From an uncultured Clostridia bacterium (lineage in GTDB: Bacteria; Bacillota; Clostridia; Lachnospirales; Lachnospiraceae), in NCBI GenBank assembly GCA_946186175.1, contig CAMHMG010000001.1:1-34435 (forward strand): a DNA stretch of 34,435 nt. Direction: 5' to 3'. The translations under genes were made by a program, and so were the position numbers. Below, one piece after another: positions 1-34,435 of the stretch. Within the stretch, counting starts at the first letter, position 1. The number at the start of each line of letters is the position of its first letter. A model generated the notes under the pieces. It was not told where the DNA came from. It was given only the letters and a program-made list of their open reading frames with translations, and ran no database searches.

Positions 1-2160
1 TATCTCTCTTGTTGTAGTAACGTCGCCTCTATTGACAGGTCGATTACTGTCTATGCTATTATTATTCTTATCCTCCAAAAACTGTTTATCTTCTGTATTT
101 CCGGGCACAACCTTCACTATCTCAGTATTACTATTATCATCCTTTAATGCTCCCGAATTATTCTCTTTATTTCCAGACTCTACACTTCCTGTCTCTGTAG
201 CATTATTATCATCCTTTAATGCTCCCGAATTATTCTCTTTATTTCCGGGCTCTACACTTCCTGTCTCTGTAGCATTATCATCATCCTTTAATGCTCCCGA
301 ATTATTCTCTTTATTTTCTGACTCTACACTTCCCGTCTCTGTAGCACTATCATCACCCTTTAATGCTTCTGAATTATTCTCTGCGCTTTCCGATCCACCG
401 TTCTCTATCTCTGTATTATTACCGGCTTCTTCCTCTGTTTTTTGTGATGATATATCCCCATCGCTTTCCTGCATACCGGCATTATGATCATCATCCGTAG
501 CAGGTTGATCATCAAAAGGCAATTTGATCTCATCAACGACAGTGACCTCTTTCTCTCCTGTCTTATAATATATCCTCTCGTCCGACCGATTGACCACCAT
601 TACAGGACATATTCCAAGATAAGCAGTACATGTATTAATATGTCCGTAAACAGCCCTTACATCACCCTCAATTTCTTCCTCCAGCACATGCATATAATAT
701 CCGTCCTGAGTACTTGATGTACCAAGCCAATACGATAACCCTTTATCGTCAGAATCAGAATTTTCTTTATATTGTGAATAAGAATATGCTGTGGGATATC
801 TCCAGATCACAGCCATACTTTCCTTCTCTGTTAAAGTATTCTTTCCCTCCTGCATCCACTCACATATATCATCATATGAGGGCAGCATCAGCTTATCAGT
901 TGTTTCACCATTATATACACTATTCCCAAGTTTGCTTCCATTTTCATGAGTAGTATCCAATACTATTTGTTTTTCTGTATTAGAAAATGCATTGTTATAG
1001 AAATAATCATTAAGCCATCTTCTGATATCAGAAGAGCCCCAATATATTCCATTACGTTCCTGGCTTTCGTTATACTGACCATAATCCAATATAGAATCTG
1101 CCATCAGCACAAGCTTCGTCTCTGACGCATTCATTACCCGCCACTTAATAGGATCATTTACTTTACCTGACTTATCTGACTGTGGATAACTCCCCATTTC
1201 AACTATATCATATACGATTGTATGTCCATCATCTCCTAATGTCTCATAACGTGGTGAATCCACATTGTCTTCCACCCATACAGTATTGGCATATGGCGGG
1301 GCATACTCTGTATACGGCTTTACTACCACACTATCTGTTCTAAGAAGATTTTTTCCCAGATACTCCTTAGATACATAAACCATTGGGCATACACCTAACG
1401 TTATTCTACAAGTATCTATTGAAGAGTTTAACCATACACTCTCCTGGTTAAAACTATCATATTTATCCTGCTTTATATATCGATATATTCCATTCTGTTC
1501 TCCCGAAGTACGAACCCAGTATCCATCAAGCCCATCGGGTGATCCTCCTGCTTTTATCTGCATTAAATGTGCATATGCTGTAGCATATCTCCAATACAGC
1601 ATCTGTCGGTTATTTCTTACATAACCGGATTTTTCACCCTTATAATTCATGTTATATAATTCATTTACATCCGGCAGAAATACGGCATCTCTTACAACCT
1701 GATAATCATCACTTTCCGGGTAACCCACCACATGATCAACATAAGATAATGCCTTCTTTTCGTCAATAGAAAAAGCCTCATCTGCAAAATCCTCCATCAG
1801 CCAGGTTCTAAGTTCACAAGTATCCCAGTACTTACCGCCATTATCTACAGGGTCAAAAACTCTATAATCTAATATTGAATCTGCCCACAACAATACAGTC
1901 TGCCCGTTAACTTCCATTACTCTCCATTTGATAGGATCTTTAGTCTTTCCTGACGGATCACTTTGTGGATAAGTGCCAAATTCCACAATTTCATATTCCA
2001 TGTATTCCTGTCCGTCATCCTCCGTGACAAGCCATGGCTCTTTGAGATTGATCGGTGTAGCATTCCCGTTATCAAATGTCTCTGCAGAAGCAACACTGCC
2101 AAAGCATAAAGAGAACACCAATATAACCGCGATCAAACCACATATATAATTTTTTCTCAT
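1..2160 (-). CDS. Secreted repeat protein, 3'-partial (continues past window start): signal peptide, two DUF6273-like modules, acidic 24-aa tandem repeats
   Basis: Absent from the ORF track because there is no stop in the window. The minus-strand frame is open for all 720 codons from the ATG at 2160-2158 to base 1. Alternative in-frame ATGs lie at 2175 and 2190, and GGGTGG sits 7 nt before the 2175 ATG. The N-terminus MRKNYICGLIAVILVFSLCFGSVASA looks like a signal peptide. Two paralogous modules each contain G(T/S)YPQSD.SGK..DPIKWRVM...L.ADSILDY, which from memory matches the DUF6273 family. The C-terminal part is D/E/N/S-rich repeats. Confidence 0.8.
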   Translation of the reverse strand, partial: MRKNYICGLIAVILVFSLCFGSVASAETFDNGNATPINLKEPWLVTEDDGQEYMEYEIVEFGTYPQSDPSGKTKDPIKWRVMEVNGQTVLLWADSILDYRVFDPVDNGGKYWDTCELRTWLMEDFADEAFSIDEKKALSYVDHVVGYPESDDYQVVRDAVFLPDVNELYNMNYKGEKSGYVRNNRQMLYWRYATAYAHLMQIKAGGSPDGLDGYWVRTSGEQNGIYRYIKQDKYDSFNQESVWLNSSIDTCRITLGVCPMVYVSKEYLGKNLLRTDSVVVKPYTEYAPPYANTVWVEDNVDSPRYETLGDDGHTIVYDIVEMGSYPQSDKSGKVNDPIKWRVMNASETKLVLMADSILDYGQYNESQERNGIYWGSSDIRRWLNDYFYNNAFSNTEKQIVLDTTHENGSKLGNSVYNGETTDKLMLPSYDDICEWMQEGKNTLTEKESMAVIWRYPTAYSYSQYKENSDSDDKGLSYWLGTSSTQDGYYMHVLEEEIEGDVRAVYGHINTCTAYLGICPVMVVNRSDERIYYKTGEKEVTVVDEIKLPFDDQPATDDDHNAGMQESDGDISSQKTEEEAGNNTEIENGGSESAENNSEALKGDDSATETGSVESENKENNSGALKDDDNATETGSVEPGNKENNSGALKDDNNATETGSVESGNKENNSGALKDDNSNTEIVKVVPGNTEDKQFLEDKNNNSIDSNRPVNRGDVTTTREI
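96..420 (-). repeat. 72-bp in-frame tandem repeat (three near-identical units at 146-361 plus degenerate flanking units) encoding NKENNSGALKDDxNATETGSVExG
   Basis: The landmark aatgctcccgaatt recurs at 146, 218 and 290, and degenerately at 362, giving an exact 72-nt period. It lies inside the 1..2160 CDS. Confidence 0.9.
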
Positions 2161-2292
2161 ACGACCAATGCACATAATCAGACCACCCATATTTTAATTA
2201 CTATAATCGACATCTACAATTAATAGTTCACATTATAACACGAACTTAATAAATGTTCCATTAATTGACAAAAGCTTATAAGAATTTAAAAC

Positions 2293-2323
2293 TATAAAAA
2301 GCAAGGCACATCTACCCTGCTTT
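2293..2323 (-). terminator. Rho-independent terminator after the LytTR gene
   Basis: The minus strand reads AAGCAGGG-tagatgtg-CCTTGCTT followed by TTTTTAT. The stem is 8 bp with one mismatch. Confidence 0.6.
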
Positions 2324-2355
2324 CTATAAAATATATACGTTGATATTCTGATCTA

Positions 2356-3090
2356 TTACATATTATCTCTGACATACGATCTATATCCGGATTCAAACTT
2401 CTTCTTATAGGTCTCTCCCAAAGGGATGATCGTTCCTGACTGAAGTACTATTTCATTACCATCTACTTTTTTCACGTATCTCGTATTCACTATAAAACTT
2501 CCGTGGCACCTTTCAAATAACGAGTTTAACTGCTCATACATTTTTTTGATAGAAGAGTATACTGAATAGACCTTGTTGCATGTATGAACCTCTATCATTC
2601 TGTTTTTCCTCTCTATGTACTGAACATCCACCTGACAAATAATAATATGTCTTCTTCTGTATACTAATTCCAGATACTGGTTTTTAAGCCTTTCCTCATT
2701 ATCCTTGATCAAACGGCTAATGAAATGATCCAGCCATGCCTGAGCATCAGTCTTTTTACATAGACAATAATGTGTTACATCATAGATTTGGGGAATTTCA
2801 TTATAATCATCAACAAAATACATTATCGTGCAATCCGGTAACAACTTATTGATCAACATACCAATCTGAATCCCGTCAGGTCCTGCACTTTCATAACACA
2901 TATCAAGAAACAGAATATTGTAATCAAATTCATGCTTATTAATACTTTTAATAAGCTCCTCTACTCTGCATTGCTTTACCTTTGAAATCTGCAAAGGATA
3001 CTTTTTCTTAAGTATAGTCTCAATACTATTTGCAAATAATTTATCATCAAAGCACATCATTAACTTCATTTTATCATCAATCGCTTCCAT
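2356..3090 (-). CDS. Receiver-like domain + LytTR DNA-binding domain transcriptional regulator
   Basis: The C-terminus has the LytTR signature (ERCHGSFIVNTRYVKKVDGNEIVLQSGTIIPLGETYKKKF). The N-terminus is CheY-like, with CFDD and ILFLDM acidic positions, but the T/S position reads FVDD. The start may be the second ATG at 3069 (MKLMMCFDD). There is no adjacent histidine kinase. Confidence 0.8.
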   Translation of the reverse strand: MEAIDDKMKLMMCFDDKLFANSIETILKKKYPLQISKVKQCRVEELIKSINKHEFDYNILFLDMCYESAGPDGIQIGMLINKLLPDCTIMYFVDDYNEIPQIYDVTHYCLCKKTDAQAWLDHFISRLIKDNEERLKNQYLELVYRRRHIIICQVDVQYIERKNRMIEVHTCNKVYSVYSSIKKMYEQLNSLFERCHGSFIVNTRYVKKVDGNEIVLQSGTIIPLGETYKKKFESGYRSYVRDNM

Positions 3091-3156
3091 TTTGCCTAAT
3101 ATTCAAAATCGATTGATTCTATCACATAATCAAATAAAAATGTGTTCAATTGTTCC

Positions 3157-3186
3157 ATAATGCAACAAAAATGTATCATATAGCAA
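3157..3186 (-). promoter_or_regulatory. Candidate LytTR-type operator: 9-bp direct repeats TTGCTATAT / TTGCATTAT separated by 12 bp
   Basis: The minus strand reads TTGCTATAT(3186-3178)-gatacatttttg-TTGCATTAT(3165-3157), a 21-bp period. GATTAT and TAGAAT -10-like hexamers lie 25 and 35 nt downstream. It sits upstream of the 2356..3090 LytTR gene and shares the KTGCWWWAT core with the site at 7522-7551. Confidence 0.45.
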
Positions 3187-3198
3187 CACTTATATCGA

Positions 3199-3402
3199 TT
3201 ATCCTTTTTGCCTCTTCATCGCTTCTTTGACAGAATTGGCTAATCCCTGTTCTAATGTAACCGCCACATCATCAATAACCTCGCGTTCCATCGGTCTGCT
3301 ATCAGTATCCTGTGGCTTTTTGTCATATACTGCACAGTGCGGACACGATGCAAACTTGTCGGCATCATAATAATGTTTTTTCTTACATTGTACAAGCTTC
3401 AT
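3199..3402 (-). CDS. Small zinc-ribbon-like protein (67 aa)
   Basis: The sequence MKLVQCKKKHYYDADKFASCPHC gives a C-x3-H...C-x2-C arrangement. GAGAGGA lies 7 nt before the ATG, which starts 13 nt after the stop of the upstream gene. The remainder is charged with no recognisable domain. Confidence 0.6.
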   Translation of the reverse strand: MKLVQCKKKHYYDADKFASCPHCAVYDKKPQDTDSRPMEREVIDDVAVTLEQGLANSVKEAMKRQKG

Positions 3403-3415
3403 ACCCTTATCCTCT

Positions 3416-4420
3416 CTATCCTAATTCAAATTTTTGTGATGACATTTCCGTACAAAATATATCTCCTGTCCTTAATTTTACTATCTCTCCATCTAATATC
3501 CTCTGCTTTTCATTTATAATAATGTTATTACCCCCTGACACATTACGCAGACTATAATTTTTGTCAGCCTGGTGGTAAATGATAACTCCCTGTTTTTCAC
3601 CAACAACATCATCATTAATAACTATATCTGAATATCTGCCATCCCTTCCAAAAATTATCTCTGCTTCAGGCTTTATTCGGAATATCACCCCATCAAGAGG
3701 TCCACCTACACCAATTATTGCTCCATATCTATTCCACTTACGCAGGCTTTTCCATATTCCACCATCACCCTGCTCATAATAATCCCGACCGACCGGGATT
3801 TTCTCGCCCTTTATTATGATATACTCCCTATGTACCTCTTCTACATACTTAGCATTTACCAGAAATGAGCGATGGCATCTCACAAATCCTTTGTCCAGCA
3901 ATTCTTTTTCAAGATCTCTTATTGTCATGTAAAAATGAATGTCCTCACTCTGACCATGCGGATATATTATCCTCTTTCTACTTTCAAAATAATTGATACG
4001 ATCCAGATCAAGCTCATAAGTTTCCTTATTGACCATAACAGTAAATGTATTTTTATCAAAAGATTTAAATTCCAGATATTTATCCATAATACTTTTGATA
4101 TTTTTTTGTTTTACAGGGTAAGTAAGTATTGCAAATGCACGATAAAATACCAATTCTTCTAAGCATTTATTCTTTGGAATAAGCAGTATCATATCTATGT
4201 TGTTATTATGCTTGTTTATTTTTTTGATGGTATTAAATGACTTATCAATATCACAAAATAGAACATCAGGTACATCATTATTGCTCTCTATTGACCTTAC
4301 CATTTCTTCACTATCCCGATAAATGTATATTATTTTGTTTACACTGTCCTTATCCTCAGATATATATTGTTTAATTCTTTCAGCCACCCTATTATCTGCA
4401 CATATCCCAATCCTTATCAT
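3416..4420 (-). CDS. Degenerate receiver - LytTR - FHA three-domain fusion protein
   Basis: N-terminus: a CheY-like fold signature with a single acidic residue (ICADN), LFCDID, and P instead of T/S (ILLIPKN). Middle: LytTR (FVRCHRSFLVNAKYVEEVHREYIIIKGEKIPVGRDY). C-terminus: FHA-like (IIFGRDGRYSDIVINDDV...YSLRNVSGGNNIIINE...GDIF), but the canonical S-x-x-H reads G-E-K-Q. The RBS GGTGAGGG precedes the ATG. Confidence 0.75.
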   Translation of the reverse strand: MIRIGICADNRVAERIKQYISEDKDSVNKIIYIYRDSEEMVRSIESNNDVPDVLFCDIDKSFNTIKKINKHNNNIDMILLIPKNKCLEELVFYRAFAILTYPVKQKNIKSIMDKYLEFKSFDKNTFTVMVNKETYELDLDRINYFESRKRIIYPHGQSEDIHFYMTIRDLEKELLDKGFVRCHRSFLVNAKYVEEVHREYIIIKGEKIPVGRDYYEQGDGGIWKSLRKWNRYGAIIGVGGPLDGVIFRIKPEAEIIFGRDGRYSDIVINDDVVGEKQGVIIYHQADKNYSLRNVSGGNNIIINEKQRILDGEIVKLRTGDIFCTEMSSQKFELG

Positions 4421-4442
4421 ATACCCTCACCAATCCCATTTT

Positions 4443-4751
4443 CTACATTAGTAAAATCTGTATCCCGTCCTGACCAATGTTCAATATACTGTTTCTTTCA
4501 AATAATACAGTCTCACCATTAGGAAGTCTTCTATTGTCTGCATCATAGGTTCCGTGCTTGGATTGATCGGTTATTTTATAGCAATTTTCTTTATCATCGT
4601 ATTGTATTTTTACATGAATCCTACTTATCCATGATGATTCGATTACAAATTGACAAAAATGTACATCTCTTCCTATAACCAACTCCTCTTGGGCTTTAAG
4701 TACTATCTCAGCTCCCTTGTACTTCCCATTAAGAATTTTGATACCTCCCAA
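4443..4751 (-). CDS. Stand-alone FHA domain protein (102 aa, TTG start)
   Basis: Canonical FHA residues are present: VIGRD, ISRIHV (S-x-x-H), DQSKHGTY and NIGQ. AAGGAG lies 9 nt upstream of the TTG at 4751. Confidence 0.85.
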   Translation of the reverse strand: MGGIKILNGKYKGAEIVLKAQEELVIGRDVHFCQFVIESSWISRIHVKIQYDDKENCYKITDQSKHGTYDADNRRLPNGETVLFERNSILNIGQDGIQILLM

Positions 4752-4787
4752 TTGGTATTTCTCCTTTCGTTAATTAAATCTTCGTTA

Positions 4788-5303
4788 CTAATCTTCAATA
4801 TATATTACTTCTTCCGTATCATTATTATCAGCTGATGTATCGCTATTACTTTCCGAAGCCGCCTCTGACGTTTTCTTTTTCGATTCGCTTTTCTTTTCAC
4901 TTTTCTTTTTATTGTCAGACACCTTTGCTTCGGTCTTGGTTTCTGTATCTTTATTTTTTACTGCTGTCTTTGAAGCGTTTCTATTAGTTGCTGTTGTGTT
5001 ATTAACCGATTTCTCGGTATTGATTTCGTTGGGGGAGTTTTCAATTGTTATCTCCGTAGTTATCTCAGTAGTTGTATCACTTTCACTTTTCCCTTGCTCT
5101 TTTTTATCAAGATTTGATCCTTTATCCTCTGTTGTGATCATATTGATAGCAATTCCTTTATTATCAATACTATCAAGAAGTCTCTTTTCTTTATGTATGA
5201 TCCCTTTATTCAGGTTATGATCAGATGTTTTTTTAACATATGTAAAGATAAAGTTAAGGATAGTGTCCACAACAACAAACAAACTACAGCATATACATGC
5301 CAT
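4788..5303 (-). CDS. T/S/K/E-rich low-complexity ORF; probably the -1-frame continuation (extracytoplasmic tail) of the 5210..6307 gene rather than an independent gene
   Basis: There is no SD before its ATG. It overlaps the 3' end of 5210..6307 by 94 nt in the -1 frame, and an A7 run (5228-5234) lies in the overlap. Confidence 0.45.
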   Translation of the reverse strand: MACICCSLFVVVDTILNFIFTYVKKTSDHNLNKGIIHKEKRLLDSIDNKGIAINMITTEDKGSNLDKKEQGKSESDTTTEITTEITIENSPNEINTEKSVNNTTATNRNASKTAVKNKDTETKTEAKVSDNKKKSEKKSESKKKTSEAASESNSDTSADNNDTEEVIYIED

Positions 5304-6307
5304 CCATTAATCTTTTTTGTTATTACATTGCTTTTATCTTTATGAAGTTCATCAAGAAAATCCGATATCGTCAGTGTTCTTTCTGTTATATCGGTACATA
5401 AAGCATGCATTAATGCATCTTCCGCTTCGTCATCTATCTCAATCCCATATTGAGAGGGTCTTCGCAACAAATCTTCTTTAGACCTTGATACAGCCTCTTT
5501 GGGTGTAACACCTGTTATACACTTATACATTGTGGCAGCCAATGCATATACATCCGTCCATGCCCCCTGATTTCCGGAACTCATATACTGTTCTGCAGGT
5601 GAAAAACCCGGATCTATAATAACTGATAAACTCTTGGTAGCAATAGCTGATGCATTTCTTGCAGCCCCGAAATCTGTAAGTTTAGCTTTACCATCTCCGT
5701 CAATAAATATTGTGTCGGGGGATATATTTCTATGAATCAAACCTTCCGAGTGTATCTTGATCAGTGATATTGCCACCGGCTCCAACAAATTGATGGTTTC
5801 TTCCACCGGTAACTTTCCTTTTTCAAATATATAATCCGACAGACTTCGTCCACTTACTGCCTCCATAATCTGATATGCCGTATTATTATCTTGAAATACA
5901 TCATATATTCTTGTTATTCCGTCAATATTACGAAACCTGGCAAGTTTTTTTGCCTCTCCTATAAATGCCTTCAGACCATCTTCATAAGGCATTTGAAATT
6001 CTTTAGAATACAGATCAACACTTATTAAATCTTTGCCTCTTACCGCATACTCTAATGGAAAAAATTCTTTAATGGCAATTGTTTGTTGAAGAATCTTATC
6101 AAACCCTGAATATATGATGCTATCTCCTCTATACTCTTCCGAAACACCAATAAAATATCTGTTTTCCAACCATGTACCGGGTGTAATATGATAAGATTCT
6201 CTTTTATTGTCAAATGGATTCCGCCCACAACTTGGACACTTTATCTGAGATTCCACAATCTCCTGCATGCAGTAAAAACAACGTTTCATCCTATATTCTT
6301 TCTCCAC
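5210..6307 (-). CDS. Zinc-ribbon + Hanks-type kinase-fold protein, predicted pseudokinase, C-terminal TM helix
   Basis: It has an N-terminal CxxC...CPSCG ribbon. VAIK-like IAIKEF, DFG (LTDFGAAR) and APE-like SPAEQ are kept. The G-loop is degenerate (GVSEEYRGDS versus GCGGFG in the paralogue). The catalytic loop is HRNISPDT instead of HRDxxxxN. The TM segment is WHVYAVVCLLLWTLSLTLSL. The likely true start is the ATG at 6289 (MKRCFYC); the track start at 6307 is GTG. Confidence 0.8.
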   Translation of the reverse strand: MEKEYRMKRCFYCMQEIVESQIKCPSCGRNPFDNKRESYHITPGTWLENRYFIGVSEEYRGDSIIYSGFDKILQQTIAIKEFFPLEYAVRGKDLISVDLYSKEFQMPYEDGLKAFIGEAKKLARFRNIDGITRIYDVFQDNNTAYQIMEAVSGRSLSDYIFEKGKLPVEETINLLEPVAISLIKIHSEGLIHRNISPDTIFIDGDGKAKLTDFGAARNASAIATKSLSVIIDPGFSPAEQYMSSGNQGAWTDVYALAATMYKCITGVTPKEAVSRSKEDLLRRPSQYGIEIDDEAEDALMHALCTDITERTLTISDFLDELHKDKSNVITKKINGWHVYAVVCLLLWTLSLTLSLHMLKKHLIIT

Positions 6308-6322
6308 AATCAGATTTACCTA

Positions 6323-7420
6323 TTACCAACCTTGAGTATATATATACACAAATACTATAAGCATGACAGGTAAGATGAGGAATATTGCTGCTACTATTCT
6401 TTTTTTTCTCTCTCTTATTTCATTTTTTTTTTTTACTGAAACTAATGAAACAACTTTTTTCTTCTCTAATACTTCCAGCAGCTCTTCTGCATTTTTAAAC
6501 CTGTCCTCAACATCTAACATCATCAATTTCATAACTGCATTATTAATATAATCCGGAATTACATTATCCAGAGCATCAATATACTCCTTTGGCTGTTTTA
6601 TATGATCATTCTTAAGTCTTCCTATTGACTCCATCGGAACGACACCGGTCAAGGCCCGATAAAAAGTAGCTCCTAAAGCATATAGATCTGTCCATGGACC
6701 TTGCTCCTCTTTAATTCCGTACTGCTCGGGTGGTGCATATCCAACTTTAACAATTGCTTTTGCCACGCCTTCCGACGGAAGCACAAGTCTTGCGGCACCA
6801 AAATCCAATAACTTAACTTTTCCATTACTACACAAAAAAATATTGTCAGGACTAATATCTCTATGAAGGATTCTCTCTTTATGCAATGACTTCAATCCAT
6901 TTGCAATCGATTGTATAACCCACAGACAATCGTTTACTGACATTCTTCCGTCATTGACATCAAGATACTGCTTTAAAGACAATCCTTCTAAATATTCCAT
7001 AACAATATATGCTGTCTGATTAAGTTCATAATAATTATAAACATTAACTATATTTTCATGCTTTGAAAATTTGGCCAAAGTTCTGGCTTCTGCCATAAAA
7101 CGATATAAACCTGATCTATATTCCCGCTCATTCTCTTTAATATTTACATAAACTTCTCTTCCTGTTTCAGCCCTTCTGACCATGCCACGAGGAAAATATT
7201 CTTTAACCGCTACAACAACATCCAACATTGTATCATAAGCTTTATATATTATCCCAAAGCCTCCACAGCCCAACGCCACTCCTATATAATAACGATCAAG
7301 AAGCATTGTTCCTGCCGCAAGATAATTACTGTTATTGTCTTTTCCATCGACAATATTGCCACAATGCGGACAGACATCATATTCACTTGGATATTCTTTC
7401 ATACAGCGATAACAGCGCAA
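6323..7420 (-). CDS. Zinc-ribbon + Hanks-type Ser/Thr protein kinase (catalytically complete), C-terminal TM anchor
   Basis: It has CxxC...CPHCG at the N-terminus. Kinase motifs are G-loop GCGGFG, VAVKEY, HRDISPDN, DFGAAR and APPEQ. The C-terminal helix is IVAAIFLILPVMLIVFVYIY. It has a TTG start with AAAGGAA 8 nt upstream. Confidence 0.9.
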   Translation of the reverse strand: MRCYRCMKEYPSEYDVCPHCGNIVDGKDNNSNYLAAGTMLLDRYYIGVALGCGGFGIIYKAYDTMLDVVVAVKEYFPRGMVRRAETGREVYVNIKENEREYRSGLYRFMAEARTLAKFSKHENIVNVYNYYELNQTAYIVMEYLEGLSLKQYLDVNDGRMSVNDCLWVIQSIANGLKSLHKERILHRDISPDNIFLCSNGKVKLLDFGAARLVLPSEGVAKAIVKVGYAPPEQYGIKEEQGPWTDLYALGATFYRALTGVVPMESIGRLKNDHIKQPKEYIDALDNVIPDYINNAVMKLMMLDVEDRFKNAEELLEVLEKKKVVSLVSVKKKNEIRERKKRIVAAIFLILPVMLIVFVYIYTQGW

Positions 7421-7521
7421 TTAATCATTCCTTTAACTATCAATGTAATTAAAAACACAAAATGTATACTGTCAGTCGACATAAATATATTATCATAGCT
7501 TTTACCATATTTCTACCAAAT

Positions 7522-7551
7522 ATTTTGCAAGGATAGACTTTAATTTTGCAC
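7522..7551 (-). promoter_or_regulatory. Candidate LytTR-type operator: 9-bp direct repeats GTGCAAAAT / TTGCAAAAT separated by 12 bp, upstream of the kinase operon
   Basis: The minus strand reads GTGCAAAAT(7551-7543)-taaagtctatcc-TTGCAAAAT(7530-7522), an exact 21-bp period. TATGATAAT (7497-7489) lies 24 nt downstream, and the operon start (TTG 7420) about 70 nt beyond that. Confidence 0.45.
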
Positions 7552-7586
7552 GGTCATATCAATTTGTGTATAATCATCGGTCACTC

Positions 7587-8021
7587 TCACTTGAAATTCA
7601 CCGGAACATCATAAAGCTCACATTTAACCGCAATCCATGGGTAGCTGACCATTCCGTCGTCAAGGGTTGTCGTCTCCTTTGTTGTCAGATCCGTATCCAC
7701 AAATATTGCATTTTCAGTGAGATACAGTTCTGACATAACCACGTTAAGATCAATCCTGTCCTGTGCCCCATATCCCACTACTATGTACAGATAATCATTG
7801 GTGCGATAGGTGAACTTAAATGGTTCCTTTTTCTTTTTATTAATTAAATTTATCAATTCATGTGGCAGCCTGCTCTCATCACACACTGTGTAATCAAGGT
7901 CCTTTAACTTTTCCTCACTGGTTTTATCAAGTTTACAGCCCGTAAGTGCTGACAGCAGAAAAATCATATATATTGCCGCATAGATTATCAATCTTCTTTT
8001 TTTCTTACACAACAACTTCAT
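7587..8021 (-). CDS. Lipoprotein (possibly PrcB C-terminal-domain-like)
   Basis: The signal peptide has the lipobox LSALTGC. The remaining layout (DYTV...LP..L..LI...YIVVGYG...SYPWIAVK) resembles PrcB_C from memory only. Confidence 0.6.
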   Translation of the reverse strand: MKLLCKKKRRLIIYAAIYMIFLLSALTGCKLDKTSEEKLKDLDYTVCDESRLPHELINLINKKKKEPFKFTYRTNDYLYIVVGYGAQDRIDLNVVMSELYLTENAIFVDTDLTTKETTTLDDGMVSYPWIAVKCELYDVPVNFK

Positions 8022-8116
8022 ACAACATCACATCCGTTTTTCAAATTCAGATCACCTGTTGTACATTCTATTCGATAATATAATCTGATATGTCAAAACT
8101 GCCTGAACAATTACCA

Positions 8117-8188
8117 TCATTCTATTTTTGCGTAAGAACTCTTCTTCTGTTTTATATATATCATTATCAATAAGCATATTGTAATCAT
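8117..8188 (-). CDS. Unannotated 23-aa hydrophobic/basic peptide MITICLLIMIYIKQKKSSYAKIE
   Basis: TAAGGAGG lies 8 nt upstream of the ATG at 8188 and the stop TGA is at 8119-8117. It is below the track's size cut-off. It lies between the terminator of the sleB-like gene and the lipoprotein gene. Confidence 0.3.
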   Translation of the reverse strand: MITICLLIMIYIKQKKSSYAKIE

Positions 8189-8220
8189 TGTTATAGCCTC
8201 CTTAGCCTTAAATACAAAAT

Positions 8221-8246
8221 AGTCCGGTCATGTAAACAACCGGACT
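8221..8246 (-). terminator. Rho-independent terminator after the SleB-like gene (perfect 8-bp stem AGTCCGGT/ACCGGACT, U-rich on both sides)
   Basis: The minus strand reads AGTCCGGT-tgtttacatg-ACCGGACT-ATTTTGTATTT. The plus strand also has TTTTAC after the stem. Confidence 0.7.
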
Positions 8247-8262
8247 TTTACACACACATAAT

Positions 8263-8868
8263 TTATTTGAATTGATGATCTCCCAGACTATACTTTGCAT
8301 TAGGAATATATCTTGAGAAGTACAAATAATTCTTCATTTCCTTTTCTTTTCCACTCTTCTTAATAGTTGTTGAACCCTCAAGTGCTTCCTTAGCAGCCTT
8401 AAGACAGCTTGGCATCTCACCCTTGAACTTCCCGTCGCGCTTATACTTATCATATAATGACAGCGCCCTTCCAAAGCTTCCGTTTCTTACAGGTGAAAAC
8501 TGTCCCCTTTGATAAATTACACTTTTGATTGAATTCGGAAATTCCTTATCTCTCTTCCGGTTCATAACCACTATACCAACTGCCTTCTGCCCCGCATAGC
8601 TTTCTCCACGTGCCTCACAGTAAATGATACATGTCATATAACGAAGTTCTTTTGCGGTATAGCTTTTCTTTTTTTTTCTTTTCTTGTACTCCTTCTTTTT
8701 ATCCGAAGGTGTACTGCTTAATTTAATCAGATTTTCTTTGAGGTTAATCAAACAAGTATTTTGCTTTAATTCTTCTTTAGTAGCAGCTTTTGTTGTGATA
8801 TCCTGACTTAAGATTGCTGTCAGGCATAATGTAACCCACACCACAATTACTGTTACTATTCTTTTCAT
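8263..8868 (-). CDS. SleB/CwlJ-family cell wall hydrolase (Hydrolase_2) with signal peptide
   Basis: The core CEARGESYAGQKAVGIVVMNRKRDKEFPNSIKSVIYQRGQFSPV matches the EARGE...AV..VV.NR...FP....V....QF signature. An N-terminal hydrophobic leader is present. Confidence 0.85.
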   Translation of the reverse strand: MKRIVTVIVVWVTLCLTAILSQDITTKAATKEELKQNTCLINLKENLIKLSSTPSDKKKEYKKRKKKKSYTAKELRYMTCIIYCEARGESYAGQKAVGIVVMNRKRDKEFPNSIKSVIYQRGQFSPVRNGSFGRALSLYDKYKRDGKFKGEMPSCLKAAKEALEGSTTIKKSGKEKEMKNYLYFSRYIPNAKYSLGDHQFK

Positions 8869-8989
8869 TTTGATCTTCCGGAAAGTATTAACTGCAATTT
8901 TTGTAATAACTTTCCGACTCCTTTCTTTTTGTTACAATTGTGTTTAATATTTTGCATGCTTGAAATAGTTACTTAACACTTTTGTAACA

Positions 8990-9018
8990 TTTATAGCACA
9001 TTAATTCTTTTTTGTCAA
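8990..9018 (-). promoter_or_regulatory. Sigma-A-type promoter for the SleB-like gene
   Basis: The minus strand has TTGACA (9018-9013), a 17-nt spacer, then TATAAA (8995-8990). This predicts a leader of about 115 nt. Confidence 0.55.
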
Positions 9019-9314
9019 CCCTTTCTTTTCACTCCGCGCCTTAACCGCCCTCTTTAAATACCATATATTCGACATTTGTCGAACCATAAATACATTATGT
9101 TGTATAAGTAACATTTATGTAACATTTTGTCGATTTGCGGTATTTTATATCACTGATAAAATATAGAGTCATTTATTTATGCCCTTCGAGCCTGCTTCGT
9201 TAACTTTCACTGTTTACAGAACAGTCCTAATGTTCAGTTGCGCTCCCTGCAAAGCTTACTTCTCCAGGTGCATCATGTATACATGAAGAAACGTGAGCCG
9301 CTAGGCGCACTTGC

Positions 9315-9354
9315 AAAAACCCTGTGGCAATCTCTTTATAAGATTACCACAGGG
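9315..9354 (-). terminator. Rho-independent terminator after the AtpZ-like gene
   Basis: The minus strand reads CCCTGTGGTAATC-ttataaaga-GATTGCCACAGGG followed by TTTTTGC. The stem is 13 bp with one G-T pair. Confidence 0.8.
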
Positions 9355-9374
9355 TCTTATAACATCAATAATGA

Positions 9375-9605
9375 TCATTCCTGTTTATCTTTATCTTCTT
9401 CGTTTTGAAACAAACTCTTTTTCCCCAGATATTTGCAGATCACATTGTAGCATGTCTTATATCCTCCGGCCACTCCCAATATCAGAAAAAAAATAAATAG
9501 ATTGGTTCCAAAAAAGGAATCCACAAGATATCCAATAACTCCACTTATTAAGATAGCAGTCAGCATCGAAATCGCAAGCTGACTGATAAGCGTCAACATT
9601 TTCAT
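9375..9605 (-). CDS. AtpZ/AtpI-family small membrane protein (two TM helices)
   Basis: It is 76 aa with two hydrophobic helices around ...GYLVDSFFGTNLFIFFLILGVAGGY..., a pattern typical of the ATPase_gene1 family from memory. It follows tsaC-rpiB, as in the Bacillus ywl-atp region. Confidence 0.55.
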   Translation of the reverse strand: MKMLTLISQLAISMLTAILISGVIGYLVDSFFGTNLFIFFLILGVAGGYKTCYNVICKYLGKKSLFQNEEDKDKQE

Positions 9606-9687
9606 AATCTAATCCCCAAACCATTATTGATATTTCATAAACCTTAACTGACAGGCTTATTCATAGTTACAAATATCGCTTATCTTT

Positions 9688-10116
9688 TTATGCCTCTATC
9701 ATTTCGATACGACGTACATGTCTCTCGTCATTAGAGAACGGGGTATCCAAAAATGTATCAACAACCTTTAAAGCATGTCCGGGACCGATAACCCTTGCAC
9801 CCATAGCTAACATATTAGCATCGTTGTGCTCCCTTGTTGCCTGAGCTGAAAAGCAGTCATGACAGAGTGCTGCCCTGATTCCCTTAACCTTATTAGCTGT
9901 TATGGAAATACCTATTCCCGTTCCGCAAATAATAATTCCTCGTTCGCATTCTCCTGAAGCAACAGCCTCTGCTGCTTTTTTCCCATATATCGGATAATCG
10001 ACCGACTCTTCCGAGTAACACCCATAATCCTTATATTCAAAGCCTCTTTCTTCTAAATGCTTCTTTACTTCCTGCATCAGACCATATCCACCGTGGTCAC
10101 ATCCAAGTGCTATCAT
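9688..10116 (-). CDS. rpiB: Ribose-5-phosphate isomerase B (RpiB/LacAB family)
   Basis: Conserved blocks are present along the full length: GCDHGG, ICGTGIGISITANK, RAALCHD, REHNDANMLAMGARVIG. Confidence 0.95.
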   Translation of the reverse strand: MIALGCDHGGYGLMQEVKKHLEERGFEYKDYGCYSEESVDYPIYGKKAAEAVASGECERGIIICGTGIGISITANKVKGIRAALCHDCFSAQATREHNDANMLAMGARVIGPGHALKVVDTFLDTPFSNDERHVRRIEMIEA

Positions 10117-10256
10117 GTCAATTCCTCTCTTTCACTATGTATCTATTCATATCCTTTAACATATATGCAATTACGTTACTCTGTTTTTCTTTTTTGAGTT
10201 GTGCATATTTCAATGATTATCACGATAACCAAAATTTATTAATTCAAAATTATATT

Positions 10257-11411
10257 TTATACATATATAACTCTCTGTCCCGCTGCCTTAAGAAGTCTGT
10301 TCATTATTGCATACGAGAGACCATCTCCCCGGAAACTCTCCGCATATATATACTCTGCTTCCATATCGTCAAATTCCCTAAGCGCGGCATATAATCCCGC
10401 CGCCACCGTTGTCTGCTCATTTCTGTCACCGACACAAATCACAGTATCAGCATAACCTTCATATAATGCGACCGTCTCAGCAGGTGCCATAATACCAACC
10501 TTGTAGCCTGCATTTCGTTTCTGTCCTGCAAGCTCCCTGATCTTTGTTGCAACCGCAAGCGTAGCATTGGTCATGTTATTTGTATTTAATATTTTATCTA
10601 TTTCAGCGATATCTGATGTATCGCACTTATTCAAATCAGATAAATGTTCCTCTGCCTTTTCAACAAGTGTCAGCTCACCCTTCGGCGCATAGTGCGTATA
10701 TTTCATTCCTGGAGCCTTAGGTCTTATACCCTTCAAAGCACTCTCCAGCGGTTTTTCTAGTGCCGGATCAATTCTTACCTCACCGATCATGTCCTCTAAC
10801 ATTTTCCTGGTGATATATCCGGGTCGAAGTATTGTGGGCACCTCTCCCGAAAGGTCAATTATCGTAGATTCGATACCTATTCCGACCGGTCCGCCATCTA
10901 TGATATAGTCTATCCTTCCGTTCATATCCTCAATAACATGAGAAACCTTTGTGGGTGACGGTCTTCCCGAAATATTTGCCGAAGGCGCCGCCACATATAC
11001 ACCTGATTGTCTGATAAGTGATAACGCTGCCGGATGCGACGGCATACGGATTGCAACCGTATCAAGTCCTCCGGTCGTTTCCTTTGGAACAACATCCTTC
11101 TTGGGAATAATTATCGTAAGCGGTCCCGGCCAAAATGCATGAGCTAACGTGTATACCGTTTCATTGGTGTAAGCAAGTTTTTCGATTGCATCCATATCCG
11201 CAATATGAACGATCAGCGGATTGTCAGAAGGTCTTCCCTTAGCTGCATAAATCTTCTTCGATGCCTCAGGGTTAAGTCCGTCTGCACCAAGTCCATATAC
11301 TGTTTCCGTAGGAAATGCCACCAATCCACCCTCTTTCAGACATATTGCTGCATTTTTCAGTTTTTCATTAATCCCATCCGAATTATTAACATCAATTATC
11401 TTCGTATCCAT
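10257..11411 (-). CDS. tsaC: L-threonylcarbamoyladenylate synthase (TsaC/Sua5/YwlC) with C-terminal Sua5 domain
   Basis: It carries the YrdC-domain motifs VAFPTETVYGLGADGL, KGRPSDNPLIVHI, VAIRMPSHP and APSANISGRPSPT. The C-terminal domain is long, with an insertion of about 35 aa. Confidence 0.9.
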   Translation of the reverse strand: MDTKIIDVNNSDGINEKLKNAAICLKEGGLVAFPTETVYGLGADGLNPEASKKIYAAKGRPSDNPLIVHIADMDAIEKLAYTNETVYTLAHAFWPGPLTIIIPKKDVVPKETTGGLDTVAIRMPSHPAALSLIRQSGVYVAAPSANISGRPSPTKVSHVIEDMNGRIDYIIDGGPVGIGIESTIIDLSGEVPTILRPGYITRKMLEDMIGEVRIDPALEKPLESALKGIRPKAPGMKYTHYAPKGELTLVEKAEEHLSDLNKCDTSDIAEIDKILNTNNMTNATLAVATKIRELAGQKRNAGYKVGIMAPAETVALYEGYADTVICVGDRNEQTTVAAGLYAALREFDDMEAEYIYAESFRGDGLSYAIMNRLLKAAGQRVIYV

Positions 11412-11654
11412 TATATTTACCTATATATCATTCTTAGCAAACTGTTCTGACGTTTCCTCACACCAATCAGCTATTATTAGGTGTTTGCAAAACTCATAAA
11501 AGTGTGTATAAAAGTTGTATGTTTTGTTGCGCACATAGTATAACCCACAACCATAAAATATGCAACAATTCTTCTTTGTTTCATCTCGTCTCCTGTAATA
11601 AACGTCTGAATCTATGCATATAATTATAATGATATACATTCCGGTTTTCCATCT

Positions 11655-11795
11655 ATGAAAAAAAATATCATTTCTGCTTTTATATTAACTTTCCTTATTT
11701 TCGCTCCGGTCTTATCTGAAAAGCTTGCAGAGGAAGTGTCTTTGATAAAAATGAGATCCTTTGTCATAGTTATTGACGTAGGACATGGAGGGTAA
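11655..11795 (+). pseudogene. 5' fragment (46 codons) of an N-acetylmuramoyl-L-alanine amidase (Amidase_3, CwlD-like) gene, cut off directly after the GHGG motif
   Basis: The translation is MKKNIISAFILTFLIFAPVLSEKLAEEVSLIKMRSFVIVIDVGHGG*. This gives an N-terminal TM/signal segment, then the hallmark V(I/L)D.GHGG start of the Amidase_3 fold, then TAA at 11793-11795. The 3' end of a serine recombinase gene follows 30 nt later. No remainder of the amidase is found on the plus strand in this window. Confidence 0.65.
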
Positions 11796-11824
11796 TGTTA
11801 GTGCAAATTTTGGAATTGAAAGAT

Positions 11825-13438
11825 TTAAGATTGTTCATTACTATACACATTTGAAAACAGATTTTCGTATTCATTTGAAAAGTTATATTTAATCTTAAAT
11901 CGATTGTCTTCGTAAACAGTTATCTCATTAATCATCTCAACAATGATATCTCTGTCAAGCTTGGTTATCTCTTTAAGTTCCAACAACCTCTTAACCCACT
12001 CATTTTCAAAATAATCTGTAGAATTATCTGTTTTCTTTTCTTCAAGTACACTTATCTGCTTTGATAGCAACTCTTCTTTTAAGATGTAGTCCTTGCGATA
12101 GGAAAGAAATTCATCTTTGGTTATCAGATCGTCTTTATAATCCTCATAAATTGACTTCTTAAGGTTTGTTACACGTTCAAGTTCTTTATTAAGTCTGTTG
12201 ATTTCCGCCTCAATAATCTTTGTATTATCGGGCTTTTTCACGGTCTTTGCTTCTACGGATGCTTTTAACAGATCGACATTCTTGATCATAGTATTTAAAT
12301 CATTTAACACAACATCCTCTAATACTTCCATCGGTATTGAATGAGGCGTACAGTATTCTTTTCCGACTCGTTTATACGTACCACAAACCATCCTATATGC
12401 CATTGAGTTGTCCTTGCGACGCCACATATTCTTCATCATATGACGTCCGCAATCACCACACTTGACATATCCTGCAAAAATATTGACGTTATTTGTAAGC
12501 CCTATGTCACGTTTCTTATACTTTAATAAATGTTGCGCTCTTTCCCAAGTCTCCTTATCAATTATAGGCTCATGGGTATTCTCAACTACAATCCACTCAG
12601 TCTTATCCAGCATTTTTTGTTTGCCTCTCATGACCTGATGATGTCGATGTTGTACCATATTGCCAATATACATTTCTTTATTAAGAATTGCGTTGATTGT
12701 GGAGTATGTCCAATATGATGTACTTTTCAAACGGTGTGCATTCTTATAATTAAATCCGTTACTTGCCTTGTACTCAGACGGACATAAAATGCCTTCAGCA
12801 TTTAATATTTTCGCAATACGTTGTTTGCCAAAGCCTTGAACGAACAAGTCAAATATCTTTCTAACAACCGATGCTGCATATTCATCAATGATCAGTTTAT
12901 TCTTATTATCAGGCGCTTTCTTATAACCATAACAGGCAAAAGCACCGATGAATTCACCGGATGTCTGTTTTGCTTTGACAGTCGCTTGTATCTTATTGGA
13001 TATATCCTTGGCATATTGCTCATTGAAAAGGTTTTTGATCGGTAACAACATATCATAAGCCTGCTTCTTGCTATCAATCCCATCCACTATTGATATGAAG
13101 CGCACTCCCTTTTCCGGAAAGTAACGCTCAAGATATCTTCCGGTATCTATGTAATCACGTCCAAATCTCGAAAGATCTTTTACAATAACACAATCAATAT
13201 CACCGTTCTCGATAGCTTCTATCATTCTCTGAAATGCAGGACGATTGAAATTCGTTCCTGTATAACCATCATCAATGTAGAACTCAACCGACTTAATATC
13301 ATCATGACTTGATATATATTCATTTATGAGTTTTCTCTGATTGCCAACACTGTTACTTTCTTCCTTATCACCGTCCTCACAAGATAATCTGATGTATGCT
13401 GCCACGTTAAATAAGATGTTATATTCCATATAATTCAC
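11825..13438 (-). CDS. Large serine recombinase (resolvase catalytic domain + recombinase domain + zinc ribbon + coiled coil)
   Basis: The catalytic domain reads AAYIRLSCED...NQ...DDGYTGTNFNRPAFQRMI...VIVKDLSRFGRDY, and the Cys cluster is CGDCGRHM...CGTYKR...CTPH. The likely true start is the ATG at 13429 (MEYNILF), with AGGTGA 5 nt upstream; the track start is GTG. Confidence 0.92.
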   Translation of the reverse strand: MNYMEYNILFNVAAYIRLSCEDGDKEESNSVGNQRKLINEYISSHDDIKSVEFYIDDGYTGTNFNRPAFQRMIEAIENGDIDCVIVKDLSRFGRDYIDTGRYLERYFPEKGVRFISIVDGIDSKKQAYDMLLPIKNLFNEQYAKDISNKIQATVKAKQTSGEFIGAFACYGYKKAPDNKNKLIIDEYAASVVRKIFDLFVQGFGKQRIAKILNAEGILCPSEYKASNGFNYKNAHRLKSTSYWTYSTINAILNKEMYIGNMVQHRHHQVMRGKQKMLDKTEWIVVENTHEPIIDKETWERAQHLLKYKKRDIGLTNNVNIFAGYVKCGDCGRHMMKNMWRRKDNSMAYRMVCGTYKRVGKEYCTPHSIPMEVLEDVVLNDLNTMIKNVDLLKASVEAKTVKKPDNTKIIEAEINRLNKELERVTNLKKSIYEDYKDDLITKDEFLSYRKDYILKEELLSKQISVLEEKKTDNSTDYFENEWVKRLLELKEITKLDRDIIVEMINEITVYEDNRFKIKYNFSNEYENLFSNVYSNEQS

Positions 13439-13501
13439 CTATTCAACTGCTGTCCCTACATTAAATGTTATAACATAAATGATAACTTTTCTCAATGTAT
13501 T

Positions 13502-13624
13502 TCAAGCAGTCTCCTCTCTCTTATAATCATTGTTATGGCGTTCTATTATTCTGATTATCAACTCTTCAACTGTTACCTTTCCGAGAAATTCGCGCTCTAT
13601 AATATATGTGTTTCCGTTCCCCAT
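13502..13624 (-). CDS. Small 40-aa protein upstream of, and co-oriented with, the recombinase (TnpW-like; candidate directionality/accessory factor)
   Basis: GGAGGG lies 7 nt before the ATG at 13624. The sequence is MGNGNTYIIEREFLGKVTVEELIIRIIERHNNDYKREETA. From memory the TY.I...F....T.EELI.RII pattern resembles transposon-encoded TnpW-family proteins. It is below the track's size cut-off. Confidence 0.4.
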   Translation of the reverse strand: MGNGNTYIIEREFLGKVTVEELIIRIIERHNNDYKREETA

Positions 13625-13742
13625 TACTGTTCCCTCCATCTATCTTCATTTTCGCATTTTCCTGTGTTATAATTCGATTAACTGATATTGCATCTATATG
13701 CTGATTTTAAGTAATAAATGACGAAAACACATTGAGAGCAAA

Positions 13743-16103
13743 TTGAGCACAGATTACGAGGAGAAAATGTCAATGGAACGGCTTGATTTCTGCACCGTCT
13801 TACAGATCATTAAAGACTATTGCAATGAAGAACTGTATGGAACACAGCTTAAACTTGTTGAGAAATTGTTCCACACCTGCGTCTATGGTGAAGATGATGA
13901 TGTTATATACTTTGACGATTCACAAGTGTGCCGATGGTTAAAGGGACAGGTCTGTGTCAGCAGGACAATTACATCCTATTATCTGAAATCAGAAGAACAC
14001 AAAGAACAGTTTGCAAAAGATATTGATGAAAGAATAATCTCTATCATGTATGACAAAGAAATGGCGCTGATAAAACTGCGAGAGCTTCTGTTAAATGATA
14101 CTTCAATATCCGATTCAAAAAAACAGGAGCTTGATTCTTATTACAGTACGGATTCCGATAAAGACATGGCAGCATTTATATCCATTCTCCTTCTGTTTGC
14201 AATGGAACGAAAATTCATACAGCATGATACGGAGAAGAAACTCATAACCTCGGGCGGACTGTCTCCGGTAATATCTGATTACATATTTGAAAATGATCCT
14301 CCAAGTCCATGCAGATATTTCTGCGGACGGGATAACTAGCTTAAAGAACTTCACGAATTACTTACGGATAAAAAGATAATATTTCTGTCAGGAATTGCAG
14401 GAATAGGGAAAAGCGAGCTGGCAAAGGCATACGCCAAAAAATATAAAAAGGGATACACCAACATTTTATATATTACATACAGCGGAAATCTGACAGAGGA
14501 TATTGCAGAACTTGATTTTGCTGATGACCTTCCAAATGATAATGACAGAGAACGTCTCAGAAAACATAACCGCTTCCTGCGTTCATTAAAAGACGACAGC
14601 CTTATTATCATAGACAACTTTGACACTACCGCTGACAGCGACAGTTATCTTTCCATTATTATGAAATACAAATGTCGTATCCTTTTTACAACAAGAAGTC
14701 ATTTTGAGCATTATGACACATTTGAACTTAATGAGATTCAGGATACAAATGAACTGCTTTCTCTTGCTGACAGATTCTACAATGATTTTTCTGCTGACAG
14801 AGATACCGCACTTGAAATAATAGAAACAGTACATCACCACACCTTTGCAGTGGAACTTGCTGCAAGACTATTACAAAAAGGGATATTAACGCAAAAAGAG
14901 CTTTTGAATAAGCTCAAAGAGGAAAATGTCAGACTGTCTTCCGGTGATATGCTCGGAATAAAAAAGGACGGTATATTACGAAAGGATTCCTACTACGGAC
15001 ACATAAGCACTCTTTTTTCTTTATCTGTTCTTGATGAACAGGAAAAATATATAATGCGTTGTATGTGCCTTATACCTCTTGCCGGAATACACGAACTTCT
15101 TTTTGCGGAATGGACAAAGCAGATTGATATGAATACCATAAATACTCTGATAGAACTCGGGCTCATCAAAGAGCAGCCCTTCCGCAAGATCTGCCTCCAT
15201 CCTCTGATACAAGAGATAACGGTTGCCGATCTTAAACCTTCTGTCACCAACTGTAAAGGAATGCTTGAACATATCCATGACAAAATATTCATAATGCATG
15301 GGCTTGATGTACCTTATGCCTATTCTCTTTTTGAAGTTGTTGATAACGTCATAGATATAACCGACAAAGATGATGCTACCTCTTATATTATTTTCATCAG
15401 GGACGCTTTTCCTTATATGGAATCATATAAGTATAAAAGCGGAATGTATAAGATCATCAATGAACTGGATTTCCTTTCTAATGATAAAGAATACAGTCAC
15501 TTAATAGCACCTTCTCTTTTATATGGATACAAGGTCGCAGTAAAGCAGTATTTTGAAAATGACACAGATGGTGCATATAACTATTCAAAAAAGGCGATAC
15601 AAACATTGCCCGACTTAAACAAAGACACTGCCCTGCTATATTCAAATACTTATTGCAATCACGGAGAGCTGGAACATTTAAAGGGCAACTATGATAAAGC
15701 CATGCAATGTGTTGAAAAAGCCCTGTTGATTCTTGATGATTACAATCTGGATTATACAAATTCTCTTATAGTTCAGGCAATCACCTATGCAGTGCTATTA
15801 TCCGACAATGGTGAAAAAACTAAGGCATTGAACATACCTAACAAATGCAAGAAAACAGTGAAAAGGCATAACAGTGAGATATGTCACGACTTTGCCGAAA
15901 TAGAAGAAACAACTGCTTATATATATATTTCTATGGGTGATACCAAAAAAGCCAGAGTACATTATAAAAAGGCAATAAGCATATATAATATAATCTGGGA
16001 GGAACACCCCGAACTTGTAGAAGAAAAAATAAACAGATTAAAACAGCTGATTGTTTCGCAAGTCCCTAACCCTTCACATTTTATTGATGCAATAATTAAA
16101 TAA
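13743..16103 (+). pseudogene. STAND NTPase (unknown ~190-aa N-domain + NB-ARC-like P-loop + TPR array) interrupted by one in-frame TAG at 14337-14339
   Basis: Track ORFs 13743..14339 and 14661..16103 are in the same frame, and no other stop lies between them. The untracked stretch 14340-14660 encodes LKELHELLTDKKIIFLSGIAGIGKSELAKAY (Walker A), LIIIDNFD (Walker B) and ILFTTRS. LHPLIQEI is MHD-like, and the C-terminus is TPR-like. The likely start is the ATG at 13773 (GAGGAG 9 nt upstream). Confidence 0.75.
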
Positions 16104-16110
16104 TTTTGAA

Positions 16111-16149
16111 ATAACCCAAGTCATAATTTGTGAATTGGGTTATTTTTTA
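16111..16149 (+). terminator. Rho-independent terminator after the STAND gene
   Basis: The sequence reads ATAACCCAA-gtcataatttgtgaa-TTGGGTTAT followed by TTTTTTAT. Confidence 0.75.
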
Positions 16150-16358
16150 TTGTCTTTTTATCTGTCTATCAAATTTTAAATCTAATAATTTACCAAAATG
16201 ATTATTCTCTTTTTTCATTTTCAAAATTCTGCAATTTAATCTCAATCTACTATCAATGTGTTTTATTCCTTCATTTGATAAGTTGTATATGTGATCAGTC
16301 GAACAATCACATAACCCACCGATACATTACAAAAAATTTTATTAAGGAGATGATGATT

Positions 16359-16733
16359 ATGCCAAGAAGTAAAAAAACTATTGATGAACGTATCGACATC
16401 AAAGATGACGAAATCCAAAAGCTGTTAGAAAGAGCCAATCAGTTGAAAGCTCAAAAAAGACAGCTTGAGCAGAGAAAGAAAGCCGAAGAACGGAAAGCAA
16501 GAACTCACAGTCTGATTGTCATCGGCGGTGTTGTTGCTTCTGTTCTTAACAGAGATTTTGTAGATGGCGATGATATGCGTCTGATGAACTTCCTAAAGCA
16601 GCAGGAACGCAACGGGAATTATTTTTCCAAGGCTATGAACAAAGGTACGCCGGATACGGCGAAGAAAGAAACTGCAGGCGATATTAAAAGCAGTGATGTG
16701 CCAAGCGAGCAGACCGGTAATGACGGGGAGTGA
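16359..16733 (+). CDS. DUF3847-family protein (mobilisation-module accessory protein of Clostridial ICE/IMEs)
   Basis: AAGGAG lies 9 nt before the ATG at 16359 (MPRSKKTIDE). A coiled-coil KAQKRQLEQRKKAEERKARTHSLIVIGG follows, then LMNFLKQQERNGNYF. From memory, RKARTHRLI is characteristic of the family. The track's longer 16275 start has no RBS. Confidence 0.7.
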   Translation: MPRSKKTIDERIDIKDDEIQKLLERANQLKAQKRQLEQRKKAEERKARTHSLIVIGGVVASVLNRDFVDGDDMRLMNFLKQQERNGNYFSKAMNKGTPDTAKKETAGDIKSSDVPSEQTGNDGE

Positions 16734-17451
16734 TTTTATCATTCCCTTCACAAAGGGAAGGCGCACTTATATATGGGCGGAGCCCATATATACCACTCCG
16801 CTTCGCTCCGTTAGTGCGCTCTTCGAGGAGCGGAACAACAGTCGCTCCGTAGGCGGTCGTGCCGTCATAGGTGCCGCCCTCTGCGGCGAGGGTAAGCGTT
16901 GCAGGCGTTGTATCATAGCTGTCCGGACAACCCTCCGCGCAGGTCGCCGTGATGGTATCGCCCGCATCATTTACGGAATATGTAAAACTGTGGGTGTGAG
17001 GAGTTCCGTAATATACGACAATCGTACTGATAGTAGCATAATTATTACCATCGATGCCGATTATATTAACCGATGTTGCATTGATATCGGTTACTGTCAT
17101 CCTACTACCGTCAAAACTTACTGTACCTGCTGATGCGCTAAGAGCGGAAGATCCCCATCTGGTTGGGTTATATTTTTTTGCATCGGTGAGCACTATCCTT
17201 GTAATGGGGTCATCGCTTGAAGATATGGACACACTCTTACTACTATTGACAAAAAAGGCGCTATAATTGTAAGAACCCGCCGAAACGGTTACCCCGTTTT
17301 GTGTCCCCGTCGCTGTGAAGGTTTCACTTTGCTCAGCTGCATACGCCGTCAGGCTCATGCCGGGAACAATACCTGTCATGGTGCTAAACACCATAACAAG
17401 TGCCAGCAGACAGCTTATCACCTTTCTTCCTGATTTCTTTTTTTGTTTCAT
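16684..17451 (-). pseudogene. 5' remnant of a secreted surface protein gene (signal peptide + about 200 aa), truncated at about 16840
   Basis: The signal peptide is MKQKKKSGRKVISCLLALVMVFSTMTGIVPGMSLTAYA. The sequence is sensible up to ...ATLTLAAEGGTYDGTTAYGATV. After that comes an implausible tail (PLLEERTNGAKRSGIYGLRPYISAPSLCEG...) that runs through the palindrome and overlaps the 3' end of the DUF3847 gene. The 16801-16920 segment is about 62% G+C by hand count, in an AT-rich window. Confidence 0.55.
16768..16792. repeat. Perfect 11-bp inverted repeat TATATATGGGC-gga-GCCCATATATA at the junction of two convergent, truncated units
   Basis: Read directly from the sequence. There is no U-tract on either strand, so it is not a classical terminator. 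Confidence 0.8.
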
Positions 17452-17545
17452 AAGTTCATCACTCTCGTATTATATAGTTTTTTGCTTATCATATTCGAAA
17501 TCAGACATCCTGCTAATTACCAGATATGAAAAAATATAATATATA

Positions 17546-17600
17546 ATAAAAAGCACCCGAAAGAACTACGGTATCGTACCGTAAGCCCTTATCGGGTGCT
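17546..17600 (-). terminator. Strong Rho-independent terminator (about 22-bp interrupted hairpin + U-tract)
   Basis: The minus strand reads AGCACCCGA-U-AAGGGC-U-UACGGUA-cga-UACCGUA-GUUCUU-UCGGGUGCU followed by UUUUAUUAU. Confidence 0.8.
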
Positions 17601-17618
17601 TATTATTTATGTGCAATT

Positions 17619-17640
17619 CAAAAAGAGCGCAGAACGCCCT
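17619..17640 (-). terminator. Small Rho-independent terminator
   Basis: The minus strand reads AGGGCG-uucug-CGCUCU followed by UUUUG. Confidence 0.5.
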
Positions 17641-17715
17641 ATGTATGTATGTAGAGATTTTATTTCATACCGGTCAAGCCCCATTCAAAACATTATTTAT
17701 TATCACTTGAATATC

Positions 17716-17750
17716 ATTATAACAAACGGTTGCCACAAATCTGCCACAAA
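17716..17750 (-). promoter_or_regulatory. Promoter-like module A: TTTGTGGCA-ga-TTTGTGGCA, 9-nt spacer, TATAAT
   Basis: On the minus strand the 9-mers are at 17750-17742 and 17739-17731 (11-bp period), and the -10 TATAAT is at 17721-17716. It lies 3' of the response-regulator gene. Confidence 0.5.
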
Positions 17751-17769
17751 CAAGGGGTATTTCACAATG

Positions 17770-18546
17770 TCATAACACCGCCCATGTATATTGTCTCATA
17801 TACCCATCAAGTTCTTCCCTGCTATATTGTTTTCTTCCTTCAAGATAATCATACAGGTCACAGCTTATCTTCTCTTTATTGAGACTGTAACATCCTTTAT
17901 TGTCATTGATTATTATATCTTCAAGTCCGTAAGCACGAAATGCAGTCCTTATGTCGCTTATGATATTTCTTATATACCGGCGTTTCTTTTCCGTATCCTC
18001 TTCCTCGGACCATAGAAGATAACGAAGTTCTTCCTCGGAAACAAGAGCGCCTCTTTTATCGATCAGATATGCAAGCACCTCTTTACACTGTGACCTCTTG
18101 AAATCAATCGGTATTCCGCCGTACAACACCTCAAATTGTCCGAAACACTTTACCTTCAATTCCGATATTGGAAATCTCAGATTATCAACGGCTTTCTGCA
18201 TTTTCTTCTCATTTACGGGCTTCATAATAAACCCGCTGACATACATTTCAAGAATATCAACCGCGTACTTATCGTGTCCGGTAATAAATATTATATTGGT
18301 GCGGGGACTGATACTTTGAATACTCTTTGCAACCTCAAGTCCGTTTTTATACGGCATTTCAATATCAAGAAATGCTATCTGTATGCCTTCGGAAGTTTCA
18401 AACGCCATCTCCTGTTGAATTATTTTTATAACCTCATCCGAGTTTTGTGCAAGAAAGAATTCCGTGTTATCTCCAAGTACCTTCTTTGCTGTCCTGTGTA
18501 TATCTTTTAATATAAAAGGCTCGTCATCTGCTATAAGACATTTCAT
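17770..18546 (-). CDS. Response regulator: CheY-like receiver + SARP/OmpR-type winged-helix DNA-binding domain
   Basis: The receiver motifs are canonical: LIADDE, AFLDIEMP, IIFITGH and IMKP. The C-terminus reads CFGQFEVLYGGIPIDFKRSQCKEVLAYLIDKRGALVSEEELRYLLW. Confidence 0.85.
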   Translation of the reverse strand: MKCLIADDEPFILKDIHRTAKKVLGDNTEFFLAQNSDEVIKIIQQEMAFETSEGIQIAFLDIEMPYKNGLEVAKSIQSISPRTNIIFITGHDKYAVDILEMYVSGFIMKPVNEKKMQKAVDNLRFPISELKVKCFGQFEVLYGGIPIDFKRSQCKEVLAYLIDKRGALVSEEELRYLLWSEEEDTEKKRRYIRNIISDIRTAFRAYGLEDIIINDNKGCYSLNKEKISCDLYDYLEGRKQYSREELDGYMRQYTWAVL

Positions 18547-18554
18547 GTTATCTC

Positions 18555-19835
18555 TTATCTCCCATCATGTTTACTTCTTGTATCAGGTATCTCTAATGTA
18601 ACGACAGTTCCTTTCCCTGCTTCACTGTTTACTGTTACCTCTCCACCTAATATCCGCTCAAATCTGTCACGGACATTCTTAATTCCCACATGCTCTACTC
18701 CGTCAAATTCAACATTATCCACATCAAAGCCTTTGCCGTCGTCAATTATCTTAATAATTATGTTTCCGGCATTTTCTTCTGTAGATATGGTAATCGTACC
18801 CTTTTCACCCTTCATGCTTATTCCGTATCGGACTGCATTTTCCACGATAGTCTGCACCGACAGGGGCGGAACACTGAAATCCGTAACAGTAAAATTCCTG
18901 ACAAGCTCTATCCTTCCCGGAAATCTCATCCTTTCAAGATACAGATAATTTTCAACCGATTCCATCTCCTTATCAAATGATACAAGACGCATATCTTCAA
19001 TCTGCTTTATATTCTCCTGAAGATATCCCGAAAAATGATCTATCATTTCCACCGCTTTATCCGCATCCTCATAACAAAGGCTTCTTATGACAGCAAGATT
19101 ACTGTTGATAAAATGCGGTCTTATCTGCGCCATCAAAAGATTGCATCTGTTATGCTCTAATGCAAGACTGCTCTCATGTAACTGCTCCTGCACATCAACA
19201 TACTGGATTGCAGCCAGATAGAAATAATATGTGAATAACTCGACCGCAATGACAGCAGGCAGATAACCGTTCGGCATATAATTCAACGTAAGGAGCTGTG
19301 CAAGGAAAATGGTCAGCATCATAAAGACAACTATGATACCCTTTGAGCGGTTCCTTCCCCTTAACAGTCTGATTGAATATACAGCAATTATTATTACATA
19401 AAAATCTTCAACCACAAATGCAAGGTGATTAAGCGGTCCGCCATGATAGGAATAATTATCTTCATAAGTATATACCAGTGCACTTCCGGATAAGTCTATT
19501 ACATTTACTATCATATTGAATATCTGCGGTATCGCGATAAGGAACTTATGCTTTATATCGCAGATAGTATAAAGAAAAATAAGGGCAACCGCCGGATAAA
19601 GCGTGTATATAAGCATTGCTTTATAAAACAGCAGACGATAATCAAGGTTATGAGTATCTATCCAGACCTCCGAAAACTCAAGCAACGAGATCACAAGCGC
19701 CATAAGAGACAATATATACAGATACCCTGTCTTCTCTATCTTTGCATTCCTGTTCACCATCAATATCACAATGACAGCCGCTACAAGAAGAACTGTCGGG
19801 TAATTATTGACAGTATATTCAGTAAAAAAATTCAT
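18555..19835 (-). CDS. Sensor histidine kinase, LytS/YehU-type (multi-TM sensor + His_kinase + HATPase_c)
   Basis: There are about six N-terminal TM helices. The H-box reads AQIRPHFINSNLAVI, and the ATPase blocks read VENAVRYG and IIDDGKGF...GIKNVRDR...GKGT. Confidence 0.88.
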   Translation of the reverse strand: MNFFTEYTVNNYPTVLLVAAVIVILMVNRNAKIEKTGYLYILSLMALVISLLEFSEVWIDTHNLDYRLLFYKAMLIYTLYPAVALIFLYTICDIKHKFLIAIPQIFNMIVNVIDLSGSALVYTYEDNYSYHGGPLNHLAFVVEDFYVIIIAVYSIRLLRGRNRSKGIIVVFMMLTIFLAQLLTLNYMPNGYLPAVIAVELFTYYFYLAAIQYVDVQEQLHESSLALEHNRCNLLMAQIRPHFINSNLAVIRSLCYEDADKAVEMIDHFSGYLQENIKQIEDMRLVSFDKEMESVENYLYLERMRFPGRIELVRNFTVTDFSVPPLSVQTIVENAVRYGISMKGEKGTITISTEENAGNIIIKIIDDGKGFDVDNVEFDGVEHVGIKNVRDRFERILGGEVTVNSEAGKGTVVTLEIPDTRSKHDGR

Positions 19836-19973
19836 AGATTCATCAACTCCTGTATATCACGGAAACCAATCTATAATGTTACTTATATCTGATTTATTAT
19901 ATCATGAACTTCATAATTGCGACATCCCTGTCGCAAAAAAGCACTCGTTCATGCTATATATACTTCCATGTAT

Positions 19974-20008
19974 AATATATCACAAGTGTGTAACAAATCT
20001 GCCACAAA
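19974..20008 (-). promoter_or_regulatory. Promoter-like module B: TTTGTGGCA-ga-TTTGTTACA, 9-nt spacer, TATATT; upstream of the HK-RR operon
   Basis: On the minus strand the 9-mers are at 20008-20000 and 19997-19989, and the -10 TATATT is at 19979-19974. It lies about 140 nt before the HK ATG at 19835. Confidence 0.5.
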
Positions 20009-20010
20009 TT

Positions 20011-20066
20011 ATAAAAAGAAATAATAAGGACTTAATCATGTACTGATACAATGATCAAGTCCTTAT
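20011..20066 (-). terminator. Rho-independent terminator (16-bp stem, one mismatch) immediately upstream of module B
   Basis: The minus strand reads ATAAGGACTTGATCAT-tgtatcagtac-ATGATTAAGTCCTTAT followed by TATTTCTTTTTAT. Confidence 0.65.
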
Positions 20067-20112
20067 CCCTTGGCTAATTAGTTATCAACGAAAGGGCGAT
20101 GTCTGTACCTCC

Positions 20113-21536
20113 TGAGTTTTGAAGTGAACAAATTAAAATAATCCAGCTAACCCTTGTGGTTGCTGGTATTTTTTGTCAATATTTTGTATTTTGGTATAGC
20201 GTAGTTTAGCGAAGTGTGTTATAATATATTTATCCAGCGAGAAAAGGGTGTTATTATTGGCACAAAGAAAACGAAGAAAAACAAGGACTGTTGTTGACTC
20301 TGCTGCAAGAAATGCTGCTGTATTGTCAGATGGGTGCAATCCGGAGTTTGTTAAGGGTGCTGAGTTTGATGGGATTTTTGAAATCCCCATAATCTAGAAA
20401 CCGAAAAAATACCAAATCCCAAAACAGCTTGTTCCTTTCATATGCGCCCTATCATAAACAGGATAAAAAAGGATTTCTCAGATACCAGGATCATCTTTGT
20501 CGCAGACAGGGGACTCAACACATCAGATAACATTTACTATCTTAATGGTGATAATAAATGTGTCAATAACCAGCGTGACGGATATGTATATGGTCGGTCC
20601 GTAAGAGGTGCAGATGCCGAGTTTAAGAAATGGGTGCTTTCCGGAAAATATATCACCGAGAAGATAACTGATGATGACGGCAGTGAGGTAACATTTACGC
20701 ATAAGAGCCGCATTTATCCTAAAGAACTGCGTGTAAATGTTTCAAAGCCCGGACAGACGAAAAAGTCAAAAAAGACCGTAAAAGTCGATCAGAAGCAGAT
20801 GGTATACTACTCGGAAAAATATGCAAAGAAACAGCGTGCAGACCGTGAAGTCATGATACAGCGTGCTAAGGATCTGATAAACCATCCAAAGAAATATGAC
20901 AAAGTAACAGCTGCAGGTTCTGCCTCTTATGTCCTGGGCATTTCTTTTAGCAAAGAAACGGGAGAGATCGTTGACAAAAAGGCTCTGGCTCTTAATCAGG
21001 AAAAGATAGATGAAGAGCAGAAATATGACGGCTACTACTCAATCGTGACAAGTGAGCTTGAAATGACCGATCATGAGATGCGTGATGTTTACAGAGGGCT
21101 TGCCAGAATAGAGGATACATTTAAGATATCGAAGTCCGAGTTCGATTCAAGACCTGTTTTTGTAAGGACAAATGAACACATAGATGCGCACTTTGTAACA
21201 TGTTTTACCGCACTTGTTCTTATAAGACTTTTACAGGCAAAACTTGATAACATTTTTCCTGTAGGACGGATAATTAATGCCCTCAAAAGTTACAACTGTA
21301 TTCCGATAGATGCAAACACTTACCAGTTTACTTATTATGACGAGATACTTGAAAAGATAAGCAAAGTATTTGACATGGACCTTGATAATAAATACCGTAC
21401 ACGCCAGCAGATACAGCGTTTTCTTCGGTATTGAAAATTTTTTGAGATATTTGAAAAAAATCCCAGTACGCCATACAGACAAATCGCTGTAAACCTTTAT
21501 TTATAAGGGCTACTGCGATTTTGCTTCAAAACTTGA
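20113..21536 (+). mobile_element. Decayed IS (IS1634/IS4-type) remnant with candidate terminal inverted repeats
   Basis: A 10-nt inverted match AGTTTTGAAG occurs at 20115-20124 and 21533-21524. A short N-terminal-like ORF lies at 20257-20397 (TTG start, LAQRKRRKTRTVVD...FDGIFEIPII*), followed out of frame by the transposase C-terminal part. Boundaries are tentative. Confidence 0.4.
20442..21434 (+). pseudogene. IS1634-family (IS4-like DDE) transposase, C-terminal two-thirds only
   Basis: It carries IIFVADRGLNTSDN (second catalytic D region). It also carries KYDGYYSIVTSE...YRGLARIEDTFKISKSEFDSRPVFVRTNEHIDAHFVTCFTALVLIRLL (Y-R-E region). The N-terminal DNA-binding part and the first D region are missing. 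Confidence 0.7.
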
Positions 21537-21537
21537 G

Positions 21538-21572
21538 ATTATTACAAACAGGTGTAACAAATCTGCCACAAA
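21538..21572 (-). promoter_or_regulatory. Promoter-like module C: TTTGTGGCA-ga-TTTGTTACA, 9-nt spacer, AATAAT; now abuts the IS remnant
   Basis: On the minus strand the 9-mers are at 21572-21564 and 21561-21553, and the -10-like AATAAT is at 21543-21538. Flanks are near-identical to module A (acaaac.gg ... caagg). Confidence 0.45.
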
Positions 21573-21589
21573 CAAGGAAGGGAGAGTTG

Positions 21590-23227
21590 TTAAGCTTTTT
21601 CTATACTGCAGCTGTGATGCTTATAGGCTGTATCAGTACTGCTCACGTCCTTCTCATAATTGATGCTTATAAGCAACAGATTATCTTTGTAATGCATAAG
21701 CTTCTGCGGATAATTCTTACTCCTTATCTGGTCTGCCGCAGTCTCTAATGACTTATCATACTTAAGTTCTATCAATAACGCCGGTTTATCGGGATGCTTT
21801 GGCGACGGCAGATATACAAGATCAACATAGCCCTTTCCTGAGTCTAACTCCTGTATTGTAGTATAATACTTCTGTCCCGCATAATATGCCATCTGCACGG
21901 CATAAGAAAGTGCCGCCTCGCTGTTGTAGGTCTTATTCTCCGCAGTGTCATGGAACCATTCAAGAAGCTCGGCAACCTTATCTTCCTTACCTTCCCATGT
22001 CGCCTCCAAAAGCTTCTGTGATTTCTTAAATGAAGTAAATGTATCTATCCATTCCTCTGATTCCGTTGATGTCTTGAATTCATCAAGAAGTTCATTGTTG
22101 GGAATGAACACTTCCTTTGTATCTGCATCATAGCCCAGATATCCGAGATGTATAAGCATTACAAGGACATCATTACTTCCGCCAAATGATGTCATATCAT
22201 TCTGATATTTGTTAATGTTGACCTTAAGTCTTCCGCCATCCATAAGGAGTGCCACCGAATCTTTAAGACCATCATAATTCATTCTGATATATTCAGCCAG
22301 TGTCTCATAGTTTTCCGTCTTGTTCCAGTAATTCTGTATTATTCCGGTTGACAGAGCTTCTACCACCGACAACGGGCTGTAAATGGATAACGACTTTCCT
22401 TCATATTCTCCCATTCTGTATTCATTACGCATCTCAACAGGTATATCAGTATTAACGATATATCCATTATACCAGCTTGCTATATCCTCATAGTGCATAT
22501 TGTATTCATTACATTTTTCCTTGACCTCTTCTTCGGTAAAACCGGTATACTGTGCAAACTGCATCGGGGTTATGATTGAAAACTCACGGAACATATTAAG
22601 AGCCGAATGCTGTCCGTACTTTTTAATCGGCAATATTCCCGTCATATAGGCTAGTGCAACATACTCCTGATCTTTAAGCCAGTCACGAAGAAAATCAAGA
22701 TACACCTTCTGCCCCTTCATATCTTCTTTACATACACGGAACACAACATCCCATTCATCTATAATAATGACGAACTGTCTTCCCGTCTCTTCATACACAT
22801 CTGACATTGAAAGTATAAGATTGTCCGTATCGTAATAATCCACATCAGGATACTGCTTTTTCAGATCACGCACAAGAAGCTCTGTCATTTTGCCAAGTGC
22901 AGCTTTAACATCTCCATCCTCCTTGATAAAGTCCGTCATCACTACCCTGACCACATCAAAATGGTTAATGTACTTATCCCAGTTCTCATGCCCTGCTATC
23001 AGCCTGTCAGCAAACAGTTCCCTGCTTTCCCCTTTGCCATAGTATGCCGCAAGCATATTGGCGGCTATAGTCTTTCCAAAACGCCGCGGACGGGAAACAC
23101 ATACATACTTCTGCTCGGTCTTAAGAATAGTATTAAGATATATTATCGATTCGGTCTTGTCCACATATATCTCTGAATTAAGTGTTTCTTCAAACTTCAC
23201 ATTTCCCGGATTAAGATATCTGCCCAT
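21590..23227 (-). CDS. AAA-ATPase_like (PF09820-type) + PD-(D/E)XK nuclease (PDDEXK_9-type) protein
   Basis: From the internal ATG at 23227 (RBS GGGGTG) the sequence reads MGRYLNPGNVKFEETLNSEIYVDKTESIIYL...YVCVSRPRRFGKTIAANMLAAYY. The C-terminus reads SGKGYVDLVYLP...ALLIELKYDKS...QIRSKNY. The track's 47-codon N-terminal extension to 23368 has no RBS and overlaps a terminator. Confidence 0.85.
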   Translation of the reverse strand: MGRYLNPGNVKFEETLNSEIYVDKTESIIYLNTILKTEQKYVCVSRPRRFGKTIAANMLAAYYGKGESRELFADRLIAGHENWDKYINHFDVVRVVMTDFIKEDGDVKAALGKMTELLVRDLKKQYPDVDYYDTDNLILSMSDVYEETGRQFVIIIDEWDVVFRVCKEDMKGQKVYLDFLRDWLKDQEYVALAYMTGILPIKKYGQHSALNMFREFSIITPMQFAQYTGFTEEEVKEKCNEYNMHYEDIASWYNGYIVNTDIPVEMRNEYRMGEYEGKSLSIYSPLSVVEALSTGIIQNYWNKTENYETLAEYIRMNYDGLKDSVALLMDGGRLKVNINKYQNDMTSFGGSNDVLVMLIHLGYLGYDADTKEVFIPNNELLDEFKTSTESEEWIDTFTSFKKSQKLLEATWEGKEDKVAELLEWFHDTAENKTYNSEAALSYAVQMAYYAGQKYYTTIQELDSGKGYVDLVYLPSPKHPDKPALLIELKYDKSLETAADQIRSKNYPQKLMHYKDNLLLISINYEKDVSSTDTAYKHHSCSIEKA

Positions 23228-23344
23228 ATGCTCACCCCTTCGTATTATCTGTTCATTTATCCGTAGTATAGCATATATAAGCACTTTTATCCACTGAAAA
23301 AAAGATTCCCCGTATTTCACAAATATTATTTCAATTCTGTTAAA

Positions 23345-23412
23345 AATGAAAAAACAATTCTCCGGCACCCTGCAAACGTTAATACAAACATTTTAGCAAG
23401 ATACCGGAGAAT
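23345..23412 (-). terminator. Putative terminator of the giant gene (9-bp stem ATTCTCCGG/CCGGAGAAT, large loop, U-tract)
   Basis: The minus strand reads ATTCTCCGG-(38-nt loop)-CCGGAGAAT followed by TGTTTTTTCATTTTT. Confidence 0.45.
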
Positions 23413-23459
23413 CTTTTATGAGGATATCATAACAAACATATAATTACTTTTAATTGTTT

Positions 23460-26400
23460 TTAATTACCTTTGATATCTTTAACATTTCCCTGTACAGGTT
23501 TAACACTGATAAGCTGTGCGTTATTACCTCCCGTACCATCAGAATTTGTTGTATTAGAGAAATCTTCAGTTGCTTTGCCTTCAAACACAAGCACGTTTGT
23601 TCCGACACCGCCCTTATATGTTACATTCTCAACATGCAAATAAGTCTTGATCTTATCAAGGCTTACATCGATTGTAGGATCACCGCTTCCGGAGGTTCCC
23701 GTTGCGCTGTTGATAAGCTCATCATAGATTACTGCAAATCTTACGGTATCCCCCTTCTTGTAATCGGAGGTAGCCATCGGCGCAATACCGACCTGTTCCG
23801 GTGCACGGGTGTCATTTACATTGATTGCAAATCTATTCTTATCGATAGTTAATCTATAATACAAAGCACCAGTGTTGTGTGCTTTTCCGGCATAACTAAC
23901 TGTATCATTATTGAGCAGCAGATCCCATTCCACTTCCTGTTCCGAATTATAATAAGCAAATTCCATTTCACCTGTGTTTTTATTCTTTCTTTTGCCAATA
24001 TGTACATTGCCCGAATTATTCTTGTAACTATCATAGTTAAAAACAGTATCTCCAAGTTTATATTCCAATTTATCCATACGCGCAGTATCTTCTTCCTTTA
24101 CAAGCTTACCCAAAATACTTTCAGCCTTTTTAGCCTTAATACTCACTTTGAATTTTGGCTTTGAACCATTTGCGGTCTTAAGATAATATAATATATCCTT
24201 ATCAATAATGCCACTAATACTGAAAGTACCTGTTGTTTCTGTATCATCAATAGTCACATCAGCTTCATAACCTTTTACCCTTTCACCATATATGGCATCT
24301 TCTGTAAGTATCTTAGCACTTGGCATAGTCATGGTACGGTCTACGGTACTTGTTGTGATAGTTCCCGTCACACCTTTGCTGTCTGTGGCATTCTCAATCT
24401 TATAAAGTTCTGCCGTATAGTAACGTGTGGACGTTCCTGTCAGATTATAAAGGTGGGCATAGTCGCCTAAGCCGTCTGCGGTACCTGACTCACTTCCCAT
24501 ATATCTGGTTGACACATTCTCATTCTTAACTTTGAAAGTCGCAGACCAGTTACCGTTAGTATCTGTCTTGTCGCCCGCCTGTTGCTGATTATTCTCCATA
24601 GAGTAACATTCCGTCTTAGAGAATAACGCATAAGTATTCTGTCCGCCCACATGCTTGAAGTTAATAGGGGAAGCCGTTCCTCCTATAGCTGTACCGTTGA
24701 TAGTCCTGTAGTATATCCTCTGCTGTGCATCCGCTACGGCTACTCCTGTAGGCATGGTTCTTGTGATCTTGAAGGTGGTATAATTGTTATCCGTCTTGCC
24801 TGAACTGTCAGCCACCGGTGATGCAGATGTCGAGCTTACAAGCGATATGCTGAAGCTTCCGGGACTAGTCCATTTCGCCTTTAATGTCTTATTGCCCGTT
24901 TCACCCTTAAGCTTAAGACTTGTGACCTTATTATCCTTCTCGTCATACCATCCCTCGAACTGACATCCTGCCTTGATCCCTGTCGGACTGCTAAGTCCCT
25001 TGTCAGGACTGTTGATAGTATACTTCGTAGGATTATTGCTGCTGTTCGCTGTAGCTCCTGCATCCCATGAAATATAGCTTATCGTGTATTCTATAGGTTT
25101 CCATACCGCATAGAGGTTCACTATGCCGTCCTCAAGACTGTCAAGAGAGTCAGCGTAGTCTATAGTTGCTCCGTCAGCAAACTTCTTTTCCGTTGCATTC
25201 TGGGTAAGAGCCCATCCTTCAAATGTATATCCGTTTCTCGAAAGTCCGAGCGCCGTCGCTGTCTTGATGGCCTTGCTTTCTCCAAATACCATTTCCTCAC
25301 TGTACGGTTCAGCGGAATGCGAGGCAGTACCCTCATTGAAGTAGAAATTAGCCTTGTAATGCTTAGCCGTCCATTTTCCATAGACGGTTATGTTGTGGGC
25401 CACAGGCTCTATCTTCTCAATAAAGCTGTCCTCATCAAATGTGTCAGATGTATACCAGCCATCAAAGTCATATCCGTCTCTGTCCTTAGTCGGAGGCACG
25501 AGTATTATCGAATTATCACCTATTTGCCATGTTACCTCAGCAACCTCTTCATCCTGTTTGTTGCCGACAGTAAGACTATATGTTACCTTTTCCCATTGCG
25601 ACTGAAGAACAAGATTGTTACCCGGCATTGTTTCCGGAAGATTCTCTGTCACCTCATTATTACCCATGTTCTTCCAGCCCGTGATCGCATAACCGGTATA
25701 TACCGGCAATGTAATATCAGTTATATTGTCACCTGCCTTGTATTCTCTGTCAAAATACAGTCCGCTGTATCCGTAGAGCTGGAGTCTGTATGTATTCTCC
25801 TTCCAGTTTGCAGTGAGAGTGATCTCTTCTTTGCTGTCAGCGCTTATCACATATGGAGTAACAGGATCATTGTCGCTGCCGTCAGTCCATCCAATGAAGG
25901 TATAACCCTCTTTGACAGGCGCATAGATATATATTTCATCTGTACCGCCTATTCTGTATTTATCCGGATTAGAACCGTTGTCTGCTCCTTCTAAGCCCTC
26001 ATAGCTTATGAGCATCTCATCGAATTTCCAGCGTGCATAAAGTATATGGTCTTTTCCCTGACTTACAACTGTATCAGCCTCTACCTTATTGCCTTCCTCT
26101 GCCTTATCATACCAGCCGGTAAATTCAGCCGAAAGACCATTTACTTGAGGTACCGGAAGCTGCCCATACTCTTCGCCGTATGTCACGGTCTTCTCTAACT
26201 CATCATCATCGACCACTCCGACACCTGCATCAAATGTTACCTTGCATGTTACAGGTGACCACACTGCCGTAAATGATAAGTCTTCACAGCCCATAACAGC
26301 AGGGACTTCCTTATCCCAGACAACTGTATGATTGTCCTTAACAGGTACCGGCGCTACGATAGCCGCTCCATAATAGGTCGTGCCCTCGGTATAGCTGCCT

Positions 26401-29400
26401 GATGCCTTGCCTTCTGCAAGATCCCATGTTACATCGTATTTCTTTCTCTTATACTTAAGCCTTACTTCTTTTGCGCTTGCTCCTTCTAGTATGACAGTCT
26501 CAGCCTCAGGCTGTTCAAAGCCTTCATATTCCTTAACTTGTGCTGTCACCTCTTCTCCGTCATCACCGACTACTGTCTCACTGTCTGCAAGTATCGTATA
26601 CTTACCGTCCATATCCATCTGATAATGGTTAAATGTTACAGAGCCCTGTTCCGTACATATCCATGTGGCTTTCATTACGATATCATGATCAGGAACGGTA
26701 GTTGCCGCCTTATCATCAACAAGCCAGCCTGCAAAAACATAATTTTCCATCTGCGGTGTGGCAAAGGCTTCCGTAAGGTTTTCACCATAAGCCAGCTCCT
26801 TGCTCATCTCATCTTCAATGGAGCCTCCGTCAAGGTCAATGCTCACCGTATGATGATTTCTTGTATATACATAGTCTACCGTGGTAGAACCGTCTCCTGC
26901 TACAGTGACCGTCTGTGCCTCCGGTGAAGTGAATCCTTCAAAGGTTGTGACCTCAGGTGTCACTTTATCACCTGTTGTTCCGGCAAGTGTCTCCTGTGAT
27001 ACAAGTGTTTTACCATTACCGTCTACATTTTCTTTGTAATGGTTGACAACATATGAGATATCTGTCCTTGCTGTCCACTTTGCCTTAAGCTCCATATCCT
27101 TTCTTAAGTCTCCCGGAATGACAGTTATCTTCTGACTTCCGTCATACCAGCCGTCAAAGGTGTATCCTGTCTTTGTCGGACTTACAAGAACCCTGTTCTC
27201 GGAAAACTCATTGTAGTTTGAAGGATTAGCTCCCTCATCTATTGTTCCGCCATCCGCATCGTAAGTAACACTATAGCCCTTAAGTTCCCACATAGCCTTA
27301 AGCGTAACTACCTCATCAATGACCGTCGTTATTGTTTCGACTGTCTCATCTGCCTGATAAACCTTGCCATTTAACGTATTCTTCCAGCCGGCGAATATGT
27401 AACCGTTCTTTTCAGGCGCACTGTTAAGCTTCGTCTGACTTCCGATTACCATCGTCTGTGTATCCGGCTCTGTCATGACACCGCCGTCCGCATCGTATTT
27501 CAACGTGCACGAACCTGCAGTCCAGCCCATAGATGTATAAGTAACATCACCTGTAACGGTAATTACTGAAAGCCCCGTATCGGCATCCGTTTCTACCTGT
27601 TTACCGCTCTCATCCTTGTAGCCTATAAATGTATATCCCGGCTTCTCAGGTACCGGAAGTGCCATCTTTGCACCATAGAATATACTGTAGTCAGTATAGA
27701 GACTGCTGTCATCACCATCTCCCGAACTCTTAAGGGAAACGGTACAGGCCTTGCGCTTATATCTTATCTTTATTACAAGAGAACCGTCGCCCTTGATCTT
27801 GGCAGGATTATCCGTACTTACAGGCTGTCCGTCTACCGTAGCATAATCGTAAGATAATACTTCTTCATCTCCTGCTTTCTCTGTGAACAGTTCATCAGCC
27901 TTTCCTTTAACTTTCTCCTCCGTGATAGCTCCGGTAAAAGGATTAGTCTCAGCAATTGTTGTCTCTACAACTGCATTTCTTACAGTGTCAATATCAACCT
28001 CTGCTCCTGACTTGCCCTGTCCATATCCTACAGCCTGAACCGTATATGCGCCGCTTGGCTGCTGTACATAATACTCGACTCTGTAGCCTATATCCGTTCT
28101 CTCTGTCCACTGAGCCTCATATACCTGGGCCTTACAGTCATCAGCGGTGATCGTTCTTATAACACCGACCTTCTTATTTCCTGCTGCATCTGTTGTTCCC
28201 TTTGAAAGTTCTTCAGCTGTGATCATCTGTCCGCTCTCAACGTTCTTCCAGCCGACAAACTCATAACCTGCTGCAGCGATCTCAGGACTGTGCACATCAC
28301 TGCCAACCTTAGTCACAAGTTTGACATCAGCCATTCTTCCGTGTTCACCGGTCTTGAATGTATCAGTACCTCTTATCAGATCATAGTAGTAACGTATAAC
28401 TGCCGAACCGTCTGCAAGGATCTCAACAGATTCCTTAGAAGGAGTAACGTAGTTCTTATATTCCTTCGGCTCGGGTGAAACAGTCTCTCCCGTAGTACCC
28501 TTATAAGTCTTCTTTCCGTCACATACATAACTGCCGGCGTTATCATTATCCTCAAGATAATAATATACCGTATATCTTGTATCGGTTGCAGGGTTCCAAT
28601 GTGCGTATATACTTACATTCTCCGCAGGCATTGTAGCCGGATATGTATATTTCTCTCCATCCTTTGTGTACCAGCCGTCAAATACATAACCTATCTTTGT
28701 CGGATCCTTTGGTTTCTTAACTTCTGCGCCATATTTACCTACAGATGCTGCCACATATGAACCGCCCTCGGAAAATGGCGTTATTGCATAACCGTCAAGG
28801 TAATTATCCCATGTAACTTTGAACTTCCTTATCATCTTTGCATAGGATAACGGAATATTACCGTTAACATACTTCAAGGTAACATCACATGATGTTTCCA
28901 TTCCCACAAAACCGTCTTTTAAGTACACCGCATGACTTTCCTCGTCATAAGCAAATGCAGGATTAGACAGCTCGACCTTATAACATTTGTTATCATATAC
29001 GACCGGTTTGATATCACCTGCGTCAAGAGCCAGCGTGTTGACCATGTAATACTCATCAGGAAGCGTAAACCTTGTCACATACTGATGCATCTCGATATCT
29101 TCGTATTTTTCCTGCCTAAGCTCAAAGTTAAACGGCACCTCATTCTTGCCGAACTTCTTGATCGGCCACTTATTCTCGTATAGCGTGGTGCCCCATTCCG
29201 CTATCTTGCCTTTGATCTTTTTGTAGTTTTTACCTACAGACGCGCCAAGACCTACTTCTAAGTAGATACCAAGTTCTACATACAAAGCGCCTGCCGAATT
29301 GGTCGTCTTGACACCCTTTAACACATGAATGTGGTAATAGAAGAAACCTCTGATCTCAACATAAGCGCCCACTCCAATAGTTAAGCTTGCTTTTCCCAAG

Positions 29401-32400
29401 ACTCCTTCTAAGAGTTCAAGATACAGCTCGACCTCAAAGCCTGCCCTTATCTCCAGAAATCCCATCACATAGAACTTAAAGTCCAGTTCAGGCGGGATTA
29501 TCTCTACCGTCTCACAGTCACATTTTCCCTTAAGCACATGTATCTTATATACAGTCTTCTTGCACTGCTTGTTGTAAAACTCTATACCAAGAGAGACAAC
29601 TGCATCCACAGTCACTACAAGCCTTAACTCGACTCCAAGCGTAACTACTCCGGGAACAGCATCATACTTAGCCTCAAAGAGTTTCTGTTCTACAAGTGAA
29701 ATGGCGTCATGCTCAGTCTCTAACATCTGGGAATATCTTAGCGAAAGCCAGTTCGCTATATCTTCCGATTCCTCGTCATCCTCTTCTCCATCCTCTTCCA
29801 TAAGAGACTTTAACTCATCCGAAATATCAGTATACATCTCGGTAGCATCACCAAGCATTGACCCCATACCATCATTCTTGCCTGCTGTAGCTATGGTCGC
29901 ATTGATCTTGATCCCTGTGTAAGTTCCTGTTGTGAAGCTTGGTTTGAATACGATATCTGACGGATATGGTATAAATCCGATAGTCTTCCACTCTACAGAA
30001 GCGCCAAATCCCATATCAAGCTTAACTTCCTGAGTAAATGTTGCGGAAACTCTTATTTTAAGGTTGTTCTCCTTTTCTGCATCTTCAAGTTTCTCAGAGT
30101 TATCCTTTGAATCCGAGCTGTCGCCGGAATTTGATGAACTGCTGCCGGAACTTCCCGAACTGCTGCCGGAGCTTGATGAACTACCGCCGGAACTTGATGA
30201 ACTGCTGCCGGAACTTCCCGAATCACTGCCGGAGCTTGATGAACTACCACCGGAACTTGATGAACTGCTGCCGGAACTTCCCGAATCACTGCCGGAGCTG
30301 CTGTCATCTCCGCCTTCCTCTCCGCCTTCTGCTCCGTCATCGTCGCTGCCGACACTAAGCGGAGGGAATTTTACAAGTATATTGAATACAACATTAATAT
30401 TTGCGCCGAGTCCACCCGGAAGATTCTTTGCTTTAGTAAGATCGACACTCATATCCTCTAATCTGATACGGACATTGCCCTCTTCTTCGTCATCAAGGCC
30501 AAACTGCTTATATGTCTCCATAATGTCTTCATATTTCCGGCTATATTTGTTGTATTTACTGTAAAAATCAGATGCCTTGCCGGCAGCATTTTTTACATTG
30601 CTTAAGTTATCCGACAATACCGTGAATTTGTAATTATCAATGTTCTCAACGCCTTCAAGACTTTTGAAGGAATCTGTTGCAAGCGCTGCTTTTGCAAGAT
30701 ATTCTCCTGCCTCTTCAACAAATCCGCTGGTTCTCGCATCTTCCTCTATATCATCTACTATCTGCTCTTTCTCAGCATCCGAAAGCTGGTCATATATATC
30801 TATAGATCTTGAATAGTTGGTCTCTGCCGAGTCGGCGATCGTACTTAATGTTGCAGTCTTTGTCGTGATCACTACATAAGGCTGTTCCTCACCTAAATAA
30901 TCCGTATAGGTGCCTCCATCCTTAATATCTATGACTTCTGCAAAGCTGCCTGCCTGCTTCATATTGTCAGTTCCGTAAGTACCGCTGTATAATGCTATGA
31001 AGTCTCCTTCATCAAGCTTCGTCTGTGAATCAAGCTTTGCTTGTGCATATATATCATCCGACCAGTCAAGATATGATGTTGGGATCTCTAACGTATTATC
31101 CTTATCATCATTTTTCAAGTCAGCATCTGCAGGAATCGGCAGTACCTCAGGCGTCTTGATAATATCTTCTATAGCCGCATTGCCGTAATAGTATTTGTCG
31201 CCTTCTATACGTGTTATGGACAGATAAGCTATATGGTTATTATCATTATTGTCAAATGATTCAGGATCTTTTAACGCTTTTGCAGGGTCCATGCCGCTGT
31301 AAAGCGCTATAGAGCTTCCGACTTTGATATCTTCCGCGCCCTTTCCGCTGTACCTGAAGTATCCGGAGTATTCCATATTCTCGGTCTTATTGCCTGCTGC
31401 ATCCAATGTATAGAAGCTTCCGTCAATATAGCTTAACTTGGCTCCGTTTTCGTCATACAGACCGTCTAACTTATCAACGGAAACTGTAAGAACATCATTA
31501 GCAAGTGCCATATTGTTCTGTTCTTTCTGAACTATTCCTATATCAAATTCACGCACTGAATCAGGGTAGTCTGCAAAAGTAAGCTCTGCCGTCTCACCTT
31601 CAGCCACCTCCGGCAGATATAATTTGTAATCTGCCCCTGCCTCAAATCCGTCAACAGTTTGTCCGATCAATATGTGCTTACCTGTTACGGTATATACACC
31701 ATCCGAACCTTCCACACTGATATTGTTCTGCTTTAACTGATAACTGTCGCCTTCTGAGTGTGATATATTCGTAACTTTAATCTTATCATATACGTCCTGC
31801 GAAGTAAGAGCTGTATTTCTTGAGTTGACAACGATCTTAAAATCCGAACCGACATCACTTGCAGCAGTGATCTTTAACGCATCATCAACGGTTGTGTGTT
31901 CTACTTCCTCAGTCTTAACATAAAGAATAAGTATTGAATTGATCTCATCATCATCTGCTGCCGGTTTGGTACATTCCTCATCATAGAAATAACCGACAAA
32001 TGTTATTTTGTCCTCATTATATACAGGTACAGGCAGTTCCCCGATCTTCGTTCCTGCTTTGACCTCAATAGGGTCTATCGCATCGCCGGCACCTATGGTA
32101 ACAAAATTGACATAGTATTTCTTTACTTCAGATTGCTCTTTATCCTCGGATGTTTCTTCTCCCGGCTTATTCTCCTTGTCTGGATCATCTGCCTTATTAT
32201 CCTTATCATCAGCTTTTTCTTCCGGCTTTGAATCATTATCCTTAGAGGAATTATCATCCTTAGAAGTATCGGCATCTTTATTATCGTCAGTCTTTTTATC
32301 ATCGTCAGTATCACTTTTTTTGTCTGTATCTTTACCGTCCGAATCTTTATTGTCACCCGCATTCCGGATATCATTAGCTTTATCCGTAACATTAATGACA

Positions 32401-33371
32401 CAGTCAAATGCAGCACCACTCTTGACTTTGGCTGTAACCTTTGCCTCACCATTAGATACGGCTGTGATTTTTCCATTCTTATCTACCGAAACAATGTTGT
32501 CTCTCGACGAAGACCATGTCACATCCTGTGTATTACCTGTAAGTGTAAGATTAAGACTCTGTTCTACATTAAGGTAAAGTTTTGATGATGAAAGCTGAGG
32601 GTCTTCTATCTTAACATGACATTTATACTTCTTATTGCTCTCATCATAAGCATAGACGTTAGTGCTTCCTGCCGCCACACCGGTCACCACTCCTGATTCG
32701 CTGATATCAGCAACGTTAGACTTTGCCGATGTCCACTTTATCTCCTGCTTTGTATCTTTAAGTTTTATAGACGTAGTGTCACCTTTTGCAAGCACGACTT
32801 CCGAGCTGCTAAGTGAAGGTGTCTCAACAATTACAGTACATGTATAGGTCCTTCTGTTCTTTCCTTTGACCTTGATCTTAGCAGTTCCCTTACTCTTTGC
32901 TTTGACTGCAATAATATTATTTTTCTTACTCACTGCTACGATCTTTTTGTTCTTTGAGGTCACCTTTTTCACCTTTGACCCCATAAGTTTCAATGTAACA
33001 GTCTGACCATTAGTAACATAAAGTTTTTTCTTGGAAAGACCCACCTTGACTTTTACCGTGCACTTGTATTTTTTCCCTTTAGAACCGGTCACCATCACCT
33101 TGGCTGTACCGGCCTTCTTGCCCGTTACCACGCCATTCTTGTTCACAACTGCTATCTTATTGTTACTGCTTGAAACATCCTTGATCGTGTCTCCGGTAAG
33201 AGACAACTGTACCTCCTCGCCAACAAGTATAGTCGCCTTCTTCAGGTTAAGACCGGTATTTGACGCAGCACTGACACTACCCATAGGTCCTACCGAAGGA
33301 ATGACCATACTTATGATCAGGATATAACATAACAGATTCTTTAATCTCCGGATCAATCTCTTCATAACCAT
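23460..33371 (-). CDS. Giant (3303 aa) secreted multidomain surface/adhesin-like protein: signal peptide, 4 Big_2, D/K-rich linker, unknown region, S/G-rich linker, unknown beta-rich module, at least 13 Listeria-Bacteroides (Flg_new) repeats interleaved with 4 beta-sandwich modules, unknown C-terminal region
   Basis: AAGGAG precedes ATG 33371 (or 33365). The signal peptide ends ...GSVSAAS. The Big_2 pattern (V.S.N..IA.V...G.VTG...G.A.V.) occurs four times. GY.F.GW...(about 25 aa)..W occurs at least 13 times. Y.V.HY...G..G..V.P....EGF..P....V...G...V...Y.R modules occur 4 times. I saw no LPXTG motif, SLH domain, cell-wall-binding repeat or C-terminal TM helix. Confidence 0.9.
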   Translation of the reverse strand: MVMKRLIRRLKNLLCYILIISMVIPSVGPMGSVSAASNTGLNLKKATILVGEEVQLSLTGDTIKDVSSSNNKIAVVNKNGVVTGKKAGTAKVMVTGSKGKKYKCTVKVKVGLSKKKLYVTNGQTVTLKLMGSKVKKVTSKNKKIVAVSKKNNIIAVKAKSKGTAKIKVKGKNRRTYTCTVIVETPSLSSSEVVLAKGDTTSIKLKDTKQEIKWTSAKSNVADISESGVVTGVAAGSTNVYAYDESNKKYKCHVKIEDPQLSSSKLYLNVEQSLNLTLTGNTQDVTWSSSRDNIVSVDKNGKITAVSNGEAKVTAKVKSGAAFDCVINVTDKANDIRNAGDNKDSDGKDTDKKSDTDDDKKTDDNKDADTSKDDNSSKDNDSKPEEKADDKDNKADDPDKENKPGEETSEDKEQSEVKKYYVNFVTIGAGDAIDPIEVKAGTKIGELPVPVYNEDKITFVGYFYDEECTKPAADDDEINSILILYVKTEEVEHTTVDDALKITAASDVGSDFKIVVNSRNTALTSQDVYDKIKVTNISHSEGDSYQLKQNNISVEGSDGVYTVTGKHILIGQTVDGFEAGADYKLYLPEVAEGETAELTFADYPDSVREFDIGIVQKEQNNMALANDVLTVSVDKLDGLYDENGAKLSYIDGSFYTLDAAGNKTENMEYSGYFRYSGKGAEDIKVGSSIALYSGMDPAKALKDPESFDNNDNNHIAYLSITRIEGDKYYYGNAAIEDIIKTPEVLPIPADADLKNDDKDNTLEIPTSYLDWSDDIYAQAKLDSQTKLDEGDFIALYSGTYGTDNMKQAGSFAEVIDIKDGGTYTDYLGEEQPYVVITTKTATLSTIADSAETNYSRSIDIYDQLSDAEKEQIVDDIEEDARTSGFVEEAGEYLAKAALATDSFKSLEGVENIDNYKFTVLSDNLSNVKNAAGKASDFYSKYNKYSRKYEDIMETYKQFGLDDEEEGNVRIRLEDMSVDLTKAKNLPGGLGANINVVFNILVKFPPLSVGSDDDGAEGGEEGGDDSSSGSDSGSSGSSSSSSGGSSSSSGSDSGSSGSSSSSSGGSSSSSGSSSGSSGSSSSNSGDSSDSKDNSEKLEDAEKENNLKIRVSATFTQEVKLDMGFGASVEWKTIGFIPYPSDIVFKPSFTTGTYTGIKINATIATAGKNDGMGSMLGDATEMYTDISDELKSLMEEDGEEDDEESEDIANWLSLRYSQMLETEHDAISLVEQKLFEAKYDAVPGVVTLGVELRLVVTVDAVVSLGIEFYNKQCKKTVYKIHVLKGKCDCETVEIIPPELDFKFYVMGFLEIRAGFEVELYLELLEGVLGKASLTIGVGAYVEIRGFFYYHIHVLKGVKTTNSAGALYVELGIYLEVGLGASVGKNYKKIKGKIAEWGTTLYENKWPIKKFGKNEVPFNFELRQEKYEDIEMHQYVTRFTLPDEYYMVNTLALDAGDIKPVVYDNKCYKVELSNPAFAYDEESHAVYLKDGFVGMETSCDVTLKYVNGNIPLSYAKMIRKFKVTWDNYLDGYAITPFSEGGSYVAASVGKYGAEVKKPKDPTKIGYVFDGWYTKDGEKYTYPATMPAENVSIYAHWNPATDTRYTVYYYLEDNDNAGSYVCDGKKTYKGTTGETVSPEPKEYKNYVTPSKESVEILADGSAVIRYYYDLIRGTDTFKTGEHGRMADVKLVTKVGSDVHSPEIAAAGYEFVGWKNVESGQMITAEELSKGTTDAAGNKKVGVIRTITADDCKAQVYEAQWTERTDIGYRVEYYVQQPSGAYTVQAVGYGQGKSGAEVDIDTVRNAVVETTIAETNPFTGAITEEKVKGKADELFTEKAGDEEVLSYDYATVDGQPVSTDNPAKIKGDGSLVIKIRYKRKACTVSLKSSGDGDDSSLYTDYSIFYGAKMALPVPEKPGYTFIGYKDESGKQVETDADTGLSVITVTGDVTYTSMGWTAGSCTLKYDADGGVMTEPDTQTMVIGSQTKLNSAPEKNGYIFAGWKNTLNGKVYQADETVETITTVIDEVVTLKAMWELKGYSVTYDADGGTIDEGANPSNYNEFSENRVLVSPTKTGYTFDGWYDGSQKITVIPGDLRKDMELKAKWTARTDISYVVNHYKENVDGNGKTLVSQETLAGTTGDKVTPEVTTFEGFTSPEAQTVTVAGDGSTTVDYVYTRNHHTVSIDLDGGSIEDEMSKELAYGENLTEAFATPQMENYVFAGWLVDDKAATTVPDHDIVMKATWICTEQGSVTFNHYQMDMDGKYTILADSETVVGDDGEEVTAQVKEYEGFEQPEAETVILEGASAKEVRLKYKRKKYDVTWDLAEGKASGSYTEGTTYYGAAIVAPVPVKDNHTVVWDKEVPAVMGCEDLSFTAVWSPVTCKVTFDAGVGVVDDDELEKTVTYGEEYGQLPVPQVNGLSAEFTGWYDKAEEGNKVEADTVVSQGKDHILYARWKFDEMLISYEGLEGADNGSNPDKYRIGGTDEIYIYAPVKEGYTFIGWTDGSDNDPVTPYVISADSKEEITLTANWKENTYRLQLYGYSGLYFDREYKAGDNITDITLPVYTGYAITGWKNMGNNEVTENLPETMPGNNLVLQSQWEKVTYSLTVGNKQDEEVAEVTWQIGDNSIILVPPTKDRDGYDFDGWYTSDTFDEDSFIEKIEPVAHNITVYGKWTAKHYKANFYFNEGTASHSAEPYSEEMVFGESKAIKTATALGLSRNGYTFEGWALTQNATEKKFADGATIDYADSLDSLEDGIVNLYAVWKPIEYTISYISWDAGATANSSNNPTKYTINSPDKGLSSPTGIKAGCQFEGWYDEKDNKVTSLKLKGETGNKTLKAKWTSPGSFSISLVSSTSASPVADSSGKTDNNYTTFKITRTMPTGVAVADAQQRIYYRTINGTAIGGTASPINFKHVGGQNTYALFSKTECYSMENNQQQAGDKTDTNGNWSATFKVKNENVSTRYMGSESGTADGLGDYAHLYNLTGTSTRYYTAELYKIENATDSKGVTGTITTSTVDRTMTMPSAKILTEDAIYGERVKGYEADVTIDDTETTGTFSISGIIDKDILYYLKTANGSKPKFKVSIKAKKAESILGKLVKEEDTARMDKLEYKLGDTVFNYDSYKNNSGNVHIGKRKNKNTGEMEFAYYNSEQEVEWDLLLNNDTVSYAGKAHNTGALYYRLTIDKNRFAINVNDTRAPEQVGIAPMATSDYKKGDTVRFAVIYDELINSATGTSGSGDPTIDVSLDKIKTYLHVENVTYKGGVGTNVLVFEGKATEDFSNTTNSDGTGGNNAQLISVKPVQGNVKDIKGN
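30125..30330 (-). repeat. 63-bp in-frame tandem repeat (about 3 units) encoding the Ser/Gly-rich linker (SGSDSGSSGSSSSSSGGSSSS)
   Basis: The landmark actgctgccggaacttcccgaa recurs at about 30138, 30202 and 30265. It lies within the giant CDS. Confidence 0.85.
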
Positions 33372-33398
33372 TACTCTCCTTTCAACTTATTTTCGTTC

Positions 33399-34435
33399 TC
33401 AGTAAACCGTTATCTTAATCTTCTTCTTGATACCGTTTCTGGCCATTGCGTAAATGTAACATTTACCCTTCTTAACACCTTTGACCTTGCCTGACGAAGA
33501 AACAGTTGCGATCTTAGTATTAGTAGACCAATATTTCAGATATGCTTTCTTTCCGGTCTTCTTAACAGACTTTTTGTTCCTGCTTACATACACATAAGCA
33601 CCGATTATCTTTGTACTCTTGACTTTTATCTTAAGATTTTTCTTGGCTTTGACGCTTGTCGCATTATAACCGTCTTTCTTTGCGCCCGCATATCTTAATC
33701 CATAACTCTTAGCCAGAATATACTTCTTACCGTCTATAAGCTTATACGCCTTAACATATGCCTTATACACCTTGCTCTCATCACTGATATTAAAGGTGTA
33801 TGTACATCCATCGTTAACGGTTACTGCTTTACCGTATTTTGATCCGAGAATACCGGTGTAGACAAGGTATCCGTCAGCTCCATTGACCTCACCCCATTTA
33901 AATGTAAGCTCACCGTTTTCTGCGCTTAATAATAACCCTTCTCTTAATTTCAACAGAGCTTTATTCTTCTCGGCCTTTGTCGGCTCAGTAGGACTCTCAG
34001 CCTTAGTACCGTATGCAAATGTATATATAGGATTTTTGAATGAAGCAGCTACTGCGTAATTAGTGTCGCTAACGCCTTCTATTCTGGCAACATATACATC
34101 TCCGGCTGTCATGTCACTAACTGCAATCGCTTTAGTATAAGTCTTATCTGACTTACTATATACATTCATCAGAACTTCCGGTGACTCTCCCTTTAATACG
34201 CCCTCTGTAAATGCAGCTTTTGGCATGTTCGTATTCTCATCAAAAGACCATTCTACCGAATTAAGTTCGCAAGGTTTGATAATTGCCTTTAATTCGAGTT
34301 TTCTCGCACTGTCTGCGAAATAATAGTTATCAGTTATTGTTTTATTATTTCCAGACTTAAGTTTAGAAATTGTAACGATCACTTTTTTATCAGCAGCTTT
34401 TCCGTCAGCATTTGTCAAAACATCCTTTGCCGAAG
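33399..34435 (-). CDS. Secreted Big_2/FN3-like surface protein, 5'-partial (N-terminus beyond window end)
   Basis: The track start at 34418 is a TTG, and the frame stays open upstream to the window edge (..SAKDV-LTNADGK). A C-terminal Big_2-like block (YLKYWSTNTKIATVSSSGKVKGVKKGKCYIYAMA) is present, and an FN3-like LTFKWGEVNGADGYLVY. The stop lies 27 nt before the giant gene start, so co-transcription is likely. Confidence 0.8.
   Translation of the reverse strand, partial: SAKDVLTNADGKAADKKVIVTISKLKSGNNKTITDNYYFADSARKLELKAIIKPCELNSVEWSFDENTNMPKAAFTEGVLKGESPEVLMNVYSKSDKTYTKAIAVSDMTAGDVYVARIEGVSDTNYAVAASFKNPIYTFAYGTKAESPTEPTKAEKNKALLKLREGLLLSAENGELTFKWGEVNGADGYLVYTGILGSKYGKAVTVNDGCTYTFNISDESKVYKAYVKAYKLIDGKKYILAKSYGLRYAGAKKDGYNATSVKAKKNLKIKVKSTKIIGAYVYVSRNKKSVKKTGKKAYLKYWSTNTKIATVSSSGKVKGVKKGKCYIYAMARNGIKKKIKITVY

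Follow-up and report, generated by a model that had tools for sequence, protein, structure and literature searches.

A conserved six-gene cassette from a rumen/gut Lachnospiraceae bacterium looks like a signalling path to transcription that works without the usual histidine kinase. We put the chance at slightly better than even that it is a dedicated transmembrane Ser/Thr-kinase signalling module with LytTR-type transcription factors as its output, and it probably controls the adjacent lectin-like surface protein. No characterised homologue of the cassette was found, in line with the first-pass annotation, which knew of no characterised system with this architecture; the cassette is a variation on a signalling logic that is already known, with PknH-EmbR, StkP-RitR and Stk1-AlgR as its nearest analogues. 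In the window (the whole 34,435-nt stretch of DNA analysed), the genes lie on the minus strand in the order K1-K2-FHA-LF-SM-L2, followed by the DUF6273 gene:

7492..7519, minus: candidate sigma-70 promoter of the K1 operon, TTGGTA-16-TATGAT (consensus scan, consensus match only)
6323..7420, minus: K1, active Hanks-type Ser/Thr kinase (Pkinase 9e-38)
4788..6289, minus: K2, membrane pseudokinase (Pkinase 2.7e-23), here split into 6289..5210 and 5303..4788
5228..5234 (plus-strand numbering), minus: A7 homopolymer with a one-base deletion (A8 in near-identical assemblies)
4443..4751, minus: stand-alone FHA protein, 102 aa (FHA 3.5e-10)
3416..4420, minus: LF, receiver-like/LytTR/FHA fusion (LytTR 6.4e-19, FHA 9.8e-6, both above the Pfam cut-offs)
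4058..4420, minus: LF residues 1-121, pseudo-receiver with a CheY-like (beta-alpha)5 fold (AF2 model; Foldseek ComE and REC)
3776..4048, minus: LF residues 125-215, LytTR DNA-binding domain (LytTR 6.4e-19; Foldseek AgrA LytTR TM 0.73-0.76)
3416..3724, minus: LF residues 233-334, FHA fold, pseudo-FHA, including the stop codon (FHA 9.8e-6; Foldseek FHA TM 0.7-0.83)
3199..3402, minus: SM, zinc-ribbon protein, 67 aa (C-x3-H...C-P-H-C motif)
3116..3178, minus: conserved L2 promoter region (alignment of four lineages)
2356..3069 (ORF from 3090), minus: L2, REC-LytTR regulator (LytTR 3e-16; AF2 pLDDT 92, REC+LytTR)
2292..2329, minus: intrinsic terminator after L2 (stem and T-run conserved in L004 and L007)
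2232..2260, minus: candidate promoter of the DUF6273 gene (TGGAACATTT box at -35, TGTTATAAT as -10)
1..2160, minus: secreted protein with two DUF6273 domains (DUF6273 8.7e-25; incomplete here)

The kinase pair and the interrupted K2 gene

A Pfam profile search of each ORF matched Pkinase, FHA and LytTR and agreed with the domain calls made earlier (active kinase, paralogous pseudokinase, stand-alone FHA protein, receiver-like/LytTR/FHA fusion and second receiver-like/LytTR protein). K1, previously described as an active zinc-ribbon Hanks kinase, consists of an N-terminal CxxC..CxxC zinc ribbon, the kinase domain and a C-terminal TM anchor, outside which lie about 4 residues. Its catalytic motifs are complete in all orthologues (64-79% identity), namely the Gly-loop (GxGxFG), VAVK, HRD..N, DFG and APE (APPE), and its candidate promoter falls within an upstream block conserved with L007. 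K2 has a zinc ribbon, a kinase-like domain, a TM segment and an extracytoplasmic tail; its Gly-loop is destroyed, the catalytic-loop Asn is Thr, and HRD is replaced by HRN in all orthologues, including that of L010 at about 46% identity. Judged from these motifs, K2 is a pseudokinase that was fixed anciently.

The seven ORFs counted in the first-pass annotation come down to six genes. The T-rich ORF (5303..4788), which had been given a place of its own, overlaps K2 by 94 nt and has its homologue in the C-terminal tail of the K2 orthologues (472-524 aa), and it was rejected as a separate gene. It is K2's own tail, severed by a frameshift: the A7 deletion ends the K2 reading frame just after the TM segment. 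Two independent assemblies (L008 and L009), 99.85-99.9% identical to the window, carry A8 and one intact 500-aa K2, and A7/A8 is the only indel that separates them from the window in 10 kb; a third relative, with a 93% identical LF protein, also has A8 and an intact K2. Since K2 is intact in the A8 relatives and the T-rich ORF corresponds to its tail, the cassette has six genes.

Lying after the TM segment, the T-rich part is by its predicted topology an extracellular tail rather than a protein of its own or a substrate in the cytoplasm. It is the sole sizeable extracytoplasmic segment of the module, a Thr/Glu/Lys-rich, low-complexity stretch of about 150 aa that ends in ...EEVIYIED. The motif [IVL]x[IF]IED is conserved at the K2 C-terminus, and the tail motif is also present in the active single kinases of distant modules.

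The FHA and LytTR proteins

The stand-alone FHA protein, aligned to Rv1747 FHA-1, CT664 and NIPP1, has in essence the canonical pThr pocket, with G-R, S-R-I-H and an H-G-T like that of NIPP1, and the orthologues keep these residues. Within the cassette, it alone looks competent as a pThr reader. The AlphaFold model of LF (pLDDT 86) contains a (beta-alpha)5 domain, a LytTR domain and an FHA sandwich, and Foldseek matched it to ComE, the AgrA LytTR domain and FHA domains, with full-length ComE as the best structural match. Residues 1-121 gave no Response_reg match in the profile search. Over seven family members the phospho-Asp column reads D/D/E/N/D/D/D and the conserved Thr/Ser position is not kept, and the Lys region varies too in the narrow-family alignment; on these positions, the LF receiver is degenerate.

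The pThr site of the LF FHA domain is likewise altered, from S-R-x-H to G-E-K-Q, with Gln for His in all seven members and the Arg of G-R retained in just two. Among the distant relatives, 18 of 19 fused FHA domains are fully canonical, and in the remaining one (P0013) the Gly of N-G is all that is missing. Because the pThr-contact residues are lost in LF, the LytTR protein of this lineage is unlikely to make a direct FHA-pThr contact itself, and the earlier proposal that such contacts control the LytTR output probably does not hold for LF in that form.

Together with the frameshift in K2, these degenerate FHA and REC sites could mean that the module is decaying in this strain, left with a cut K2, a dead FHA domain and a dead receiver and with no present signalling function. 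We judge this very unlikely, as K2 is intact in three close relatives and even the cut K2 retains both the kinase-like domain and the TM segment, and all the other genes are intact. Moreover, the "dead" domains are highly conserved across orthologues that are 50-65% identical, and the pseudo-FHA region has acquired the new invariant residues K276 and Q277, which indicates purifying selection.

SM, the zinc-ribbon mini-protein of the earlier description, had no Pfam match in the profile search. Its ribbon shares homology with the N-terminal module of the zinc-ribbon-FHA adaptors in L011, L014 and L015, and an invariant Thr sits in its D-T-D-S motif. By this homology, SM corresponds to the zinc-ribbon/linker half of these adaptors of related cassettes, in detached form.

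The L2 ORF has 244 aa, with Met8 as the likely start, and its match to AgrA is partial, covering residues 8-215. In the orthologue alignment, the L2 receiver retains the DD, D and K of the acidic pocket and the conserved Thr/Ser is absent. With this pocket intact, Asp phosphorylation by an unlinked kinase is possible, and thus a His-Asp input to L2 is possible as well. In the promoter block upstream of L2, TACA..TATGGAACA..TGATA-AAT is invariant in four lineages. The block contains two imperfect direct repeats, TG(G/A)(A/T)ACA(T/A)(T/C)T, with starts 21 bp apart, whose similarity alone is within chance for AT-rich DNA; the layout is LytTR-like (9+12+9), and the proximal repeat lies 32-33 bp upstream of the extended -10 element TGATAGAAT.

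Conservation of the cassette and its neighbours

The gene-neighbourhood comparison found the cassette order kept in four diverged Lachnospiraceae lineages. The K1-K2-FHA-LF-SM-L2-DUF6273 order is identical where the LF proteins are 50-64% identical and the flanks differ, the flanking genes including valS, ppk/ICE-like genes and Sua5/RpiB/PrcB. Among distant (REC)-LytTR-FHA genes (about 30% identity), a Pkinase gene was adjacent in all five loci sampled, FHA adaptors in four and PP2C in two. At generic LytTR loci, used as a control, a kinase lay within 10 kb in 9 of 39 cases and within 3 kb in about 1 of 39. With all five distant LytTR-FHA genes beside a Hanks kinase, the proposed coupling of kinase to LytTR protein, read throughout from gene linkage, is well supported. 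The earlier idea that a Hanks kinase, and not a histidine kinase, feeds the LytTR proteins via FHA domains thus stands on neighbourhood conservation, and its fused-FHA contact is the part that is unlikely here.

Two absences noted in the first-pass annotation hold beyond this cassette: a histidine kinase and a PP2C phosphatase are missing from it and from the orthologous loci alike, and no histidine kinase lies within 10 kb of the cassette in L001 and L004. The lack of a PP2C that could reset the system speaks against the signalling module. The window does contain a His_kinase/HATPase_c histidine kinase (18555-19835) with a response regulator (17770-18546), about 11 kb off and outside the cassette. 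His_kinase-type kinases commonly partner LytTR regulators, and the LytTR proteins might be orphan or atypical regulators mainly under an unlinked histidine kinase or small phosphodonors, with the kinase, pseudokinase and FHA proteins in a separate post-translational envelope role, for instance in the export, anchoring or modification of DUF6273 or other large surface proteins, and the co-location reflecting nothing more than this shared target. We hold this to be unlikely. The retained L2 pocket and the LF Asp kept in five of seven family members fit such an arrangement, as do the large surface proteins beside or inside every module and the precedent of FHA/STK/PP2C sets that regulate secretion machines post-translationally, e.g., PpkA-Fha1 of the T6SS. 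However, the histidine kinase in the window adjoins its own response regulator and has no counterpart in the orthologous loci, the receiver catalytic residues are lost in most family members, and the cassette has no secretion-machine genes. The family-wide fusion of LytTR to FHA domains with canonical pThr residues, and the kinase adjacent in every distant locus sampled, also speak for the Ser/Thr-kinase module.

We give very little credence to a conflict or anti-phage defence module, in which a kinase sensor like single-gene PD-T4-6 or Stk2 would set off a response, either transcriptional or abortive. K1 and K2 do give strong matches to the PADLOC PD-T4-6 and mad6 kinase models (3e-54 and 2.8e-33), but the matched region is just the generic kinase domain, none of FHA, LF, SM and L2 matches a PADLOC model, and the NCBIfam MAD6 cut-off of 460 is far above the score obtained, 158. 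The genomic context is variable, with ICE-like genes upstream in L004 and a serine recombinase and a transposase in the window, but synteny with the other loci does not extend to the recombinase, which lies over 4 kb off. DUF6273 is also a scaffold used by phage DGR targets; against this, the cassette encodes no nuclease or toxin effector.

The DUF6273 domain has a C-type-lectin-like fold (PMC10743442), and the protein has 931 aa in L009. Read by eye, it shows a putative signal peptide, acidic repeat spacer, Ig-like domains and Lys-rich C-terminal domain. Its gene, suggested earlier as a possible target, is syntenic in all orthologous loci and so always accompanies the module, and in the distant relative L010 it lies inside the operon; from this position, the protein may be a component of the module and not merely its target. 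The candidate promoter of the gene is common only to the window and L004, the closest relative, so the evidence for it is weak.

Proposed mechanism and related systems

In the signalling module as we picture it, K1 and K2 would pair, and a cell-surface cue sensed via the K2 tail would alter K1 activity. K1 would then phosphorylate Thr sites within the module, the candidates being the conserved T-K-S-L-S-V in the K2 activation segment and, in SM, the motifs D-T-D-S and V-T-L-E, and the stand-alone FHA protein would read these marks. The resulting complex would hold or release LF, possibly via phospho-independent pseudo-FHA and pseudo-receiver surfaces, and LF, once freed or dimerised, would bind the 21-bp-spaced TGGAACA-type repeats before L2, after which L2 and/or LF would drive the gene of the DUF6273 surface protein. 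Simpler relatives may accomplish this directly with a single active kinase that bears the same tail and a regulator that carries a canonical FHA domain, and in the present lineage the kinase would have been duplicated and its roles split, leaving the fused FHA domain and receiver to decay.

As in the case of the cassette, PknH-EmbR of M. tuberculosis links a transmembrane Hanks kinase to a DNA-binding regulator with a C-terminal FHA domain, which is required for the PknH-EmbR interaction (PMC4601284), and EmbR2, a non-phosphorylatable decoy paralogue of EmbR, parallels the dead components described here. EmbR, however, is a SARP regulator (OmpR-type wHTH and BTAD) with no receiver and no LytTR domain, the system has no paired pseudokinase, zinc-ribbon adaptor or stand-alone FHA protein, and it is the window's fused FHA that lacks a pThr pocket. 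In StkP/PhpP-RitR and Stk1-CovR, a Hanks kinase regulates receiver-containing transcription factors, either replacing His-Asp transfer or acting alongside it. RitR has no phospho-Asp and no cognate histidine kinase (PMC4601284), and LF resembles it in that conservation is lost at the phospho-Asp, Thr and Lys positions of the receiver; RitR and CovR differ in being OmpR/PhoB-type, without FHA domains and not encoded with the kinase, and StkP and Stk1 are pleiotropic PASTA kinases, whereas the kinase here is dedicated to its cassette. A Hanks-type kinase acting on a REC-LytTR regulator has a precedent in Pseudomonas aeruginosa, where Stk1 is reported to phosphorylate AlgR (PMC11197903), although AlgR has a cognate histidine kinase (AlgZ/FimS) and a normal receiver, is not fused to an FHA domain and is not genomically linked with Stk1.

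The AgrA/ComE quorum-sensing two-component systems share with LF and L2 the REC-LytTR fold, and with the putative L2 operator the arrangement of two direct repeats of ~9 bp that are separated by 12 bp and overlap the -35 region. Unlike these systems, the cassette has no HPK10 histidine kinase, peptide-pheromone gene or ABC exporter, the LF receiver is degenerate, and the input would come from the Ser/Thr kinase and FHA proteins. Bdellovibrio DgcB (6hc0/6hc1), among the best structural matches to the LF FHA domain in Foldseek, has an FHA domain fused to a signalling output and controlled by the binding of a phosphorylated tail, the output being a diguanylate cyclase rather than a DNA-binding domain.

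Gene content of the cassette and the reading frame of K2

Profile searches of the ORFs bore out the Pkinase, FHA and LytTR domains assigned by the first-pass annotation. The number of genes had to be corrected from seven to six, as a T-rich ORF that had been counted as a gene is a piece of K2. The six genes and the ORF downstream of them are as follows.

7420..6323, minus strand: K1, zinc-ribbon Hanks kinase, 365 aa (Pkinase 9e-38, 130.6 bits against a cut-off of 31.7)
6307/6289..5210, minus strand: K2, pseudokinase (Pkinase 2.7e-23, 83 bits)
4751..4443, minus strand: stand-alone FHA protein, 102 aa (FHA 3.5e-10, 40.6 bits against a cut-off of 20.7)
4420..3416, minus strand: LF, receiver-like/LytTR/FHA fusion, 334 aa (LytTR 6.4e-19, residues 133-216; FHA 9.8e-6, residues 256-322)
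3402..3199, minus strand: SM, small protein of 67 aa with a ribbon-like motif, C-x3-H...C-P-H-C
3090..2356, minus strand: L2, receiver/LytTR protein (LytTR 3e-16)
2160..1, minus strand: DUF6273 ORF, running off the window start (two DUF6273 matches, 8.7e-25)

Both matches of LF exceed the Pfam cut-offs, while SM had no family match in the profile searches. Weak full-length AgrA-type matches were obtained for LF and L2, and a Response_reg match was absent for either at E<=0.1. DUF6273 has been described as a C-type-lectin-like fold that is employed by phage DGR targets (PMC10743442).

The T-rich ORF (5303..4788) overlaps K2 by 94 nt in a different frame and is homologous to the C-terminal tail of the K2 orthologues (472-524 aa), whose tails align with it up to the terminal ...EE(I/V)xYIED. 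It was rejected as a separate protein, since it is the K2 tail, cut off by a one-nucleotide indel: the window has A7 (plus-strand positions 5228-5234) where L008, L009 and L016 have A8. L008 and L009 are two independent assemblies, 99.85-99.9% identical to the window, in which K2 is intact as a single 500-aa gene, and L016 is a third relative with an LF protein 93% identical. This is the sole indel in 10 kb, and the loss of one A truncates the window's K2 directly after the transmembrane segment. An exact look-up of the truncated K2 gave no match, which fits a truncation specific to the window's assembly. As the run reads A_AAA_AAA in the K2 frame, slippage or phase variation is conceivable, and programmed -1 frameshifting at this site, or phase variation, is a possible property of K2.

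Long homopolymers lie in the TM-flanking, Lys-coding segments of both kinases (T7 at 5228-5234 and T12 at 6423-6434 on the plus strand). The A12 run of K1 is in frame, just ahead of the TM-coding segment, and an A7-A8 run is also found at the equivalent K2 position in the orthologues of L004, L007 and L001. These runs could be contingency (phase-variation) tracts, or merely AT-rich Lys codons.

Residue conservation in the kinases, the adaptor and the LytTR regulators

In an alignment with PknB, K1 keeps all the catalytic motifs (GCGGFG, VAVK, AEAR, HRDISPDN, DFG and APPE), and these are conserved in five orthologues. By profile and motifs, K1 is a Hanks-type (eukaryote-like) Ser/Thr protein kinase that is predicted to be catalytically competent; its topology is tail-anchored, with about four residues outside. 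In K2, HRD is changed to HRN in all five orthologues, including the 46%-identical protein of L010, which also has NFG, and in the narrow family the catalytic Asn is a Thr and the Gly-loop is lost. By these residues, K2 is a bacterial pseudokinase in which the loss is fixed across orthologues. It retains the VAIK Lys, in contrast to the pseudokinases of the bSTK atlas, where this Lys varies in all seven families; neither LytTR nor zinc-ribbon kinases are mentioned in the atlas. The activation segment of K2 contains a conserved T-K-(S/T)-L-S-V, a candidate phospho-site; FHA domains commonly prefer a Leu at pT+3.

The K2 tail is a Thr/Glu/Lys-rich stalk of about 150 residues with a conserved hydrophobic-acidic C-terminus. 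Since it comes after the TM segment, it is extracytoplasmic, and it does not qualify as a kinase substrate in the cytoplasm. The single, catalytically intact kinases of distant modules have a tail and an ending of this kind as well (e.g., ...FNVIED), which suggests a kinase duplication and division of labour in the window's lineage. At the C-terminus itself (4788-4810, minus strand), the motif (E/D)-(I/V/L)-x-(I/F/Y)-I-E-D-COOH is common to K2 of the window, L004, L007, L001 and L010 and to the kinases of L014 and L015, and so spans pseudokinases and active kinases of very divergent modules; the stalk is of low complexity and variable length. The conserved end may serve as a peptide by which the tail docks to a partner at the surface.

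The stand-alone FHA protein keeps G-R and S-R-I-H, with H-G-T at the N-G position, as in the NIPP1 FHA; by these residues it is an FHA domain and a competent-looking, predicted pThr reader. The C-terminal domain of LF has the FHA fold (Pfam FHA 26.4 bits against the cut-off of 20.7; an AF2 beta-sandwich matching solved FHA domains in Foldseek with TM 0.7-0.83) and has lost the pThr-contact residues. The signature reads G-R / G-E-K-Q / N-N in the window, and among seven subfamily members the His is Gln in all seven, the Ser is kept in one and the Arg of G-R in two. By comparison, 18 of 19 distant LytTR-FHA proteins are fully canonical (G-R / S-R-x-H / N-G), the exception being P0013, in which only N-G is altered (N-S). 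Despite the loss of the signature, the LF domain is strongly conserved and has gained invariant residues of its own, K276 and Q277 among them; we regard it as a pseudo-FHA that has been repurposed rather than as a domain in decay. That the module as a whole is decaying appears quite improbable, since the 'dead' domains are under purifying selection and the sister strains have an intact K2.

The FHA adaptors of the distant modules start with a zinc ribbon, M-x-L-x-K-C-x-N-G-H-x-Y-x-x-D-K-x-x-S-C-P-x-C, which is homologous to SM, implying that the window's adaptor has been split into SM and the FHA protein, on either side of LF. SM has two candidate phospho-sites: a Thr in (D/N/V/E)-T-(D/Q)-(S/D), kept without exception across the six lineages compared, and a second Thr in the narrow family (V/I-T-L-E). 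A search with SM, bounded by the limits of a word index, returned only the narrow family.

LytTR regulators govern virulence, bacteriocin production, competence and biofilm in Firmicutes and are textbook outputs of histidine-kinase quorum-sensing systems. By Pfam (68.4 bits for LF and 59.9 bits for L2, against a cut-off of 22.6) and by an AgrA-like beta fold, LF and L2 carry a LytTR DNA-binding domain, and DNA binding is predicted for both. The LF model (27-sequence alignment, pLDDT 86) comprises a (beta-alpha)5 domain (1-121), LytTR (125-215) and an FHA sandwich (233-333), and Foldseek returned full-length ComE at 2e-11 as well as FHA domains and the AgrA LytTR. The receiver fold of LF is present and its pocket is degenerate: DD is D-N, the phospho-Asp column of the family reads D/D/E/N/D/D/D, the Thr position is Ile or Leu and the Lys region is variable in the narrow-family alignment. 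LF thus does not classify as a two-component response regulator with a phospho-Asp receiver, and neither the cassette nor the flanks of the orthologous loci contain a histidine kinase.

L2 was modelled as REC+LytTR with a pLDDT of 92, on an alignment of generic REC-LytTR proteins. Unlike in LF, D15, D16, D63 and K113 are invariant in four orthologues, and two of them, D63 and K113, line up with an Asp and a Lys that are near-invariant among 60 ordinary REC-LytTR proteins; the conserved Thr/Ser is absent and there is no adjacent histidine kinase. Judging from its pocket, L2 may still accept Asp phosphorylation. This intact pocket is one argument for an alternative in which an unlinked histidine kinase controls L2 and perhaps LF, and the kinase/FHA set acts post-translationally on surface-protein export. 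A kinase of the His_kinase type, a family that often partners LytTR regulators, lies in the window at 18555-19835, but this kinase is paired with a response regulator of its own and is missing at the orthologous loci, and we regard this alternative as unlikely.

Conservation of the neighbourhood and genomic coupling of Hanks kinases to LytTR factors

The fusion is rare. A search of 5.8 billion proteins returned seven full-length close relatives and one truncated relative, all from uncultured Lachnospiraceae. A scan of genome contigs gave a single species-level match, Lachnospiraceae RUG13856. The cassette, which the first-pass annotation had read as one operon, proved to be conserved as a neighbourhood across lineages of 50-64% identity: the order K1-K2-FHA-LF-SM-L2-DUF6273 is kept in L001-L003 (50%), L004-L005 (64%) and L007 (62%, RUG13856), with flanks that vary (valS; ppk/YodL-LPD16; Sua5-RpiB-hydrolase-PrcB).

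HMMER, run exhaustively against 1.84 billion representatives, revealed a broader LytTR-FHA family, with about 20 REC(-like)-LytTR-FHA proteins (336-384 aa) and about nine LytTR-FHA proteins (210-237 aa) among the best 150 matches; at least 29 clusters of the family at 50% identity are among these matches. With the broad alignment (A2), a profile search of the 5.8-billion-protein index, which was bounded by the limits of the word index, recovered the narrow family and nothing further. In the databases, proteins of the family go by generic names ('LytTR family transcriptional regulator'), and all come from MAGs. At five distant LytTR-FHA loci (~30% identity), a Pkinase gene lies one to three genes away in every case, FHA adaptors are present at four and PP2C phosphatases at two, and all five have a large secreted repeat protein inside or beside the operon (DUF6273, LRR_5/Big_2/RicinB or Flg_new); in L010, K2 and FHA flank the DUF6273 gene at distances of 3-10 nt. 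As a control, we used the 78 generic LytTR loci that a metagenome contig scan (alignment A5) returned along with two true relatives. In the 39 of these loci with at least 10 kb, a kinase was found within 10 kb in nine and within 3 kb in about one. Comparative genomics thus strongly supports the coupling of a Hanks kinase to LytTR factors that had been proposed from the window; the other half of that proposal, that FHA and pThr meet on the fused LytTR protein, is unlikely to hold for LF, as the pThr residues are lost in this lineage.

With moderate confidence, we propose that the cassette is a dedicated Hanks-kinase module with a LytTR output. K1 would pair with K2, whose extracellular tail would sense the signal, and would phosphorylate K2 and/or SM; these marks would be read by the stand-alone FHA protein, which would control the localisation or dimerisation of LF. 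LF would then act on the L2 promoter, and L2 and/or LF would drive the DUF6273 gene. A role as a defence system is very improbable: the similarity to PD-T4-6 and MAD6 is that of generic kinase domains and nothing beyond, the MAD6 score is 158 bits against a cut-off of 460, and a PADLOC match is absent for the other four proteins, so the cassette does not belong to the PD-T4-6 or MADS kinase systems.

A more speculative extension of the Hanks-kinase module, doubtful when taken with all its parts, is that transcription is controlled through a pathway made largely of 'dead' signalling domains. The tail-anchored active kinase would team with a pseudokinase co-receptor, whose Thr/Glu/Lys stalk and ...IYIED C-terminus would monitor the condition of the cell surface; they might do so through contact with the lectin-like DUF6273 protein encoded alongside, which has a putative Lys-rich C-terminal domain. 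The signal would run via the split zinc-ribbon/FHA adaptor to the LytTR factor, whose pseudo-receiver and pseudo-FHA would be phospho-independent docking surfaces, and the A8 tract of K2 and the A12 tract of K1 might add phase-variable switching. If this were true, the LytTR-FHA/Hanks-kinase family would be an unrecognised, widespread alternative to two-component control of surface adhesins in gut and rumen Clostridia.

Among the papers searched, the one link between LytTR and FHA or Hanks kinases was Stk1-AlgR, a functional analogue in which the LytTR regulator AlgR is reported to be phosphorylated by a Hanks kinase (PMC11197903); none of them connects LytTR to a dedicated kinase of this type. 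Other functional analogues are PknH-EmbR, where the FHA of EmbR is needed for phosphorylation, StkP/PhpP-RitR, where RitR is an Asp-less orphan regulator (both PMC4601284), Stk1-CovR, and DgcB, an FHA-fused output under the control of a phosphorylated tail. EmbR-type SARP-FHA proteins consist of an OmpR-type wHTH, BTAD and FHA, whereas LF has LytTR and neither BTAD nor Trans_reg_C; as the DNA-binding domain differs, LF is an analogue and not a member of the EmbR family. Nor is the cassette of the Agr/Com quorum-sensing kind, because it is without a histidine kinase, a pheromone gene or an exporter: no HPK10 kinase, pheromone precursor or processing/export gene was found among the cassette genes of the window, L001, L004, L008 and L009. 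In summary, the domain architecture and module composition are undescribed and the signalling logic, from Hanks kinase to transcription factor, is known; it is not a new signalling principle, because PknH-EmbR and StkP-RitR already show such wiring.

In uncultured Clostridia of the gut and rumen, the (REC)-LytTR-FHA family is firmly tied in the genome to Hanks kinases, FHA adaptors and large surface proteins, and points to a second input route into LytTR factors. It forms a natural series, in which the FHA and receiver domains range from canonical to fully degenerate and the kinases from one active enzyme to a pair of kinase and pseudokinase; such a series is useful for the study of pseudo-domain evolution in bacterial signalling. 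The cassette also suggests how lectin-like adhesins may be regulated in commensal Lachnospiraceae.

Transcription units, a candidate operator and the surroundings of the cassette

From K1 to SM, neighbouring genes are 13-36 nt apart, and the gap ahead of L2 is 108-129 nt. The latter holds a block that is invariant in four lineages, TACA-(17)-TATGGAACA-(~24)-TGATA(G/A)AAT, which can be read as two imperfect direct repeats of the TGGAACA type, with starts 21 bp apart and the proximal repeat 32-33 bp upstream of an extended -10 element. Classically, a LytTR factor binds two direct repeats, each about 9 bp long, across a 12-bp spacer; if read as above, the candidate block has this layout. The similarity of the repeat pair (6-9/11) is inside the background distribution and not above chance, and the 18 matches to TGGAACAWYT in the window (at most one mismatch) against 11.4 expected, a number equalled in three of 100 shuffles, are not significant; the proposed operator is consequently inferred from cross-species conservation only. 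A conserved intrinsic terminator lies downstream of L2 (2329..2292). A separate promoter-like region precedes the DUF6273 gene and has, at -35, the same TGGAACATTT box as L2; this copy ahead of DUF6273 is common only to the closest relative, L004.

No structured RNA was found in the window with Rfam. In L001 (16807-16882) and L007 (17109-17184 and 19945-20020), c-di-GMP-I riboswitches (RF01051, 52-58 bits) sit in a leader of ~260 nt, 80% identical between species, ahead of genes just downstream of the cassette and DUF6273; none was found in the window or L004. The gene of the L001 leader encodes a 2058-aa Flg_new/LRR_5 surface protein, and each aptamer is preceded, at a distance of ~70 nt, by a GTATGGAACAA box that shares its core with the box of the L2 promoter.

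Directly upstream of the cassette are a PrcB_C-domain protein (7587-8021, minus strand), by eye a putative lipoprotein, and a SleB-like cell-wall hydrolase (Hydrolase_2; 8263-8868, minus strand), which are not kept beside the cassette in other lineages. The window's two-component pair, which is conventional, about 11 kb from the cassette and not syntenic in related loci, comprises a response regulator (17770-18546, minus strand; REC and a weak Trans_reg_C) and the histidine kinase at 18555-19835 (minus strand; His_kinase, PF06580, and HATPase_c). Between the cassette region and a giant surface-protein gene lie a large serine recombinase (11825-13438, minus strand; Resolvase, Recombinase and Zn_ribbon_recom) and a DDE transposase-like ORF (20442-21434, plus strand), which hints at mobile DNA near the cassette. 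The giant gene (23460-33371, minus strand) encodes a 3303-aa surface protein with eight Flg_new (Listeria-Bacteroides) repeats and Big_2; it adjoins an AAA-ATPase_like/PDDEXK_9 protein (21590-23368, minus strand) and is followed by a further Big_2 protein (33399-34418, minus strand). In L001, the same pair of an AAA-ATPase_like/PDDEXK_9 protein and a giant Flg_new/LRR_5 protein comes directly after the DUF6273 gene. The C-terminal part of the window's DUF6273 ORF (1-500, minus strand) contains tandem acidic repeats (…NSGALKDD-NATETGSVE…), the copy number of which differs between the window and the near-identical L009, as seen from extra repeat-offset BLAST HSPs of 91-92% identity.

Follow-up and report, generated by a model that had tools for sequence, protein, structure and literature searches.

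A gene in the Lachnospiraceae DNA analyzed here (a stretch of 34,435 nucleotides, hereafter the window) encodes what sequence comparison identifies as a real, conserved three-domain DNA-binding regulator of gut and rumen Lachnospiraceae, composed of a receiver-like domain (REC*), a LytTR domain and an FHA-fold domain (FHA*). We lean towards a reading in which a conserved Hanks-kinase cassette would act on DNA through this regulator, which would receive the kinase signal indirectly and use its degenerate sensor domains as docking modules. Our claim of novelty is modest: sequence, predicted fold and synteny together point to a new domain combination of well-known parts. A literature search found no description of a LytTR + FHA or pseudo-receiver + FHA architecture, and an NCBIfam scan of the regulator returned nothing above cut-off, the AgrA, BtsR and LytR models scoring far below theirs.

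A preliminary description of this DNA had placed a receiver-like, a LytTR and an FHA domain in a single polypeptide, and all three calls were borne out, LytTR and FHA by Pfam matches and the receiver by its predicted fold (Table 1). Each of the short motifs it quoted was located in the regulator: ICADN (residues 6–10), ILLIPKN (78–84), the G-R pair (in FGRD, 257–260), G-E-K-Q (in VGEKQG, 273–278) and the N-x-S-x-x-N loop (in NVSGGNN, 293–299). Directly 5' of the ATG lies GGTGAGGG, a Shine-Dalgarno-like motif. Mean pairwise identity within the clade was 82% in the linker, 71% in LytTR, 71% in the N-terminal half of the FHA domain and 34% in REC*, so that the conserved, Trp-rich linker is the best conserved stretch of the regulator and REC* its least conserved domain. 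The linker and the FHA N-terminal half appear to be under purifying selection. Synonymous sites are saturated among orthologues at 50–64% protein identity. The full-length AF2 model (pTM 0.41, pLDDT below 50 for residues 213–274) was too uncertain for inter-domain contacts to be read from it.

Table 1. Positions in the window of the regulator, its domains, the neighboring genes and the candidate regulatory elements, listed in cassette order.
Feature	Position	Strand	Evidence or remark
Kinase 1, zinc-ribbon + Hanks-type Ser/Thr kinase, C-terminal membrane anchor	6323..7420	minus	Pfam Pkinase E 9e-38
Kinase 2, zinc-ribbon + kinase-like domain, transmembrane segment at end	5210..6307	minus	Pkinase match partial (110–277)
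Kinase 2 C-terminal Thr/Lys/Glu-rich tail	4788..5303	minus	-1 frame after A7 run (about 5230–5236) in the window
Stand-alone 102-aa FHA protein (FHA102)	4443..4751	minus	Pfam FHA E 3.5e-10; canonical GR / SRIH / S-K-H-G-T
REC-like / LytTR / FHA-like regulator, whole gene	3416..4420	minus	ORF, 334 aa; seven full-length orthologue clusters, 48–64% identity
Pseudo-receiver (REC*), residues 1–120	4061..4420	minus	(β/α)5 topology; ComE/receiver fold matches; SLN1 receiver profile match
LytTR DNA-binding domain, residues 125–216	3773..4048	minus	Pfam E 6.4e-19; AgrA LytTR matches
Clade-specific linker QGDGGIWKSLRKWNRYG, residues 217–233	3722..3772	minus	82% mean pairwise identity
FHA-fold domain with degenerate pThr pocket (FHA*), residues 234–334	3419..3721	minus	Pfam, AF2, fold matches, alignment
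67-aa zinc-ribbon protein	3199..3402	minus	Conserved Thr (D/N-T-D-S/D); A[VI]TLE[QE]GLA motif
Candidate LytTR operator ATGATACAT-N12-ATGGAACAA	3150..3179	minus	Ends 25 nt upstream of extended -10
Extended -10 element TGATAGAAT of second LytTR gene, conserved	3116..3124	minus	
Second regulator, 244 aa, atypical receiver-like N-terminus + LytTR	2356..3090	minus	Pfam LytTR E 3e-16; conserved in cassette
Terminator-like hairpin closing the six-gene cassette	2292..2329	minus	Similar GC-rich hairpin + T-run in L004, L006
Secreted DUF6273 repeat protein	1..2190	minus	Runs past window start; conserved downstream neighbor

More distant relatives with the same domain order were found among metagenome proteins (P0012–P0044, P0022, P0043 and others). 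These are homologous to the regulator throughout at 23–32% identity (38% for P0010) and are annotated only as "LytTR family transcriptional regulator". Because it was read from the top 150 of an exhaustive protein search, the size of this wider family is a minimum; a further, word-indexed search of proteins with the broad alignment yielded just 15 and barely enlarged the set, and a search for related loci with the narrower family alignment led to two GTDB species only, both Lachnospiraceae MAGs. The FHA domains of the wider family are canonical (GR, S-R-x-H and S-x-N-G-T in 26/28), five members carry a complete receiver quintet, and the linker varies in length and sequence, unlike that of the window clade. 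Comparison with these relatives indicates that the window clade has lost the FHA pocket and gained a conserved linker.

The fold of the C-terminal domain agreed across methods. Pfam FHA (PF00498) matched residues 256–322 (E 9.8e-6, 26.4 bits against a gathering cut-off of 20.7) and was also matched in 6/7 full-length orthologues, and the family profile matched solved FHA domains with E-values down to 3e-13. A model of the β-sandwich had been suggested as a check; the domain-only AF2 prediction, whose input alignment included canonical relatives, had ten strands (pLDDT 96, pTM 0.87), and its top 50 PDB matches were all FHA domains (TM 0.64–0.83). The pocket positions correspond to G258-R259, G274-E275-K276-Q277 and N293-V-S295-G-G-N298 (loop SGGNNI), and a gapless alignment to canonical relatives confirmed the reported replacement of S-R-x-H by G-E-K-Q. 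The retention of G-R, also reported, is true of the window protein but does not extend to the clade: the pocket Arg reads R/S/K/S/R/S/S across the seven orthologues (kept in 2/7). The Ser position reads G/G/S/D/D/E/G (1/7), the His is Q in 7/7 (0/7 kept) and the loop Asn reads N/I/E/R/A/A/A (1/7). A conserved pThr pocket (G-R, S-x-x-H and loop N) is thus absent from the window clade and present in 26 of the 28 distant (REC-)LytTR-FHA relatives.

This contrast leaves the earlier view of the regulator as a phosphopeptide reader unsupported, since the clade lacks the conserved Arg, Ser, His and loop Asn that those 26 relatives keep. Because the pocket is not conserved, coupling of the regulator to the kinases is more likely to be indirect or phospho-independent than to occur by direct pThr reading, and the FHA domain has most likely been taken over for docking. 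The loop that normally holds phosphate contains K276 and Q277 in every orthologue, a hint that some ligand is still bound at this face, though with a changed specificity that probably no longer depends on phosphate. The window regulator itself keeps R259, N293, S295 and N298, and its FHA* may retain residual or altered phospho-binding.

Direct reading by FHA* is nevertheless the rival that survives best, although we judge it unlikely. It would have the domain bind pThr or pSer through a re-wired pocket (R259, K276, Q277, N293/N298) and dock the regulator onto an autophosphorylated kinase in the manner of EmbR and PknH. The variation of Arg, Ser, His and loop Asn within the clade argues against this, as a functional pocket would be expected to be conserved and these residues are kept in 26/28 distant relatives; moreover, the neighboring gene supplies a canonical FHA protein that could serve as reader instead. 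In its favor, the FHA fold is intact in both the AF2 model and the fold matches, the former phosphate loop holds an invariant K276-Q277 pair, kinases adjoin the regulator in every clade cassette, and the solved FHA domains CT664 (GSD) and CEP170 (V-D-K-Q-H) tolerate some of these substitutions.

The association with kinases finds its support in the gene neighborhood. The cassette runs in the order kinase, pseudokinase, small FHA protein, regulator, 67-aa zinc-ribbon protein and second LytTR regulator, followed by the DUF6273 surface protein, and this order is kept in the clade loci at 50–64% protein identity. Kinase 1 has the GxGxxG, VAVK, HRD and DFG motifs, with Ser in HRDISPDN where Hanks kinases usually carry Lys; it is apparently active, and we assume so here. 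Kinase 2 is predicted to be a pseudokinase: HRN replaces HRD in all orthologues, and the Gly loop is degenerate. Its relatives are single continuous ORFs of 472–524 aa ending in EE[IV][IL]YIED. The Thr-rich tail of kinase 2 was considered as an FHA ligand and rejected, since it follows the transmembrane segment and should therefore be extracellular. The FHA102 gene lies 22 nt upstream of the regulator and its product shares 59–85% identity with those of orthologous loci, and the zinc-ribbon gene keeps its place immediately 3' of the regulator throughout the clade (loci L011 and L013 have a small gene related to it). An anti-phage reading of the locus was dropped, PADLOC matching generic kinase models only, and neither the Rfam nor the tRNA scan of the window gave a hit.

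Coupling to Hanks kinases, as suggested in the preliminary description, is therefore supported by a gene neighborhood strictly conserved across both the clade and the wider family, the evidence being synteny only. In all five further wider-family loci sampled, genes for a Ser/Thr kinase and for a large surface protein were present, and 4/5 had a small FHA gene immediately upstream of the regulator. Such linkage also bears on a kinase-independent explanation, by which FHA* and the pseudo-receiver would serve only to oligomerize or autoinhibit a LytTR factor that represses or activates constitutively, the kinases acting on other targets. Both sensor domains are indeed degenerate, and the linker and FHA N-terminal half are as highly conserved as an intramolecular or dimer interface would be. 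However, tight linkage of the kind seen here, with the six-gene order kept at 50–64% protein identity, normally means a shared pathway, and the recurrence of the kinase in every wider-family locus sampled, and of the small FHA gene in all but one of these five, is hard to square with independence. We regard this explanation as quite unlikely.

The N-terminal domain is a receiver by fold and a pseudo-receiver by its residues. Pfam Response_reg had no match in the N-terminal 120 aa of the regulator and was matched by only 1/8 clade members (E 0.016). AF2 nevertheless predicted the order β1α1β2α2β3α3β4α4β5α5 of a CheY-like fold (pLDDT about 70–87). The best Foldseek match in the PDB was full-length ComE (4cbv, REC + LytTR, E 3e-11), isolated receiver domains were matched at TM 0.7–0.78, and PhoP and CpaE were among the receivers found; the family profile matched the SLN1 receiver over residues 2–124 (E 6e-4). 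The receiver quintet DD-D-T/S-K reads A8, D9, D57, I81 and Y101 here, with 3/5 catalytic residues lost, and the β3–α3 loop is shortened. The preliminary description had the acidic pair as missing, which holds for the first residue (A8); D9 of the pair is retained, as is the phospho-acceptor D57. It was right that the conserved Thr/Ser is gone (I81, in ILLIPKN) and overlooked the loss of the conserved Lys (Y101). Among orthologues, the Lys and Thr/Ser are absent from 7/7, position 9 is D or E in all, and position 57 is D in 5/7, E in 1/7 and N in 1/7. The retention of D57 in five of the seven is odd for an entirely inert receiver.

No histidine kinase was found in the cassettes of the window, L001, L004 or L006, and the sole histidine kinase/response regulator pair of the window (17770–19835) lies 13 kb from the cassette. 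The pseudo-receiver reading is supported by this and by the A-D-D-I-Y quintet. For the regulator to be a response regulator after all, D57 would have to receive phosphate from a small-molecule donor or from a histidine kinase encoded elsewhere as an orphan, the FHA domain being accessory. Such a scheme could draw on D57 in 5/7 orthologues, on D9 or E9 in all, and on the full DD-D-T-K quintet of five wider-family members, but it sits badly with the replacement of the first acidic residue, Thr/Ser and Lys by A8, I81 and Y101, the shortened β3–α3 loop, the failure of Response_reg to match the regulator, the four cassettes without a histidine kinase, and the E or N at position 57 in two orthologues; we consider it improbable. 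The last alternative, that a frameshift joins two genes or that the C-terminus is a decaying remnant, deserves practically no weight: a homopolymer frameshift does occur elsewhere in the cassette, in kinase 2, but the fusion is genuine, its continuous 334–346 aa ORF and architecture being kept in seven clusters whose ENA, JGI, Logan and NCBI assemblies are independent of one another, which refutes an artefact, with the linker and FHA N-terminal half among the best conserved parts and a confident FHA model obtained for the C-terminal domain.

In the output domain, Pfam LytTR (PF04397) matched residues 133–216 (E 6.4e-19, 68.4 bits against a cut-off of 22.6), and the AgrA LytTR domain was matched in sequence (E 9e-9) and fold (TM about 0.7). 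LytTR domains typically recognize paired 9-bp direct repeats spaced by about 12–13 bp, and a 9-N12-9 direct repeat is the operator architecture of AgrA and ComE. Exactly one copy of the pattern ATRRTACAW-N12-ATGGAACAW was found per clade locus, always in the intergenic region 5' of the second LytTR gene; four independent loci share TACA and TATGGAACA without variation and keep a fixed 21-bp register. The LytTR domain would bind this candidate repeat, possibly jointly with the second regulator, which was likewise unmatched by Pfam Response_reg. A generic sigma-70 promoter scan of the window performed no better than on shuffled sequence. The DUF6273 gene, which also lies 3' of the cassette in L001, L004 and L006, is a possible target of the regulator. 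A single ATGGAACAT box stands upstream of it at 2253–2261 and is weak evidence, because L004 is the only locus whose sequence 5' of this gene aligns with that of the window.

Under the favored reading of an indirectly controlled output protein, the two degenerate sensor domains would no longer sense phosphate chemically, and REC* and FHA* may act as protein–protein docking or oligomerization modules. The kinase signal could arrive by either of two routes. By the first, FHA102 would read pThr, for example in the pseudokinase activation loop or at the conserved Thr33 of the zinc-ribbon protein, and pass the signal to the regulator; by the second, the regulator would itself be phosphorylated on Ser/Thr.

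A broader proposal, which we hold tentatively and with more doubt than belief, is that the cassette constitutes a previously undescribed pathway of Lachnospiraceae and related Clostridia, in which two kinases would steer two LytTR factors via a mini-FHA adaptor and the zinc-ribbon protein, the FHA domain of the regulator now being a phospho-independent docking domain. In this pathway, the tail-anchored Hanks kinase would pair with a pseudokinase bearing an extracellular Thr/Lys/Glu-rich tail, the LytTR factors would turn on the expression of giant surface proteins (DUF6273, LRR, Flg_new), and the regulator FHA would have evolved from reading pThr to docking, with an invariant K-Q loop and a conserved Trp-rich linker. 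If true, this would be a natural case of an FHA domain changing its ligand class, its ancestral reader role having moved to a separate gene.

Little of the Ser/Thr kinase signaling of gut and rumen Firmicutes has been mapped, and few direct routes are known by which a Hanks kinase acts on transcription. The compact kinase, FHA and LytTR module recurs beside very large surface proteins and may therefore control how Lachnospiraceae cells present themselves to host or substrate. The homologue series, with canonical and degenerate FHA pockets and complete and incomplete receivers, is also well suited to the study of the roles pseudo-sensors take on after phosphate chemistry is lost.

Several known systems share parts of this architecture. 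The N-terminal two thirds of the regulator match the REC-LytTR regulators AgrA, ComE, AlgR and LytR/BtsR in sequence and fold. For AlgR, phosphorylation by the Ser/Thr kinase Stk1 has been reported (PMC11197903). Unlike the regulator, all of these proteins lack an FHA domain, and their receivers are functional and served by a cognate histidine kinase. An FHA fold without canonical pThr-binding residues is found in the cytoplasmic domains of the type III secretion proteins SctD/YscD/PscD. FHA* matches the folds of YscD (4a0e) and PscD (6uid) at TM 0.63–0.68, and 5/8 clade members weakly match Pfam Yop-YscD_cpl, yet the SctD/YscD/PscD domains are N-terminal parts of membrane ring proteins, not transcription factors, and FHA* is closer to bona fide FHA domains. 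In DgcB of Bdellovibrio (FHA + GGDEF), as in the regulator, an FHA input is fused to an output in one bacterial polypeptide, and the DgcB FHA (6hc0/6hc1) is among the best fold matches of FHA* (TM 0.78–0.81). The output of DgcB, however, is a diguanylate cyclase rather than DNA binding, and its FHA domain, crystallized with a phosphorylated peptide, is a canonical reader, whereas the FHA* pocket is degenerate.

The textbook route from a Hanks kinase to transcription is EmbR of Mycobacterium tuberculosis, a transcription factor that ends in an FHA domain and is the partner of the Hanks-type kinase PknH. The regulator shares the features of this type, a DNA-binding domain and an FHA domain in one protein whose gene is linked to a Hanks kinase, and the EmbR FHA matches FHA* in fold (2ff4/2fez, TM 0.70) and profile (E 5e-5). 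The EmbR FHA has a canonical pThr pocket and binds phosphopeptide, and phosphorylation by the partner kinase is FHA-dependent in this type; FHA* has lost the pocket residues. The DNA-binding module of EmbR is of the SARP type (winged helix + BTAD) and comes without a receiver, whereas LytTR is the only DNA-binding domain detected in the regulator, which is thus an analogue of EmbR and not a member of its family.

The target regulator and its close orthologues (hereafter the clade) are conserved REC-like/LytTR/FHA-fold proteins from which the residues for Asp phosphorylation and canonical pThr binding have been lost. The linker and the N-terminal half of the FHA domain are under strong constraint, and the gene is obligately linked to a kinase/pseudokinase pair, a canonical mini-FHA protein and a zinc-ribbon mini-protein. 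We lean, with modest confidence, towards a model in which the regulator is the DNA-binding output, or one of two, of a Hanks-kinase module. Its two degenerate domains would act as docking or oligomerization surfaces. Either the stand-alone FHA protein would have taken over phospho-reading, or a kinase would phosphorylate the regulator itself; in the former phosphate loop, the invariant K-Q would mark a ligand site that is retained but altered.

Pfam profiles placed LytTR at residues 133–216 (E = 6.4e-19) and FHA at residues 256–322 (E = 9.8e-6, 26.4 bits against a gathering cut-off of 20.7); no Response_reg match was found in the first 120 residues. In the whole-protein AF2 model (mean pLDDT 70.7), these residues adopt a b1a1b2a2b3a3b4a4b5a5 order followed by the LytTR beta fold. 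The top Foldseek match in the PDB was full-length ComE (REC+LytTR, 4cbv, E = 3e-11), followed by AgrA LytTR domains, many isolated receivers (TM 0.7–0.78 on the target structure) and several FHA domains. By sequence, the clade profile matched the AgrA LytTR domain (E = 9e-9) and the SLN1 receiver over residues 2–124 (E = 6e-4). The C-terminal domain was poorly modelled at full length, so residues 228–334 were modelled alone. Ten strands were predicted with pLDDT 96 and pTM 0.87, from a 34-row gapless alignment that took in distant relatives, canonical FHA proteins among them. The top 50 PDB matches of this model were all FHA domains (TM 0.64–0.83; including CT664, CEP170, DgcB, GarA/OdhI, EmbR, Rad53 FHA1, Ki67 and the FHA-like YscD/PscD), and the family FHA profile matched solved FHA domains down to E = 3e-13. 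The assignment of the C-terminal ~100 aa to an FHA sandwich in the preliminary description thus holds, on a model whose alignment included FHA relatives. Mean pairwise identity within the clade was 34% for the N-terminal domain, 71% for LytTR, 82% for the 17-residue linker, and 71% and 47% for the first and second halves of the FHA domain; the linker and the first FHA half therefore match the DNA-binding domain in constraint.

When 1.84 billion representatives were searched exhaustively with an HMM, 19,473 matches were returned, nearly all ordinary REC-LytTR regulators; the best 150 included ~20 clusters of full-length REC-LytTR-FHA proteins and ~7 of LytTR-FHA proteins without a receiver. Twenty-eight distant (REC-)LytTR-FHA proteins were aligned with seven clade members. 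The canonical FHA signature (G-R, S-R-x-H, S-x-N-G-T/V) was complete in 26 of the 28. Across the clade, the pocket Arg reads R/S/K/S/R/S/S, the Ser G/G/S/D/D/E/G and the loop Asn N/I/E/R/A/A/A; Gln takes the place of the His in every member, and K276 and Q277 are invariant. Because the alignment runs through the loop without gaps, with DIVIN and IIYH as anchors to either side, G-E-K-Q truly stands in place of S-R-x-H, as first read from the sequence. Among the aligned proteins, pocket degeneration was confined to this clade and, in part, to two wider-family proteins of other lineages, P0010 (GS...D-R-R-H...EHV) and P0022 (GN...A-D-V-H...DRA), so the pocket may have been lost more than once, or stepwise. 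A re-wired FHA domain that is still phospho-dependent is an unlikely reading, though the best of the alternatives: the invariant K-Q pair speaks for it, and the varied Arg, Ser and Asn positions and the missing His speak against it.

From 7420 to 2356, every gene lies on the minus strand and close to its neighbours.

Features of the regulator cassette and of the remaining window
Feature	Coordinates	Strand	Remarks
Promoter-like block, ~50 nt	7440-7560	-	TTGCAAAAT..GTAGAAATATGGTAAAAGCTATGATAATATAT; upstream of kinase 1
Kinase 1	6323..7420	-	N-terminal zinc ribbon; Gly loop, VAVK, HRD, DFG present; C-terminal membrane anchor
Kinase 2	5210..6307	-	zinc ribbon; degenerate Gly loop; transmembrane segment; Thr/Lys/Glu-rich tail
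Kinase 2, second ORF	4788..5303	-	tail, in -1 frame; overlap 5210-5303
Small FHA protein, 102 aa	4443..4751	-	canonical GR, SRIH, S-K-H-G-T motifs
Target regulator, 334 aa	3416..4420	-	between small FHA gene and zinc-ribbon gene
Zinc-ribbon protein, 67 aa	3199..3402	-	CxxxH...CPHC; conserved Thr (D/N-T-D-S/D); A[VI]TLE[QE]GLA motif
Candidate operator	3179..3150	-	ATGATACAT-N12-ATGGAACAA
Extended -10	3124..3116	-	TGATAGAAT; conserved
Second regulator, 244 aa	2356..3090	-	LytTR + atypical receiver-like N-terminus
Terminator-like hairpin	2329..2292	-	directly after cassette
Other exact ATGGAACAW	2253-2261		14 nt upstream of TATAAT -10 hexamer of DUF6273 gene
DUF6273 repeat protein	1-2190	-	signal peptide; after hairpin; extends beyond window
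Large serine recombinase	11825-13438		within 11825-21434 stretch
DUF3847 protein	16275-16733		within 11825-21434 stretch
His_kinase/HATPase sensor + OmpR-type response regulator	17770-19835		within 11825-21434 stretch
DDE transposase fragment	20442-21434		score below Pfam cut-off
AAA-ATPase_like/PDDEXK_9-type gene	21590-23368		similar gene in two clade loci (L001, L006)
Surface protein, 3303 aa	23460-33371	-	8 Flg_new (Listeria-Bacteroides) repeats + Big_2 domains

The same gene order was found at the loci of three clade proteins (P0005, P0002, P0003) and in two Lachnospiraceae MAGs from GTDB. The clade is rare, being confirmed in only two of 185,579 GTDB species scanned (one genome each). All five wider-family loci sampled carried a Ser/Thr kinase (PASTA-type in three), making the link to Hanks-type signalling a family trait. 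All five also had a large DUF6273, LRR or Flg_new surface protein, and two had PP2C phosphatases. In four of the five, an FHA gene of ~110 aa lies immediately 5' of the regulator, and in four a small gene without Pfam matches lies immediately 3'. Against this recurrent linkage, a kinase-independent structural role for the regulator seems improbable, slightly more so than a re-wired FHA domain; the constrained linker and FHA half would suit such a role.

Kinase 2 has HRN for HRD and a degenerate Gly loop in every orthologue (the window and clade loci L001, L004 and L006), and is therefore a predicted pseudokinase; kinase 1 keeps HRD, and the two look like a conserved kinase/pseudokinase pair. 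Both catalytic loops have Ser for the usual Lys (HRDISPDN/HRNISPDT). The kinase 2 gene is split at 'tta aaa aaa cat', an A7 run at about 5230–5236, where adding one A, or slipping by -1 on A_AAA_AAA_C, would restore a single ORF; in relatives it is one protein of 472–524 aa, always with an EE[IV][IL]YIED end. Homopolymer sequencing error, phase variation and programmed slippage are possible causes. The zinc ribbon of the 67-aa protein resembles the N-termini of both kinases, and its conserved Thr lies in VTDS at a distant wider-family locus (L013); this protein could be a kinase substrate or FHA ligand. The promoter-like block is near-identical in the window, L004 and L006, and recognizable in L001.

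At the DD-D-T/S-K quintet positions the target has A8-D9, D57, I81 and Y101. The preliminary description had the acidic pair and the T/S missing; A8 and I81 bear this out, and D9 of the pair is still present. None of the seven clade members has the Lys or the Thr/Ser; four have a shortened b3-a3 loop, and five retain D57. With the full quintet in only 5 of 21 wider-family receivers and the Asp in nine, receiver degeneration is common in the family. That the target receiver still functions is hard to credit: the persistence of D57 in most of the clade speaks for it, and the loss of the Lys and Thr/Ser from all of it speaks against. Most intriguing is the loss of sensor chemistry from both the receiver and the FHA domain, together with a pseudokinase partner.

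Seven full-length relatives (334–346 aa, 48–64% identity) and a truncated one were picked out of 5.8 billion proteins by a word-indexed search. As the seven align end to end and trace to separate ENA, JGI, Logan and NCBI assemblies, artefact or decay can be dismissed as an origin of the fusion. The single unbroken ORF, preceded by a GGTGAGGG ribosome-binding motif a few bases 5' of its ATG, and the motifs first quoted from it (ICADN, ILLIPKN, FGRD, VGEKQG, NVSGGNN) were all recovered in place. The original observation of a genuine three-domain fusion is confirmed, and its interpretation partly supported.

Known sites of AgrA, ComE and other LytTR regulators are paired 9-bp direct repeats with a 12–13 bp spacer. 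The candidate operator lies between the zinc-ribbon and second LytTR genes and ends 25 nt upstream of the extended -10. TACA and TATGGAACA are invariant, with a fixed 21-bp register, across four independent loci, and TACAW-N12-ATGGAACAW occurs exactly once per clade locus, always at this site, and once in the window. The region around the only other exact ATGGAACAW is conserved with L004 only. The N-terminus of the second LytTR regulator gave no Pfam Response_reg match; it has DD, D and K at receiver-like positions (MMCFDD, ILFLDM, CLCKK), without Thr/Ser. This regulator and the target may occupy the repeat, whose two half-sites are not identical, as a pair.

Two very large secreted or surface proteins are encoded in the window, and in related loci DUF6273, LRR_5 or Flg_new giants adjoin the kinase-FHA-LytTR module. 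The stretch 11825-21434 has a mobile-element flavour and may have been inserted, with housekeeping genes (rpiB, sua5) on one side and the surface-protein genes on the other.

The three Pfam domains are already annotated on distant family members, so the REC+LytTR+FHA combination is catalogued but unstudied; the literature searched held no mention of LytTR and FHA domains in one protein. In print, the two kinds of signalling come closest in the phosphorylation of the LytTR regulator AlgR by Stk1 (PMC11197903). AgrA/ComE-type regulators are homologous to the N-terminal two thirds of the target, whose first domain does not classify as a receiver. Its FHA domain has the fold and profile and lacks the pocket residues, like the phospho-independent FHA-like domains of T3SS SctD. 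Closest in working is EmbR, a transcription factor with a C-terminal FHA domain and a Hanks kinase partner; the target is not a member of the EmbR family because its DNA-binding module differs, and is a new combination of known parts.

Follow-up and report, generated by a model that had tools for sequence, protein, structure and literature searches.

A cwlD-Type Amidase Gene of a Lachnospiraceae Bacterium Split at the His Codon of Its GHGG Motif by a Large Serine Recombinase Island That Is Plausibly Excised at Sporulation

Introduction

When a mobile island divides the putative germination amidase gene of a gut bacterium into two parts, has the gene been lost, or is it rebuilt by excision of the island during sporulation? 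Only a handful of sporulation genes are known to be restored by DNA excision (sigK, spsM, spoVFB, spoVR, gerE, and yabG), and they have been studied almost entirely in Bacilli and in a few clostridial pathogens. In a literature search, neither cwlD nor cwlC was found to be named as an excision-rebuilt target. The window analyzed here, that is, the whole stretch of 34,435 nt, is the entire contig CAMHMG010000001.1 (hereafter C1) of an uncultured Lachnospiraceae bacterium (assembly GCA_946186175.1). An earlier note, made from the letters of this stretch, had proposed that a CwlD-like amidase gene is split by a serine recombinase element and may be rebuilt by developmental excision. It was concluded that the split of the cwlD-type gene is real and in principle reversible and that elements of a known kind have here a target not described before, while programmed excision at sporulation is plausible.

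Results

The Split Amidase Gene and Its Two Halves

The 5′ fragment of the CwlD-type gene occupies 11655..11795 on the forward strand and comprises 46 codons for a membrane anchor or signal segment with a basic and hydrophobic N-terminus, the β-1 strand, and the first Amidase_3 motif with GHGG; its product is MKKNIISAFILTFLIFAPVLSEKLAEEVSLIKMRSFVIVIDVGHGG, followed by a TAA contributed by the element. The earlier description of this ORF as a signal segment and first motif that then stops was thus confirmed. The 3′ half, beginning ...HGGSDPGKV, which the note had suggested seeking elsewhere in the genome, sits on contig C146 beside the partner att site, where it has neither a start codon nor a promoter after integration; the absence of any 3′ fragment from the genome, which the note would have taken to mean simple gene decay, is thereby excluded. 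The joined flanks (C1 and C146) encode a 224-aa protein with the hydrophobic N-terminus MKKNIISAFILTFLIFAPVLS and a single Amidase_3 domain (residues 38–218, matching positions 1–172 of the 174 of the model). This protein is collinear with the intact orthologues of 23 congeners, which read VIDVGHGGSDPGKVS across the join. Positions 11655–11798 align with its residues 1–48, the alignment with uninterrupted orthologues extends over residues 1–223, and in one congener (G024) a single blastn HSP covers the joined flanks. Since the joined protein matches Amidase_3 and aligns with uninterrupted orthologues, the stub is not a chance ORF. Against the NCBIfam equivalog TIGR02883 (spore_cwlD), the joined protein scored 212.6 bits (model positions 2–189 of 189; 83 bits for the next family), just below the curated cut-off of 221.55, and it is therefore labeled CwlD-type rather than a proven equivalog.

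No second copy of cwlD was found in this genome, the split gene being its only CwlD-type gene. A CwlD-type gene is conserved in 40 of 41 relatives, and cwlD is intact in 23 of the 24 sampled congeners (one genome, 87% complete, gave no match); consequently, the insertion in cwlD is considered young and has no selection signal of its own. The full-length gene in related genomes also disposes of the idea that an intact short ORF of the same length is normal at this position. SpoIVA, scoring above the cut-off at 593 bits, is encoded in the host genome together with a PdaA-like protein whose 263 bits fall short of the 298 required, and, as far as homology can tell, the split gene is a putative sporulation gene interrupted in a predicted spore former. 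A −10-like element, CATATAATT, lies at 11617..11625 on the forward strand, ~30 nt 5′ of the cwlD start codon, and gCATAnnnTA is kept 5′ of cwlD in most congeners according to a weak, by-eye comparison of six intact orthologue upstream regions. The element resembles the −10 boxes of the mother-cell factors sigma-E/K, yet it also contains TATAAT.

att Sites, Crossover, and Choice of Target

The attL site spans 11755..11813 and consists of a host arm (cwlD codons ...VIVIDVG), the crossover dinucleotide CA, and the element arm TGGAGGGTAATGTTA-GTGCAAATTTTGG, whose inverted-repeat partner CCAATATTTGCAC is located at the end of C146. Thus, attL on C1 and attR on C146 match, their arms form the expected inverted repeat, and the geometry TTGCRY-N15-CA-N15-RYGCAA is common to every element of the recombinase clade. 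The dinucleotide falls at 11784..11785, the first two bases of the GHGG His codon, and we infer that strand exchange takes place at the CA of this codon, which specifies the zinc-binding histidine; the gene is accordingly split at GHGG, as had been claimed. All reconstructed attP sites are symmetric about CA, (A)CA are the sole bases common to attL and attR in the element of the closed genome G136, and metagenome assembly graphs fork at 11791. A palindromic crossover (AT of CATG), considered for the opposite orientation of the recombinase, was rejected on account of this symmetry and of the bases shared in G136. The expected excision junction is the window sequence ...GGACATGGAGG joined to AAGCGACCCC (GGA allele), and the expected attP is the element end of C146 joined to the window from 11792 onward. 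Recombination of attL with attR would restore an intact CwlD-like protein of 224 aa.

Recombinases of this clade have as their attB the stretch that encodes the amidase motif (I/V)D(A/V)GHGGxDxG. Judged from the sequence, this conserved GHGGxDxG stretch alone can explain the choice of target, and a sporulation gene as the target is therefore, in itself, no evidence for a developmental role. Plain insertion of a mobile element must accordingly be weighed: the motif would be nothing but an abundant landing site, insertion would knock out cwlD and a CwlC-like gene, and rare excision would serve transfer with no role in sporulation, carriers persisting by vegetative spread or because the benefit of the cargo exceeds its cost. 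We regard this explanation as a serious, albeit minority, possibility. The two uninterrupted Amidase_3 paralogues of this genome have no GHGGxDxG sequence, which is enough to explain their sparing. However, a second related element splits the CwlC-like (Amidase_3+SPOR) gene of this genome at the same codon, so that both candidate mother-cell amidase genes are split, yet spoIVA and the pdaA-like gene are kept. In Bacillus subtilis, germination is blocked when cwlD is lost, and such a block would be costly to a gut anaerobe that spreads by spores.

It is extremely improbable that the stub and the C146 fragment stem from different strains or organisms, brought together by assembly or binning. The genome is a bin of 347 contigs (87% complete, 4% contamination), and its element is unclosed, with a gap between contigs C142 and C146. 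Nevertheless, contigs spanning attL (12,953 nt, X4) and attR (902 nt, X7) were found in independent assemblies from other studies, and the depths in X7 add up (31.7 upstream = 16.3 occupied + 14.3 empty). An artefact is likewise hard to reconcile with the inverted repeat of the att arms and with the collinearity of the joined flanks, including the neighboring Sua5-type gene, with a congener.

Could the gene be repaired without excision? The right end of the element would then supply a start codon and a hydrophobic N-terminus, yielding a functional CwlD variant, M-PFLVLFFLCFSSIHNHQYLHNLHVP-HGGSDPGK... The frame is indeed open for 28 codons 5′ of the C146 junction, with a TTG at C146:4726 and AGGA 7 nt before it; a diverged variant of this element end, of which 10 codons are visible in X4 and X9, likewise stays open and hydrophobic, and the element of G136 has an in-frame TTG seven codons before HGG. 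Such a replacement N-terminus, however, has no basic residues of a signal peptide and a hydrophobic run of only ~11 residues, and the buried β-1 strand VIVIDVG would become the polar LHNLHVP dictated by the att arm. Moreover, metatranscriptome contigs have zero depth over this element end (L005:900-1514), and in further members of the clade, the junction is immediately preceded by stop codons (TAA TAA in E2; TAA in G193), so that this kind of repair is very unlikely.

Extent and Cargo of the Island

The island integrated in the cwlD-type gene is at least 35 kb long and runs from C1:11786 onward through C142 and, after the gap, over C146:1-4803, the order of C1 and C142 being taken from a 55-nt contig overlap. 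Since the window is the whole of C1, the other end of the element lies outside it, as had been stated earlier, and was located on C146. The cargo begins in the window (13743..34435), continues on C142, and ends on C146. It comprises a pair of TPR-containing ORFs, a DUF3847 protein, a 255-aa ORF with no family match, a response regulator and His_kinase pair, a DDE transposase, an AAA-ATPase_like/PDDEXK_9 protein, a 3303-aa surface protein with Listeria-Bacteroides repeats, and the start of a second giant surface protein; the C146 end adds a TOTE-type primase-helicase and an AAA ATPase. The cargo of the island thus includes a two-component system, giant surface proteins, and defence genes. In the visible island (~35 kb, with the C142–C146 gap outside view), neither phage structural genes nor conjugation genes were seen, and none of its visible parts contains the Tn916-family conjugation module (ORF16 ATPase, ORF14 hydrolase, ORF20/21, and others).

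The Recombinase and the Adjacent Small ORF

The recombinase gene occupies 11825..13438 on the reverse strand, and its 3′ end lies 29 nt from the amidase stub in convergent orientation, in agreement with the earlier note. The 537-aa product is intact, has the catalytic motif YIRLS, and combines the domains PF00239 Resolvase (residues 12–161), PF07508 Recombinase (188–306), and PF13408 Zn_ribbon_recom (320–382) in one protein, which identifies it as a large serine recombinase (LSR). Its best NCBIfam matches were the CcrB, CcrC, and XisF families, all under the cut-off, and no close relative was found in IMG/VR. Contigs of gut metatranscriptomes cover the LSR gene, which is therefore transcribed; RNA contigs from four runs end at 13396–13461, and the depth is zero over 13484–13651. 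An extended −10 promoter, TGtTATAAC (13475–13467), and the approximate 5′ end of the transcript (13456–13461) were placed at 13456..13475 on the reverse strand from the sequence and the RNA contigs, respectively. This promoter looks to be of the housekeeping (sigma-A) type, which favors plain insertion.

Directly 5′ of the recombinase gene, at 13502..13639 on the reverse strand, lies an ORF of 45 aa with the motif YxxEREFLGKxxxEELxxRIxxxH. It had no Pfam match and no coverage by RNA contigs, and an ORF of this kind is found in the same position beside nearly every recombinase of the family; its product is a candidate partner or directionality factor of the recombinase. No recognizable sigma-E/K promoter was found for this ORF or for the LSR gene. 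By-eye matches to the sigma-E/K/G consensus near cwlD and the small ORF were too weak for use, and a scan of 11400–13800 for sigma-70 promoters and terminators gave 14 sites against 12.2 expected, which is no better than shuffled sequence.

The Same Codon in Other Genes and Genomes

Related LSRs occupy the GHGG His codon in at least 16 further genomes among those searched, in both CwlD-like and CwlC-like genes (seven other Lachnospiraceae genera, three named genome records, and six congeners); some of these LSRs belong to Tn5397-like conjugative transposons. The CwlC-like gene is split in 7 of the 44 species of the genus, six of them besides this genome, whereas the insertion in cwlD is confined to this species within the genus, as would suit plain insertion. 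The same explanation is favored by LSRs that are 99% identical and yet occupy two different paralogues, indicating specificity for the motif rather than for one gene, as well as by LSR relatives (66–68% identity) in G136 and G193. These end a Tn916-family conjugation module (AAA_10 ATPase, NlpC/P60, ArdA, FtsK-like, Rep_trans, and sigma-like proteins), replacing Int/Xis, and in conjugative transposons of this family, excision serves transfer.

Meanwhile, none of the split-gene fragments examined contained a stop codon or a frameshift, which speaks against plain insertion, and so does the intact recombinase of mini-elements without transfer genes, such as the 4,056-bp element that splits cwlD in a Sporofaciens genome record (Sporofaciens sp. 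SGI.106, NZ_JBNPMZ010000008.1, around 75.9–80.0 kb). Three records (Sporofaciens, Bariatricus, and another from Lachnospiraceae) have the recombinase gene, the small ORF, and the 5′ stub in a single orientation, and one of the three also has its small ORF in frame with the stub. An initial assignment of the Sporofaciens, Bariatricus, and Lachnospiraceae MAG elements to other sites, made because nothing was found 3′ of their recombinases, proved wrong: the amidase 5′ halves lie 5′ of the recombinases.

Selection on a Split Half

Evidence of selection was obtained from the CwlC-like gene of the congener pair G348/G007. In this pair, divergence is equal in the element and in the host flanks (98.5% and 97.8% identity, respectively; dS of 0.064 for the recombinase and 0.084 for a host ORF), and the element appears to have been inherited by both genomes. 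The split 3′ half has accumulated 14 synonymous substitutions versus 1 non-synonymous substitution (dN/dS 0.02, neutral expectation 1, P = 9e-9), a value that pertains to the CwlC-like gene of relatives and assumes inheritance rather than double acquisition. A dead fragment should not be so conserved, and this strong purifying selection thus argues against a dead gene and against plain insertion. In the pair G020/G021, the amidase dN/dS was 0.07 with a dS of 0.148 for the 3′ half, whereas one element-side ORF had a dS of 0.015; the element side being far less diverged than the host side, this pair was not counted as evidence of selection, and its element probably moved after the species split. 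In the G020 contig, no recombinase or 5′ half was found within 17 kb of the junction.

Occupied and Empty Sites in Metagenomes

Contigs spanning attL were detected in cattle and sheep gut runs of many separate studies, which indicates that the split lineage is successful. Occupied and empty alleles occur together in the same samples at comparable depth; X4 contained the occupied form alone. All empty-site contigs have GGC where the occupied attR of this genome and of X7 has GGA; in view of this synonymous difference, the empty sites look like co-resident element-free strains rather than excision products, and the coexistence of the two alleles is what plain insertion would produce. Neither an attP circle nor an excision-derived attB was found in the Logan contigs of 12 runs, assembler contigs being prone to drop rare forms. 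No read of the locus was present in four raw-read runs (X20-X23, 2026) of the same studies, so that the junction search covered assembled contigs. The predicted attP was also missing from JGI metagenome contigs, a negative result that is uninformative because the left end of the integrated element was missing there as well. Thus, of the developmentally excised split proposed earlier, the precise split, the 3′ half, the matching att sites, and the host sporulation genes are borne out, whereas developmental excision is not.

Discussion

On balance, we lean slightly toward the view that the island of at least 35 kb in cwlD is excised in vivo by its own LSR, likely in the mother cell, with restoration of cwlD. 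The LSR, probably aided by the 45-aa protein as a directionality factor, would excise the island and make cwlD expressible. As with skin, SPbeta, and gin, excision would likely occur in the mother cell, which differentiates terminally, while the island would be retained in the genome of the spore. The second element, in the CwlC-like gene, would be excised likewise. CwlD would act in cortex delta-lactam formation and germination, and the product of the CwlC-like Amidase_3-SPOR gene may act in mother-cell lysis.

A wider reading can be offered more tentatively: the LSR clade, together with its partners of ~40 aa, may be specialized on the GHGG His codon of cwlD and CwlC-like genes, and carriers (in this genome, of both split genes) may keep the genes split and rebuild them in each sporulating mother cell. 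In the Sporofaciens-type arrangement, the promoter of the interrupted gene would drive the excision module, so that timing would be borrowed from the target.

If excision is confirmed, a germination amidase gene, and probably a CwlC-like amidase gene too, will join the genes rebuilt by excision, the phenomenon will prove common in abundant gut commensals (judging by the CwlC-like gene in the genus), and the case will exemplify a recombinase that uses, as its attB, the coding sequence of a catalytic motif common to paralogues. An attB of this kind gives a single integrase access to many species and, within a genome, to more than one gene; because defence systems and giant surface proteins are encoded on these islands, the site also serves as a route of cargo exchange in rumen and gut communities. 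The Sporofaciens record with its 4-kb version may give a direct experimental handle if a culturable strain is available.

Comparison with Known Systems

The joined protein resembles CwlD of Bacillus subtilis and C. difficile in its size, N-terminal anchor followed by Amidase_3, full-length match to TIGR02883, and PdaA-like partner; it differs from curated CwlD in its score just under the cut-off, and its role in muramic delta-lactam formation is putative. The LSR relatives in G136 and G193 recall Tn5397 of Clostridioides difficile, in which the LSR TndX sits on a Tn916-like backbone, the likeness being one of gene arrangement. TndX alone performs both insertion and excision, with a dinucleotide crossover. 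Unlike Tn5397, the element of the window has no conjugation module in its visible ~35 kb, and its target site is different.

With the elements that intervene in sporulation genes (skin, SPbeta, vfbin, vrin, gin, and yin), the island shares a recombinase of its own beside the att site and flanks whose precise recombination would restore the frame. The skin element interrupts sigK, with SpoIVCA as the recombinase in B. subtilis and CD1231 with the directionality factor CD1234 in C. difficile (PMC5025042). SPbeta interrupts spsM and is excised by SprA/SprB, the integrase being made constitutively and the small directionality factor setting the timing (PMC4191935, PMC5499854). As in skin and SPbeta, whose target genes are expressed in the mother cell, an LSR element lies here inside a putative sporulation gene, and timing of the SPbeta kind would fit a transcribed recombinase beside an RNA-silent small ORF. 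In contrast to these prophages or prophage remnants, each with one fixed target gene, the attB here is a protein-motif coding sequence present in a pair of amidase paralogues, and one genome has elements in both.

The island is also comparable with gin in gerE of Bacillus cereus ATCC 10987, which employs the recombinase GirC with GirX and whose excision at sporulation was shown experimentally (PMC5595907). Both are non-phage islands of tens of kb within the coding sequence of a sporulation gene, with a serine recombinase and a small accessory factor (here a candidate), and precise excision, which rebuilds the gene in gin, would do so here. They differ in that excision is predicted here, the target is a cwlD or CwlC-like gene at its catalytic-motif codons, there is one recombinase against the three of gin, and the same recombinase clade also occurs in conjugative transposons.

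In Silico Reconstitution of the Split cwlD-Type Gene

The cwlD-type 5′ fragment (11655..11795, +) encodes MKKNIISAFILTFLIFAPVLSEKLAEEVSLIKMRSFVIVIDVGHGG, followed by TAA, and 29 nt from its end lies the gene of a 537-aa large serine recombinase (LSR; 11825..13438, −) with Resolvase, Recombinase and Zn_ribbon_recom domains; the earlier note had described this truncated ORF and the adjoining convergent recombinase correctly. A whole-genome Pfam search of the host genome bin, G000, revealed four Amidase_3 matches, two of which began at model position 7, exactly where the first motif has its HGG. The 3′ half, which had been predicted to lie elsewhere in the genome, was located on contig C146 next to a matching att site, and its frame (...LHVPHGGSDPGKVSTSGIEEKNVNLAIARYL...) was open through to its terminal stop. 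The joined flanks encoded a 224-aa protein covering positions 1–172 of the 174 of Amidase_3, with 212.6 bits over 2–189/189 of the NCBIfam equivalog spore_cwlD, just below the cut-off of 221.55; the next family scored 83 bits.

A matching cwlD-type gene was present in 40 of the 41 related genomes, with 75–77% identity to the joined protein across residues 1–223 in the closest congeners (G024, G012 and G022). Every intact orthologue read (V/I)IDVGHGG(S/N)DPGKVS across the join, and a single HSP against G024, which also keeps the Sua5-type neighbour gene, passed through the junction of the joined flanks. No second cwlD-like copy was found in G000 by the whole-genome Amidase_3 search and orthologue comparison. 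Because the 3′ half exists on C146 and the congener orthologues are uninterrupted, both outcomes that the earlier note had set against its proposal, namely, the lack of any 3′ fragment and a short ORF in relatives, fail. In silico, the data establish both that the gene is split and that the split is exactly reversible. That the element supplies a replacement N-terminus is very unlikely.

Attachment Sites and Their Occupancy in Other Samples

The window-side site, attL, reads GGA-CATGGAGG-GTAATGTTAGTGCAAATTTTGG, and attR on C146 reads CCAATATTTGCACAATCTACACGTACCT-CATGGAGG-AAGCGAC; CATGGAGG is common to both, CCAAwATTTGCAC is present as an inverted repeat at the element ends, and the junction sequences fit serine-integrase insertion. 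All reconstructed sites had the circle-junction (attP) form TTGCRY-N15-CA-N15-RYGCAA. Since attL and attR of the element in the closed genome G136 overlap by (A)CA only, the putative crossover was assigned to the His-codon CA (window 11784–11785). The host arms showed synonymous variation (CAYGGNGGNnnnGAYCCNGG).

The split is independently supported by assemblies from other studies, in which attL was spanned by one 12,953-nt contig of sequencing run X4 and attR by a 902-nt contig of run X7. The attL form was detected in at least 19 gut runs (cattle, sheep, other) from many separate studies. An assembly or binning artefact is scarcely credible, even in a bin of 347 contigs (87% complete, 4% contamination) in which the window is all of contig C1. 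The X7 assembly graph forks exactly at 11791, with depths of 31.7 upstream, 16.3 in the occupied branch and 14.3 in a 61-nt empty-site unitig (TGTCATAGTTATTGACGTAGGA-CATGGAGG-CAGCGACCCC). The split is real and polymorphic in nature. Empty-site contigs in X5, X6 and X7 accounted for 17–72% of local depth, and because all of them carry GGC, whereas the occupied attR of G000 and X7 carries GGA, they are most simply read as co-resident element-free strains rather than excision products. No attP was seen in the assembler contigs of the sampled runs, which a rare circle would escape.

It should be noted that the base following CATGGAGG (window 11792; C146:4812; locus L005:1536) differs between the forms: attL has G, the occupied attR in both G000 and X7 has A, and the empty-site contigs (X5, X6, X7) all have C. 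A variant element in run X9 occupies a C allele. Apart from this base, the X7 flanks are identical over ~490 nt upstream and ~460 nt downstream. It may mark a lineage or represent a variant of attB with an effect on integration.

The cwlD Island and a Second Element of G000

Contig C1 continues into C142 via 55-nt contig overlaps, and the island, comprising the C1 part, C142 and 4.8 kb on C146 with a gap between C142 and C146, is at least 35 kb long. Its cargo includes two adjacent ORFs (TPR repeats in the second), DUF3847, a response regulator and His_kinase pair, a DDE transposase, an AAA-ATPase_like/PDDEXK_9 protein, a 3303-aa surface protein with Listeria-Bacteroides repeats and Big_2 domains (window 23460–33371, −) and a second giant surface protein of ~2,650 aa crossing the contig join (window 33399–34435, on to C142:1–6917, −). 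The far end carries a 984-aa protein with TOTE-type AEP primase, helicase and weak PLD-like regions (C146:930–3887, −) and an AAA ATPase; a short P-loop (GINGAGKT) open frame lies at C146:4122–4439 (−). No phage structural or conjugation genes were seen in the visible island parts (C1, C142, C146).

At the same His codon, a second element, E2 (at least 16.5 kb), splits another gene of G000, whose 280-aa product combines Amidase_3 and SPOR domains and has no signal peptide. This is the architecture of B. subtilis CwlC, which the literature describes as a mother-cell lysis amidase dependent on sigma-K. Its 5′ stub in G000, MANPTIIIDAGHG, lies at C317:276–320 and the 3′ half (...VPHGGFDNGA...) at C89:10309–11124 (−), behind an LSR 66% identical to that of the window, which runs across the C322/C89 overlap (C322:3–1496 and C89:11352–11498). 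Intact CwlC-like orthologues in congeners had 76–78% identity over residues 1–280. E2 carries an AAA_21 and RloB pair (C317:648–2557), a peptide deformylase gene (C317:2690–3103), an SNF2-like helicase and, as read by eye, what appears to be a partial type I restriction subunit. At the element ends, the TOTE-type protein, the P-loop frame and the AAA_21 and RloB pair are defence-type cargo. The other two Amidase_3 paralogues of G000, which are uninterrupted, read IDPGHQSRANGG and IDPGHCDVHPGA and lack the motif coding sequence that is targeted.

Targets and Carriers of Related Recombinases

The closest named relatives of the window LSR belong to Sporofaciens and Bariatricus. Among 301 genomes across the family, all LSRs at least 61% identical to it, found in seven other genera and in E2, adjoin an Amidase_3 3′ fragment beginning at HGG, and more distant LSRs (57–61% identity) in three named records also lie within amidase genes. 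Within the host genus, 7 of the 44 species representatives had the CwlC-like gene interrupted at HGG. Because the 99% identical LSRs of G136 and G077 occupy a CwlC-like and a CwlD-like gene (truncated fragments, 161–178 bits against TIGR02883), respectively, specificity is directed to the coding sequence of the motif. The two complete copies delimited, in G136 (25 kb) and G193 (24 kb), each between CwlC-like gene halves, belong to the Tn916 family of conjugative transposons and have the LSR in the position of Int/Xis, a design shared with Tn5397.

In Sporofaciens sp. SGI.106 (NZ_JBNPMZ010000008.1; locus L017, positions 2820–6876), a CwlD-like gene is split by a 4,056-bp mini-element containing the small ORF, a 540-aa LSR and one 706-aa ORF, which, as read by eye, starts with a rubredoxin-like CxxC...CxxC motif. 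The stub, small ORF and LSR share one orientation, an arrangement in which transcription of the excision module could start from the cwlD promoter; this mini-element may be usable as an experimental system, provided that the strain has been cultured. Two MAGs, one of Bariatricus and one of Lachnospiraceae, likewise have an amidase 5′ stub that precedes the small ORF and the LSR. The stub MPYSIMLDAGHGG of the Bariatricus MAG (JBJENH010000015.1; locus L018, ~2800–2990) reads in frame, stop-free, into the small ORF (...CRLRKKEPEQYTVEREFLSK...), so the small protein would be translated from the amidase start codon. A partly palindromic motif, ~RCRTATWGGATAAGC-N6-9-(T)GCGTATG/ATATGC, is conserved across the LSR family 60–90 nt upstream of the small ORF (loci L022–L026, L028, L036; window ~13655–13700) and may serve the module formed by the small ORF and the LSR as an operator or a promoter.

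The usual order in relatives is small ORF, LSR, attR and 3′ half, and the Sporofaciens-type order is 5′ stub, attL, small ORF and LSR. The window LSR points outward, toward the 5′ stub, and the polarity of the att arms relative to the amidase gene is unchanged. On the simplest reading, the core dinucleotide of this element is inverted relative to the LSR gene (TG, not CA, on the coding strand), which would imply entry in the opposite orientation at a fixed His-codon CA.

Expression of the Recombinase

In four gut metatranscriptomes, one contig extends from the LSR across attL into the Sua5-type gene downstream. The RNA contigs end at 13396–13461, just downstream of TGtTATAAC (13475–13467), and depth was zero in these contigs over the element right end and the conserved 45-aa small ORF (13502..13639, −), a candidate directionality factor. 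It was concluded that the LSR is expressed outside sporulation from a sigma-A-like promoter. Sporulation-specific excision of the island is a reasonable hypothesis.

From the recombinase start through attL (11300–13461, −), the RNA contigs are antisense to the cwlD stub, and they extend ~1.7 kb further on the strand of the Sua5-type and RpiB-like host genes, so the element promoter may contribute to host gene transcription. RNA contigs of X1 and X3 contain a snap-back joint between 13396 and 13456.

Constraint on Split Amidase Genes

No internal stops were found in any amidase fragment inspected. G348 and G007 share one element, inserted at an identical position, with 98.0–98.5% identity over 5.2 kb of collinear element side and 97.8% on the host side. 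Because the dS of the recombinase (0.064) is near that of host genes (0.084–0.092), the insertion fits inheritance from a common ancestor, although two independent acquisitions of slightly diverged copies may have occurred instead. The split CwlC-like 3′ half, which has no start codon or promoter, differed by 14 synonymous substitutions and 1 non-synonymous (dN/dS 0.02; P = 9 × 10−9 under neutrality), and the LSR was equally constrained (dN/dS 0.04). A dead fragment is expected to drift, so, if the insertion was inherited, the split gene is still in use in these genomes. At these loci (G348:C26, G007:C75), the LSR TGA lies three codons before the His, in the 3′-half frame (...RCLHIRN*YAGHGGYDNG), so the LSR 3′ end overlaps the att arm.

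Functional reconstitution is supported indirectly. The host, G000, has kept both spoIVA, which scored 593 bits, and a pdaA-like gene, whose score of 263 bits lies below the cut-off of 298. A plain knock-out insertion is a real possibility, if the lesser one. We lean, by a little more than an even chance, toward a reversible split in which the gene is rebuilt by excision.

Comparison with Known Elements

In the literature searched, neither cwlD nor cwlC was found named as the target of a gene-intervening element. Three features are notable, namely, that attB is the coding sequence of a catalytic motif, that two paralogous targets are both occupied in G000, and that the carriers range from mini-elements of 4 kb to conjugative transposons and to islands that are 35 kb or more in length. 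In SPbeta, SprA is constitutive and SprB is regulated (PMC5499854); expression of the window LSR is compatible with this scheme and equally with ordinary mobile-element behaviour. In its anatomy, the cwlD island matches the sporulation gene-intervening elements skin, SPbeta, vfbin, vrin, gin and yin (PMC4191935, PMC5595907, PMC5025042, PMC10747680), the nearest being the non-viral gin.
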